From Macrostomum lignano (lineage: Eukaryota), in contig NIVC01000028.1 of NCBI GenBank assembly GCA_002269645.1, positions 1 through 64,000 of the forward strand: 64,000 nucleotides of DNA. The letters run 5' to 3'. This document shows, piece after piece, positions 1 through 64,000 of this stretch (within the stretch, counting starts at the first letter, position 1; every line of letters begins with the position of its first letter). The notes beneath the pieces were generated by a model. It searched no databases, had not been told where the DNA came from, and saw only the letters and a list, made by a program, of their open reading frames with translations. The translations under genes and the position numbers were made by a program.

Positions 1-800
1 GGTAAAAAACATGAGATTACCTCATGCGGATGCCATCTGAAGATTGCCTACGGATGGTTGTTTCAGAAGGGACAAATCGGCTACTGAAGTCGTGAGCAAA
101 ATAGCAAAATAGCTGCTCTGGACCTCGCTTTTTCGATAAGTTGCCACTCACTGTGGATCGAATGGAGCAAGGGTTAACGGCAGACCAGGAACTCAAAGAG
201 GTTATACATACAATGCAAAAGGGCAAGGACCTACCGGAGCAATTTGCGAAAGTAGCTGAGCTGCAAGGAACATGTGCTGCTGTTGGATCAGCGTAGCTCG
301 TATTCTTACGCCAGTGAGATTGAGACCACAGATTATCAGATACCTGCACAGTGGCTTTTCTCGATATTTGAGTGAAACAGTCCAGGACATGCCAGCAAAT
401 GAGACCATCAAAGAAACCTGCATTGAAGCCTTGACAGGTACCAAAGCGACATGGTCAAGACTACATGCTTACTTAGGACAGCTGGACGGAAGCAACTTCC
501 TAGTCATTGCTGATGCCAAACAGACTCTGGTTATTAAGGTGCTGCGTCGGACATATTTCAACTACGGAGTTCCTGACGTGCTTGTCACTGACAAATGAAG
601 GTAGCTCGTTGCTAGTGATACGGAAGCTTTGGCTCAAAATAATGGGTGCTTTGCACCTAAATCAGGTGGCTGAAGGTGAAGCTGAAGCAGCTGAGCGAGG
701 TAGATCCGGAGATTTGCAAGCAACAGGCACTCTATGGCGTCGCGTCTACCCCAGAAACCTAGCAGCGCACATTGTCAGGAGATGATTAGATGCAGCTTCA
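1..800 (+). mobile_element. Degenerate Ty3/gypsy LTR-retrotransposon pol fragment (end of RNase H, integrase zinc-finger region, start of integrase core)
   Basis: HADAI*RLP at ~23-49 matches the NADALSRLP motif ending gypsy RNase H. RILTPVRLRPQIIRYLHSG resembles the RVVIP..LR..VL..LH.GH integrase zinc-finger lead-in. FLVIADA..VIKVLRRTYFNYGVPDVLVTD resembles the rve core. In-frame stops and frameshifts are present. The right boundary is approximate. Confidence 0.8.
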
Positions 801-1363
801 AAAATTGAATGACGCTAATGTATCGGCGGTCATATGAGAAAACCACTGCAATAGAGAGTGAAGAGAAAGTTGATGCAAGAGGCGGTGGAAGACGAGCTAC
901 ATCTGGTGGCCTGCGGACCAGTCATTGAATGAACAAGGCCAATCCTTAAGCCCTTTTTATTTATCACAGTGGTGTCTCCATGACTGCTTATATACGCGGT
1001 CATAGTTCTTTCGGCCAGCGTTTCTTAGCTGGCTTTTTTCCACATTTGTTTTTTTTTCCTAAGAAATTTAAAATACTGACTCTAACACTGATATACGAAC
1101 TCATACAAGGATACGGATACTTAAGTTCTATTTAACGAAATGAAATAGCTGCATATCCAGCTACTCATGCGTAAGCGGCCTCTAATAAACACATTTGCTG
1201 CGATAGAAACATGAAACACTAGTTTCACGGGCAGCGTTCGCCGCAACACAAAACATAGTTTTCAATGTGGTATTTTTGCGTTTTAAAAAGGCAATACTCG
1301 TAGCAGTAAATTTTACCAAAAGGTTTCTACGCATTTTAGGTTCCCGATTGAGCCGCAGTGCAG

Positions 1364-4300
1364 GGAACCTCAGTACAACATAAAGTACAACGTGACTACT
1401 TCCATGTCAGCAACATTGAAAAAGCAGTCAGTTTTGATCTGCCTCAGGCAATCGTGTCCTGTCAAATCGATCCCGTTTTGTGCCACTCCATTCAGATGGC
1501 ATCCGATGCGGAAATTGTATTGTCGGGTGAATATGCCAATCACAGCAACTCCAGTGGGCCTGAAGCAAGCCGCACGTTTCTTATTGAACAACTGTGCTTA
1601 GGTAATGAATTTACTACTAGCGTAGTATATGAAATAAGCAATTGTATAGATTTTCTGTATTTACTTGCAGATCTCTGTTCTGAAATGGACCTTCTCAGCA
1701 CCGGAGTAGCGCAAGCTCTAGTGCGATCTGATAGCACACACTCAACAGTACCCATTGATCGAATCCGAATGACTCAACCTGCTGTGGTTGCTGATGCTGC
1801 TGTCAGCGCTACAGAAGTTACGGTATGTAGTGGAGTAGGAATGTTGCCATAGATGTTTCTATCCCTTGCATCCTCAGCCTCTTGCATCCTCGTTCAATCA
1901 ACTTACCTGCAGATCAAATTCAGCCAACCAGTTTTGGTAGTGGCTATGTCCGTTTTGGGCCCTGGTCTTCGAATTACTGATTTGTCTGGACAGCCTAAAA
2001 CTTTCACTGAGCTGAAAGTGGATATTTTAGATCAAAGTACCGGAAGTTTCGTGACGGAAAGCGTCAGTTTTAACAGCGTAATGACAATTTTATTGTGTGC
2101 TAGTGCAAGGCGAGTATATGGTTCATTTCTTTGCTGTTTACTCATCCAGAGCTTATCATCTTCTATTTTAGCAATCTCCGCTGGATGCTCAAGGTCAGCC
2201 TTACCTGCTGAAGTTTCGCAAAATCATTGTCACTCGTCACGTCAGAGCATTTCCCCAACCTCGTGTGGCCATCAAGCTTGAGCTTTTTGGATGCGTCCTG
2301 GATCTGGGGGAGTTCAGTTGCGTCAACAAAACCAGCCTCAGCATTCTTTCGCGCCACGTGCGCTGCTTTGGAAACTGGCCTGTCGTGTACTGGAATTTCG
2401 ACACGAAATTTCAAATGAACCAATCAATTTTGAGATACTCTGGCGGCTTCTGGAGCAGTCAATTCAATGAGTCTGAGTCTAACTCATCATGGACTGGACT
2501 CAACGCTATTTCACTTTTGTCTCTGGTGTCTCAGTGGCGTCTTAGGATCGATGCCTGGCTTCAGGACGGCCGGTTCAGATACATCGAATGCTTTGTCTTC
2601 AGAGTGGCTCAGAAAGTTGATAGATTCATGCTCAGAGTCTCTGACTGCGATGGAGGTGACTTCAATGGCTCTGCATTTCAGGCTCTGAATGGCAGCAGCT
2701 TCTCAGCCCGTGACTCTGGGGACAAAGCGGACGCAGCAATCGCTTCTGGCAGCGGATGGTGGTTTGGAAGCGATTCTGCAGCACCGAAAATGACCGGATC
2801 TGGAACGGATGGAGCTGATGATGTCATGCAATGGGCTGGCGGAGAAGAGATCTCTGCGGTGCAAATGAGAATTTTGCAGCTAACTGAAATTGAAACAGGT
2901 GAGCATCGAATTCGGTTTACTGCATAACGAATTACCCGTCAAACCAATCAATCACGACCTTCATCAATGTTACTTCAGCTGCTGCATACGACTCGGGCTG
3001 TTTCTCCGATGCCAGCTGCACTCTCTCGAATCACACAGTCTGCAAAGCGTGGCAGGGCAACCGAACTTTGGCTTGTCTCTGCCGAATCGGATACAGATGG
3101 CACAGAGGTCGCTGCAAGCCAGGTTAGCATTTCTAACTAACCTTTGATTCAAATAACAAGCTTTAGTGTACTCAACAACATTGAAAAGTCGTTACCTTTG
3201 AGAGGTATTGACTTTTGAGTGACGTAACTTGCGCCACGCGACGCAAAGTTGGGCTGGGTGAGGAGGGGTTGGGAAGAGCGGAGGACTGAATTGGATGGAT
3301 TGAAGCTTCCGCCCGGTTTTCATTGTTTCTCAAGCATTTTTAACTATAAAAATGGTTTGACAGATGATAGACACTGGTAAAAAGACATTGCTCACTGGGG
3401 CAAAGGGTGGCGACTTTTCAATTTTGCTGAGTATAGATATTTTTGCGCAATTTAAGCAATTAAACCTTAATTTTCAGAGGTAGACATGGCAATTAGAAGC
3501 TCGTTAGCACAGGCTCCATATCTCGTCAGGCATGAGCAATCAACGGTTACATGGCAGCTGCGTCTACAAGCCGTAAGCGGAGTCAGTGGCTTTCCATCAG
3601 CGACTCAACCAAATTTAAGATTCTTCATCGGTGCAGAGGCACCAAATGCGACGCAGTTCGAAATGCACGCAGTGAAATCAGGTGCCGCCAGTGCTGGATG
3701 GGACATCGGTCAGGAGGAGGACCTCAAGTTGAACGGATCCATCGTTCTTCCATCTGGAAGCCGATGCCTCGATATCAACCGGCTTTGCATCACCGTCTCG
3801 GCTGACCTTGACGCAGCCTTTGTGGAGGCAGACGAGAGGGACAACTGTGTTTGTGAGCTTGTGGTGCCCATTTGCCAGCCGGAAATAGATGTTTCGCTGG
3901 TGCTAAAACCATTCCAGACAGTCATTACCAGAGGTGTCGCTGGCCAGCTCTCTCTCACTGCGGAGGTAACTGCCACTAACGCTGCTCCTCACGATATTGC
4001 TGAGGTTCAGGATACCGACTCAAACTTTGTGCTTAAGTCAGTGCTATCAAGGAGCAACTGTTCGATTCAAACAGCTGACTGTATTACAGCAGACACCACT
4101 GTGATGCTAGTGATGGTTGGCGATGGAGATGCAGCTGTGAGACAAAATGGAGTCGTCAGGGGCTCAGCAATGCTAGTTCCGTAAGTATCTATTTAGAAAT
4201 TCCAAAAAATATTGTTAATTTCATTAATATTTTCTCTTTCAGAATAAACACAACCGAAATTGTACTGAACCTGAGCGTTTGCGAGGCATCGCGCTACATC

Positions 4301-7300
4301 TGCGTTACAGTTGAAGCTGGAACCAACGCGAGCTACAAAGACCTTGCGCTCGAAAACAACTTGCAATGTACTCCGATTTCCTTGAACTGTACGCCTTATG
4401 CGGATGTGAGCATGGCCAACTCATTAACCTTCGTGGCTAATGGCAGTTGGCTGTCACAATACCCAGCCTTGCTTGTAGTCGATCACTCGTTTTATCTGCA
4501 ATCTGGAGTTCCAGTAGAGCCCGTGCCGGCTGGAACAAATCGCACAAACTTTGAGTTTCAATTATTTCTAACAGACGAAAACTCAACTCTCCGTGTGCCA
4601 TCATTAAGGACTGCAGTTTGTGACGAGGCTGAGAAGCGACAGGGACTCACCCACAACGCGACTGTGACGTGTCAATACATGTTCAACGTGTCGAAGACTG
4701 TGTGTCCCATGCTCAGTCTGCTATGCTCAGAACTGTTAATTGGCTCAGGCGCTTCTTACACCCAGTCTGTACCAGCAAACAATATTCGATGCAGTTCTCT
4801 AGCAGACAGAATTTCTTGCCGCGACTCTCCAATAACCAACTTTTCCTGCTCATCTCTGACACAACTGATTCTGGAATTTAACTCAACAGTTCAACTGCAG
4901 CTTAGTTGGTCATCTGGGTCTGCAATTCAAACGAATGTCACATTCGAAAGAGTTGGTTCCGTTGTTTGGAACTGGAACACAGCAGGTCACGTGCACAGCT
5001 TTGCGTCATATATACAGTCTATTTCGTTTGATTTTACCGATCACGTTGGACACTTTAATGTTTCCTGCGATGCTTGGAACGACGCTGGTTTCGTCTCAAA
5101 GCAGCTGGAGTTAGAAGTTGTTCCAGATCTGAGTAGCATTCTAAGCGTAACGCTTCCGGCTGTAGAAACTCCCGCGCCTGTCAAACAGAACCTTACATTT
5201 CGAATGCTGTATGGCAGCGATATTTCTGCCACAGAATACTCCTGTCTGCTTCAGACAAAATATTTAGAAGTGAATTTTACGGATCTAACTCTGAAGAGGA
5301 GCGAGCCACTGTTCGTTCCTATAGAGTTCCTAACCGATGTTCCATTTTTGTTATTAAATGTCTCCTGCTGGAACGCCCTGTCGGTCAGAAATAATTCTCT
5401 CTACGTCATCCTGCAGCAAAACATTACCGGCTTGCGATTGGAGGTCTCACAGCTGCTGCGAACTTATCAGTTTGGTTATTTAATGATCTCAGCTGAAACT
5501 GGCTCCCACGTAAATTTTCTGGTCAGCTTTAGCAACGGCAGTACACTCGATATTAATTCAAACCAGTCAGTGCATGCTCCCACACAGCTCAACCTGTCAC
5601 TTCTGTTTTCGAGTCCCGGAGTTCACACGATAGAAGTCACTGCTACGAATTTCCACACCCATGCAGCTCAATCAGCAATTGTCATTGTTCAAGAGCCAGT
5701 AAGCAACCTTACAGTGTCTGCTCCGCCGTTTGTGAATGACTCACAACTCGGCCTGACTGCCCAAGTTGGCTTTCTTCAGCGAATGCCTACAAACGCCTCG
5801 TGCAATGCAACATTCGGGAAGCAAAGCAGAACATGGAATGTGGAATCGCTCACGATCGAATTGAACTTCACCTGCCAGGCTGAAATCACAGCGAGACCTT
5901 GGAATCTCACGCTCAGCTGCTCAAACCTGGTGAGCTATGAAGAAACCCATACTACTGTATTCTGTCAGCAAAGCATTCAAGGAGCAAGAGTCTTTGGACC
6001 AGTGGCTCATCCGGCTGGCAGTGAGCTCAGTCTAAAACTCAGCTTTGATCGAGGCTCAAATATCCTTGTTGTGACACATCTCGGCGACTCCGATATAAAG
6101 AATATGTCCCTTCTGTTTGGTAGCACACAATTTATAAATCACACCTATGCAGACGCGGGGAACTACACCGTCAGAGTACTGCTCTACAATCAGGTCAGCA
6201 TAGTAGAGCTCTTGTTCGGACCAATAGTTGTTCAGGAAACTATTGCGAATGTCGAAATTCGATACCCGCACACAGTGCTGTACACTCCAGCAATTGTCAA
6301 CTTCAGCTTAAGTGGACCAGCATACAGAAATGTTCACTGTCAGTTCAGATTTTCAAAGTTTGGCTCAGGCTATCTATATATTCCCCAACTCAATGAATCT
6401 GCTTTGTTCGAGCGCAGCTTCCCTCGCGAAGCGCTTGGAGCCTGGAACTTTTCGGTGAACTGCTCCAATATGGTCTCGTCGTGGCTAAAAATTCTGCCAG
6501 TGTTCATTGAGCTGGATGCCGTCATCATTGAAAATTTACAGCCAAACGGTACTGCGTTCTACACTAACGCTTCTTATATGACCCTAAATATAGCCAGGTT
6601 TGGCACCCACGGCTGCTTTGTTGTCAACTTTGGTGACAACTCTTCTGGTGAATCTTTCGGTGCTGCAGATCTGTGCGCACCGTATAGTATGCGAGTTGGT
6701 GCCAATTTCACTAAACTACCTTATGATACTCGGATAGTGCATCTTCAGCATACGTATCCGGCAATCGGTGAATATATAGCCACTGCTTTGGCGTTCAACC
6801 ATGTTAGCAACGACACGGCTCAGTGCTCCATCATTGTCAACGACTGGTACTGCGAGCGTCCGCTCATCAACTTCACTGTCAACGGAATCCTGGTGAATCT
6901 CACTGACCCTACTGAACTCCCGCCAGAGATCATGAGGTCATCCGATGTAATCATCGAAGCCCTTCCGTTCATAAACTGCTCAAAAACATCCATCACAATT
7001 TGTTCCTGGTCAATAAAAGATTCGGCAGGAAATGAGCAGAACCATTTGTCATATCATGATTCGTTTACTTTCAACATCTCGAGGCTTAGTCTATGGTACG
7101 GAAAGTACAGAGTGTCACTCAATGTATCGATGTCGGGCGTTCAGCCTCCAGTGTGGTCAACCTCACAGCTGACTATCAACATTGTCAAGACGCCGATTAA
7201 GGTGTCCCGTATCGACGGGCCAGAAGTTGCGGCTTACAACAGCACGCTAAGCCTAAGTGTTGCAAACTCTACTCGCGACTTTGATGTCAGCGAGGGAAAT

Positions 7301-10300
7301 CTTACTGGCTTCAAATTTTACTGGGCGTGTTGGAGAGATGGATTGGAGGAGCCTCCAAAAGTTGACATGCTGCTGCCGAACATCACTGCACCATTAGTTT
7401 CCAATTCCAAAGTCTTTACTGGCTGCTATGGAAATGGTATCGGCCTCATCCATAGTGGGAGTGCAGCTACCATAGAAATTAACACCTATCACATGCTTCC
7501 AAACCACTCTTATGCCGTTCGAGTCACAGCCCAGAAAGACAGTCGCCAAGATGCCGCAATTTTGAATTTGTTAATTCGGCTACAGCCCGCGGCCATTCTA
7601 AGCATAAGGTAGAAAATATCATGTCCGAGTTAATATATGCTACCAATCTGACATGTATTGCTGCTCATTATCTCTGATTACAATCATTCCATTTCAGCTG
7701 CATCAAAAACTGCGACAAGAAAGTGAAGGCTTCGAGAGAGCTGCTTTATCAGGTTTCTTGTGTTCAGTTCTGTGGAACGAAATTCTCGAATGTTACATTT
7801 TCTTGGATAATAAGGCTCACGACTGATACTTTACCTCAGAGCAAGTTATTTGCTGGTAATTCATCTTTAATTGATATTCCCAGCAGTTCCCTCATCGAGG
7901 GTGGCGTTTACTTTTTGACGGTTCAAGGATCCTGCAAATGGTGTGACGGAGATACCTTAATAACGACCGCCCTCGTCGTGAACATTGCACCATCTGGAGG
8001 CAACTGCACTGTTGCTCCGCTGCAGGGATTTGCAATGGTGACAAAGTTTCAGATCTCCTGCTTTGACTGGAAAGAGTTTAACGTCACAGTCAGTCAATTA
8101 AACTACGAGTTCCGGGTGCGCCAGAAAGGCAGCAGGCGCAGCATTTTGCTGTTCAGCAGCTCCATATCGACCTCGCCGCTGGTTTTCTTTCCAGTTGGAT
8201 CAGAGACCGACGAATATCGGGAAGAGATTGTCGTGGCTGTTTCCGACAGCCTTGGAGACTCAAGAAATTTCGTATTTCAACTGCAGGTAGGTGTTTTATC
8301 TGGAGTATTGCTGAAATGTTCCTGCTACCGCACTTGAACTTCTTACTGACACTTTAGGTGTTTCCGCCACCTGTACCTGCTGAACAGCTAATCACCAACA
8401 TCAGCTCAATTTTCAATGGAGAAAACGACGAGCTTACAAAATTCCTGGACACTGGAAACCAGCAGGCAGCTTCCACGACTCTCATTTGCGTGGTGTCAGT
8501 TATGAACTCGCGTAACGATGATGCCGAAAGTGCCAATGCGAGTCAGTCGCTTAGGGAATTTTTCACCGAACAAATGTCTCAGGTAGGACAGATTTAGGAA
8601 TGAAAGCAAGCAGCTTAAACATATACGGCATCTGTAAATATTCCTTTCAATCTGAAAATTTTCAGCTCAGAACTCGCTACGTCAGCATCGTCAGTCAGTT
8701 TGCTGTAAACACAACCAACTCACTTGAGCAGACTAGTGAGCTGCTTAGAAGTGGAGCCGCCGAAAATCGAGTCACTCAGCTAGACATGACAGCTCAGGTA
8801 TTTAGTTATTAATTGTGTTTTCAAAAAATTTCTTAAAATAAAAATAATAACGAAATCATATAACTTGTTGGGAATGAGTAAGCGGGTAAGTCTTTCTTAT
8901 ACTCGTAAAAAAACAAATAGATTTTAGACTAAGTAATATAGGCAGAGAGCCAAAGCCAACTTACCTCTAGATTTCCTGTCTAAACATCGGAATGTACGTG
9001 TCAGGGGGATTCAAATGCTTCGCTTATTTTATTACATCATCGGCGCTGCCTCTGCCCCCAGCAAAATGTTCTAAGTAATTTGAAACACATCCCCCGCGAA
9101 CACCGTTCAGAACCTCAGCTCCGGAAAGCTAGCAGAAGTTTCACTAAAGTACAAGGAAATGCGACACAACTTGACAAATGATGGCCGTTCGCTCATGGCC
9201 GAAGGTTAGTAAAAAACTGAATTAGATGAATATAGTGAAGACTGTTCTCTAATTTGAGCAAATTTACCCTTTTAGACCTGGTACTGACAGGATCTAACAT
9301 CTGGCTGGCATCCAGCCTCTCAATGAGGGCGGCAGAGCTGGCTGACAACAGCAGCTGCGAGTCCATAAGCTGCAACAGCAGCCTCGCTGAAACAAGACAA
9401 ATGCTGCGTACCGTGCTTGAGAAAGCCATCGACTCAATCAGCAGCATAACCGAAGATTTAATCACCGATTCAAATCAATACGCGATTTCAAACAACTGGA
9501 TCTCGGCAGTGGGCAGTCGAGGTACCAATTTGAGCTTCGAGGCGCCTCAGGGCAGCGTACAGATCGATGAGCCACCCCCTAGTGACTGCAGCAATGACGG
9601 AGGCATCAAGGCTCTTCTATCCCGCAAGAACCCATTTTTATGGCACGAGTCCTCGGCCTCAGTAGCATCCAGTGTACTTACAACTCGCCAAACACTGTGC
9701 GATCAAAGTTTACCCTCAAATACATCCTCTCGGGTCAGGCGTTCCGCTGTCTCTCAAGCATTTGCGGCCTCTTTGCTCATGTCCGTGCCAGATCCAATCA
9801 GCATCAATGCGACACCGTCGGACAAATGGCTGCAGATTCAGCACTCGTTTTCCATAAACAGCAATCAGCGGGTGATAGTTTTCCTGCAGCCACTTCAGCA
9901 GGGGCAAACTTTTGACATATTTGTGGCATCAGGGACACCACCTAATCCTCAAAAACACTTGTTAAACTTCACCTTGCCCAGTAACAAGTCTGTTAACTCA
10001 CAAGAGTCAACACGAATTCTCATCACCCCTGGACTTCTAAACGCATCAGCTACCAACTACATCAGCGTCAGGCGTCACGGTTGCTCGAGAGACCCGACTG
10101 GTCACGTGACTTGCTCCGATCCCACAGTCGCTTACAACTTCTCAATCATTGAGCTGTCCTGCAGGCATTGGGATGCTCTGGCGGCCTCGTGGGTTTTGCT
10201 GGGCCCAGAAAGCTGCCAGCTTGCAGAAGTGGCGGATACAAACAGAGTTTCCCTTCGATTCAATTTGCTTGGCAGCATTGGTGTTGGTCTCAATGTCTCA

Positions 10301-13300
10301 CCGAATCTCATCGACTTTGGCAGTCTTTTCAGCAACTGGCAGGGCAAGCTGGCCGACAGCGCGGCAGTCGTCGCCACCGTGGTAACTTTGTGGCTTATCT
10401 TCATTCCCATTGGTGCCATTTTGAGACGGGCTGACAAGGGAGATAGAATACTGGTTAGTTGTTTTGTTTTTAATACTTTCCTGCGAACACAAAGTATAAA
10501 AATCCAAAAAAATCTTTCAGTTTACCTACGAGCCACTAATAGATGACAAAAGTCTGGCACAGGTCTACCTTATCGATGTATTCAACGGAAAACTTGACTG
10601 CTGCATTCAACAGATCTGTATGACTGTTGTTGGAACAAAAAGCACAGAAAGTTCCAGAATTCTTGACGACGGAATCCGACAGGTGAGCTATTCTCAAAAA
10701 GCGTTTTGTTATAGACTTGCTTAACTAGATTCACATATTGATACGAAATTTCAGAGCTTTAAGAGCAGTTCTATCGATCGGTTCCGCATGACGACAAGCA
10801 GCAATCTAGGGGATATTCTCAAACTGCAACTGCAGCTGACTGCCGTGCATGAGGAATTGGAGCTCTGGATGCCGAGAAAGATCGTTGTCACCGACACAGT
10901 CACTGGAGCCATGTATGAGTAGTTTCTAAAGCCTGATAAATAAATCACTTTGGTAACGATGTCTAAAAGACTTAAAAGTACCATCTGTATTTAATTTTAA
11001 GGTACTTCTTCATACCGGACACCCCACTGACCGGTGACGGACAACCTGCATCAATTTATCTGTCCTCACAAGGCGATTTGAGACGTTCACCGGGTTTCCT
11101 CCGCCACAACTTTGGCCGCAAGCTCGAGGACGAGCACTTGTGGGTATCTGTGATGAAGCGATCTACTGAGACAAATTTCTCCAGACTGCAGCGCTTCACC
11201 ACCTGCTTCAGCGCACTCTTTATCACCATGGTGACGAATGCAATGTTCTTCGGAGTGGGCGATGCGATATCAGCAGGCCAGTCGGACCTCAAGCTTGGGC
11301 CGCTGACCATGTCAGTGGGCTCTTTGATTGTATCCGTGATTAGTGCACTCATTGTGGTGCCCGTCACTGCTGCCATCACGCTGATATTCCTAAAGTCAAG
11401 GCAATATCAAGAATCGGACTCTGGTAGTGGTGATTGGCAGCCTTCTCACCAACATTCGGACAGGCAGAATATCTATAGTGTAATTGAGGTAGGTATTCCT
11501 CCAAAATTATCGTATGTTTAACAAGATACGCAAAAAGATTTCGTTTACCTATTTCAGAGCGAATCTGATGAATCTGCAATCGAGTGGGACAGCCTGGAGT
11601 GCACCCCCATTCAGCCTCTAAAAGAGACAACTAAGCCAGTTCAGCTTCCTTACTGGTGTCAGTTTATTGGGTGGTTCATAGCGCTCAGCACCATCATTGT
11701 ATCAGGAGTCTTTATCGTTTTCTACGCAATGGATTGGGGGCAGGAGAAGTCGCAAAAGTGGCTGCTCTGCTTCATTCTTTCGTTTCTGGAAACGGCCTTC
11801 CTCATCCAGCCCATGAAGGTAGTCCTCATTGGATTCATATTTGTCATCGTGATGCGCAAGGACAGCGACGTAAAAAATTCGGAGCGCGTCAGGGTGATGG
11901 AGATCGACGAAGACGATAACTCATGTACGTATGTGAGTGAGAATAGCTTAATGTAGACAGGAGAATCACATTGTTCTCCATTTCAAATTGCAGGTCGCGT
12001 CTGCTACCTAAGCGAGCTGCAGAAGAAACCGCAGCCAGAAAAGCAGGCAGTGTTTTGCCATGGGCTGCAAGCCGGTCTGAGCCTTCTACAGTTTGCTCTG
12101 CTTTGTCTCGCCAGTACAGGCGCTGTCGACACTCGAGCATTTCGGTTGCACAGCAGCCTCTTGAATCATCTCAATTTGTCCTGTCTGCAGTCAGCCAGCG
12201 TTGCCAAGGCAGTGCTGCCTTGTCTATCCGAGTCTGTCGTTCCAGCGCTTTTTCCTACAGAGAGGTCGGCTCGGTCTGGGTTCATTGCTGACAATGCGGG
12301 CTTCCTGCTTGGATCACCTCGCCTGAGCCGAATTCAAAGTGCCGACTCGATGCAGTCAGCAGCCTTTGCATCGCAAATCGATGCCAGCAACGCTACAGAA
12401 GCTATCGATCTGCCAACCAGTTTAAATGCGACCATCAAAATGCTGCAGTCACTCTCTGATTTCAATTGGCTGAATGCCAACACAAGGAAAATCAAGCTGG
12501 GACTCAGCTTATTTTATCCAGATGCCTCTCTGTTCACTTACGCTGTCTTCACCATCAACTGTGAGTCTTTCGGAGGCTGCGAGTTGACTTGGAACATGGA
12601 CTCTGCACCGCTCAGTCGCTACGTTGGTGTCGTGGGTATCGTCCACCTCTGCGCTGACTGCCTGGCCGCTTTGGTGACCGTTATCTGCATTGGAGCTTCA
12701 ATGTACACCGCTGTGACTCTCGGATTTAAAGTGTTCGCTACATCTGGCTGGAACATCCTGGCCTTGGCGGCATTTGTGTTAGCAGCGATAGCCTGGGTCT
12801 GTCTGCTACTCCGTTGCTTGGCGTCTACTAGCGTCTCAAATCTACAGGCTGTGATGCAGTTGGATCGGCAGTTCTGCAACTGCCTCGCTGTCGCCACCTT
12901 CTTGCTACAGCTGCGGCTGCTTCAGCTGGCTAGGCTCACCCGACACCTGAGGCACCTTGTCGCCACAGTCAGCTGCTGTTTGACTCAGTTGGTTGCCTAC
13001 CTTGCTCCGCTGTCTCTGGTTTTTGCTGCTTTTGCCTGCCTGTTCTACCTCTCCATGGGCTCTCAACTCCGTCAATTCAGCTCGATGCCCGCCACTCTGC
13101 AGCACCTCTGCAACGCTGCCCTTGGGGCATCAGATTTTCGCAACGTTATGCAGCGGAACATCCTTAACCAACTCTGCTATCTGGGCTTTGTCTGCTTTCT
13201 TATTCTGGTGCTGATGAACATCTTCGTGGCTGTCATCAACCACGGCATCGGTTTGAGCAAGTCAAGGACAGACAACGAAGATCCGGATCAGCAGCTGGCG

Positions 13301-13592
13301 AGCTACATTGTTGAAGGTCTTCGCAATATTTTAGCACCCAGGAAGCATCGAACTAAACGGCTGAAAACTATTGGTGAGTGAATAGCCGTCTGTAAGGTTT
13401 AGGCCAAAAGTTTTGGTTCAGGCTTTGGGTGTTTCTTTAGCGGCCCATTTCCGCTTTAATTCCGCAGACCCGAGCAGGCAGTTGTCAGCATCCGTCAGTC
13501 GCCTGACAGCAACTTTAACTAATCTGGCTGGGCCATCATTTACGACAGCTGAGCAGGCCATTAGACGGGTAATCATCCCGGACAATTCATGA
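1364..13592 (+). CDS. Polycystin-1-like (PKD1L/REJ family) 11-TM receptor-channel subunit, ~3,490 aa, 5'-incomplete
   Basis: Exons: ~1364-1822, 1913-2077, 2172-2898, 2979-3122, 3478-4180, 4243-7608, 7698-8286, 8358-8582, 8666-8797, 9111-9204, 9276-10453, 10521-10682, 10755-10912, 11002-11488, 11558-11924, 11994-13373, 13468-13592. All introns are GT-AG, phases match and the total (10461 nt) is divisible by 3. Motifs: PKD-repeat ends (PGVHTIEVTATN, AGNYTVRVLLYN, IGEYIATALAFN), REJ (SCIKNCDKKV, PSGGNCTVAPLQG), GPS-like CRHWD...W, PLAT (VYLIDV...SFKSSSIDRF...LGDI), EHLWVSV, LPYWCQFIGW, KWLLCFILSFLE..LIQP.KV and C-terminal polycystin channel helices (ILVLMNIFVAVI). Confidence 0.93.
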
Positions 13593-14307
13593 CGATTTCA
13601 CGTTTTTAAATTCAAGATTAAGAATTAATAATGACTGGCATATGAAAATAAGACAAGTAACATTTTTTGCTTTTTTGTTTGCAAAAATCTTCGCGTAAAG
13701 CACATTTTTATAAATATTTCCATAGTGTAAACGTAAATGCGCTTGTTCACGGCTATTAAAAGTTTTGTACTTGTAATCTGTATATCAAAAGAGTTACAAA
13801 AACATTAAATATTGAATGTCAATTCGTTCCTCCGGTTTTAGGGCAGGTAATCATTATTATTGCAATAAACAAACAAGCCACAGGTAAAAAAAGTAAACAA
13901 TGATCTTATCTAATAAAAACTCTTGGAACACACCCAGTTCTTCATTTACCCGTAATGTTTGCATTGGCTTAAATTGATACTGATAAATTTGGGCTTCTTA
14001 AACAGCTTATTATATCACCAATAAAAAGCATGATTTGAGCAATCATGGTAACTTACCTGGTTTGCCACTTTGCAGTCCTGAATTTCTTTTTTCTGTCACC
14101 AGTTTCTTCAACGATCACCTTCGCAGTCAGTTTTCCTCCGGAAAGAATGACCCGTGTCACTAAGCATGCCGATCAATTCTGCAGGTTAAAAGCTACCTGC
14201 ATGCAGATATGAAAGTCGAAGAGTTGAAGTTTGCAGCTGTTAAACAAACTGCATAGTAACTGAATGCTACAAAGTAATACTACAAAGTACTGAGCTAACA
14301 TACGCTT

Positions 14308-15126
14308 GAGCTTGTGTGAGCTTGTGTGAGCTTGTGTGAGCTTTTGTGAGCTTGTGTGAGCTTGTGAGCTTGTGTGAGCTTGTGTGAGCTTTTGTGAGCT
14401 TGTGTAAGCTTGTGTGAGATTGTGTGAGCTTGCGTGAGCTTGTGTAAGCTTGTGTGAGCTTGTGTGAGCTTTTGTGAGCTTTTGTGAGCTTTTGTGAGCT
14501 TTTGTGAGCTTTTGTGAGCTTGTGTGAGCTTGTGAGCTTGTGTGAGCTTGTGTGAGCTTGTGTGAGCTTGTGTGAGCTTGTGTGAGCTTGTGTGAGCTTG
14601 TGTGAGCTTGTGTGAGCTTGTGTGAGCTTGTGTGAGCTTGTGTGAGCTTGTGTTAGCTTGTGTGAGCTTGTGTGAGCTTGTGTGAGCTTGTGTGATATTT
14701 TGTGAGCTTTTGTGAGCTTGTGTGAGCTTGTGTGAGCTTGTGTGAGCTTGTGTTAGCTTGTGTGAGCTTGTGTTAGCTTGTGTGAGCTTGTGTGAGCTTG
14801 TGTGAGCTTTTGTGAGCTTGTGTAAGCTTGTGTGAGATTGTGTGAGCTTGCGTGAGCTTGTGTGAGCTTGTGTGAGCTTTGTGAGCTTTGTGAGCTTTGT
14901 GAGTTTTTGTGAGCTTGTGTGAGCTTGTGTGAGCTTGTGTTAGCTTGTGTGAGCTTGTGTGAGCTTGTGTGAGCTTTGTGAGCTTTGTGAGCTTTGTGAG
15001 TTTTTGTGAGCTTGTGTGAGCTTGTGTGAGCTTGTGTGAGCTTTTGTGAGCTTGTGTGAGCTTGTGTGAGCTTTTGTGAGCTTGTGTGAGCTTGTGTGAG
15101 CTTGCGTGAGCTTGTGTGAGCTTGTG
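14308..15126. repeat. Tandem array of 10-bp unit (GAGCTTGTGT)n
   Basis: Directly visible; about 80 copies with TTTT and 8-bp deletion variants. Confidence 0.98.
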
Positions 15127-17527
15127 TTCATTCACGTGATATGATTCTTGCCGTTAATTTCTGATGTGTGCGCTTTAAAAGCTCACACAAACTCACACAA
15201 AAAGCTCACACAGGCCTCAAATTTCCCGGCGGTTACTTATTGTGACTAAATACAGATGCAGACTTTTGTCTATGGTCGAAATTGAGGAGACCGAAGATTT
15301 GGATTTCAACTTCAGCTAGCTCAGTAGCTACTTTTTGGTTTTTAAGCTGGCTTCTTGTTCTTCTTGACTGACTTAAATGCTGCAGGGACAGGCTTTGAGA
15401 CCATAGACAAATAAAATTCAGCTTTGTCCCTTGACATTTATCTTGCTTGAATTCGATGCAATGCATGAGAGGCGAGAGCCCACAACTGCGAAAGCTCTAA
15501 TGAGCGAAACCATTCAATATAGAGAGAAAAGCCATAAACTGAAAAAGACGAGAAATTTGAGAAATTATCGATATATCGTAATATGACATAATAGGACTTT
15601 AAATGCTTTAAAAACACCAATTTTAGATTATATAGTACATCAAAATATGTTTCTGCATCCTATCTACATCCTATCTATGGCAGATAATAGCTCGTACAAG
15701 ATTGTTCAATTCAGATGGTACAAGAATCTTCTTAATAACTATTCTTCTGCAGTTCAGCTGTGCTTTGCTACATACCCCTTTCCGAAAAAGTTTTAAAAGG
15801 TACTTTTAGATTCTGAATTTTCATATTTCAATCAAAATAGCCCCGCCACGTACCTAGATTAGCCTTCTTAGGTGCCTATCCTTTGTCGGATGATGAAAAT
15901 GACACTCTTCCAGCATTTGCGACTGGTTGGTTAATTGACGGATGACACTTTTGCTGCAGCCCTTTTAACTCAAAATACACATCAGAAATATGGCAAACAA
16001 ATAAAATTCTAAAGCTCAGTGACAGGGAAGAATAGAAAGAACTCGTACTTAAATAAGAGACCAACTTGTCTGTGGCCAACTCTTCAATCGTTAGAACTTT
16101 CTAAGCCAATAATTCCAAAGAAAATACACTGGCTGATTAGTCTGTTATGTCTATGGTTCCAGTTATTTAGCCCAAAAAGAATGCTGGATCGATGAGCGAC
16201 TGTGTTTACTGTACTGCAGACCAAACTCTAAAGCTGATTTTTATAAGTTAAACTAGCTAAGGGAAAGCTGTCTGCCAGCAGCATCCAGAATTTTATTGCT
16301 TACCCACTCGTCTGGTTACGCAATTCAAATCAAGTAGTTATCTGTCTGTCCAGTGGGGTGCACACAGCTACGAGTTATTTTCTTATCAGTTAATTGGCCC
16401 TGATGCAATCAATGAATAAAGCGGTGCACAGTGAGAGAAGGGGGCGAGGCAGGGCCAGGTAAATTAAACATTTGATAATTTATTAAGAGCGTCAGCAGCC
16501 AGCAGGTCGAACAAGTTCCAAGACACGATCCCCCCCCCAAAAAAAACTCAGGAGAGGGCAATCAGGGGATGCAGGGGATGTCCCATCTGCTTCTTTCACC
16601 CCACATTAGACGGAGCAGGGTGGCTGGCGCGGTCGGAGTTCGCCTGACAATCCGCAGCAGACGTCGATTTGCCCTGGCTGTTGAGCCGCGGAGATCATGG
16701 CGGTGGCTGCCTATGGCTGCGTGCTGAACACTACCAGTAGCATTTCATTGGTGTTCGCATCTTTACTGTTGCACAAGCATGTCCTGTACTTTCCTGATAG
16801 AAAACCTGAAGTTTACTAGACTAAAAATAGAATTAAGATCGCTTCACCCACTACCATTTTACGTTTGGCAATGTCGAATGTTGCAAAAAAGCTTCTCCTC
16901 TGCAGGGAAGGGGGAATCACTAAGCCCGCCCTAGTGTACAGATTCCATCTGTCAACAATAAACTCTGGTGACAAACATGCCGAGAGATGCAAATTTCATA
17001 TGTGACAATAGAACATTTCGAGCTTGAGAAGGGTTTCGAGCTTCTGAAACGATCTTAGCTAAAGTTAGTTATGCATTTATACTACTATATAATCAGTCCG
17101 TTTCGCTTTTTGTTGTCAAGCTGTCTTTTCTGAAGCAGCTGAAAAGACAAAGTTTGCCAAGTCAGTATGAATTTAATTATTTAGAAAACCAAATAGTTCT
17201 GTGAGTACACGGACAAGAAAAAATGATTGCATTTCAGTATATTGCTGCAAAAATGGCTCGTTAACACTGTAGCCAGGCTTTTTGTCTTCCGAGTGTTCGT
17301 TGTGAAATAAATAATTTAAAAATACACGGACGAAAAAGCACTGCCAAATACTTAAAATGGGTAATTTAAAGCGTCGAATTACTTAAACAAATTAGCGAAT
17401 GAGCAATGCGCAGTCGAACTGACAAGAATGTAAGTCGTGCTTGGCGTTGAGCCAAGAGCTGTTTGCAAAAACCAACTTTTATGTACGAAGACAAGTTAGT
17501 TGTGGTGTGTTTAGAAAGTTTTGTCAC

Positions 17528-18784
17528 TCATCGTGTATGCTTATTATCTGTTGAGTTGACAGGCTCTGCTGAGGCCTGGGCGTCAGCGGTAGGGCCAGCA
17601 GCAGTGGTTGCAGCTCCGGTTGGCTCAGCCAAGGTCAGGCTGATGGGCTGGTACCAGGCCATTAGTCGCACCTTCGCCTCCTGCTGCATTCGTCGCGGCA
17701 GTAGCGGCACTTCTACAATCTCGCGCGGCTGTTTGCGCTTGTTGTTCTCGAATTCTTTGAGTAGTCGAGCTCGCTGGGAAAGCCGGCCGTAGTGCTTTTT
17801 CATCGGGTCTTGAAGGCGGTGCCGCTCGTGCAACGGAATTCGGTTCTGAGGGTGCGGGAGGCAGGTGGTCGATCGTGTGACCTGACATGGATAAAGACTT
17901 GGTTTAAGGAAAAACAATAAATTGGGCGCTCATGTTCCTGATTTTTGTGCACAGCAACAAGAGCAACAAAATACATTGTCAGACAGTCAAGCACCGAATG
18001 GCGCGAGATTCAGACACGTTCATCCCTTGAGCTGCCTGTCATCTGTTTTATCTGAGTTGAAGGAATTAGGAAGCTAGTCAAGTGCTAGTTAATTAGTCCA
18101 GCGACCACAGAACAAACTTAGCTGTTGTACGGTCAGGTAAGATTAAGCAACTGAAAAGCGGACAAGAAAAAATACGAAAACATTTAGGAAGACAAGCCTA
18201 ACGAAAACAAGTAAACATTTGACAGGACCGGACAATAGAAGAAAGGAAGATGTGTTGCAAGTCAAGAAGACAAGTGCATGTAAGTGAAATAAACTAAGGC
18301 CGATCAATGCATTAAAACCCTACCGCATCGGGCCACAGCTGCACCAGAACAGTTTTCATTTTGCCCTCATAGTAGATGAACTGCTTCTTCAGAGCCAGCG
18401 AAGACATTCGTGCTTTCCTGGTCTCCTCGCTCTCCTCGTCATCATAGTCATCGTCGCTTCTGGATTGTCCAGCCAGCGTGCGGTGGCGAGGGCCGGGGCG
18501 AAGAGGACTAGGGTCGCGGTAGTGCGAGTTCCTCGCCTGACTGGCGTCCTCAAACGAGGAGGAGGTTGAATTCAATCCCGCCGCATCGCTGGCGGCTGCA
18601 GCAGCGGGGGAGGTCGTGCCTTCGGCGCAGAGATTGTTGGCGGTGAGCTCTGGCTGCTGCACGGGCGGCGGCTTTTGCTGGGCTGATTTCTGGTCTTTTT
18701 TGCGCCCCTGCCCTCGTAGAGAAGTTTCGCATCCACCAAAAATACATCTGCGTGTGGAGCAGATTCAGGTCAGTTATAGATAAT

Positions 18785-18868
<84 letters not shown>

Positions 18869-18869
18869 C

Positions 18870-18928
<59 letters not shown>

Positions 18929-18929
18929 C

Positions 18930-18988
<59 letters not shown>

Positions 18989-19045
18989 CACAGACAGACA
19001 GACAGACACACAGACAGACAGACAGACAGACAAACAGAGGGACAC

Positions 19046-19112
<67 letters not shown>

Positions 19113-19382
19113 CACAGACAGACAGACAGACAGACAGACAGACCTAGTCGTAGTGGGGCTGCCACCAGCTGCTCCAGCTTGTTGAACAAGGCGCTGACGT
19201 TGTTGCCTTCGGGCCATCAGCAGGCACGGTGCTGCTGTGCCGTGCGCTGTGGTCGCCGTGCCAGACTCCGACGAACTGCCAGGAGGGCTGGTTGGGCATT
19301 GGCGCTTGATAGCTGCCGTCTTTAGTATTGCTGGCCGGCATGACTTCTGCTGAGTGAAACTGCCGAGCTGCCCTCGAGTCAT
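17528..19382 (-). CDS. Hypothetical protein, 3 exons, 338 aa, no family recognised
   Basis: Exons 19382-19144, 18747-18324, 17881-17528. Junctions AG|GTCTGT...CAG|A and GCG|GTAGGG...CAG|GTC are GT-AG with matching phases (2, 0); total 1017 nt. Exons are GC-rich. The C-terminal part looks ordered ([32 protein letters not shown]...RARLLKEFE...EIVEVPLLP). Further 3' exons are possible. Confidence 0.7.
18788..19143. repeat. (ACAG)n/(CTGT)n microsatellite filling intron 1 of the hypothetical gene
   Basis: About 350 bp of tetranucleotide repeat; on the minus strand it starts exactly at the GT donor. Confidence 0.97.
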
Positions 19383-20084
19383 TTCGACAATTAGTTAATC
19401 AACTTTTCTTTTCCGACGGTTAAAGTAGACTGGTGTTGAAATAAAATAATTTAACAATATTAATTATGCGACTCTGAAGGCGTGGTTTGTAATTTGTCGC
19501 GATGCCTAAATATTAAACTGGCTCATAATAGTTTGTATATTCTCTCTGTAGTCACTTGAGTTCTTTCCATAGACTAATCAACTTTAGGCATGCGATGGCC
19601 GTATCAACTTAGTGACATTGTCAAACAACTAGCAATGAGGCACTCTGCCATTTCCACTGACTCCGAGCGCATTATAAAAGTGCGCGGATAATAAGGACAG
19701 GCACGTACACTGTACTTCAAACATGCTTGCACAGGTTGTGCTGCCGTCCTGACCTCCCAATAAATTGCAGTGCTTTGGGTGGAAATTGCATGACAAACCA
19801 CTAGACAAATTTCGCGCACAAGCCCCTACTGAATGTGGCCTGCGAACAGGGGTCGTGACGTGAGAGAGTCAGATGCATTTCTCATACGCCAGTTAGAAGA
19901 CCTTTGGTAGTAATCTTTAATGAAGCCTCTTGTACGAGTAGCTTGAATTTGGCCTTCTTTGCAATATACAGTTGGTTAATTATTTGCTGTTTTATTTTAT
20001 TTTCAATTTTGCTTCGAAAAAGCGAGTTGCTCGATGTATTTATTTACACGTTCATCTAATACATCATCAGGCGATGCACAAATG

Positions 20085-20762
20085 TCAGACCAGAGGTACA
20101 AATGTGACTCCCATCAGGGCTCGCCGGCTGAGGCTGCCATCCAGCGCTCTGTCCAGTCGGACAAGAGTCTGCCGGCCAGCAGCCGGACCCACAGGACAAA
20201 CCAGACGTCCACCAGGCACAAGCTGATCTGTCAGGTCGGGCGGCACCGACTGTTCGGCGGCGGCGCCCACGTGAATCGCGTCGAATGGTTGCTCGGTTGG
20301 AAAGCCGCGCCGGCCGTCACCAGTTGCCATGGTGATTGCGCCAGAATCCAGGAGTTCTTGAGTGGCCGAGCAGCCGCGCAGATTTGCGGTAGCCTTCGTG
20401 ACAAGAGCGTCAACATGGTCGATGCCGATGACTCTGCCTGTCGGACCGACTAGGTAAGCCATGCAAGCTGTAAGGTAGCCAGAGCCGCTACCAATGTCTA
20501 GCGCCTTCGCACCGGGGACCAGTTTTGGTGCCAGACAGCTCAGCGCTATGGCGTGCATGTGCGGCGCTGAAATGGTCGCCCCGTGGCCGATGCTTTGCGG
20601 TGAGTCAGCGTACGCGTAGAGTGCATCGCGGGGGAAGAAATTGCCTCGGTCAATTACCAGCATTGCCTCCTCGGCGCTCGAATGGCTGATTGCGCCTGAA
20701 CGGAGCAAATCTTTTACTAGGCGTTGCTGTCCAGTAAGGATCGGTTTTTTCTTTTCGGTCAT
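20085..20762 (-). CDS. PCMT1: Protein-L-isoaspartate(D-aspartate) O-methyltransferase, intronless, 225 aa
   Basis: Motifs: DSPQSIGHGATISAPHMHA, ALDIGSGSGYLTAC (SAM motif I), GRVIGID, GDGRRG, PFDAIHVGAAA, QLVPGGRLVCPVG, ALMGVTFVPL. Confidence 0.96.
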   Translation of the reverse strand: MTEKKKPILTGQQRLVKDLLRSGAISHSSAEEAMLVIDRGNFFPRDALYAYADSPQSIGHGATISAPHMHAIALSCLAPKLVPGAKALDIGSGSGYLTACMAYLVGPTGRVIGIDHVDALVTKATANLRGCSATQELLDSGAITMATGDGRRGFPTEQPFDAIHVGAAAEQSVPPDLTDQLVPGGRLVCPVGPAAGRQTLVRLDRALDGSLSRRALMGVTFVPLV

Positions 20763-22085
20763 TTTTAATCGATATTAATTGGCAAAAAACATAAGTTTAC
20801 GCTGAAGATTGAAATACGAGCTAATAAATCACATGTTTAAGACCGAGTCGTTTAGCAAAAGGCACGTGCATGAATAGAACCAACAACTTATGGCAATAAG
20901 AAGCCAGCAGAAAACTTGAATACTTCACTGCTTACTTCACAATAATGTCTGTAAGAAAGTGCATGCGCACAATGCATTGGGAAATGCGGTTACTTGAACA
21001 TGTGGTTTGAGCTATAGATGCATGCAGGCGCAATAAAAATAAATGCTCAGCCAAATTTAGAAAACTGCTATCCGTTTCGACTGGCTGGGTGAGTGACTTT
21101 AAAATATTTAAGTCGAACTTGTTTTGTGCTTTTGTCCAACGTATTAAACAAATTATATATGCGAATTTTAGAAGTTGAAAATAGTAGAACGCATTTTATG
21201 CAATAAGTAGAAAAAATTGATAGCCAGTATTCAAGAAAAGAGTATTAAGCCCTAAATTTTATTTCTTTGCTTTTGATAAAAGGATTAAAGTAAGCTGCTA
21301 AGCTGTTTTTGGCGTTTACAATTTGTTTTACGGGGTTTTTGAAAAGTTTGTACAATAAATTTTCCAAGAAACCAAAAACGAATATATCTTATCTATCGTG
21401 CTTTATCTGATCGACTCTTGTGGTTTGTAGGCTGTAAAGCCTGTAGGTGGTGTTGGCTATTTGGTATTTCAATGTGTGAAAACTACTTTATTTCTGAGAA
21501 TCATATTTATAAAAAACAAATTAAAGCCTAGTTACTTACTTATGATTAACAACATACAAAAGTTAATTAAATAAAAAATAAAATTTGTATTTTAAGAGTA
21601 AAACAGACATTTGTCATTGATTAAAAATCAACTAACATAATGTTACTTAGTTCTAAGAATTTGTTTTAGTAAGATTTGTGGTATATTTAAATCGGCATTG
21701 TATTAATTCATCGGTATTACTATTAGTCAAATTTAATTTAAAAAATTATTCAATGTAACTTAATGATTAATCTTTTGTAAATTTTAATTTTCTTTGCTAA
21801 AATTGTAATGATAAATGATTATATACTATACCATAAAAAGTCAGAGTTTAAAAGTGTGGCTAGAGCTGGGGATTTGAGGTAAAGTTTTTTTTGTTCAGAG
21901 TGCTGAGTTAAATAAATAGCTATTGCTATGCTAACTATAAGTAAGCTATTTTTTAGTTTTATCTGGCAAAACTAAACTGAAAATATAGATTTTTAAAATA
22001 AAAAATACAAGTTATTCAATTTTTAACTTTATTAACTTAAGTCAGCCTCTTACTTTTGCTTCCCTTTAACTCATATTTGATGTTA

Positions 22086-22595
22086 CCCATAGTCAGGAAG
22101 GTGGCCTCTGAGGGGGAAAATTCCTGCGCACACAAGGGGTTCTTGGCACACTTGGCGCATAATCATGGCGCACACTGAGGTCCCTAGCGCATGTGGCGCA
22201 TAATTGCGGCGCATAAGGTCCCTGACTTGCATGAAAATTGTAATGCAAATTAACAATTTTACATAAAATAAAGGAGATTTGTATAGTCTAGAAAGTCAGT
22301 GATAAACTTTTTGCTTCTTTAAAATTAACAGTAAATAAAATTAGTATAAATTATTGCTAAAAATGTCAATTTTGCATTACTCTATTTGTAGGTATAATTT
22401 AAGTTTGTTTAAAATGAAAATATGCGTAACATTTTAAAAGGCTTTTCGTACAAAGGCCTTTCTTAGAAAACTCTACTTGTGAAAAGTGGCGCACAGACGG
22501 CACACAGACAGTACACACATGGCGCATAGACGGTGTACAAATTGTTCCAAAAAAAATTATTCTGGCACACACTGTGCCACCTTCCTGACTATGGG
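22086..22595. mobile_element. MITE / non-autonomous DNA transposon, 510 bp, perfect 20-bp TIRs, 6-bp TSD
   Basis: CCCATAGTCAGGAAGGTGGC (22086-22105) and GCCACCTTCCTGACTATGGG (22576-22595) are exact reverse complements. ATGTTA flanks both sides (22080-22085, 22596-22601). Subterminal TGGCGCA motifs recur at both ends. Confidence 0.88.
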
Positions 22596-25500
22596 ATGTT
22601 ACAAGTTTAAAACTATAATTGCAAGACCTAAAATATACTTGGCAATAGTCAAAAGTTCCATCTTCTAAGCTATAGTTTAGATTGTATATAGAGATACTAA
22701 TACTAGGATCCTATTCCTAGTTTTGAAAAATACCAGTTTTGGGCCATTTTTTAAATATTACCAATACCAGTATTAGGGTCCAATATTGGTCTAATATAGG
22801 TCTTAAAACTCTGTATTTTTTTTTTAAATTTGTAGTTTTTTGTTTAAATTGCATTTTCCTAGAAATTAACAAATGATTTGGCTGTGGCTTTTTAGCTTTT
22901 TCATTTTTTAAATTCTGTATTAGTCAATAGGCCTACCAATACCAATTTATCTATACCTATAAAAATCAAAACTCTGTGTGTCTGTGGACAATTTTGATCG
23001 CTATGCTACTATAAAGAGTAAGCCTGGGGATACTCCTGGTGGCATAAGTGTCCAAGTGGCAGAACACTATCTAATCAATTCAATGGAGAGAGAGAAGAAG
23101 GGCTACATAGTAGATTGGAGTTGCCTGGGAAATGGGCATACTTATTGGGAATTTAAATAGCTAATAGGGAATTCTAAAAGTTAATAAAGTATGCTGGCAT
23201 AGAGAGTGGGATGTTTAATAGGGAGTGGGGGTAGGAGGAAGGCAGAATGCTTAATGAAGGAGGTTGGCAATAGGCCTGATGGGGTGTAAGAAGGCAGGAT
23301 GCCTGATTATGGGAGAGGGTTAAAATGGTCAAGAAGCTTAGTGGGATAAATAGGTAGAATTGAAACTATCAGTAGAAGATGCATGATTTTTGTGATCTAT
23401 TTAACAAACAATAAAGCTGTCCATGTATTAAGGTAAATATGATAAGGCAATGAATAAGGTAAGGCTAGTAAGAATGCTACTAAAATGATAATTACTATAT
23501 AAACAATTACTACTATTTCACAAATTGATTGGATTTAAAAGTCAGGACAATTCAAATAAATGATTTATATAATATAATACATTCAACAGATAGGCAATAA
23601 GAAAAAAATAGGAAAAATGCAATAAAATTTGAATTTTTGAAATTTGAGAGCCAATTAATATGAAAAAGCTATTGAATACCTGGCACAGTATTCAAAACTA
23701 GTAGTGGCAAAATTCCAGTATTGAATACCAGGACCTGGTATTGGGCAAGTCTAATATTTTAGCATCCCTAATTGTATATTAGTATATACTAGGTCTAGTG
23801 GGGGGAAGTATGGGATTATGTTTGTATACTAGGACTAAAATCTCATCAATCCCAGAATTTCTGGGACAAATCCTAGCAATCCCAGAAAGTTTTCAACTAT
23901 GTACATCTTTTCATTCTTGAACTTATTATTCATGCGAAGTAGGAAACTTAAAAAACTACAAACTTTTTCAATGTGCACAGAGAAAAGACAGATATAAATA
24001 TATAAAATAGGCCTAGCCTATATGCAACACTATTATTATGCATTCATGGAACAAAGGAATAAAAAAACAATTTTAAACTTTGTGCCCTACAAAACTTGTT
24101 TTTTTTCTTTATATTTAGCAGATAAAAGTATTTAAAGTACTTTTTTATATAAGGCACTTTATTTGATCCTATATGCCATAGATCTAAGCTGAAAATTTTC
24201 TACTGTGTCATGTATGCTGGGATATATGCTGATATGCTAAAAAATGGCAAGTACCTTTATCACAAATAATGCAACTTATGGCATATATGAAGCTTATTGC
24301 CATTTGCCAGAGGTAGCTTGGGTCTATTTAATGGTACAAAATAGAAGCTGCCACACTGAGCCAATGCTGTTAATCAACTAGAAAATAGCTACAACTGCAT
24401 ATTGTGCTAGCCTTCTCAGTCCTTAGACACAAGTCTTATTAAGCAAATTGGGACTTCCTAAAATATAGAATTCAAAAAGAAAATCTATTATAGAATGTTT
24501 TGGAGCTATATCATACCATTAAACATGCTTGGCAGTAGCTTCCATATGACTTTTTGTATTGCCTCATCATACGTGCGCAACAGTCGGCCAAGTCGGCCGA
24601 TCCGGCCAACCAATTTGGCGGCCAACCAAGGAAGTCGCAAAAATGCCCACCCAAAAAAACACCCAAGTAGTAGTACTAAGTAGCTGACAAGGAATTTTGG
24701 CTTAATAAGACAGTGCAAATACTCCTGCCATTTACCCAAAGTTGCATTAATTTTGCTTTAGGGTTTTTTATATGTAAGTCATATTTTTGGCCAAAAACTA
24801 TGTTGCATTTTTGTTGAAACTAAGTTGCATGGCCGACTGAATTTTGGAGGTTGCAAATGTATGTGCCTCATCTTGGGGATGCTTTATAGACTGATCCCAT
24901 ACACATTGTTAGGCATTGCAATTTTATTTGCATATTGTACAAAAAAATAAACTGTTATGATTATATAACTATTGTCTATTATTATTCAATCCACTTTCTC
25001 TTCTTTGCAATGGCTTAATTATATAACTTAAGTGAATGTTAAATTATGAAAAAGAAATTGTTTCTATAAGTGAGTAAATTTTCATCTTGCTTTTAAGGTA
25101 AAAATTTTGATTTGCTGAGTATATATTAGGATATATTCTGGAAGATGCTATGCATTTTGAACTTTTCTGGTATGTATTCTAAAACTTTAATCTGCACAAT
25201 TTGCAAGTAAAAAATGTTTAGTTGTTAGCATATACATTATTCTGATGAAGGTTTATAGATTTGCATTATTATTTTACTAAAATATTTCTACAATTTAATT
25301 ATTAGTTGGATGCAATGTTTTTTATAAATAAATATAGTAACCTATTGAAAATGTCGAAAATGAGGGTTAATCTTGAAAGTTAATTAAACAAAATTCATTC
25401 AGTCAGTCAGTCAGTCAGTGAGTCAGTCAGTCAGTCAGATAGACAGACAAGACCACTATTGCTTTAAAACAATCAGGGTATGATATTTGTCTATGGTATA

Positions 25501-26216
25501 AAGTATCAAGACAAAGCAGTGACTTGAAAAAGATATGCATGTTTGATCACAGACTTTCCAAACAATCCTCATATTACAAGCTATATTGACTAATATTATG
25601 ATTAAATAATTTAATGAAGGCAACCTTTAGAAGGCAAAGTGAGACAATATAATTGAGAGGGCAGTCAGAAAGCATAATAAATAACAAACAAAAGCAGATA
25701 GCAGCCAAGCCTAGCCAATTAGTGCACTGCACAGGATAGAGATATCCCTTCTGAGGGAGGAGGAAAAGAGAAAAGAGCCTAATTAGTCTACAGAAAAGCT
25801 AAAGCTAAGGTAGTTTAATTTTTAGTGCTATATTTAAAGAAAACAATATCAAATATAAGTCTAGATAAGTACTAGGTTTATAAGGTTTTGTTTAAAGTTA
25901 AGCCCATGTGTCTGCAATAGATTTGAGTTAAAAGTTGGAACCCAATTTTCTTGGTTTTAGAAAAAAATATCGAAATAAAAAATGTTATGTTGCATGATAA
26001 ACTTTATTTATTGTTTCTTAACAAGTCTCAGTATAAAAGTTTACTATATCACTAGATAGTTCAATTAAAAATTTTCGATTATATCTTGATCAGTTAAAGA
26101 GACATCAATGCTAATAATTTCAAATAGATATTTTTAAGCACCATTTTATCTGATTATAAAATTTTATTCCAAAGTCACAAGCTGCATAAATGTCATCATG
26201 TACTTGCAAATGTATG

Positions 26217-26582
26217 CCAGTCTAGTCTGAAGTGGTATGGTTACATAGGTCTTCTAGCCAGTCTAGTCTGAAGTGGTATGGTTACATAGGTCTTCTAGCC
26301 AGTCTAGTCTGAAGTGGTATGGTTACATAGGTCTTCTAGCCAGTCTAGTCTGAAGTGGTATGGTTACATAGGTCTTCTAGCCAGTCTAGTCTGAAGTGGT
26401 ATGGTTACACAGGTCTTCTAGCCAGTCTAGTCTGAAGTGGTATGGTTACACAGGTCTTCTAGCCAGTCTAGTCTGAAGTGGTATGGTTACACAGGTCTTC
26501 TAGCCACTCTAGTCTGAAGTGGTATGGTTACACAGGTCTTCTAGCCAGTCTATTCTGAGGTGGTATGGTTACATAGGTCTTC
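26217..26582. repeat. Minisatellite, 41-bp unit (TCTAGTCTGAAGTGGTATGGTTACATAGGTCTTCTAGCCAG), ~9 copies
   Basis: Near-identical head-to-tail units with no spacers. Confidence 0.97.
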
Positions 26583-26961
26583 GAGTCCTGAACTTTTCAA
26601 TGTCACTTGTACCTTAAATACATAAGCAATGTATTAGTGCAGTTGCGTATTCAGGTTACCAAGTGGCCACCGTTTTGTGCAGACGATGCTTTAGAGATGA
26701 CATTCCTGCCCAGTAGCAGATGGGGGGGGGAGTGCAGGCAGACTGGCTTATTGATCAGCCAATGACAATCTGTGCATGCGGATTCACTGTCTAACTGCTT
26801 TTGTATAAATTCAAGCCGCGGAAACCGACTTCACAATTAGTAATTCCTCGTACTTGCTAAATGCTATAACATTATGCTACAGAAATTAGTTTGTTAATAT
26901 TGCTTGTTCCTGTATCTAAGCGAACTAAGACTTCGATTGTGCATTAAACGTGGCAGAAGTC

Positions 26962-27310
26962 CGACGCTATCAAAGGCGTAAACGCTCCGAAACCTGACGC
27001 TGTCGAAGGCGCAAACGCTCCGAAACCTGACGCTATCGAAGGTGTAAACGCTCCAAAACTTGACGCTATCGAAGGCGTAGACGAGCTCCGAAACCTGACG
27101 CTGTCGAAGGCGCAAACGCTCCGAAACCTGACGCTATCGAAGGTGTAAACGCTCCAAAACTTGACGCTATCGAAGGCGTAGACGAGCTCCGAAACCTGAC
27201 GCTATCGAAGGTTTAAACGCTCCAAAACCTGACGCTATCGAAGGTTTAAACGCTCCGAAACCTGACGCTATCGAAGGTTTAAACGCTCCGAAACCAGACG
27301 CTATCGAAGG
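26962..27310. repeat. Minisatellite, 33-bp unit (AAACGCTCCGAAACCTGACGCTATCGAAGGTGT), ~10 copies, ending ~30 bp before the Shal ATG
   Basis: Period of 33 is visible at 27013/27046 and as 11-aa periodicity in the ORF track. Confidence 0.95.
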
Positions 27311-27341
27311 CATAGTAAGACCCGATCCCTGACCAGCCAAC

Positions 27342-30300
27342 ATGGCAGCCGTGGCCGCTTGGCTGCCATTCGCCCGAGCAGCGGCCATCGGCTGGGTGCC
27401 GGTAGCCCAGGGTCCGATGCCGCCTCCGCCGGTGCGGGGTCGCGACTGCGGCAAGTCGGACGAGAAGCTGATCATCAGCGTGTCCGGCCGCAAATTCGTC
27501 ACATGGCGCAACACACTGGAAAAATATCCGGACACTCTGCTTGGCAGCGACGAGAAGGAGTACTTCTACGACGACGACAGCAAGCAGTACTTCTTTGACC
27601 GAGACCCGGACCTGTTCCGTCACATCCTGGCCTACTACCGCACTGGCAAGCTGCACTGCCCGAAGCACGAGTGCATCACGGCCTACGACGAAGAGCTGGC
27701 GTTCTTCGGCATCATGCCGGACATCATGGGCGACTGCTGCTACGAGGAGTATCGCGATAAGAAGCGCGAGAACAACGAGCGACTAATGGACGACAAAGAC
27801 TCCGATACGGAGAACAAGATGCCAAACACTACCATGCGAGAGAAGCTGTGGTGCGCGTTCGAAAATCCGCAGTCTTCAACTACCGCGCTAGTGATTTACT
27901 ACGTGACAGGATTCTTCATAGCACTGTCGGTGCTGGCTAACGTACTGGAGACCATTCCCTGCGGCATTGTGCCTGGCACCCTAACTAACCCGGCTTGCGG
28001 TGACAAATTTAATCAGGCATTCTTCTGCTTGGACACCGCCTGCGTCCTCATCTTCACTGTCGAGTACGGTGCGAGGTTCTACGCTGCGCCCTACCGGTTG
28101 AAACATATGCGGGCCGTGATGAGCGTCATTGACATTGTGGCCATCCTGCCGTATTACATCGGTCTGTTCATGCCGGATAACAAAGACCTGAGCGGCGCGT
28201 TCGTTACGCTGCGAGTGTTCCGAGTGTTTCGTATCTTCAAATTCTCCCGACACTCGATGGGCTTGAGAATTCTGGGCTACACGTTGAAGTCCTGCGTGTC
28301 TGAGCTGGGCTTCCTGCTATTCTCAATGACCATGGCTGTCATCATATTCGCCACTATCATGTACTACGCCGAGAAGAACCAGCCGAAGACTACATTTGTG
28401 TCAATTCCGGCTGCGTTTTGGTATACAATTGTTACCATGACAACGCTTGGGTGAGTCTCACAGATGCAAGTGTGACACACGCTATTGGCTTTTGCACCGC
28501 CAGTGCAGGATGCATTTCAGATCAGAAGCGCTCTTGTCTCCTCAATTTTGAAACCCGTCTGAAATGCGAGAAATTAAATCTGTCGTTAGAAAAAAATACT
28601 GATTTTCCAGAATTTCAACCAGAACACGATTTCCAATTCCAATGTGTCTGTCGCCAGTGCTGAGCCTTTTTGACAACATACACGCACTCACACTCAGACA
28701 ACGGGGGATCATGTTTTTCGATGTAGACAGGAGCTCAGATAGCGCCCTGATTAATCCCCAAGCTTCGGATTGATGCGACAGAGAGAGAAGCAGAGAGAGA
28801 GAGGGGGAGAGAGAGAGACGAAACACGAGGCGTTGAGTGAGTTAGAGCACTCTCTCAAGGGCAAGGTGGGTCGGGAGCAGAGAGAGAGAGATAAAGAAGC
28901 ATCAGCTCCCTTGAGCAGTCCCCAATCTTTTAGATCAAATCCCCTACCGGCTAGAAAATCAGCTTAAGCTTTGCTGATTTATGAGCTCGCCCGAGTGCTG
29001 CGGAGAGGCGGATGGATCACATTTTAATCTGCTGGCCCCCTCATATTTCTCTCGCCGGCTATCTCAGCTCGCTCATCTGATCCCGCTCTTCTCTCCTCTC
29101 ACCTTTTTGGCCTCTCCACACCGGCCGGCGCAGTTAAGGACGAGTGGGTGTGGGGGACGCGGCGTGGCGCATCCGGGAGGGCCAGAGAGGGGCTGCTGCT
29201 GGGGATGGGTGGCCCATCTTGATCGATACGAGCTGTGCGGGGGCTGACGGTGAGTGAAGAGGGGATATGGAAAGTGTGAGCTGCCTTGCTCTGCTTTGAT
29301 GCCATTGCTGCTCAGGTTATCCGCTCTCAGCGATGCCCAATGCGCTTTCCTCCCCCTGTCCGTCTCTCTTATGCAGGATGCACGGATTGCTTCTGCCGCC
29401 CTGGTGTGAATTAATCCTGCTCAGCTGGGGACTGACTGACTGACTGACTGACTGACTGACTGACTGACTGACTGACTGACTGACTGACTGACTGACTGAC
29501 TGACTGACTGACTGACTGACTGACTGACTGACTGACTGACTGACTGACTGACTGACGGTCTGTCTGTCTGTCCGCCCTACCCAATCAGTGTTAAACTGCA
29601 GGAAGCAATTTTTGAAAATGTGAAACTCCGCAGCAAATTTCGTGGCGGAATTTCTGGAATTCTGGCCAAAAAAGCAATCCAGGCAAAATTGAAAGCAACA
29701 ATGTTCATTAGCTTCTTCGGCTACCCAGTTAGCAAGATCCATTAGAGGGAATCATTTTACGGAGAGGCTGTCTCGAGCTTAAGCCCTGCCTAGTTTGTAA
29801 AGTAGGCCCTCCTAGTGCAGCAATGGGTATTATCATCTATTAGCCTTTAAGCTTAGGTGAACTGCATTTCTTTTTTTACCTTTCATTCATTTCACTTTCG
29901 CAATTAGTCGGGCACAATGCGCTAGGATTTAACCTAGCAGAAAAAGTGCAAGTCCAATCCGGCTGTTCCGCCCGGCAGGCAACAGCTGAATGAGAGGCAG
30001 TGCTGGTCAGCGCCCACTGCCATAAGCACTGTGCACTCGCCAACTGTGTGCATAGCGCGTGGGCTGTTGGCTCAGCTAAGTCATTAGTGGTAAATGTCGC
30101 ACTATTATTACAGTTCATTTCTTTGCCAATAAACCCAAACAGTTTTGTCCGTGCTTGAACGCTTCAATTGAAACTTTGGTTTCCGGTTCCTTTTGTGACT
30201 CTAATTGGATTGGATTGCTAATCTATGCTACTGAGGATGTAGTGGATTGCTAATCTATGCTGCTGAGGATGTAGTGGATTGCTAATCTATGCTGCTGAGG

Positions 30301-33300
30301 ATGTAGTGGATTGCTAATCTATGCTACTGAGGATGTAGTGGATTGCTAATCTATGCTGCTGAGGATGTAGTGGATTGCTAATCTATGCTGCTGAGGATGT
30401 AGTGGATTGCTAATCTATGCTACTGAGGATGTAGTGGATTGCTAATCTATGCTACTGAGGATGCAGTGGATTGCTAATCTATGCTACTGAGGATGTAGTG
30501 GATTGCTAATCTATGCTACTGAGGATGTAGTGGATTGCTAATCTATGCTGCTGAGGATGTAGTGGATTGCTAATCTATGCTGCTGAGGATGTAGTGGATT
30601 GCTAATCTATGCTACTGAGGATGTAGTGGATTGCTAATCTATGCTACTGAGGATGTAGTGGATTGCTAATCTATGCTGCTGAGGATGTAGTGGATTGCTA
30701 ATCTATGCTACTGAGGATGTAGTGGATTGCTAATCTATGCTACTGAGGATGAAGTGGATTGCTAATCTATGCTGCTGAGGATTTAGTTAGTGGATTGCTA
30801 ATCTATGCTACTGAGGATGTAGTGGATTGCTAATCTATGCTACTAAGGATGTAGTGGATTGCTAATCTATGCTGCTGAGGATGTAGTGGATTGCTAATCT
30901 ATGCTACAGAGGATATAATGGATTGCTAATCTATGCTACTGAGGATGTAGTGGATTGCTAATCTATGCTGCTGAGGATGAAGTGGATTGCTAATCTATGC
31001 TGCTGAGGATTTAGTTAGTGGATTGCTAATCTATGCTACTGAGGATTTAGTTAGTGGATTGCTAATCTATGCTACTGAGGATTTAGTTAGTGGATTGCTA
31101 ATCTATGCTACTGAGGATTTAGTTAGTGGATTGCTAATCTATGCTGCTGAGGATTTAGTTAGTGGATTGCTAATCTATGCTGCTGAGGATTTATTTAGTG
31201 GATTGCTAATCTATGCTACTGAGGATTTAGTTAGTGGATTGCTAATCTATGCTGCTGAGGATTTAGTTAGTGGATTGCTAATCTATGCTACTGAGGATTT
31301 AGTTAGTGGATTGCTAATCTATGCTACTGAGGATTTAGTTAGTGGATTGCTAATCTATGCTGCTGAGGATTTAGTTAGTGGATTGCTAATCTATGCTACT
31401 GAGGATGTAGTGGATTGCTAATCTATGCTACTGAGGATGTAGTGGATTGCTAATCTTTGCTTCTGAGGATGCAGTGGATTGCTAATCTATGCTACTGAGG
31501 ATTTAGTGGATTGCTAATCTATGCTACTGAGGATGTAGTGGATTGCTAATCTATGCTGCTGAGGATGTAGTGGATTGCTAATCTATGCTACTGAGGATGT
31601 AGTTAGTGGATTGCTAATCTATGCTACTGAGGATGTAGTGGATTGCTAATCTATGCTACTGAGGATGTAGTGGATTGCTAATCTATGCTACTGAGGATGT
31701 AGTGGATTGCTAATCTATGCTACTGAGGATGTAGTGGATTGCTAATCTATGCTACTGAGGATGTAGTGGATTGCTAATCTATGCTACTGAGGATGTAGTG
31801 GATTGCTAATCTATGCTACTGAGGATGTAGTGGATTGCTAATCTATGCTACTGAGGATGTAGTGGATTGCTAATCTATGCTACAGAAGATATAGTGGATT
31901 GCTAATCTATCCTTGCGAAAAAGTTTTGACCCCATTTGTGTATCAGTCAGAAAGGGATAAAAAAATCCTACAAGAAGGCATTCATACGCAGCAATCCGCC
32001 TAGCAGCCCACCCGTCAGCCTCGCCGTGGGACATTCGCCATAGCAACCAGTTTGCCTTGGGGATTCGCACGCTTGGGTGGCATTTTGTCTGCGCATTTCT
32101 TCAGGAGTTCTTCAGCGTAACGTCAACTACTGCTGCTGCTGCAGGGTCTAGTGCTGGACTGGCATAGTAGCATAGCGGAATGGGGGATTACTGGCTCGGT
32201 CCTTTACTGGGCGGCTGCAAATGAACGCAGTTTTTTCTTTTTTCTTTTCTGCATTTACCTGTCCAACTTAGCAGTTTCCCTCTGTGATGCCTATCTTTTA
32301 TCAGACAGCCTGAATATGGTTATACCACTTGTGGCTGTCAGACTTTTTGACAATATTAAACTACAGAAAATGTCAGACTTTATTGACAATTAAACTACAG
32401 AAAGTGCCTGACTTTATTGACAATTAAACTACAGAAAGTGTCAATTTTTTGACAATTGAACTACAGAAAGTGTCAGACTTTATTGAGAATTAAACTACAC
32501 AGAAAGTGTCAGACTTTATTGACAATTCAAGTATAGAAAGTGTCAGACTTTATTGACAATTAAACTACAGAAAGTGTCCGACTTTATTGACAATTAAACT
32601 ACAGAAAGTGTCAGACTTTATTGACAATTAAACTACAGAAAGTGTCAATTTTTTGACAATTAAACTACGGAAAGTGTCAGACTTTATTGACAATTAAACT
32701 ACACAGAAAGTGTCAGACTTTATTGACAATTAAACTACAGAAACTGTCAGACTTTATTGACAATCAAACTACAGAGAAAAGTGTCAGAAGTTATTGACAA
32801 TCATACACAGAAAGTGTCAGAAGTTATTGAGAATCAAACTACAGAGAAATTGTCAGACTTTATTGACAATCAAACTACAGAGAAAAGTGTCAGAAGTTAT
32901 TGACAATCAAACTACAGAGAAATTGTCAAGTTATTGACAATCAAACTAAAGAGAAAGTGTCAGAAGTTATTGACAATCAAACTACAGAGAAAAGTGTCAG
33001 AAGTTATTGACAATCAAACTACAGAGAAATTATCAAGTTATTGACAATCAAACTACAGAGAAAAGTGTCAGAAGTTATTGACAATCAAACTACAGAGAAA
33101 TTGTCAGACTTTATTGACAATCAAACTACAGAGAAAGTGTCAGAAGTTATTGACAATCAAACTACAGAGAAATTGTCAAGTTATTGACAATCAAACTACA
33201 GAGAAAGTGTCAGACTTTATTGACAATCAAACTACAGAGAAATTGTCAAGTTATTGACAATCAAACTACAAAGAAATTGTCAGACTTTATTGACAATCAA

Positions 33301-36300
33301 ACTACAGAGAAATTGTCAAGTTATTGACAATCAAACTACAGAGAAATTGTCAGACTTTATTGACAATCAAACTACAGAGAAAGTGCCAGAAGTTATTGAC
33401 AATCAAACTACAGAGAAATTGTCAAGTTATTGACAATCAAACTACAGAGAAATTGTCAGACTTTATTGACAATCAAACTACAGAGAAAGTGTCAGAAGTT
33501 ATTGACAATCAAACTACAGAGAAATTGTCAAGTTATTGACAATCAAACTACAGAGAAATTGTCAAGTTATTGACAATCAAACTACAGAGAAGTTGTCAAG
33601 TTATTGACAATCAAACTACAGAGAAATTGTCAGACTTTATGGACAATCAAACTACAGAGAAATTGTCAAGTTATTGACAATCAAACTACAGAGAAATTGT
33701 CAGACTTTATTGACAATCAAACTACAGAGAAATTGTCAGACTTTATTGACAATCAAACTACAGAGAAATTGTCAGACTTTATTGACAATCAAACTACAGA
33801 GAAAGTGTCAGAAGTTATTGACAATCAAACTACAGAGAAAGTGTCAAGTTATTGACAATCAAACTACAGAGAAATTGTCAGACTTTATTGACAATCAAAC
33901 TACAGAGAAAGTGTCAGAAGTTATTGACAATCAAACTACAGAGAAAGTGTCAGAAGTTATTGACAATCAAACTACAGAGAAATTATCAAGTTATTGACAA
34001 TCATACTACACAAATTGTCGGACCCTATAAATAGCTAAGCTACTGACTTTTCAAGCTCTTCAAACTGCAGGCTCAGTTTATTTACAGTTGCTACAGCCAG
34101 CCCAAATGCATGGGCAGTAGACTGGTTCTACCTCTGTACTGATACAGTATACAGATACTGTACTTTGATATCAAATAGAATTCTTTTTGCCACACTGAGG
34201 CAAACCAGCTGTACTTTTACCTCTCCAGACTTGCCCGTCTGCCTGCTTTCGTTGCTTTTAAAGTCTCTCTTTGATATCGGCAGAAATTTCTTTTTATCTA
34301 TAGGGAGCCGATAAATTAGTAGGTTTGCTCAACGGGGGGTGGGGGTTATTTAGTCCCAGTCCTGGCCGCTTTCTGACTCAGTTATTAAACCCATTAGCTT
34401 GATTAAAGTGTCTTATTTGTCTGTGGGCAGCTGTGTGGTCAAACTGCAGTGCGAGCTCAGCTGGCTTTTAATTATTATTATCTGCGCGATTACTGCCCGA
34501 GTTCCGCTTCGATGGCCAAGCTTTTCTCTTCTCTTGTCTGAGCTCGTTCGCTCTGCGCTCCTCTGCCCTGCCTCTTCATCCCGATGTTTTTCTGCATCTG
34601 TCTCAGTGTCACTCTCACACCCTTCCCGTTTCTCCCCACACTCTCCCTGTTTCTCCCCACACTCTCCCCCCCGTTTCTCCCCACACTCTCCCTGTTTCTC
34701 CCCACACACTCCTCCCGTTTCTCCCCACACTCTACCTGTTTCTCCCACACTCTCCCCCGTTTCTCCCCACACTCTCCCCCCCGTTTCTCCCCACACTCTC
34801 CCTGTTTCTCCCCACACTCTCCCCCCCGTTTCTCCCCACACTCTCCCTGTTTCTCCCCACACACTCCTCCCGTTTCTCCCCACACTCTACCTGTTTCTCC
34901 CCACACTCTCCCCCCGTTTCTCCCCACACTCTCCCCCCCCGTTTCTCCCCACACTCTCCCTGTTTCTCCCCACACTCTCCCCCCCGTTTCTCCCCACACT
35001 CTCCCTGTTTCTCCCCACACACTCCTCCCGTTTCTCCCCACACTCTACCTGTTTCTCCCCACACTCTCCCCCCGTTTCTCCCCACACTCTCCCTGTTTCT
35101 CCCCACACTCTCCCCCCCCGTTTCTCCCCACACTCCCCCTGTTTCTCCCCACACTCTCCCCCCCGTTTCTCCCCACACTCTCCTCCCGTTTCTCTCCACT
35201 CTCCCCCCCGTTTCTCCCCACACTCTCCTCCCGTTTCTCCCCACACTCTCCTCCCGTTTCTCTCCACTCTCCCCCCGTTTCTCCCCACACTCTCCTCCCG
35301 TTTCTCCCCACACTCTCCCCCCCGTTTCTCTCCACTCTCCCCCCGTTTCTCCCCACACTCTCCTCCCGTTTCTCCCCACACTCTCCCCCCCGTTTCTCCC
35401 CACACTCTCCTCCCGTTTCTCCCCACACTCTCCCCCCGTTTCTCTCCACTCTCCCCCCGTTTCTCCCCACACTCTCCTCCCGTTTCTCCCCACACTCTCC
35501 CCCCCCGTTTCTCCCCACACTCCCCCCGTTTCTCCCCACACTCTCCTCCCTTTTCTCTCCACTCTCCCCCCATTTCTCCCCACACTCCCCCGTTTCTCCC
35601 CACACTCTCCTCCCTTTTCTCTCCACTCTCCCCCCTGTTTCTCCCCACACTCTCCCCCCGTTTCTCCCCACACTCTCCTCCCGTTTCTCTCCACTCTCCC
35701 CCCGTTTCTCCCCACACTCTCCTCCCGTTTCTCCCCACACTCTCCTCCCGTTTCTCTCCACTCTCCCCCCGTTTCTCCCCACACTCTCCTCCCGTTTCTC
35801 CCCACACTCTCCCCCCGTTTCTCCCCACACTCTCCTCCCGTTTCTCCCCACACTCTCCTCCCTTTTCTCTCCACTCTCCCCCCATTTCTCCCCACACTCC
35901 CCCCGTTTCTCCCCACACTCTCTCCCCGTTTCTCCCCACACTCTCCCCCCGTTTCTCCCCACACTCTCCTCCCGTTTCTCTCCACTCTCCCCCCGTTTCT
36001 CCCCACACTCTCCCCGTTTCTCCCCACACACTCCCGGTTTCTCCCCACACTCTCCCCGTTTCTCCCCACGCTCCCCCCGTTTCTTCCCACACTCACCGTT
36101 TCTTCCCACACTCACCGTTTCTTCCCACACTCTCCCGGTTTCTCCCCACACTCTCCCCGTTTCTCCCACGCTCCCCCGTTTCTTCCCACACTCACCGTTT
36201 CTTCCCACACTCACCGTTTCTTCCCACACTCTCCTGCTCGTTTCGTTGTGCTGTTGTCCATCTGTTGTCCATTGTTCATCTCCCTCTCTCTGCCTGTCTC

Positions 36301-39300
36301 CACTCTCCCTCTCTGCCTCTTCCCTCTCTCCGTCTCCCTTTTCACCGTCTTCCTTCTGACCATCCCCTCTCCGCCTCTCCTCACTGTCTTTTGTATCCCA
36401 GTTTACACTGTTACACTCCCTCCCTGCGTCTGCGCCCTCACCGCCCCGCCTTTCGCATGCCTTCCCTGCTGTCCCCTCTGTGTAAACAGTCTTGTTTCCA
36501 TTTGCCTCTCTTTCACCCTCTACGAGCGTATTTATTGCTGTCGGTCTTTCAATCTTCACTTCCAAGCTACGTGTACGCGACCCTTGGTCAGCGCTCAGTC
36601 CATAGAGATTTAACACAGCGGCTTAGCCTGCTTATGTAGCCTATAGCGCACTTTTTTGATGACCAGTTAAGTACACGTGGCTTCAGTAGCTGGCGTGTTT
36701 TGTATCTTGACCTAGTTTTACTGACTGGCTGGCCAAGCAAAGTTAAAAATTGTCAATAAATCAATGCCGACGATTTTCTCTGGGAGCTGGAGTGGGGAGA
36801 GGAAGATTCGAGCCAGCCTGGGAGATAAAAATGCTTGATGAGCAGTCTCAAAGCATCCCATCCACTCTGTAGCGCTGCACTCAGGCCAAGCTCCGGGCCC
36901 GTTGAAAATGTCTTCTGGCATCGATTTTGTGTCTCTATTTCTCCCAGTTTTACGGCTCCGAGTCGGAGCTCAGCTTCCGATGTTGTAAACTGGCGAGGGA
37001 TTTGAGAATGGCTGAAATTTATGGATTGATATGTGTGTGCATAGAGAGAGGCTGATTGGGGAGTCCGCGCTAAAATGATGTTATCTAAGAGTATGAATTT
37101 TGCGGGGCAACTTGCACTCGGGTAGGGTCAACTGTCACTCAAAATATTTTATCATCAACAATACTATTTTTAAAATGTAGTTCTTCATAATTGCAGGATT
37201 TTAGGTGTGCTTTTCAGCCTTCTACCCCCCTGTCACCGATCATCCGCCCCTTCATCGTCTATCGGCCCCTTCATCATCTATCCGCCCCTTCATCATCTAT
37301 CCGCCCCCTTCATCGTCTATCGGCCCCTTCATCATCTATCCGCCCCCTTCATCATCTATTCGCCCTCTTCATCGTCTATCGGCCCCTTCATCATCTATCC
37401 GCCCCCTTCATCATCTATTCGCCCTCTTCATCGTCTATCTGCCCCCTTCATCAGCCACCCGCCCCTTCATCAGCCACCCGCCCCTTCATCAGCCACCCGC
37501 CCCTTCATCAGCCATCTGCCCCCTTCATCAGCCACCCGCCCCTTCATCAGCCACCCGCCCCTTCATCAGCCACCCGCCCCTTCATAATCTATCCGCCCCT
37601 TCATAATCTATCCGCCCCATTCATCATCTATTCGCCCCCTTCATCAGCCATCGACCCCTTCATCATCTATCCGCCTCTACATCATCTATCCGCCTCTACA
37701 TCATCTATCCGCCCCTTCATTATCTATCCGCCCCCTTCATCATCTATCCGCCCCTTCATTATCTATCCGCCCCCTTCATCATCTATCCGCCCCATTCATT
37801 ATCTATCCGCCCCCTTCATCATCTATCCGCCCCATTCATTATCTATCCGCCCCATTCATTATCTATCCGCCCCCTTCATCATCTATCCGCCCCTTCATTA
37901 TCTATCCGCCCCCTTCAATATCTATCCGCCCCTTCATCATCTATCCGCCCCTTCATTATCTATCCGCCCCCTTCAATATCTATCCGCCCCCTTCATTATC
38001 TATCCGCCCCTTCATCAGCCATCTGCCCCCTTCATCAGCCACCCGCCCCTTCATCAGCCACCCGCCCCTTCATCAGCCACCGCCCCTTCATCAGCCACCC
38101 GCCCCTTCATCAGCCACCCGCCCCTTCATCAGCCACCCGCCCCTTCATAATCTATCCGCCCCCTTCATCATCTATTCGCCCCCTTCATCAGCCATCGACC
38201 CCTTCATCATCTATCCGCCTCTACATCATCTATCCGCCTCTACATCATCTATCCGCCCCTTCATTATCTATCCGCCCCCTTCATCATCTATCCGCCCCTT
38301 CATTATCTATCCGCCCCCTTCATCATCTATCCGCCCCATTCATTATCTATCCGCCCCCTTCATCATCTATCCGCCCCATTCATTATCTATCCGCCCCATT
38401 CATTATCTATCCGCCCCCTTCATCATCTATCCGCCCCTTCATAATCTATCCGCCCCCTTCATCATCTATTCGCCCCCTTCATCAGCCATCGACCCCTTCA
38501 TCATCTATCCGCCTCTACATCATCTATCCGCCTCTACATCATCTATCCGCCCCTTCATTATCTATCCGCCCCCTTCATCATCTATCCGCCCCTTCATTAT
38601 CTATCCGCCCCCTTCATCATCTATCCGCCCCATTCATTATCTATCCGCCCCCTTCATCATCTATCCGCCCCATTCATTATCTATCCGCCCCATTCATTAT
38701 CTATCCGCCCCCTTCATCATCTATCCGCCCCTTCATTATCTATCCGCCCCCTTCAATATCTATCCGCCCCCTTCATCATCTATCCGCCCCTTCATTATCT
38801 ATCCGCCCCCTTCAATATCTATCCGCCCCCTTCATTATCTATCCGCCCCTTCATTATCTATCCGCCCCCTTCATCAGCCACCCGCCCCTTCATCATCTAT
38901 CGCCCCTACATCATCTATTCGCCCCCTTCATCAGCCATCCGCCCCCTTCATCCGCAGTAATTTGCATTCTCCCGCCGCCCGCAGGTACGGCGATATGGTC
39001 CCAATGACCATCGTAGGAAAAATCGTTGGCGGCATCTGCTCATTATCTGGCGTTCTGGTCATAGCCCTGCCAGTCCCGGTCATAGTGAGCAGCTTCTCAA
39101 GAATTTACCATCAGAATCAGCGAGCGGATAAGCGGAAAGCTCAGAAGGTAAGAGAATTCTCGCATTCTGGATATATATCTTACACTCATTTGGGAACCCC
39201 AAGGTACAGAGAGTGTACATGTCTAACGATTAGAAAGTCCTGTGCCGCTGTACACCCTCTTTGAGCAAGTGTTGGCGAGTCACTCCCCGAGTCTGTGCAA

Positions 39301-39602
39301 CCCCCCCGCCACTGCAGAAGGCCCGCTTGGCGCGAATCAAAATGGCCAAAAATGCCTCCGGCGCCGCGTTTATCAGCAGCAAGAAGCGCGCGGAGGAGCG
39401 CCGCCGCGCCCACGCAGAGCTGCTGCAGGCCGCCGCTGCCGCCTCCGATGCTGACGGCCAAGGCGGACAGCTGGAGCTGCCGGACGAAACGGACGTGTTT
39501 GAGCTGCAGCACCATCACCTGCTCACCTGCTTGGAGCGGACTACGGTTGGTGCCTGTCTGTTTGTCTGTCTGTCTGTCTGTCTTAGTATCTGTCTGTGTG
39601 CC

Positions 39603-39643
<41 letters not shown>

Positions 39644-39646
39644 TAG

Positions 39647-39683
<37 letters not shown>

Positions 39684-39686
39684 TAG

Positions 39687-39747
<61 letters not shown>

Positions 39748-42715
39748 GTCTGCCTGTCTGTCTGTCTATCTGTCTGTCTTTCTGTCTGTGCCAGCCAGCC
39801 AGCCCACCACCTCTCCGCAGGACCGTGAATTCGTGGAAATCGACCACCTTCAGCCCCATCGGCTCGGTGCCAGGTCCGGCCGCCTCATCAGCGGCGGCAG
39901 CAGCGCGGGCGGCAACTGCTCAAGCGACCATGCTGCTGCAGCGGCAGTCGCTGGCCGCAACGCCGTCTCCAGAAGCTCCGGCGGCAACAACGATTTCGAC
40001 TTCAGCCCGCGAGACGACGGAGAGGCTGAGGAGGCGGACGCCGCGGCGGCACTTGGCGAGGATGACGACGCTGACGGCGCCTCCGGCTGCTGCCCGAAAC
40101 GGCGCGGTCGACGTCGCGGTCATCGACGACACGACGAAGAAGTGAAAGAGGGCCGGGCGCACCTGGTGAGCTTGTTTTTTTTTGTTAATTTAAGCATGGC
40201 TTGCTTTTCAAAAACTCCTCCTGACTCGGTATTATTTTTTTCATGACCTTGTCACAGACTTATTTGTGAGGTTATTTGATTATAAATCTCCAATCCCAGA
40301 TCCCATATCCTAGATCCCATATCCCAGATCCCCGATCCTTGATCCCAGATCCTTGATCCCAGATCATTGATCCAAATCCTTGATCCCAGATCCTTGATCC
40401 CAAATCCTTGATCCCAGATCCTTGATCCCAGATCCTTGATCCCAAACCCTATATCCTAGATTCCAGCTCCTATATCCCATATACAAATTCCAGATCACAT
40501 AACCTAAATCTTAGATCCTAAATCCCAAATCCCAAATCCTAGATCCCAAATCCAAGAGTCCTAATCTTAGATCCAAAATCTCAGATCCTATATCCCAAAT
40601 TCTAGATCCCAGATCCCAAATTCTGGATCCGAAATCCCAGAAACCTGATCTTAGATCCCAAATCCCAGAACCCGAATTCTAGATCCAGCTGCGGTGTGAT
40701 TTCTAACGCTAACATTTTTTTCTGCATCGAATATACTGAAACTTGCGCGTATTATCACTGGTTTTCGACAGATGCTACTTAATTATTATTTAGTTAGTAG
40801 AATAATGCGCTTCCTTGCTGGATTCAGTTGTTCATATTTATTCTATGCTTCAAATATTTTAGCTACGCCAGTTTCGGGTAAGTTATGTAAATTAGTTATT
40901 TGACGTACGTACTTGATGCTGTTTTAAATTTTATTTATTGATTAATTGTAATATGTGCCAATTGCGATGTTTTACGTTTAATAGATTCTTTTTTTCATCA
41001 ATTGCCTATTGTATGGTGTCAGTTTTGCATTCGTCTCTTACGTGTGTTCACCTGGTCAAAATTGGTTTGCAGCCGTTGCGTAATTGGACATACTTGGGCA
41101 CGTCTGTGTTGACAGATTTTGCAAGCTCAAACATGAATTTTTGGACACCTAATCTTCCAATACAAATGCTGCATTTGCAAGCTTCATCTTCGGATACTAT
41201 TAATCTTCAGATATTCCATCTTTTTTCGGATCTTCGGAACTATCAATCTTCGGACACTATCAATCTTCGAATACTTCGGACACTTTCAATCTTTGGACGC
41301 TTCTAATATTTGGACACTCCATCTTCGGACACTATCAATCTTTGGACACTATCAGTCTTCGGACACTATCAATCTTTGGACACTATCAATCTTCGGACAC
41401 TATCAATCTTTGGACACTATCAATCTTCGGACACTATCAGTCTTCGGACACTATCAATCTTTGGACACTATCAGTCTTCGGACACTATCAATCTTTGGAC
41501 ACTATCAGTCTTCGGACACTATCAGTCTTCGGACACTATCAATCTTTGGACACTATCAATCTTCGGACACTATCAATCTTTGGACACTATCAATCTTCGG
41601 ACACTATCAGTCTTCGGACACTATCAATCTTTGGACACTATCAGTCTTCGGACACTATCAATCTTTGGACACTATCAGTCTTCGGACACTATCAATCTTC
41701 GGACACTATCAATCTTCGGACACTATCAATCTCCAGACACTATCAATCTTCGGACACTATCAATCTTCGGACACTATCAATCTTCGGACACTATCAATCT
41801 TTGGACACTATCAATCTTCGGACACTATCAATCTTCGGACACTATCAATCTTCGGACACTATCAATCTCCGTGCACTATCAATCTTCGGATACTTCGGAC
41901 ACTTTCAATATTTGGACGCTTCTAATATTTGGACACTCCATCTTCGGACACTATCAATCTTCGGACACTATCAATCTTTGGACTCTATCAATCTCCAGAC
42001 ACTATCAATCTTCGGACACTATCCATCTTCGAACAATATCAATCTCTGGATACTCCATCTTCGGACACTTTGGACACTCAAATCTTCGGACAGTCTATAT
42101 TCGGACACGTACCTGAAACTTTTCTATATGTAACTTTTGGGGCAGTGAAATTTCAAGCAATGCGCTCGTAATGCACAAGAAATGAACGCGAGAAATTTTA
42201 GTAAACTGATTTTTCAAGTCTTTTAGCGAGTTGACTTCTGTCTGTCTGTCAGTGTAAATTTTACTATTTAGCATCTCCCATCCCTACTTTTGCGCGATCT
42301 TAGCTGCATGACTACCTTTTCATGTTTCTTCTCTTAGTTCTCTAAAGTAGATCTCTAATAATTTCAACATTAAAGTGGATATTCAAATTTTAAAAAAAGA
42401 CAATTTCATTAATCTGTAGCCGAATTTCTTCCATTTTCAGCCCGCAAAAGAGAATCTTGAAGGGCTCTCGGACTTCAATCAAGCCAACTCTAAGCGCCAA
42501 GGTAGGTTATAAAAGTGTTATTACACTAATTATTACATAAAATGCTTAACCTCTACTAAAAGTATTTTAATGGAACATTGGCTGTGAAATTTTTTTGCCG
42601 AAAATTGTCAGGCTACGGCGGAGACACCACGGTGGCCATCGTGAGCGCCCCGTCCGGCTCCCGGGCCAACCCGCCCCAGTATGACGACATTAGCAGGGAG
42701 AGCAGCTCTCTGTGA
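27342..42715 (+). CDS. Shal: Voltage-gated K+ channel Shal/Kv4 alpha subunit, 6 exons, 669 aa
   Basis: Exons 27342-28450, 38985-39147, 39318-39545, 39821-40165, 42441-42501, 42612-42715 (2010 nt, phases consistent; the last two exons are less certain). Motifs: N-terminal [15 protein letters not shown]1 domain with H-x5-C-x20-CC zinc motif, S4 [15 protein letters not shown], pore TMTTLG|YGDMVP, S6 [48 protein letters not shown]. Confidence 0.97.
29428..29570. repeat. (GACT)n microsatellite in Shal intron 1
   Basis: Directly visible. Confidence 0.98.
30207..31885. repeat. Minisatellite, 32-bp unit (GTGGATTGCTAATCTATGCTACTGAGGATGTA) with an internal block of 36-bp variants (~30980-31400)
   Basis: Period of 32 at 30241/30273. 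The 36-bp variant produces the spurious [15 protein letters not shown]. Confidence 0.98.
32335..34005. repeat. Minisatellite, 34-36-bp unit (TTATTGACAATCAAACTACAGAGAAATTGTCAGACT)
   Basis: Head-to-tail units whose variants change progressively along the array. Confidence 0.97.
34615..36232. repeat. Pyrimidine-rich minisatellite, ~22-24-bp unit (TTTCTCCCCACACTCTCCCCCCG)
   Basis: Plus strand is almost entirely C/T; minus strand has repeated G4-G7 runs. Confidence 0.97.
37235..38950. repeat. Minisatellite of interleaved ~19-bp units (TTCATCATCTATCCGCCCC / TTCATCAGCCACCCGCCCC) with higher-order blocks
   Basis: A diagnostic block (CAGCCATCGACCCC...CCTCTACATC) recurs near 37645, 38188 and 38484. 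The array ends ~35 bp before Shal exon 2. Confidence 0.96.
39553..39790. repeat. (CTGT)n microsatellite filling Shal intron 3
   Basis: Occupies most of intron 39546-39820. Confidence 0.97.
40290..40690. repeat. Degenerate 7-mer-based repeat (CCCAGAT/CCCAAAT/CCTTGAT) in Shal intron 4
   Basis: Same monomer family as 42860-43910. Confidence 0.88.
41235..42100. repeat. Minisatellite, 17-bp unit (GGACACTATCAATCTTC)
   Basis: Period of 17 at 41701/41718. A divergent block (CACTTTCAAT..GGACGCTTCTAATATTTGGACACTCC) is duplicated near 41280 and 41900. Confidence 0.96.
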
Positions 42716-42859
42716 CCTTCTGACGTACCTTTTTGTGTTTTGCTTTTTTCTCGTTTTTAATTGATTTTTTTATTTTCAGCTTGGTTAGAACAGTGGCCTG
42801 GTTGGCAGCAATTTGATTATTATCACATGACCCCACTTGGTCCAAGAAGTAGATATCAC

Positions 42860-43910
42860 AGATCCCAGATCCCAAATCCAAAATCCCAGGTCCCAAATCT
42901 CAAGTCCCAAATCCCCGATCTTAAATCCCCGATCCTAGATCTCAAATCCAAGATTCCAGATCCTAGATCCCAAATCCCAAGTCCCAGATCCTAGATTCCA
43001 AATCCCAAGTCCCAGATCCTAGATTCCAAATCCAAGATCCCAGATCCTAGATTCCAGATCCCAGATCCTAAATCCCAGATTCTAGATTCTAAATCCAAGA
43101 TCCGAGATCCTTGATTCCAAATCTAAAATCCCAGATCTTTGATTCCAACTCCAAGATCCCAGATCCTAGATTCCAAGTCCAAGATCTCAGATCTCAGATC
43201 CCAAATCCCAGATCCCGAATCCCAGATCTCATATCCCAAATCCCAGGTCCTAAATCTCAGATCTCAGATCCCAAGTCCCAGGTCCCAGATCTCAGATCCC
43301 ATATCACAGGTCCTAAATCTCAGATCTCATATCCCAAATCCCTGGTCCCAGATCTCAGATTTCAAATCACAGGTTATAAATCTAATATTCCAAAGATCCC
43401 AAATCCGAGATCTCAGATCCCAAATCCCAGGTCCTAAATCTCAGATCTCAGATCCCAAGTCCCAGGTCCCAGATCTCAGATCCCATATCACAGGTCCTAA
43501 ATCTCAGATCTCATATCCCAAATCCCTGGTCCCAGATCTCAGATTTCAAATCACAGGTTATAAATCTAATATTCCAAAGATCCCAAATCCGAGATCTCAG
43601 ATCCCAAATCCCAGGTCCTAAATCTCAGATCTCAGATCCCAAGTCCCAGGTCCCAGATCTCAGATCCCATATCACAGGTCCTAAATCTCAGATCTCATAT
43701 CCCAAATCCCTGGTCCCAGATCTCAGATTTCAAATCACAGGTTATAAATCTAATATTTCAAAGATCCCAAATCCCAGATCTCAGATCCCAAATCCCAGAT
43801 TCTAAATCTCAGTTCTCATATCCCAAATCCCAGGTCCTAAATCCCAGATCTCAGATCCCAAATCCCAGGTCCTAAATCCCAGATCTCAGATCCCAAATCC
43901 CAGATCCCAG
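42860..43910. repeat. 7-mer-based satellite with three copies of a 184-bp higher-order unit
   Basis: The marker AGGTTATAAATCTAATA occurs at 43371, 43555 and 43739. Confidence 0.93.
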
Positions 43911-44774
43911 AGTAAGATTTGAGCAGTTTCCTTAACCGCAGGTCACTTTTCCGCAGTCAAAATTCTGTGCTTTGTGTCGACGACTTTCTTTCAATTTTGT
44001 GTGCTCCAGTCGCTGAAATGCATTGTCTAGTCAGAGAGTTGGTCCTGTCAGGTTTATTTTCTGCATATTTTTGGTCCACATAGATTCCCCCCCGAGTCGT
44101 TTTAGTCTGCAGTGCAAATATGCGCCATTATGTCGACCAGCTAATCCTGAAAAGTTATTTGTAAATTTCTTTTTTTTTCTTCTAGTCAGAGTTTTAACTT
44201 TTGCGGGTATTTTTTCAAATTCGAAATGTGTGTTGCAATGGTACAGTTTTACAAAAATAGAACTGTAAATTAATTTGCTATAGTACTTTTACCTGGAAAA
44301 TATTTATTAATTTAGCTATCGCTAATAACTGTCTGCATTTTTTAAGAAAAGCTTCAATGAGCGCTATACGAGCGTAGATTGATGATTTATTGTCACTATG
44401 AGTTAACTAAAAGTTGAGTCAGTGTGTCTACAAAACAGGTTGTGATAGCAGAGCTTAGGTCCAAAGCTTCGAAGCTTCAGTATTTTATACTCATGCATAT
44501 ATTCGAAACATATTCTCAGACTTGTTCTCCTCTGAATGCTTTATTGTTTGCCATTTTGATAATTCTTGTTTCAGTTGGCCTCTTGTGATCAGCTGACTTG
44601 TAGTTTTGTTACCAATTTGTACTTTGTAGTGTCCATGATTTTTGCTTATTAATATTTTTGAATTAAACTTGATCTCACCTACATTTCGAGTAACTTTAGT
44701 CTCATGGTAAATCATTGTTTATTTATCATCCCAAAATTAATTCTCCTTGATCAACAAATATATCATTTGCCGTA

Positions 44775-45800
44775 CAGAATTTACCATTTACCATCCCCAG
44801 AATCTTTGATTTACCATCCTCAGAATCTCTCATTTACAATCCTCAGAATCTTTCATTTACCATCCCCAGAATCTCTCATTTACCATCCTCAGAATCTCTC
44901 ATTTACCATCCCCAGAATCTTTCATTTACCATCCCCAGAATCTCTCATTTACCATCCCCAGCATCTCCCATTTACCATCCCCAGAATCTCTCATTTACAA
45001 TCCTCAGAATCTCTCATTTACCATCCCCAGAATCTTTCATTTACCATCCCCAGCATCTCTCATTTACCATCCCCAGCATCTCCCATTTACCATCCCCAGA
45101 ATCTCTCATTTACAATATTCAGAATCTCTCATTTACCATCCCCAGAATCTTTCATTTACCATCCCCAGAATCTCTCATTTACCATCCCCAGAATCTCTCA
45201 TTTACCATCCCCAGAATCTCTCATTTACCATCCCCAGAATCTTTCATTTACCATCCCCAGAATCTTTCATTTACCATCCCCAGAATCTCTCATTTACCAT
45301 CCCCAGAATCTCTCATTTACAATCCTCAGAATCTCTCATTTACCATCCCCAGAATCTCTCATTTACAATCCTCAGAATCTCTCATTTACCATCCCCAGAA
45401 TCTTTCATTTACCATCCCCAGCATCTCTCATTTACCATCCCCAGCATCTCTCATTTACCATCCCCAGAATCTCTCATTTTCCATCCTCATAATCTCATTT
45501 ACCATCCCTAGCATCTCTCATTTGCCATCCCCAGAATCTCTCATTTACCATCCTCATAATCTCATTTACCATCCCCAGCATCTCTCATTTACCATCCCCA
45601 GCATCTCTCATTTGCCATCCCCAGAATCTCTCATTTACCATCCTCATAATCTCATTTACCATCCCCAGCATCTCTCATTTACCATCCCCAGAATCTCTTA
45701 TTTACCATCCCCAGAATCTGTCATTTACCATCCTCAGAATCGCTAATTTACCATCCCCAGAATCTCTCATTTGCCATCCCCAGAATCTCTCATTTGCCAT
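44775..45800. repeat. Minisatellite, 23-bp unit (ATTTACCATCCCCAGAATCTCTC)
   Basis: Directly visible; about 44 copies. Confidence 0.97.
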
Positions 45801-46319
45801 CCCCAGAAATTTTGCACCTTATTTTGAATTTCAGGTTCTTATATCGTCTCTGCTAGCGATGCTCAAGTTTGTATTATGATGCAATTCTTTACCTAAACAT
45901 GATTTACCCTTTGTTAACTAAATCATTATGGGTCTTCTGTTTTTAGTAGAAATTTTAAAACCATAAATTACTTAACTGAGTTACTGGCTAATTGAACGTC
46001 TATGTAAGTTTTTTTGCTTGCAGATATTGTCATTACATGTAGGCCACTGGCTTGATTTTAGCGAATCTCATTTTGCTTTCCGGAAGTTTTTGATGCATAT
46101 AGCAAATACATAATTCTTGAAGTTGTCTGATGTGTTCAAGTGAATATTATTAGGTATTTTAACCTTTGTGTTTTAACATAATTATGTTAATGAGCATTTC
46201 AAATTAGGCTTACATTGTTTTTGTTTTTTTACACACATCTTGACTGAAGTTTCATGATGCATCTAATCTCCATTATCGATTGTTGTTCTTTAATGAATTT
46301 TACTTCATTTTTTATTATG

Positions 46320-47530
46320 ATTCTTCCCCTGAGTCTTTGTTTCATTCTGATTCTCACTCTGAGTCTTTGTTTCATTCTGATTCTCACCCTTAGTCTTTGT
46401 TTCATTCTGATTCTCACCCTTAGTCTTTGTTTCATTCTGATTCTCACTCTGAGTCTTTGTTTCATTCTGATTCTCACCCTTAGTCTTTGTTTTATTCTGA
46501 TTCTCACCCTGAGTCTTTGCTCTTTGTTTCATTCTGATTCTCACCCTGAGTCTTTGTTTCATCCTGATTCTCACCCTGAGTATTTGCTTCATTCTCATTT
46601 CTCACCCTAAGTCGTTGCTCTTTGTTTCATTCTGATTCTCACCCTGAGTCTTTGTTTCATTCTGATTCTCACCCCAAATCTTTGTTTCATTCTGATTCTC
46701 ACCCTGAGTACTTGCTTCATTCTGATTCTCACCCTAAGTCGTTGCTCTTTGTTTTATTCTGATTCTCACCCAGAGTCTTTGTTTCATTCTGATTCTCACC
46801 CCAAATCTTTGTTTCATTCTGATTCTGACCCTGAGTCTTTGTTTCATTCTGATTCTCACCCTGAGCCTTTGTTTCATTCTGATTCTCACCCTGAGCCTTT
46901 GTTTCATTCTGATTCTCACCCTGAGCCTTTGTTTCATTCTGATTCTCACCCTGAGCCTTTGTTTCATTCTGATTCTCACCCTGAGCCTTTGTTTCATTCT
47001 GATTCTCACCCTGAGCCTTTGTTTCATTCTGATTCTCACCCTGAGCCTTTTTTCATTCTGATTCTCACCCTGAGCCTTTGTTTCATTCTGATTCTCACGT
47101 TGACTCTTTGTTTCATCCTGATTCTCACCCTGAGTCTTTGTTTCATTTTGATTCTCACCCCGAATCTTTGTTTCATTCTGCTTCTCACCCCGAATCTTTG
47201 TTTCATTCTGATTCAAACCCCGAATCTTTGTTTCATTCTGATTCTAACCCTGAGTCTTTGTTTCATTCTGATTCTAACCCCGAGTCTTTGTTTCATTCTG
47301 ATTCTCACCCTGAGTATCTGCTTCATTCTGATTCTCACCATAAGTCGCTCTTTGTTTCATTCTGATTCTAACCCTGAGTATTCGTTTCATCCTGATTCTC
47401 ATCTGAGTCTTTGTTTCATCCTGATTCTCACCCTGAGTATTTGCTTCATTCTGATTCTCACTCTGAGTATTTGCTTCATTCTGATTCTCACCCTGAGTAT
47501 TTGTTTCATTTTGATTCTCACCACAAATCA
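46320..47530. repeat. Minisatellite, 30-bp unit (AGTCTTTGTTTCATTCTGATTCTCACCCTG)
   Basis: 10-aa periodicity (SLFHSDSHPE) in the ORF track; ends ~120 bp upstream of the SDR ATG. Confidence 0.97.
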
Positions 47531-47651
47531 GTCTTATTCTGAGTCTTTGTCTTTGACTTTGAAATTCATCCGCCTTCATGATTTGCTCGAACCGCATTGG
47601 CAGTTTAAAAAATCAATAAAACAAATATTTAAACTCTCAAAGCTACCTGAA

Positions 47652-49895
47652 ATGTCTCTGCTGTGCTCTTTGTGCAGCATCCCGCTGTCCTGGGCCATCG
47701 CAGTCGCCTCGCTAGCCTACCTGGCTTATAAACTGTTCGATCGGAAGCGCAGAGCCGAGCTGGCCGACATTCCCTCAGACTGGCGTTCCGTTCTGGTCAC
47801 CGGTTGCGACACCGGCTTCGGTCACCAGCTGGCCCTGCGCCTGGCTGGCAAGGGCTGGTGCGTCCTGGCCGGCTGCCTCACCCAGGCCGCTGTGGACAAG
47901 TTCTCGGCCATGGGCAATCAAAATCTGGTCCCGATTCGGATGGATGTCACTGACGAGGAGTCGGTGAAGTCTGCCGTAGCGAAGGCGGAAGTTGCGTTGA
48001 AAGACCGCAAGCTGTGCGGCCTGTGGGGCGTGGTTAACAACGCTGGTATTAGCGGCAGCAGGATGGGCCCGACAGAGTTCCTCAGTGCCGACGATTTTCA
48101 TCAGGTGTTTGCCGTTAATGTCTTCGGAATCGCTAACGTGACCAGGTGAATGCTTGATCTAGCCAATGCAGCAATGTGCCAAAATGGTGCATGTAGGGTA
48201 ACCAATGTGACTCCCTTACGCCACGACACCCGTAAATGAGTTTTCACAGCTACGTGTGTCTGGTGGGGGCCGCAACCCAGAGATCTAACGCGGAGCTTCT
48301 ATGTGCCAGCGGCCCAGGCTCGATTCCAAGTGCAGTCACATTAATTTGGGGCTGAATTGGAATCTCGGCTTGGCTCTGTTCGTGCAATTAACGGCCTTGA
48401 AGGCCAACCCCCAAGGCGCAGTGAAGTGTACATGCCTAACGATAAATAAAGTTAGGGCCGCTGTACACTCCTGTGTGAGTGTGTGCCTGTGTGTGTGACT
48501 GCGTACGTATCCGCACGCTTGTGTGCCTGCTCAGGGTAGTCGGCGGAATGGGCGATAACGCCTGTCGCCGGTTGTGTGACAATGAGCCCTGCCTTTATTT
48601 GTAATAAAAACATGACTGATCTCTGTAAAACTTGCTCGCAGGTCTTTCCTGCCACTGATGAGGCGCCTGCCAGCAGGCCGGCTGGTGAACACCTCCAGCA
48701 TCTTTGGCCGATTCGCCTCGCCCGGGGCTGCGCCGTATTGCGCCTCCAAGTTTGCTGTGCAGGTGAGCGAATCTCTGTATTAGTGTAAAGTTGTAAATGA
48801 AGATACTAGGACATATTTTTATTAATATTAATATTATTATTATCATTAATGATGCTAGCGAGCACTCGATGTTTGAAGAGGCTGGGGGAGCAGTCAGTGG
48901 CGGTCAAGGGGTCAGGACGATGCTCAGCAGGTCCTCCGTCAGAGTGGCCCGCAGGTGGTTGTGTGGGCGCTTGGCCTCGGCGTAGGGGCTCCATTGGGTT
49001 GGCATCAGCATCAGGGTTGGCCAGAGAGAATTAAGGCCACCCGCCGACCATGGCTACGGAGGCAGCGGCCCACCTGGAGCAGTCGGCGTCCAGAGCAGCA
49101 GAGCGAGTTTCCGTGATGGGGACCGCCTCCAGCCCATAGAGCAGGATGTGCTCCACGGCTACCCTGAACATCCGGATCTCAGTGTTGCCAGTGGTGCTGA
49201 AGTTGAAAATCTGTTATGACATTTGGTCGCATGACCGGGACGCCCGGGTACTTAAACTCCTGGCAGACGGTATTGTCAGAGTCAAGGTAGTCTCACATAA
49301 AGCACCTTGGTCTTTTTAACGCTAATCTGCAAAGGAGCGTCAAGATGTGATGTACGATTTTAGATATGAAAAATGGTACAACTTAGGCAGGGCAGCTTTC
49401 AAAGTTTAAGTATTTGGATTCAGGAGCGCTTGCTGCTGATCGAGACGCCACTGCGGCTCCTTGAATGCCGACGCCATCCCGCAGGCCCTCAGCGACTGCT
49501 ACCGTCGCGAACTGCGCCAGTTCGGCATTCGGGTGTCGTGCATCGAACCCGGCTTCCACCGGACGCCCATCACTGACAAGACCGCGCTGACCCGCGCCGT
49601 CAACCTCGGCTATCAGGACGCCCCGGCGGAGCTCAGGGACGCCTACGGAGAGTCGTTTCGTCGCGAGAGTGTCGACCGGCTTGACGACCTGCTTCGGTTC
49701 TGCTCGGACAGGCTGGACAAAGTTGTCGACGCGTACGAGGAGGCGCTGACTTCGAAGCATCCACGCTGCCGGCACATGATTGGCTGGGATGCGAAGCTTC
49801 TCTATTGGCCTCTGGCTGTGTTGCCCGAGTGCATCGGAGATACCCTGTTGGCGTTGAGGCTGCCCAGGGCCGCCAAGGCGAGGAAAAATGCTTGA
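47652..49895 (+). CDS. Short-chain dehydrogenase/reductase, RDH/17-beta-HSD6/BDH1-like (SDR9C type), 3 exons, 341 aa
   Basis: Exons 47652-48145, 48642-48762, 49485-49895 (1026 nt, phases consistent). Motifs: N-terminal hydrophobic anchor, VLVTGCDTGFG, GLWGVVNNAGI, RLVNTSS, YCASKF (YxxxK), RRELRQFGIRVSCIEPG, KVVDAYEEAL. Confidence 0.95.
48268..48591 (+). mobile_element. tRNA-derived SINE, copy A (in SDR intron 1)
   Basis: B box GGCTCGATTCC at 48317-48327. The body aligns by eye with 53914-54172 on the minus strand (GTGCAGTCACATTAATTTGGGGCT..AATAAATAAAGTTAGGGCCGCTGTACACTCC..CGCCGGTTGTG). Confidence 0.75.
48830..49180 (-). mobile_element. 5'-truncated non-LTR retrotransposon (RTE-like) 3' fragment in SDR intron 2
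   Basis: Minus strand reads IRMFRVAVEHILLYGLEAVPITETRSAALDADCSR, matching the post-RT motif K.R.F...V.S.LLYG.E.W of RTE-type ORF2, and ends in a (TAA)n-like tail at ~48833-48849. Confidence 0.7.
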
Positions 49896-50591
49896 GATGA
49901 TTAGCTGTATGAAAATTCTATAGTGGGCTACTTAAAGTAGAAAGATGCCGAACTGATTAAAAATAATTTGAACTTGAATGAATGATTGGTAAATAATGAA
50001 GTGTGCTATTTTTTTGCTAAAAGATTTTCTTCCATTGATTTTTAACTATAATTATTATTTTTATACCGCAAAACACGTTTTAACTACTGTTGTGTCTCTC
50101 TGTCAGATGATTCCTATTGAAATCAACGCTAATTCGCTAATCTGGTGGAATGGCTTGCCAATTTTTTTGTTGTAACGTTTTAGAGAACCCAGAAGTGACA
50201 AGAATGACTTTTTTGTATTTGTTAATTATTTCATAACTAAGCTACTCAATCTTAGGCTTGTTTTTTTTAAAGTTTTATTCAGATTGGGTGGGGGAGGTGG
50301 TCAAGTCAATAATGAGCTGAGGTTTTGGGGAGTTCTCTTCGGGTGCAGCTGCCAGGTGTGAAATCTAAAAAGAGCTCATAGACTCCGAAGACATACCGAA
50401 TTAGTCGGGAACATTCGGCCTTATTCAAAAGCTTGTTTTCATTTGACGCAAACCAAATGTTCCGCACTACGTGAAGATGTATGATTCCAACCACTGTCTT
50501 GTACGAGTATTCGGTCTTGTAGAACATTTAATTATGCTGATGACAATAAAACAGCGTCGAGATGTGATCATAGGTAAATTCAGGAGCCACA

Positions 50592-50662
50592 GAGATTGTA
50601 GCCTAGTAGTTGGAGCGTCGAATTCACAACTGAAAGTCAGGGGTTCGATTCTCCCGACGACC
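50592..50662 (+). pseudogene. tRNA-like sequence (tRNA pseudogene or SINE head; CAC at the anticodon position)
   Basis: A-box-like TAGCCTAGTAG and B-box GGTTCGATTCT at tRNA spacing, with a TTCACAA loop. Acceptor and anticodon stems do not pair. Confidence 0.5.
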
Positions 50663-51240
50663 CTTTCAGTCCTTGGACTGAAAAGCCGTATGCAGCCTTC
50701 AGATGCGCCGCGCAAAAGCTGCGGCTGAGCTGTCGGTTGCACATCTGGCCTTAAGGGCAGGTGTAATCAATTATAGTTATATTGATTCTTTATTAGGATA
50801 CTCTTGAGAACGCACAACCTTGATGGGGTTTCGCCATAGACAAATATGAGTTCCTTACCGGCGCTCGTTGCATAGCCGACTGCGCGCCGCCTTCAAGATC
50901 GGCGACGAGCGAGTTTTCAACGCTCCTGCCTGGTCCGTCCAAGCAGGGTACATTATCCGAGGCGAGTCCTACTGCCCACAGCCAATGCGGCAGGAAGTGC
51001 TGCTGCTGACGCTGCAGGTACCCTGTCTGTGTAGACACGTGTGACGCTGGTTTTCTAAAAAGCCTCACTAGAATAGTGACAATAGTTACGAGGTTCTTAT
51101 TGTCCGGAAAATAGTGTTACTTTTACTTGTAGTGGATGTTTCTTCATATTAATTTGCAATTACACAAGTTTGTTGTAGTTTAAAAGCAGAAAGTCTGTTC
51201 TTTAAAATGACTTAAACTGCGCGATCCATTTGGATCTGTA

Positions 51241-51827
51241 CTTTAAGAGATGTGCACTTAAGTAGAAGGAGATCGGTCGTAGACTCAAAGAACCTAGGCG
51301 ATCGGTCCAGCTTCATGTCCCCAGTGAGCCGTCAGGGAACCCAACGGGCACTCAGCTTGACTTGAATCATCTTCTGCAGACACTTTTTAGCTCTGGACTT
51401 CGAGCAATCCAGTCTATCGGCTATATGTATTTCACGGATGCTTTGGCGGCAGTCGATCTTCATCGATCAAGTCAAGAATGAGATCCATTAGGCCGCTGCT
51501 GTTATGGATCTCATGTGGCATCCTGACCTGTCATGTCGCTCAACGTCAGTTCTTTCACCCTTGAACTCGTTCATCCGCCTGTTCAGCCTCATCTTGCTGA
51601 CCCAATGGTCGCCATGCCCAGTCTTTGAATGCGCGCTCATTTGATGATTGACGGATGAAAATTGAGCAACAGATATTTTTCTGCCTAAATTGTGCAGCCG
51701 TGGTTTTGCGTGAGCTTTTCACTATGTCGCTTCTGACCAAAATCAACTCATTCACGCTAAAAATATCGCGATTGCATGTAAGTCTACAAACGATCTCCCT
51801 GTACTCAAGTGCACATATCTCTTAAAA
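51241..51827 (-). mobile_element. Internally deleted Tc1/mariner element with TIRs and TA target duplication
   Basis: Imperfect TIRs CTTTAAGAGATGTGCACTTAAGTA / TACTCAAGTGCACATATCTCTTAAAA, flanked by TA (51239-40, 51828-29). Minus-strand fragments NEFKGERTDVERHDRSG and SIREIHIADRLDCSKSRAKKCLQKMIQVKLSARWVP match the mariner HTH region and WVP motif. Confidence 0.85.
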
Positions 51828-52495
51828 TACACACTCAAATCGATCGCAGTTTAGGTAGGTCATTTTAAAAAAAGAGACTTGCCGATTTTAACGACATCAA
51901 AAAACTTACCATACGTCCGCTACAAGTAAAAGTAACGCTGTTTTCGGACACCCTCGTAGAAATCAACTGATCGTGAGAACATCTCAGCGGCCACAGCTAT
52001 TCGTCTAGCGGTCTAGCGGATTACATGACAGCAGTTGTATGACAGTTTGCAAAAAGTTTAAATATTTCGACTGAAGCATGGCAGTTTGTTGCAATATACT
52101 CGTACCACAGAGGCAATCTCCAGGTTGTGAAATGTTGCTCAGTGGAGTTGATTCTAGTAGCTGCTCTAGCTGGATGGCTGTTGCATTTCTACTGCTGCTG
52201 CATGAGTGGCTTTAGTGAGACTGAACTGCCACTGAGTATTGTAAAAACTTTTCTGCCTGTCGCTGACGCAGTCCAACGGTCAGCAACAAAGACTTGTTTT
52301 TCCATTTTTAACAAAAACGCAGCCGATGCTTTTTGTCAATTTTTGCGTGCCAGCAGATTCCTTCATCCCTGATTCCGGTGCCTGGGATGGAAGGCTTCCT
52401 GACCTCGCACACTCTGCTCTTGATCAAGTAGCCAATACTCTCACCACTTGTACAGGTAGCAGAGTGCGTAAGCATCCGTTCTCTCATCTTTCAAG

Positions 52496-52542
52496 CCAAT
52501 AGAATAAACTGTTTTCGGTTGCTCCATAGCAACAGGTTTGAG
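52496..52542 (+). promoter_or_regulatory. CCAAT + RFX X-box-like half-site upstream of PAN-LamG copy 1
   Basis: CCAAT (52496-52500)...ACTGTT...GCTCCATAGCAACAGGTTTGAG; shared with the other two paralogs. Confidence 0.45.
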
Positions 52543-52650
52543 CATCGGAGATGGGACAGATTTATAAAAATCAGGCACGTGTCGGCCGCTGCTGGTGACG
52601 AGCTATCAAAATATTCACGAACTTCGACTGCCTTGACGGATGAATTGGAA

Positions 52651-53823
52651 ATGCGGCTGACGCAAACAAGGGAGTTCTGCAGCATCCTGGCAGCCATGCT
52701 GACGCTACCGCAGGTGGCGCTTTCTGAGCAGCGACTGCCAGCCCTGAAGCTGATCAGCAGGTGTCCATCCGACTCGAGCCTGCCAGAGTTGACCTCCGTA
52801 ACGTCTACCAACGACCTGTTCGAGTGCGCTATAAAATGCGTCATGTCGGAGCTCTGCTCAGTGATGCACTTCTCCGGAGCCCAGTCTGTCTGTTACCATG
52901 CCAGCACCCAGCAGCTGAGCGCCATGCTGCAGAACAACGGCTCGGGTGAGCCCAGCGAGTGCGCCAGCTACTCCAAGGAGCTGCCAATGCTATCTGAAGC
53001 TCCAACCACCGAGCCAACGACAACTGAAGCTCCAAACACCGAGCCAACGACAACCGAAGCTCCAACCACCGAGCCAACAACAACCGAAGCTCCAACCACC
53101 GCTCCGATGGCTCCAGCTCAAACTGCGACAACCAGTTCTGCGGTCCCTCAAATTGCTGGCATGAGCTCAAATCTAACTTCGAAACTGCTCATTCTGTTCG
53201 ACTTCAGACAGGGCTACACAAACCTGGTGAACCCAGATAAGTACCTGGCCACTCCGAACGGCTCTGTCACTCGGGACTCTCAGGGTGCCCATTTTCGAGG
53301 CCATCCTAGCGACTTCATCCATGTTGACAACGACAACGACACGCTTGTGTCCGGCTTCCTGACAGCTGCCAATGACTTTACCTTCTTCGCCAGGCTGACC
53401 CGTCAAACAACCAATGCGCAAAACTATCACTGTTTTTTGAGCGAGATGGGAGCGGTCGGCTCTGGTCTTTTCTTTGATCAGAATGGTTGTCTTGGCGTCG
53501 ATCACGTGTCCTCCGCTTCTGTGAAGGTGTCCCAGTTGACCGGCTCAGCTATAATGTTAGCCGACAACACTGTGCAGCTGGTGTCAGTTGGAGCCGTCTT
53601 CAATGCAGGAACTCTTACCACATTTTATTTCGATGGATCATTTATTGGCGACGGACTCGCTTCGACGATGCACCCCCAAGGTTTTCCCGTTAGCCTGCTA
53701 CTCGGCTACTGGGTTGACAGTAGCGGTGCCCTTCGGGGCCGCATGATCTGCTATGCCATCGCCAAAGAGGCGCTCACCGAGACGGAGTTGCAACAGCTGG
53801 ACAGCTTCTGCCAGAGCGTTTAA
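52651..53823 (+). CDS. Secreted protein, copy 1: signal peptide, PAN/apple-like Cys domain, TEAPT stalk, LamG/concanavalin-like domain (390 aa, single exon)
   Basis: Signal-like ILAAMLTLPQVALS; C..ECAIKC.MSELC..MHF....CYH; (TEAPTTEP)n; FTF..L, LVSVGAVF...FYFDGSFIG, L.LG...LRGRMICYAIAKEALTETELQQL resembling the Laminin_G_3 C-terminus. Domain names are by-eye pattern matches. Confidence 0.8.
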   Translation: MRLTQTREFCSILAAMLTLPQVALSEQRLPALKLISRCPSDSSLPELTSVTSTNDLFECAIKCVMSELCSVMHFSGAQSVCYHASTQQLSAMLQNNGSGEPSECASYSKELPMLSEAPTTEPTTTEAPNTEPTTTEAPTTEPTTTEAPTTAPMAPAQTATTSSAVPQIAGMSSNLTSKLLILFDFRQGYTNLVNPDKYLATPNGSVTRDSQGAHFRGHPSDFIHVDNDNDTLVSGFLTAANDFTFFARLTRQTTNAQNYHCFLSEMGAVGSGLFFDQNGCLGVDHVSSASVKVSQLTGSAIMLADNTVQLVSVGAVFNAGTLTTFYFDGSFIGDGLASTMHPQGFPVSLLLGYWVDSSGALRGRMICYAIAKEALTETELQQLDSFCQSV

Positions 53824-53913
53824 ACTGATTGATTATGATCGAGAGACTGAACAGTCCACCATCTCTGCGATTCTCTGACATGTTGACATGGGGCAAGAAC
53901 CCTGACGAACTTT

Positions 53914-54172
53914 AGGCGACATTGTCGCACAACCGGCGAGAGGCATTACTGCCCATGCCGCCGACTCCCCTGAGCAGGCGCACACGTACACGGGAGTGTA
54001 CAGCGGCCCTAACTTTATTTATTGTTCGACATGTACAACTTAACTGTGCTTTGAGGGTCGGCCCTCAAGCCGAGATTCCAATTTAGCCCCAAATTAATGT
54101 GACTGCACCTGAAATCGAGCCTGGGGTCCCTGACACATAAGAGCTCTGCGTGAGACCACTAGACTACGGCCA
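53914..54172 (-). mobile_element. tRNA-derived SINE, copy B
   Basis: Minus strand GGCCGTAGTCTAGTGG (A box) ... GGCTCGATTTC (B box), followed by a body homologous to 48268-48591. Confidence 0.78.
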
Positions 54173-54249
54173 TCAATTCCTTGACATGTACTTTTATGTT
54201 CTTTATCACTGCATCCCATAACCTTCTACTGTCTATTATTGCATCCACC

Positions 54250-54470
54250 GTCTCCCAATGTCTCTTATTGCATCTCACCCTCTCCTAATATCTCCTATTG
54301 CATCTCACCCTCTCCTAATATCTCCTATTGCATCTCACCCTCTCCTAATATCTCCTATTGCATCTCACCCTCTCCTAATATCTCCTATTGCATCTCACCC
54401 TCTCCTAATATCTCCTATTGAATCCCAACCTCTCCCAATGTCTCCTACTGCATCTCACCCTTTCTCAAAG
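54250..54470. repeat. Minisatellite, 30-bp unit (TCTCCTATTGCATCTCACCCTCTCCTAATA)
   Basis: About 6-7 copies. Confidence 0.95.
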
Positions 54471-54949
54471 TCTACTATTGCATTCCATCAGCTCCTTCTG
54501 TCTCTTGTATCAAATAAATGCTCCAGCAGTTCAACAAACTTAGTCCAAGCAATCAATTGAGTAGTTATTAAACTCTGTGATGTCAGCTTTTTCAGCTTTT
54601 TCCTATTATTTTTCTACTAATTATCGTCTAGAATCGATACGAGTTGAAGTTTGTGACTGTAGAATAATCTGCTGCCTGATTCTCAATACAATTCGTGTGA
54701 TTTGGTGTAATATAGTAAATACCAGTAGGGCATACTTGCGAGAATCGGATCTCTTGTTTCTAAATCTTACTCCTGTTTTATTATTTAAAAATAACAGAAT
54801 CATTCTCTATATATTTCCTAACTTTTTTGAGAATCTCAGAAGTTCACGTTTGTTCTCATCTCTAAACCTTGTTTCTGATGATCCCGAAGCATGAGCCTAA
54901 AAAAGCAAACAGTGCCTATAGCAGGTAGCTTGTCGATAAGGTGGAAAGC

Positions 54950-55760
54950 GGTAGATGTTGCATGAGATTAGATATAGAATCATCTAGATGTTGCATGACA
55001 TTAGATATAGAATCATCTAGATGTTGCATGAGATTAGATATGGAATCATCTAGATGTTGCATGAGATTAGATATATAATCATCTAGATGTTGCGTGAGAT
55101 TAGATATGAAATCATATAGATGTTGCATGAGATTAGTTTGGAATCATCTACATGTTGCATGAGATTAGATATGGAATCATCTAGATGTTGCATGAGATTA
55201 AATATAGAATCATCTAGATGTTGCATGAGATTAGATATGGAATCATCTAGATGTAGCATGAGATTAGATATGGAATCATCTAGATTTAGCATGAGATTAG
55301 ATATGGAATCATCAAGATGTTACATGAGATTAGATATAGAATCATCTAGATGTTGCATGAGATTAGATATAGAATCATCTAGATGTTGCATGAGATTAGA
55401 TATGGAATCATCTAGATGTTGCATGAGATTAGATATGGAATCATCTAGATGTTGCATGAGATTAGAAATGGAATCAGTCAGATGTAGGATGAGATCAGAG
55501 ATGGAATTAACCAGATGTAGTGTGAGATTAGAGATGGAATCGGCAAGGTGTAGGGTGAGATTAGAGACGGAATCAGCAAGGTGTAGGGTGAGATTAGAGA
55601 CGTAATCAGCAAGGTGTAGGGTGAGATTAGAGACGAAATCAGCCAGATGTAGTGTGAGATTAGGCATGGATCAGCAAGGTGTAGGCTGAGATTAGAGACG
55701 GAATCAGCCAGATGTCGTGTGAGATTAGGCATGGAATCTGCAAGGTGTAGGGTGACCACT
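54950..55760. repeat. Minisatellite, 33-bp unit (GTTGCATGAGATTAGATATGGAATCATCTAGAT) drifting into a second variant
   Basis: 11-aa periodicity MRLDMESSRCC changes to VRLETESARCR toward the 3' end. Confidence 0.95.
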
Positions 55761-56425
55761 ATTTTAGCTACTATGAGTAGTATTGATATAGTTTCAATTT
55801 ATAGCAATGGTTTTCTGTCAGCACACTGGTCACCGGTCACTAAAAAACAGTCGTGGTAGAATGAACGCCACTTTATACCACAGCATGCAATACCTACTAC
55901 CTACACTACTGCAAAAATCATCAACTGAATCAGAAACTCAGCCACACTACACTCATATTGCATGCAATTAAAAGTCAAACTGAATCGTAGCTTTCTGTCG
56001 ACTTTTTGAGCTCATTTTTGACACCCTCTGTTCCCGACGACAAACAGCTTTTAAGGAGAGCAGAATGAGTCTTCTGCAACACTGGCACTGGGATACAGGC
56101 GTACGCACTCAAGCTCTCTCTCTCGACAAGCCAACCAACACTCAGCAGTAGCGAGAAACAATTACTAGCTTCATTGACTTCTCTAAAGAGTTAACTTTCA
56201 ATAAGAAAAGCTGCATCCTACAGTCAGCGATAATTGATTTTTGTTACTTACTCCCTTTGCCCGTGGAAAAAACACTTTCAACAGGGTTCTTCCATGCTAC
56301 TTTTCCAAGAAAGACAGCTCTAACCCAGGTTCCATTGTTCACAAGTTGCGCCACTTAGTGTACAGTACCGTCGATTTTACCTGTGCTTGATTAGTGCCCG
56401 CGCTACCCGTCTGTCTTCTCTCCAA

Positions 56426-56473
56426 CCAATTAGGAGCCACTGTTATCAAGCGCTTCATAGCAACCGGTTTGAG
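56426..56473 (+). promoter_or_regulatory. CCAAT + RFX X-box-like half-site upstream of PAN-LamG copy 2
   Basis: CCAAT (56426-56430)...ACTGTT...GCTTCATAGCAACCGGTTTGAG. Confidence 0.45.
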
Positions 56474-56603
56474 AATCTGAGATAAACAGCATTCATCTCC
56501 AAAAACCATAGGAAAGAGTGCCATCCTACACTGGGAAACTGACACCTTGCTCAGCGGCAAATTTCTATTAAATTACTAGATTACTCTATTAACCTCGTTT
56601 ACA

Positions 56604-57710
56604 ATGAGACTCAGGTTAAATAACGAGTTCTACTTTGTCGTGGCAGCCATGCTGATGCTGCCGCAGGTGGCGCTCTCTGAGCAGCGACTGCCGGTCCTGA
56701 AGCTGATCCGCAGGTGTCCATCCGACTCGAGCCTGCCAGAGTTGACCTCCGTACCGTCTGCCAACGACCTGTTCGAGTGCGCTATAAAGTGCGCCATGTC
56801 GGAGCTCTGTTTAGTGATGCACTTCTCCGGAGCCAAGTCAGCCTGTTACCATGCCAACACCCAGCAGCTGAGCGCCATGCTGCAGAACAACGTCTCCGGC
56901 GGCGAGTCCAGCGAGTGCGCCAGCTACTCCAAAGGCGACGTGGAGCTGCCAACGATAACTGAAGCTACATCCACCGAGCCAACGACAACTGAAGCTCCAA
57001 CTAACGCTCAAACTGCGACAACCAGTGCCTTGGCTTCTCATATTGGTCACCTGAACTCAAATCTAACTTCAAAACTGCTCATTCTGTTCGACTTCAGGAA
57101 GAGCTACAAAAACCTGGTGAATCCAGATAAGTACCTGGCCACTCCTAGCGGCTCTGTCACTCGTGACTCTCAGGGTGCTCATTTTCCAGGAGGCAGTACT
57201 GACGACTATATTGAGGTGGACAATGATAACGCAACGCTTGTATCAACTTTCCTGACGGCTGCCAATAACTTTACATTCTATACTAAGCTGACACGTCAAA
57301 CAAGTGTTAATCAAGCCTATCACTGTTTCCATGACTGCACGCAAAATATCAATGCCGGTGGGCTATTTGGCGACCGGAGGGGTAGACTAGGCATCGCTTA
57401 CGTACTCTCCGATTCGGCTTCTGTCTCTCGCTTGAGCAGCACAGTATTGGTTTCGATCGACAGCACTCCTCAGCTGGTCTCAGCTGGGGCCGTCTTCAGT
57501 GCTGGAAGCCTTTCTACACTTTATTTCAATGGATCCTTCATCGGCCTTGGAGATAATTATGAATTAATACTTTCTAGCTCCCCCATCTGTCTGCGACTAG
57601 GCAACTGGCCTGCTAAAGGCGACGCCCTTCACGGCCGAATGATTTGCTACGCCATCGCCAAGGAGGCGCTCACCGAGACGGAGCTGCGGCAGCTGGACAG
57701 CTTCTGCTAG
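56604..57710 (+). CDS. Secreted PAN-like + short Thr stalk + LamG-like protein, copy 2 (368 aa, single exon)
   Basis: Clear paralog of 52651-53823: near-identical PAN region and C-terminal GRMICYAIAKEALTETEL.QLDSFC. Confidence 0.82.
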   Translation: MRLRLNNEFYFVVAAMLMLPQVALSEQRLPVLKLIRRCPSDSSLPELTSVPSANDLFECAIKCAMSELCLVMHFSGAKSACYHANTQQLSAMLQNNVSGGESSECASYSKGDVELPTITEATSTEPTTTEAPTNAQTATTSALASHIGHLNSNLTSKLLILFDFRKSYKNLVNPDKYLATPSGSVTRDSQGAHFPGGSTDDYIEVDNDNATLVSTFLTAANNFTFYTKLTRQTSVNQAYHCFHDCTQNINAGGLFGDRRGRLGIAYVLSDSASVSRLSSTVLVSIDSTPQLVSAGAVFSAGSLSTLYFNGSFIGLGDNYELILSSSPICLRLGNWPAKGDALHGRMICYAIAKEALTETELRQLDSFC

Positions 57711-58044
57711 AGCGAGCAATGAACTTTATGGCTGTTTAGAAATGCATTAATCTATCAAGTTTATCAAACCCAGTCAATCAAGCCATGGCCCTATGTCAAT
57801 ACAGTATATACGAGAGATTCTGTATCAAAGTTAAGAGAATTTTGTCAAAAAAATCTGAATGGGTTAACTTATCAAATTTAAGCTGAAAATATGGACAGCA
57901 AACCAGCATTAATGTTAGCTTTTATTAGCCTGCATTCATCAGAGATACCGTGCAAGTAAGTCCGATCTCGAGATTAGAAATCACGGTTGTTTGTCTTATG
58001 AAAGAAAGTGAACAGGCAAACTTGTTGCTTGTATCAATCATCGG

Positions 58045-58610
58045 AGAATATGGAGAGTGCTGTCTATGGCAGCGGGGGAATATGAGAGTGCTGTCTATGG
58101 CAGCGGGGAATATGGAGAGTGCTGTCTATGGCAGCGGGGGAATATGGAGAGTGCTGTCTATGGCAGCGGGGGAATATGAGAGTGCTGTCTATGGAAGCGG
58201 GGGAATATGGAGAGTGCTGTCTATGGCAGCGGAGAATATGGAGAGTGCTGTCTATGGCAGCGGGGGAATATGGAGAGTGCTGTCTATGGCAGCGGGGGAA
58301 TATGGAGAGTGCTGTCTATGGCAGCGGGGGAATATGGAGAATGCTGTCTATGGCAGCGGGGAATATGGAGAGTGCTGTCTATGGCAGCGGGGGAATATGG
58401 AGAGTGCTGTCTATGGCAGCGGGGAATATGAGAGTGCTGTGTATGGCAGTGGGGGAATATGGAGAGTGCTGTCTATGGCAGCGGGGGAATATGGAGAGTG
58501 CTGTGTATGGCAGCGGGGGAATATGGAGAGTGCTGTCTATGGCAGCGGGGGAATATGAAGAGTGCTGTCTATGGCAGCGGAGAATATGGAGAGTGCTGTC
58601 TATGGCAGTA
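58045..58610. repeat. Minisatellite, ~30-32-bp unit (GGAATATGGAGAGTGCTGTCTATGGCAGCGGG)
   Basis: Period of 32 at 58141/58173, with G-run length variants. Confidence 0.96.
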
Positions 58611-59087
58611 GAGACTTTGTTACTGATATTTTTGGCTTGATGTAATTGCTTCTTGTTATAATGTGTAATTTAGAATAAAAAATTCCATATTTATTGTCAA
58701 CTAATGACATGCATCTAAATCCAAGTATCTTTTCTGCTATATCCTTATCCAAGTGTTACTATATTTTGCAAGTTCAACACCTCAGCTGTACTATTCAAGC
58801 AGTAATTGCTTTTTCTACATGTTTTTAATTAGCAAAACCAGATTCACTGCTTTTTCTTAACTGATTACACAATAACTGATGCAGCACAGTATAGTAAGAG
58901 TTTTAACAGCAAGCCCAAATTCTAAATTTATTGAACCATTTCTTTAAAATATAAACTTTAAACATTTTTCAGATCTCTATACGTCATATCTGGTAAAGTC
59001 CAGCTGAAGAATCTTTTATTATAAATGATACTGCGCATTTCTATTTATGAATTTATCATTTTTAATTGGAGATGTCGCAATCATGAG

Positions 59088-59277
59088 GGCGCCCCTGTCT
59101 CTTGGTCGGTGCCCCTGTCTCTTGGTCGGTGCCCTTGTCTCTTGGTCGGTGCCCCTGTCTCTCGGTTGGCGCCCCTGTCTTTTGGTTGGCGCCCCTGTCT
59201 CTTGGTCGGCGCCCCTGTCTCTCGGTTGGTGCCCCTGTCTCTTGGTCGGTGCCCCTGTCTCTTGGTGGGCGCCCCTA
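59088..59277. repeat. Minisatellite, 20-bp unit (GGTGCCCCTGTCTCTTGGTC), ~9 copies
   Basis: Directly visible. Confidence 0.95.
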
Positions 59278-59859
59278 TTTGTTCCGTAACTTTGGAAATC
59301 AGAAAGCTCACACTGAATTTCAGCTTTGGATTCTGTTCTTTCGTGAATTCTAAACCTCCTAAAATTCCCTCAAGCTGTTAGAAAACGGAGTAGTCAGATC
59401 GCTCGACAAAAGACACTGACTACTTTAGGACTACTCTAGGCACTATCTCAGTTCCTAGAGAAGCCTTCTCTAAGAGGATTTTTACTACTCAGGAAGGCGG
59501 CTGGCGCCGCAGGCACACGCCGCAAGCCCAAGCTAAGAAGGCTTCCCCAACAGCTGCTGAGAGTAAAGTTTTACTCACATGCGTGTCTGCCTTGCTGACG
59601 CGTCCCGATGGTCAGGAACAATTAAACTGCGTGTATGCATTCTTTTTAGGAACTCAGACGAAGGATTTTTTTTCTTCAAAAAACGACTTTGCGAGAGGGA
59701 GCCATCCATCGTTAAAGACAATGACGACTTTCTATCATCGTTAAATGTATCTCAAGTAAGAGATAAGAATAGAATGTCATCACAAGTGAGTCACTGAAGC
59801 CACTTTCTCTCGTACTTGCAGCCCCTCGTTACTTCTTCCATTTCTACTGGTGTACATTA

Positions 59860-59902
59860 CCAGTACACTGTTTATATCGGCTCCATAGCAACCAGTTTAA
59901 GC
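59860..59902 (+). promoter_or_regulatory. RFX X-box-like half-site upstream of PAN copy 3
   Basis: CCAGT..ACTGTT..GGCTCCATAGCAACCAGTTTAAG, ~870 bp upstream of the ATG. Confidence 0.35.
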
Positions 59903-59933
59903 AAAGGTATCCGAGATATGACGATATTAATTT

Positions 59934-59939
<6 letters not shown>

Positions 59940-60006
<67 letters not shown>
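59940..60006. repeat. (AG)n dinucleotide microsatellite
   Basis: Directly visible. Confidence 0.98.
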
Positions 60007-60007
<1 letters not shown>

Positions 60008-60766
60008 TCAATCTAAACGCACGAACTCCCAGCTACTTCTAAATGTTCAGTTGTCTAATAAGAGAACAATTTTATTTACCAAGAGGATTAACGTCATCGA
60101 AATCTTTACTTTAACCAACCGCAACCGCAAGAGTGCGCCTTAACAATTTGCTGACAGAAATCCGGGTGCTCAAAAATGGCGTCTTCTTCTATAAGTCTCA
60201 GAATCAGAATCTGTGTTGGGATAGTTGTTTCGTAATCAGCGTCAATGGATAATCATTGAACTTATTAGGGTAAAATCTTCTTTCAGGGATGTGTTCTTAG
60301 CTGTTCTATCCTTATCCAGCTCTTTTTTAGTCAGGGATTTCAACAGTTTGGGCTTGCATTTGTACACAAGTTGGCTTAACCTATAAGAACGAAAGTAATT
60401 TTGACGTATGAGAGGTGGAGCTTTGTGAATGAGATTTAGGGTTATTGTTGGGTTAACATTTACCATATTTAGAATTCGCAAGAGAAGCTTACTGAAAACC
60501 GGTTACTTAACGATACGAGAATGATCTGCATTCTCTTTTTCACGTGGTATTACTATAAGTAGAGTATTGCTGACGAATGTGCTTTCTTTACATGCAAATA
60601 ATAGCATGTAATATTCTGAAGTCATCAGCACTAGTACCGCATTAGACTCTGTATACTCCTGCGAGCTTTTTTGCGCGTCTCTACAAGAAGATCGGCAGCC
60701 CACACTTGGGTTTACAGGAGACTGATGCCTGTTATTCGTGTATATTTTGTTATGCCTAGCTTGACA

Positions 60767-61174
60767 ATGACCCTCAGGCTGAATATTAAGTTCTTCATCG
60801 TGGTAGTCATGCTGATGCTGCCGCAGGTGGCGCTCTCTGAGCAGCGACTGTCGGTCCTGAAGCTGATCAGCAGGTGTCCATCCGACTCGAGCCTGCCAGA
60901 GTTGACCTCCGTACCGTCTGCCAACGACCTGTTCGGGTGCGCCACGAAATGCGTCATGTCGGAGCTCTGTTTAGTGATGCACTTCTCCCTAGCCAAGTCA
61001 GCCTGTTACCATGCCAACACCCAGCAGCTGAGCACCATGCTGCAAAACGGCAGCTCCAGCGAGTCCAGTGAGTGCGCCAGCTACTCCAAGGGCGACATAA
61101 AGTTGTCAACAACAACATCTTTGCTGGAGTGCTGCTCTTATACATTTGTCATAAGCTACGACATAGTTGGTTAG
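60767..61174 (+). CDS. Truncated third paralog: signal peptide + PAN-like domain only (135 aa); pseudogene or short secreted form
   Basis: MTLRLNIKFFIVVVMLMLPQVALSEQRL...SECASYSKGDIKLSTTT is homologous to copies 1 and 2, then reads into unrelated sequence and stops. No LamG-like sequence is seen downstream. Confidence 0.65.
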   Translation: MTLRLNIKFFIVVVMLMLPQVALSEQRLSVLKLISRCPSDSSLPELTSVPSANDLFGCATKCVMSELCLVMHFSLAKSACYHANTQQLSTMLQNGSSSESSECASYSKGDIKLSTTTSLLECCSYTFVISYDIVG

Positions 61175-61287
61175 GTGTGCCGACGTTAGAAGTGTTGTAT
61201 GGCTTTTTCTGCTGTCTCACCGAAGACCTTCATATCTGTCTAATACGATTCAACATGTTTCCTGTTCAATATGACCTGTTGAATACA

Positions 61288-61578
61288 GCAGGTGACACTG
61301 TGATTGGTGCAGGTGACACTGTGATTGGTGCAGGTGACACTGTGATTGGTGCAGGTGACACTGTGATTGGTGCATGCAGGTGACAATGTGATTGGTGCAT
61401 GCAGGTGACAATGTGATTGGTGCATGCAGGTGACAATGTGATTGGTGCATGCAGGTGACAATGTGATTGGTGCATGCAGGTGACAATGTGATTGGTGCAT
61501 GCAGGCAACACTTTGTGACCAGTGCAGGTGACACTGTGATTGGTGCAGGTGACACTGTGATTGGGTGCAGGTGACACT
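61288..61578. repeat. Compound minisatellite of 21-bp (GCAGGTGACACTGTGATTGGT) and 25-bp (GCATGCAGGTGACAATGTGATTGGT) units
   Basis: Directly visible. Confidence 0.94.
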
Positions 61579-61829
61579 GGCATCAATATGACTAAAGTAA
61601 ATAAATTCAAGTAAAAATAAGTCTATTAGTCCTCGAAATTGCACTTGGTTTGTTAATCAGTGAAGAATAAAGCGAAGATGATGCAATGCAAGCACAAAAC
61701 AATTTATTGGGCATATTTACACGAACAGCTTCTGCATTAAAGTCGTTACAAAACATGTACTTAGGAGTAAATAGAAAAGCCAGAATTTAAAAATAGTTCA
61801 TGTATGTAATGTTTCGATAGTCCTTAGGT

Positions 61830-62805
61830 TCACGACAGAACCACAGAGAGGACCAGAACCAGCACGAGCACCAGGGCTGCCACAATGAGGATAATTATGA
61901 TTTTTTTCTTTCGGCTGGAGCGCTGGTTCACCACGGCGTCTTCCAGCTGCTCTCGTCCTTTTTCCACGTCTTCAACGACGTGAATGGCCTGGTCCTCGAT
62001 CAGATTGATCGTCTCTCCCTGCTCGAGCACCATCTTGTTGAGCTCAGTGAAAATTTCTTCGAGATCTGTGGGATGGAAGGAGAGCAGAAAGTATTCATAG
62101 TATTCCAGATTTTTGAATCGGCACGTCTTAACTACCAAATATCTCTGGATTGCCTATCAATCATCCCCTGATTGCCTACCAATCATCTCCTGATTGCCTA
62201 CCAATCATCTCCTGATTGTCTACCAATCATCTCCTGATCGTCTACCAATCATCTCCTGATCGTCTACCAATCATCTCCTGATTGTCTACCAATCATCTCC
62301 TGATTGTCTACCAATCATCTCCTGATTGCCTACCAATCATCTCCTGAGCCAGCTGGTCCATGGCAGCCTCCCTGGACTTCATAAGTTCCAGCTGGGCCTC
62401 CTCAGCCTGCTTTTGTGCCTGCATCGCCGTGCTCAGCTCGAACGGATTCTCAGCTTCCATGGTCAGACCACGGGACGCATCCGCCGCAGCTGCCTCAGAT
62501 TTCCTCAGTCGCTTGTCGTCTTTCAGGCCGTCGTTGAGCTGTTTAAGCCGGTCGTGCAGCGGCTCAGCTCGAGTCCTTAGCAAAGTCTCATTTTTGGAGT
62601 TCTTGACCAGCTTCTTCAGCGAGCTGCTCACCTCGCCTGCTTGCAGTTCAGCTTGAGAAGTCTCGCCGGAGCTTGCTGAACACTCGGCAGCCGAGAGCAG
62701 CTGCTCAATTCGATTGATCTCAATCTCATCGTCTGCTCTTGCCGCTGCTGCTGCTGTTTTTGCTTCTGGGTATTGATTCAATGCTGCTTCTTGTTTGCCT
62801 GGCAT
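61830..62805 (-). CDS. Syntaxin, STX7/STX12-like Qa-SNARE, 2 exons, 235 aa
   Basis: Exons 62805-62334 and 62065-61830 (phase 1, G|AT = Asp; 708 nt). SNARE motif REAAMDQLAQEMIDLEEIFTELNKMVLEQGETINLIEDQ...KGREQL..A...QRSSRKK followed by a C-terminal TM anchor. An extra 5' exon cannot be excluded. Confidence 0.9.
62149..62346. repeat. 22-bp tandem repeat made of the syntaxin exon-1/intron junction (minus strand CAGGAGATGATTG|GTAGRCAAT)
   Basis: Plus-strand units start at 62149 (degenerate), 62171, 62193, 62215, 62237, 62259, 62281, 62303 and 62325. Confidence 0.95.
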
Positions 62806-63444
62806 CTCTGCAGTTGGTCTTGCAAGTGTTAGCTAGTAACTGCAAGCTCAAGTGTTTTTAGAGTTCTCTGTGTTGCGAGTAATCCGTATGTAAGCGCGTG
62901 TGAGGTTGAGTACCGGTGAGGTTGGCAGCTTTCTCTCTCGCATTTGCACACTCCTGCCCGGCTCTGTACTTGAATGCACAAAAACTGACTGTACAACTCA
63001 GCACAATAGCGTGACCGTCTGTAGATAAGAGAAGGTTAAAAAAAGATTTTCGTCTCAATTCATGCATTGCCCTCTCTCTCTCTGTCCTGCTGTCCCGCAC
63101 GAGCTCTCTCTACTCTCTGGGTGGCGCAATCGAATTCGGATAGTGCCGCTTTATACGACGTGCAACACCGGGCCGCGCAGGACAGTCACGATCCTTCTGA
63201 GCACTGGATACAACAGGTCAGTTTGCTAAATAATCATATTAAATTACTCATGCTATTTTCTCAGTCGGTCAAAAAGATATCGTGTGGAACTGCTCAGATT
63301 TTAATTAGTATTATTAGGATCAATGACTACTCAGATGGTCATTGAGATTATGATAAATAAAACGGACGGTAATTGCTTTCTTATAGTCAAAATGTATATA
63401 ACTTTTTGAGAAGCATTTTTGACGGCTAAATTGTCAAGGTACAC

Positions 63445-64000
<556 letters not shown>

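Follow-up and report, generated by a model that had tools for sequence, protein, structure and literature searches.

A single gene of at least 17 exons at positions 1496–13381 of the + strand probably encodes a polycystin-1-like receptor/channel subunit with 11 transmembrane (TM) segments and a head consisting of a degenerate discoidin-like (F5/8C-like) region, a fibrinogen-related domain (FReD) and an EGF-like module. This reading was obtained from the sequence of the window, the entire stretch of 64 000 nucleotides of Macrostomum lignano DNA that was analysed. The gene itself is polycystin-1-like (PKD1L/REJ-type), as proposed in the first-pass annotation: PKD repeats, REJ, PLAT, Polycystin_dom, PKD_channel and ∼11 TM segments were all found. 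The coordinates of the features are collected in Table 1.

Table 1. Features of the polycystin-1-like gene in the window.
Feature	Coordinates	Strand	Remarks
Exon 1	1496–1601	+	aa 1–35; 5′ boundary uncertain
F5/8C-like region	1671–2291	+	aa 36–181; exon 2 1671–1822, exon 3 1913–2077, start of exon 4 2172–2291
FReD	2292–2897	+	aa 182–383, wholly in exon 4
Pfam Fibrinogen_C match	2370–2792	+	aa 208–348
EGF-like six-Cys module, exon 5	2979–3122	+	aa 384–431, C-x5-C-x7-C-x10-C-x-C-x10-C
Exons 6–7: Cys-rich ectodomain, PKD repeats, start of REJ	3478–7608	+	many N-glycosylation sites possible
REJ	6974–8474	+	aa 1577–2023, exons 7–9
GPS-like stretch, then TM1 (10367–10423)	10154–10423	+	sequence VSLRFNLLGSIGVG
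PLAT	10608–11017	+	aa 2557–2639, exons 13–15
TM2–TM11, channel, stop	11002–13381	+	exons 15–17
Polycystin_dom	12407–12613	+	28–30 bits
PKD_channel/Ion_trans	12728–13243	+	PKD_channel 55–59 bits, Ion_trans 40–42 bits

The gene model was built from 17 exons joined in phase with GT–AG splice sites throughout and encodes 3380 amino acids with no internal stops; the open frame across these exons and their consensus splice sites amounts to 10.1 kb. The spliced protein that had been predicted was thereby recovered, at 3380 residues instead of the ∼3490 estimated previously. The exons from which the head was initially read are exon 3 (1913–2077), exon 4 (2172–2898) and exon 5 (2979–3122), and all three peptide strings quoted from them were located in the + strand translation at the positions assigned to them. 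All three exons are preceded by a polypyrimidine-(C/T)AG acceptor and followed by a GT donor, with phases of 0/0, 0/1 and 1/1, respectively, and the in-phase splicing claimed for them was borne out by canonical GT–AG sites and matching phases. The introns are short (62–94 nt, plus two longer ones) with acceptors of the (T)TTCAG type; together with M. lignano proteins as the closest homologues, these features suggest a spiralian gene, most likely that of a flatworm. The stop codon is located at 13379–13381, and a GT donor at 13375 leaves space for another 3′ exon. No tRNAs were found in the window.

Upstream of Met1 the reading frame stays open to 1352, an acceptor-like ttcag immediately precedes the ATG of exon 1 and no signal peptide was found at Met1 of the model. 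Since a signal peptide is missing, the N-terminus of the model was not taken to be the true one; the 5′ end of the gene is presumably incomplete, with exons missing upstream. A degraded integrase-like remnant is present just upstream of the gene (∼260–600).

Related sequences with the same head were identified by exhaustive phmmer, since the word prefilter misses this family: a word-indexed search with the N-terminal 431 residues gave no match, the full protein retrieved only distant PKD1L2 and Hydra matches, and a search with alignment A1 returned only P0053 (see below) itself. Three predicted polycystin-like proteins of M. lignano (UniRef100 A0A1I8JK18, A0A1I8JIH8 and A0A1I8JK13; P0060, P0012 and P0059) resemble the window protein in being collinear over ∼2800 residues, with FReD-like, six-Cys EGF-like, PKD, REJ, PLAT, polycystin-domain and channel parts. 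They differ from it in sequence (26% identity), in a FReD that is missed by Pfam and in being named only 'PKD/EGF-like domain-containing'; all three are partial gene models and have no clear discoidin ending before the FReD. An unannotated contig of 31% GC (L001; Logan SRR23372228) carries, all on one strand, F5/8C, FReD, EGF-like, PKD/REJ, PLAT and channel parts in unchanged order; tblastn shows them to be collinear with the window protein at 24–28% identity. Its collinearity with the window gene extends from the FReD to the channel, and F5/8C and FReD lie in one uninterrupted ORF, P0053; the contig gives the genomic order only and not a single transcript. The head of L001 is much larger: it has a Lectin_C match, four or more F5/8C matches, of which three exceed the Pfam cut-off, and ORFs judged PAN/apple-like by eye only. 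When its head ORFs were compared with positions 1–4300 of the window by tblastn, no match was obtained upstream of exon 4.

On sequence comparison the FReD-bearing polycystin head, common to at least three sequences, is a shared architecture overlooked by annotation and not a unique fusion; because it recurs, it is under some constraint. Standard annotation overlooks this FReD, Pfam being blind to it in the M. lignano entries. The first-pass annotation had regarded the combination as unrecognised. This holds for the PKD1/REJ literature examined, in which a FReD/discoidin head is not described (PMC1934368; PMC11448475, PMC12626421), and for the seven polycystin matches of the full-protein search, none of which has PF00147 or PF00754; it does not hold in the sense of a one-off, as the combination recurs in the M. 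lignano UniProt entries and the Logan contig.

The polycystin body was assigned largely by Pfam. PKD repeats (PF00801) scored 60 bits over four stretches, the best of them at 6011–6199, and REJ (PF02010) scored 196.7 bits (cut-off 25) over profile positions 6–447 of 452. The PLAT match (PF01477) is borderline at 23.1 bits (cut-off 23) and aligns with the PLAT domains of P0060 and L001. Hydropathy analysis gave ∼11 peaks between residues 2499 and 3333. No Pfam GPS match was obtained before TM1, where VSLRFNLLGSIGVG has neither HL/T nor a Cys pair; the M. lignano homologue is similar at this position (KVNLFGSIGAG).

The FReD is genuine and well folded but divergent. It had been proposed from its sequence pattern and was confirmed by Pfam Fibrinogen_C (PF00147; 32–35.6 bits, cut-off 22, best E = 1.1e-8, profile positions 41–185 of 221). 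In a phmmer search of PDB sequences the best 34 of 41 matches fell on the FReD, and in the exhaustive phmmer search of 1.84 billion representatives all 50 of 50 matches fell on residues 205–434 of the query used. An AlphaFold model, which the first-pass annotation had called for, was calculated by AF2 with a 40-sequence MSA and is ficolin-like in the FReD region (TM ∼0.7), with pLDDT 80–96 across the domain; Foldseek against the PDB matched it to ficolins, ANGPTL2, tenascin, FIBCD1 and tachylectin 5A (TMt 0.66–0.74, E ∼1e-12). The fold in this model is not fully independent evidence because the MSA was made up mostly of FReDs. A single-sequence AlphaFold model of the N-terminal 447 residues reached pLDDT 32 and was set aside.

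The divergence concerns the A subdomain, which is shortened (the Pfam match begins at profile position 41 of 221), and the cysteines. The near-invariant Cys column is occupied by Ala329 and there is no Cys after GWWFGS, so that the GWW-flanking disulfide is absent, in agreement with the loss of cysteines reported at first reading. A Cys281/Cys300 pair is common to the window FReD and the M. lignano homologues. Compared with a calcium-motif consensus read by eye as FSTxDxDND, the corresponding FSARDSGDKAD partly keeps the acidic residues, out of register. The pocket appears to be remodelled, and ficolin-like acetyl-sugar specificity should therefore not be assumed.

A discoidin domain had been claimed ahead of the FReD. 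This claim stood for the C-terminal ∼35 residues (KFRKIIVTRHVRAFPQPRVAIKLELFGC), the only part of the region, which spans Cys38 to Cys181 (143 residues apart), that scores as F5/8C; it did not stand for the whole domain, since Pfam F5_F8_type_C (PF00754) gave no match at E <= 10 either with residues 36–183 or with an upstream extension. It is possible, if somewhat doubtful, that residues 36–181 are no discoidin domain but a beta-rich spacer, either unrelated or collapsed, which has kept a short F5/8C-like motif at its C-terminus. Such a spacer would account for the missing PF00754 match, for the lack of significant BLASTP matches between the region alone and the discoidin parts of P0039 and P0053, and for the absence of the signature Trp residues of discoidin. 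It would also suit the AF2 model, in which pLDDT over the region is 30–74 and falls below 50 at its residues 1–45 and 68–99, and the short reach of the profile matches, which cover the last 31–36 residues only; over the first ∼110 residues similarity to F5/8C was not detectable. That ending is nevertheless significant: an HMM built without the query gave E = 8e-4, a score reached by one of 1000 shuffles, and hhalign gave 59% (P = 9.5e-5) over 31–36 residues. The C-terminal strand motif ..aRyvRi.P....lrlELyGC is present together with a terminal Cys pair ∼145 residues apart, and the Cys38–Cys181 spacing fits a discoidin domain. Beta strands were predicted by AF2 throughout the region, again as expected of a discoidin domain, whereas the best 50 Foldseek matches listed were all to FReDs and none was informative here.

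The remaining case for discoidin comes from homologues. At the position equivalent to the F5/8C-like region P0039 matches PF00754 with 38.7 bits (cut-off 28.2) and P0053 scores 21 bits, below the same cut-off; both join F5/8C to the FReD by the same linker, ..LFGC-x-C..CFxNW. A position-equivalent family profile, which includes the query, matches discoidin structures of FV/FVIII, neuropilin, lactadherin and CASPR2 with E down to 1e-36. Taken together, these comparisons point weakly to a discoidin domain in the window protein; outside the C-terminal ∼35 residues its identity would be positional, carried over from homologues.

For exon 5 an EB/EGF-like module had been put forward, of which the six-Cys EGF-like part was retained. 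The stretch CLCRIGYRWHRGRC (residues 416–429) fits the PROSITE EGF_2 pattern C-x-C-x2-[GP]-[FYW]-x4-8-C, and the Cys spacing in the M. lignano homologue is identical to that of the window module. Pfam applied to this module listed EB at 16 bits (cut-off 24.3), ADGRF3_N at 19 bits (cut-off 31) and no EGF family. Since its score stays under the threshold, EB was not accepted as the family, and 'EGF-like' is the safer name.

Head modules and polycystin body very probably belong to one gene because they are collinear in the homologues. BLASTP against P0060 and P0012, themselves gene predictions, gave a single HSP each (aa 206–2981 and 206–2747, respectively; 26% identity, ∼830 bits), which extends from the FReD as far as the transmembrane region, and the earlier placement of the head modules on a polycystin was upheld. 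That two units are present, namely a secreted discoidin-like/FReD/EGF lectin-type protein (exons 1–5) directly upstream of a polycystin gene starting at ATG 3486, with the in-phase splice coincidental or limited to an alternative isoform, is distinctly unlikely. Such an arrangement would be in keeping with the length of intron 5 (355 nt, the longest of the model), with read-through of the exon 5 donor, which meets a stop after one codon (CKPG*), with an ATG 8 nt into exon 6 and with the existence of small F5/8C-plus-FReD ORF products of ∼350 residues (P0039 and P0053). However, the match to P0060 and P0012 continues unbroken through FReD, EGF and the exon 5/exon 6 junction, just past which a VDM motif is kept in M. 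lignano, into PKD/REJ; the phases at this junction agree (1/1), a product beginning MAIRSSLAQAPY has no signal peptide, and P0053 is an ORF call within a collinear polycystin locus and not a proven stand-alone protein. Formally, the stop met one codon into the read-through of exon 5 would also permit a secreted short isoform or an independent gene upstream.

It is very improbable that the locus is a pseudogene in decay or a chimera of the assembly, with a domain combination devoid of biological meaning. The integrase-like remnant, the missing signal peptide and the degeneracy of the discoidin-like region would be compatible with decay, but the frame is open over all 17 exons, the same module order is found in the M. 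lignano homologues and L001, and family-specific cysteines are kept.

In the proposed single receptor the head would consist, from its distal end, of a degenerate discoidin-like beta-rich domain, a FReD without the GWW-flanking disulfide and one EGF-like module, below which would follow Cys-rich/PKD repeats, REJ, a GPS-like stretch without HL/T, TM1, PLAT, TM2–11, the polycystin (TOP) domain and a TRP-type pore. From knowledge of the family, the protein may have a PKD2-like TRPP subunit as its partner in ciliated sensory cells, with the discoidin/FReD/EGF head as its ligand- or matrix-binding end, and engagement of the head or tension on it may pass via the PKD/REJ stalk to the channel. A role as a carbohydrate- or pattern-recognising ciliary receptor would be speculation. 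To our knowledge, the ligands of polycystin-1-type receptors are largely unknown, the chief hint to them being the composition of the ectodomain; a FReD, probably with discoidin, at the tip of a polycystin widens the list of head modules past LRR, WSC, C-type lectin and SUEL. As an unlikely but wider conjecture, flatworms and perhaps other spiralians might possess an unrecognised subfamily of polycystin-1-like sensory receptors with distal lectin-type arrays (C-type lectin, several discoidin, FReD with rewired disulfides), acting as chemoreceptors for glycans or surface patterns, or as contact receptors, in direct connection with a TRPP channel and not as pure flow/mechanical sensors; the window gene would then be a trimmed member. 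Since flatworm PKD1-like genes are amenable to RNAi with a rheosensory readout, it can be tested whether the stimulus is determined by the head module.

The best-known proteins whose ectodomain combines a discoidin domain, a degenerate FReD and EGF modules are CASPR/CNTNAP. These adhesion molecules cross the membrane once, contain laminin-G domains and are not channels, and their discoidin and FReD are non-adjacent; the CASPR2 discoidin domain was among the PDB matches of the position-equivalent family profile. Ficolins, tachylectin 5A and FIBCD1 share the fold (Foldseek TMt ∼0.7) and the conserved core motifs of the window FReD, which differs from them in having no GWW-flanking Cys pair, a shortened A subdomain and FSARDSGDKAD in place of an FSTxDxDND-type calcium motif. 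Ficolin-type FReD lectins are oligomeric and soluble, whereas the window FReD is part of a membrane receptor. Vertebrate PKD1L2/PKD1L3 and the sea urchin REJ proteins have the same PKD–REJ–PLAT–11TM–channel body and likewise bear sugar-binding modules distally, but are 21–25% identical to the window protein and carry C-type or SUEL lectin, LRR or WSC heads; lectin domains of the CTLD and SUEL types as well as an EGF have been described in the polycystin-1 family (PMC1934368). For the planarian pkd1L genes the published Pfam-based domain comparison names no fibrinogen, discoidin or lectin domain. These genes (Schmidtea mediterranea pkd1L-2 and relatives) are expressed in ciliated sensory neurons and are required for rheosensation (PMC11448475, PMC12626421), and by analogy they would be the likeliest functional counterparts of the window gene.

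The three exons from which the first-pass annotation had assembled a discoidin, fibrinogen-like and EB/EGF-like ectodomain (E3–E5) were compatible in phase, with GT donors and (C/T)AG acceptors present, and all of its peptide strings were found in the forward-strand translation. Extension in both directions gave a model of 17 GT–AG exons with a coding frame of 10 143 nt (3380 residues) and no internal stops. Introns in this eukaryotic DNA are short, being 62–94 nt in the gene model except for two of 313 and 355 nt. No signal peptide was found at the model N-terminus (MASDAEIVLSGEY...), the frame upstream of the model ATG is open as far as 1352 and an acceptor-like ttcag lies immediately 5' of the ATG; the true 5' end is therefore probably absent from the model or beyond an integrase-like remnant (..GVPDVLVTDK). 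This remnant, which contains frame breaks and gave no Pfam match, immediately precedes the polycystin exons and probably derives from a retroelement that has decayed; it may lie within an intron of the polycystin gene.

The fibrinogen-related domain (FReD) proved to be real. Pfam Fibrinogen_C (cut-off 22 bits) matched the whole N-terminus with 32 bits and the isolated domain with 35.6 bits (E = 1.1e-8). The first 34 of 41 phmmer matches among PDB sequences were ficolins, fibrinogen gamma and alphaEC, angiopoietins and tenascin, and when 1.84 billion representatives were searched exhaustively with phmmer, all 50 matches fell on this domain. An AlphaFold model (pLDDT 80–96 across the FReD) retrieved FReD structures with Foldseek (E ~1e-12, target TM 0.66–0.74), a result that is supportive and not independent because the 40-sequence input alignment consisted mostly of FReDs. 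The Pfam match begins only at profile position 41, which marks a shortened A subdomain; the acidic motif of the calcium site is out of register. The cysteines reported as missing around GGWW are indeed lacking: the near-invariant preceding cysteine is Ala329 and none follows GWWFGS. The pair Cys281/Cys300 (YIEC...SDC), common to the Macrostomum lignano homologues P0058 and P0060 and lacking in P0039 and P0053, two small predicted F5/8C–FReD products, may substitute for the lost disulfide flanking GWW. Ficolin-like binding of acetyl sugars should not be assumed, as the predicted binding pocket is remodelled.

For the preceding discoidin (F5/8C) domain, the proposed F5/8C-like ending stood, but a whole domain was not recovered by Pfam, F5_F8_type_C giving no match even at E ≤ 10. 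An F5/8C HMM from which the query was left out (four domains from L001, a Logan contig, those of P0039 and P0053, and two pseutarin-C C domains) matched the region with E = 8e-4, a score reached by one of 1000 shuffles, and hhalign against F5/8C gave a probability of 59% (P = 9.5e-5); both matches were confined to the last 31–36 residues, KFRKIIVTRHVRAFPQPRVAIKLELFGC. Compared pairwise on its own with the discoidin parts of the nearest relatives, the region showed no significant similarity, and AlphaFold confidence was low to moderate. The best argument is positional. F5_F8_type_C immediately precedes the FReD in P0039 (38.7 bits, over the cut-off) and P0053 (21 bits, under it), with the same linker, ..LFGC-x-C...CFxNW, and a profile of position-equivalent domains (six sequences, the query among them) matched discoidin structures of factor V/VIII, neuropilin, lactadherin, CASPR2 and DDR1 with E down to 1e-36. 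The Cys38–Cys181 distance of 143 residues is the right size for a discoidin domain. Residues 36–181 are thus read as a probable discoidin domain that has degenerated and lost the signature tryptophans.

Exon 5 carries the cysteine pattern C-x5-C-x7-C-x10-C-x-C-x10-C, with spacing identical to that in an M. lignano homologue. The EGF-like part of the original assignment holds, CLCRIGYRWHRGRC matching the EGF_2 pattern, whereas EB (16 bits) and ADGRF3_N (19 bits) remained under their Pfam cut-offs. Read-through past the exon 5 donor adds a single codon before a stop, and a short isoform ending there may exist. Two predicted M. lignano proteins, P0060 and P0012 (UniRef A0A1I8JK18 and A0A1I8JIH8), each align with the model in a single HSP (26% identity, ~830 bits) from residue 206, at the FReD start, to residues 2981 and 2747, respectively, uninterrupted across the E5/E6 junction and its conserved VDM. 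L001 (30.5 kb, 31% GC), in which the homologous locus is AT-rich, gives gene order only: on one strand it encodes Lectin_C, several F5/8C, F5/8C plus FReD in one ORF (P0053), an EGF-like ORF, PKD/REJ, PLAT and Polycystin_dom/PKD_channel, and tblastn with the model was collinear from the FReD to the transmembrane region. Because of the single HSPs, this order and the collinearity, a single transcription unit joining head and polycystin body is the best reading, which would place the annotated exons in the polycystin gene. Upstream of its FReD (1926–10004), L001 has a lectin-type head far larger than that of the window, comprising Lectin_C, four or more F5/8C matches and ORFs that by eye appear PAN/apple-like. 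Positions 1–218 of the contig are the final part of another PKD_channel gene, which suggests tandem polycystin paralogues.

In the body, Pfam matched PKD repeats (60 bits), REJ (196.7 bits), PLAT (23.1 bits, borderline against a cut-off of 23), Polycystin_dom, PKD_channel and Ion_trans; hydropathy gave ~11 transmembrane peaks (residues 2499–3333) and the ectodomain contains 81 N-glycosylation sequons. No GPS profile match was obtained with Pfam. RFNLLGSIG occupies the HL/T position, and in the GPS-like region (VSLRFNLLGSIGVG) both the cleavage motif and the cysteines are missing. Since that of the M. lignano homologue is similar, the two may represent a subfamily without autoproteolysis.

Downstream lie two voltage-gated K+ channel genes (Shal/Kv4-type, and a Kv1-type exon near 39 kb). 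The K_chan_RES match falls on the Shaker/Kv1-type S6 coding exon and may reflect coding conservation rather than a working editing hairpin. In addition to the repeat blocks, a strongly C-rich stretch shows a GC skew of -0.4 to -0.7 and overlapping spurious ORFs on both strands. The adh_short ORF probably represents an exon belonging to an unrelated gene.

Features of the window and their coordinates
Feature	Position	Strand	Remarks
Integrase-like remnant	260-600	+	
Polycystin-1-like gene model	1496-13381	+	
E3	1913-2077	+	pyrimidine-rich acceptor
E4	2172-2898	+	pyrimidine-rich acceptor
E5	2979-3122	+	pyrimidine-rich acceptor
Cys281/Cys300 (as listed)	3013-3015; 3070-3072		
GPS-like region	10154-10282		
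Long tandem-repeat blocks, one translating as (QTDR)n; C-rich stretch	18650-19320; 30981-31418; 32650-34030; 34000-40000		
Protein-L-isoaspartate O-methyltransferase (PCMT)	20085-20762	-	intact 225-aa ORF; 214.8 bits; apparently intronless
Shal/Kv4-type potassium channel exon	27342-28454	+	Shal-type N-terminus, BTB_2, Ion_trans
K_chan_RES (Rfam, potassium-channel RNA editing signal)	38981-39093	+	82.3 bits; gathering score 51
ORF with adh_short (short-chain dehydrogenase) match in C-terminal part	46749-48149	+	71 bits

From family membership, the protein would be expected to form the large subunit of a polycystin/TRPP receptor-channel complex. Rheosensation in planarians depends on PKD1-like genes expressed in ciliated sensory neurons (PMC11448475, PMC12626421). 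Of the ectodomain known so far, the discoidin-like/FReD/EGF head lies farthest from the membrane; it might bind ligand or anchor the receptor to glycan or matrix. This architecture, present in public data and common to at least three genomes, seems to have gone unrecognised so far, since the PKD1/REJ literature consulted gives C-type lectin, SUEL, EGF, WSC and PKD modules, the Pfam-based comparison in the planarian PKD paper makes no mention of fibrinogen, discoidin or lectin domains, PF00147 and PF00754 were absent from all seven polycystin matches of the full-protein homologue search and Pfam detects no FReD in the orthologue-like M. lignano proteins. That domains are shuffled at the tips of polycystin-1 relatives is itself a theme already known.
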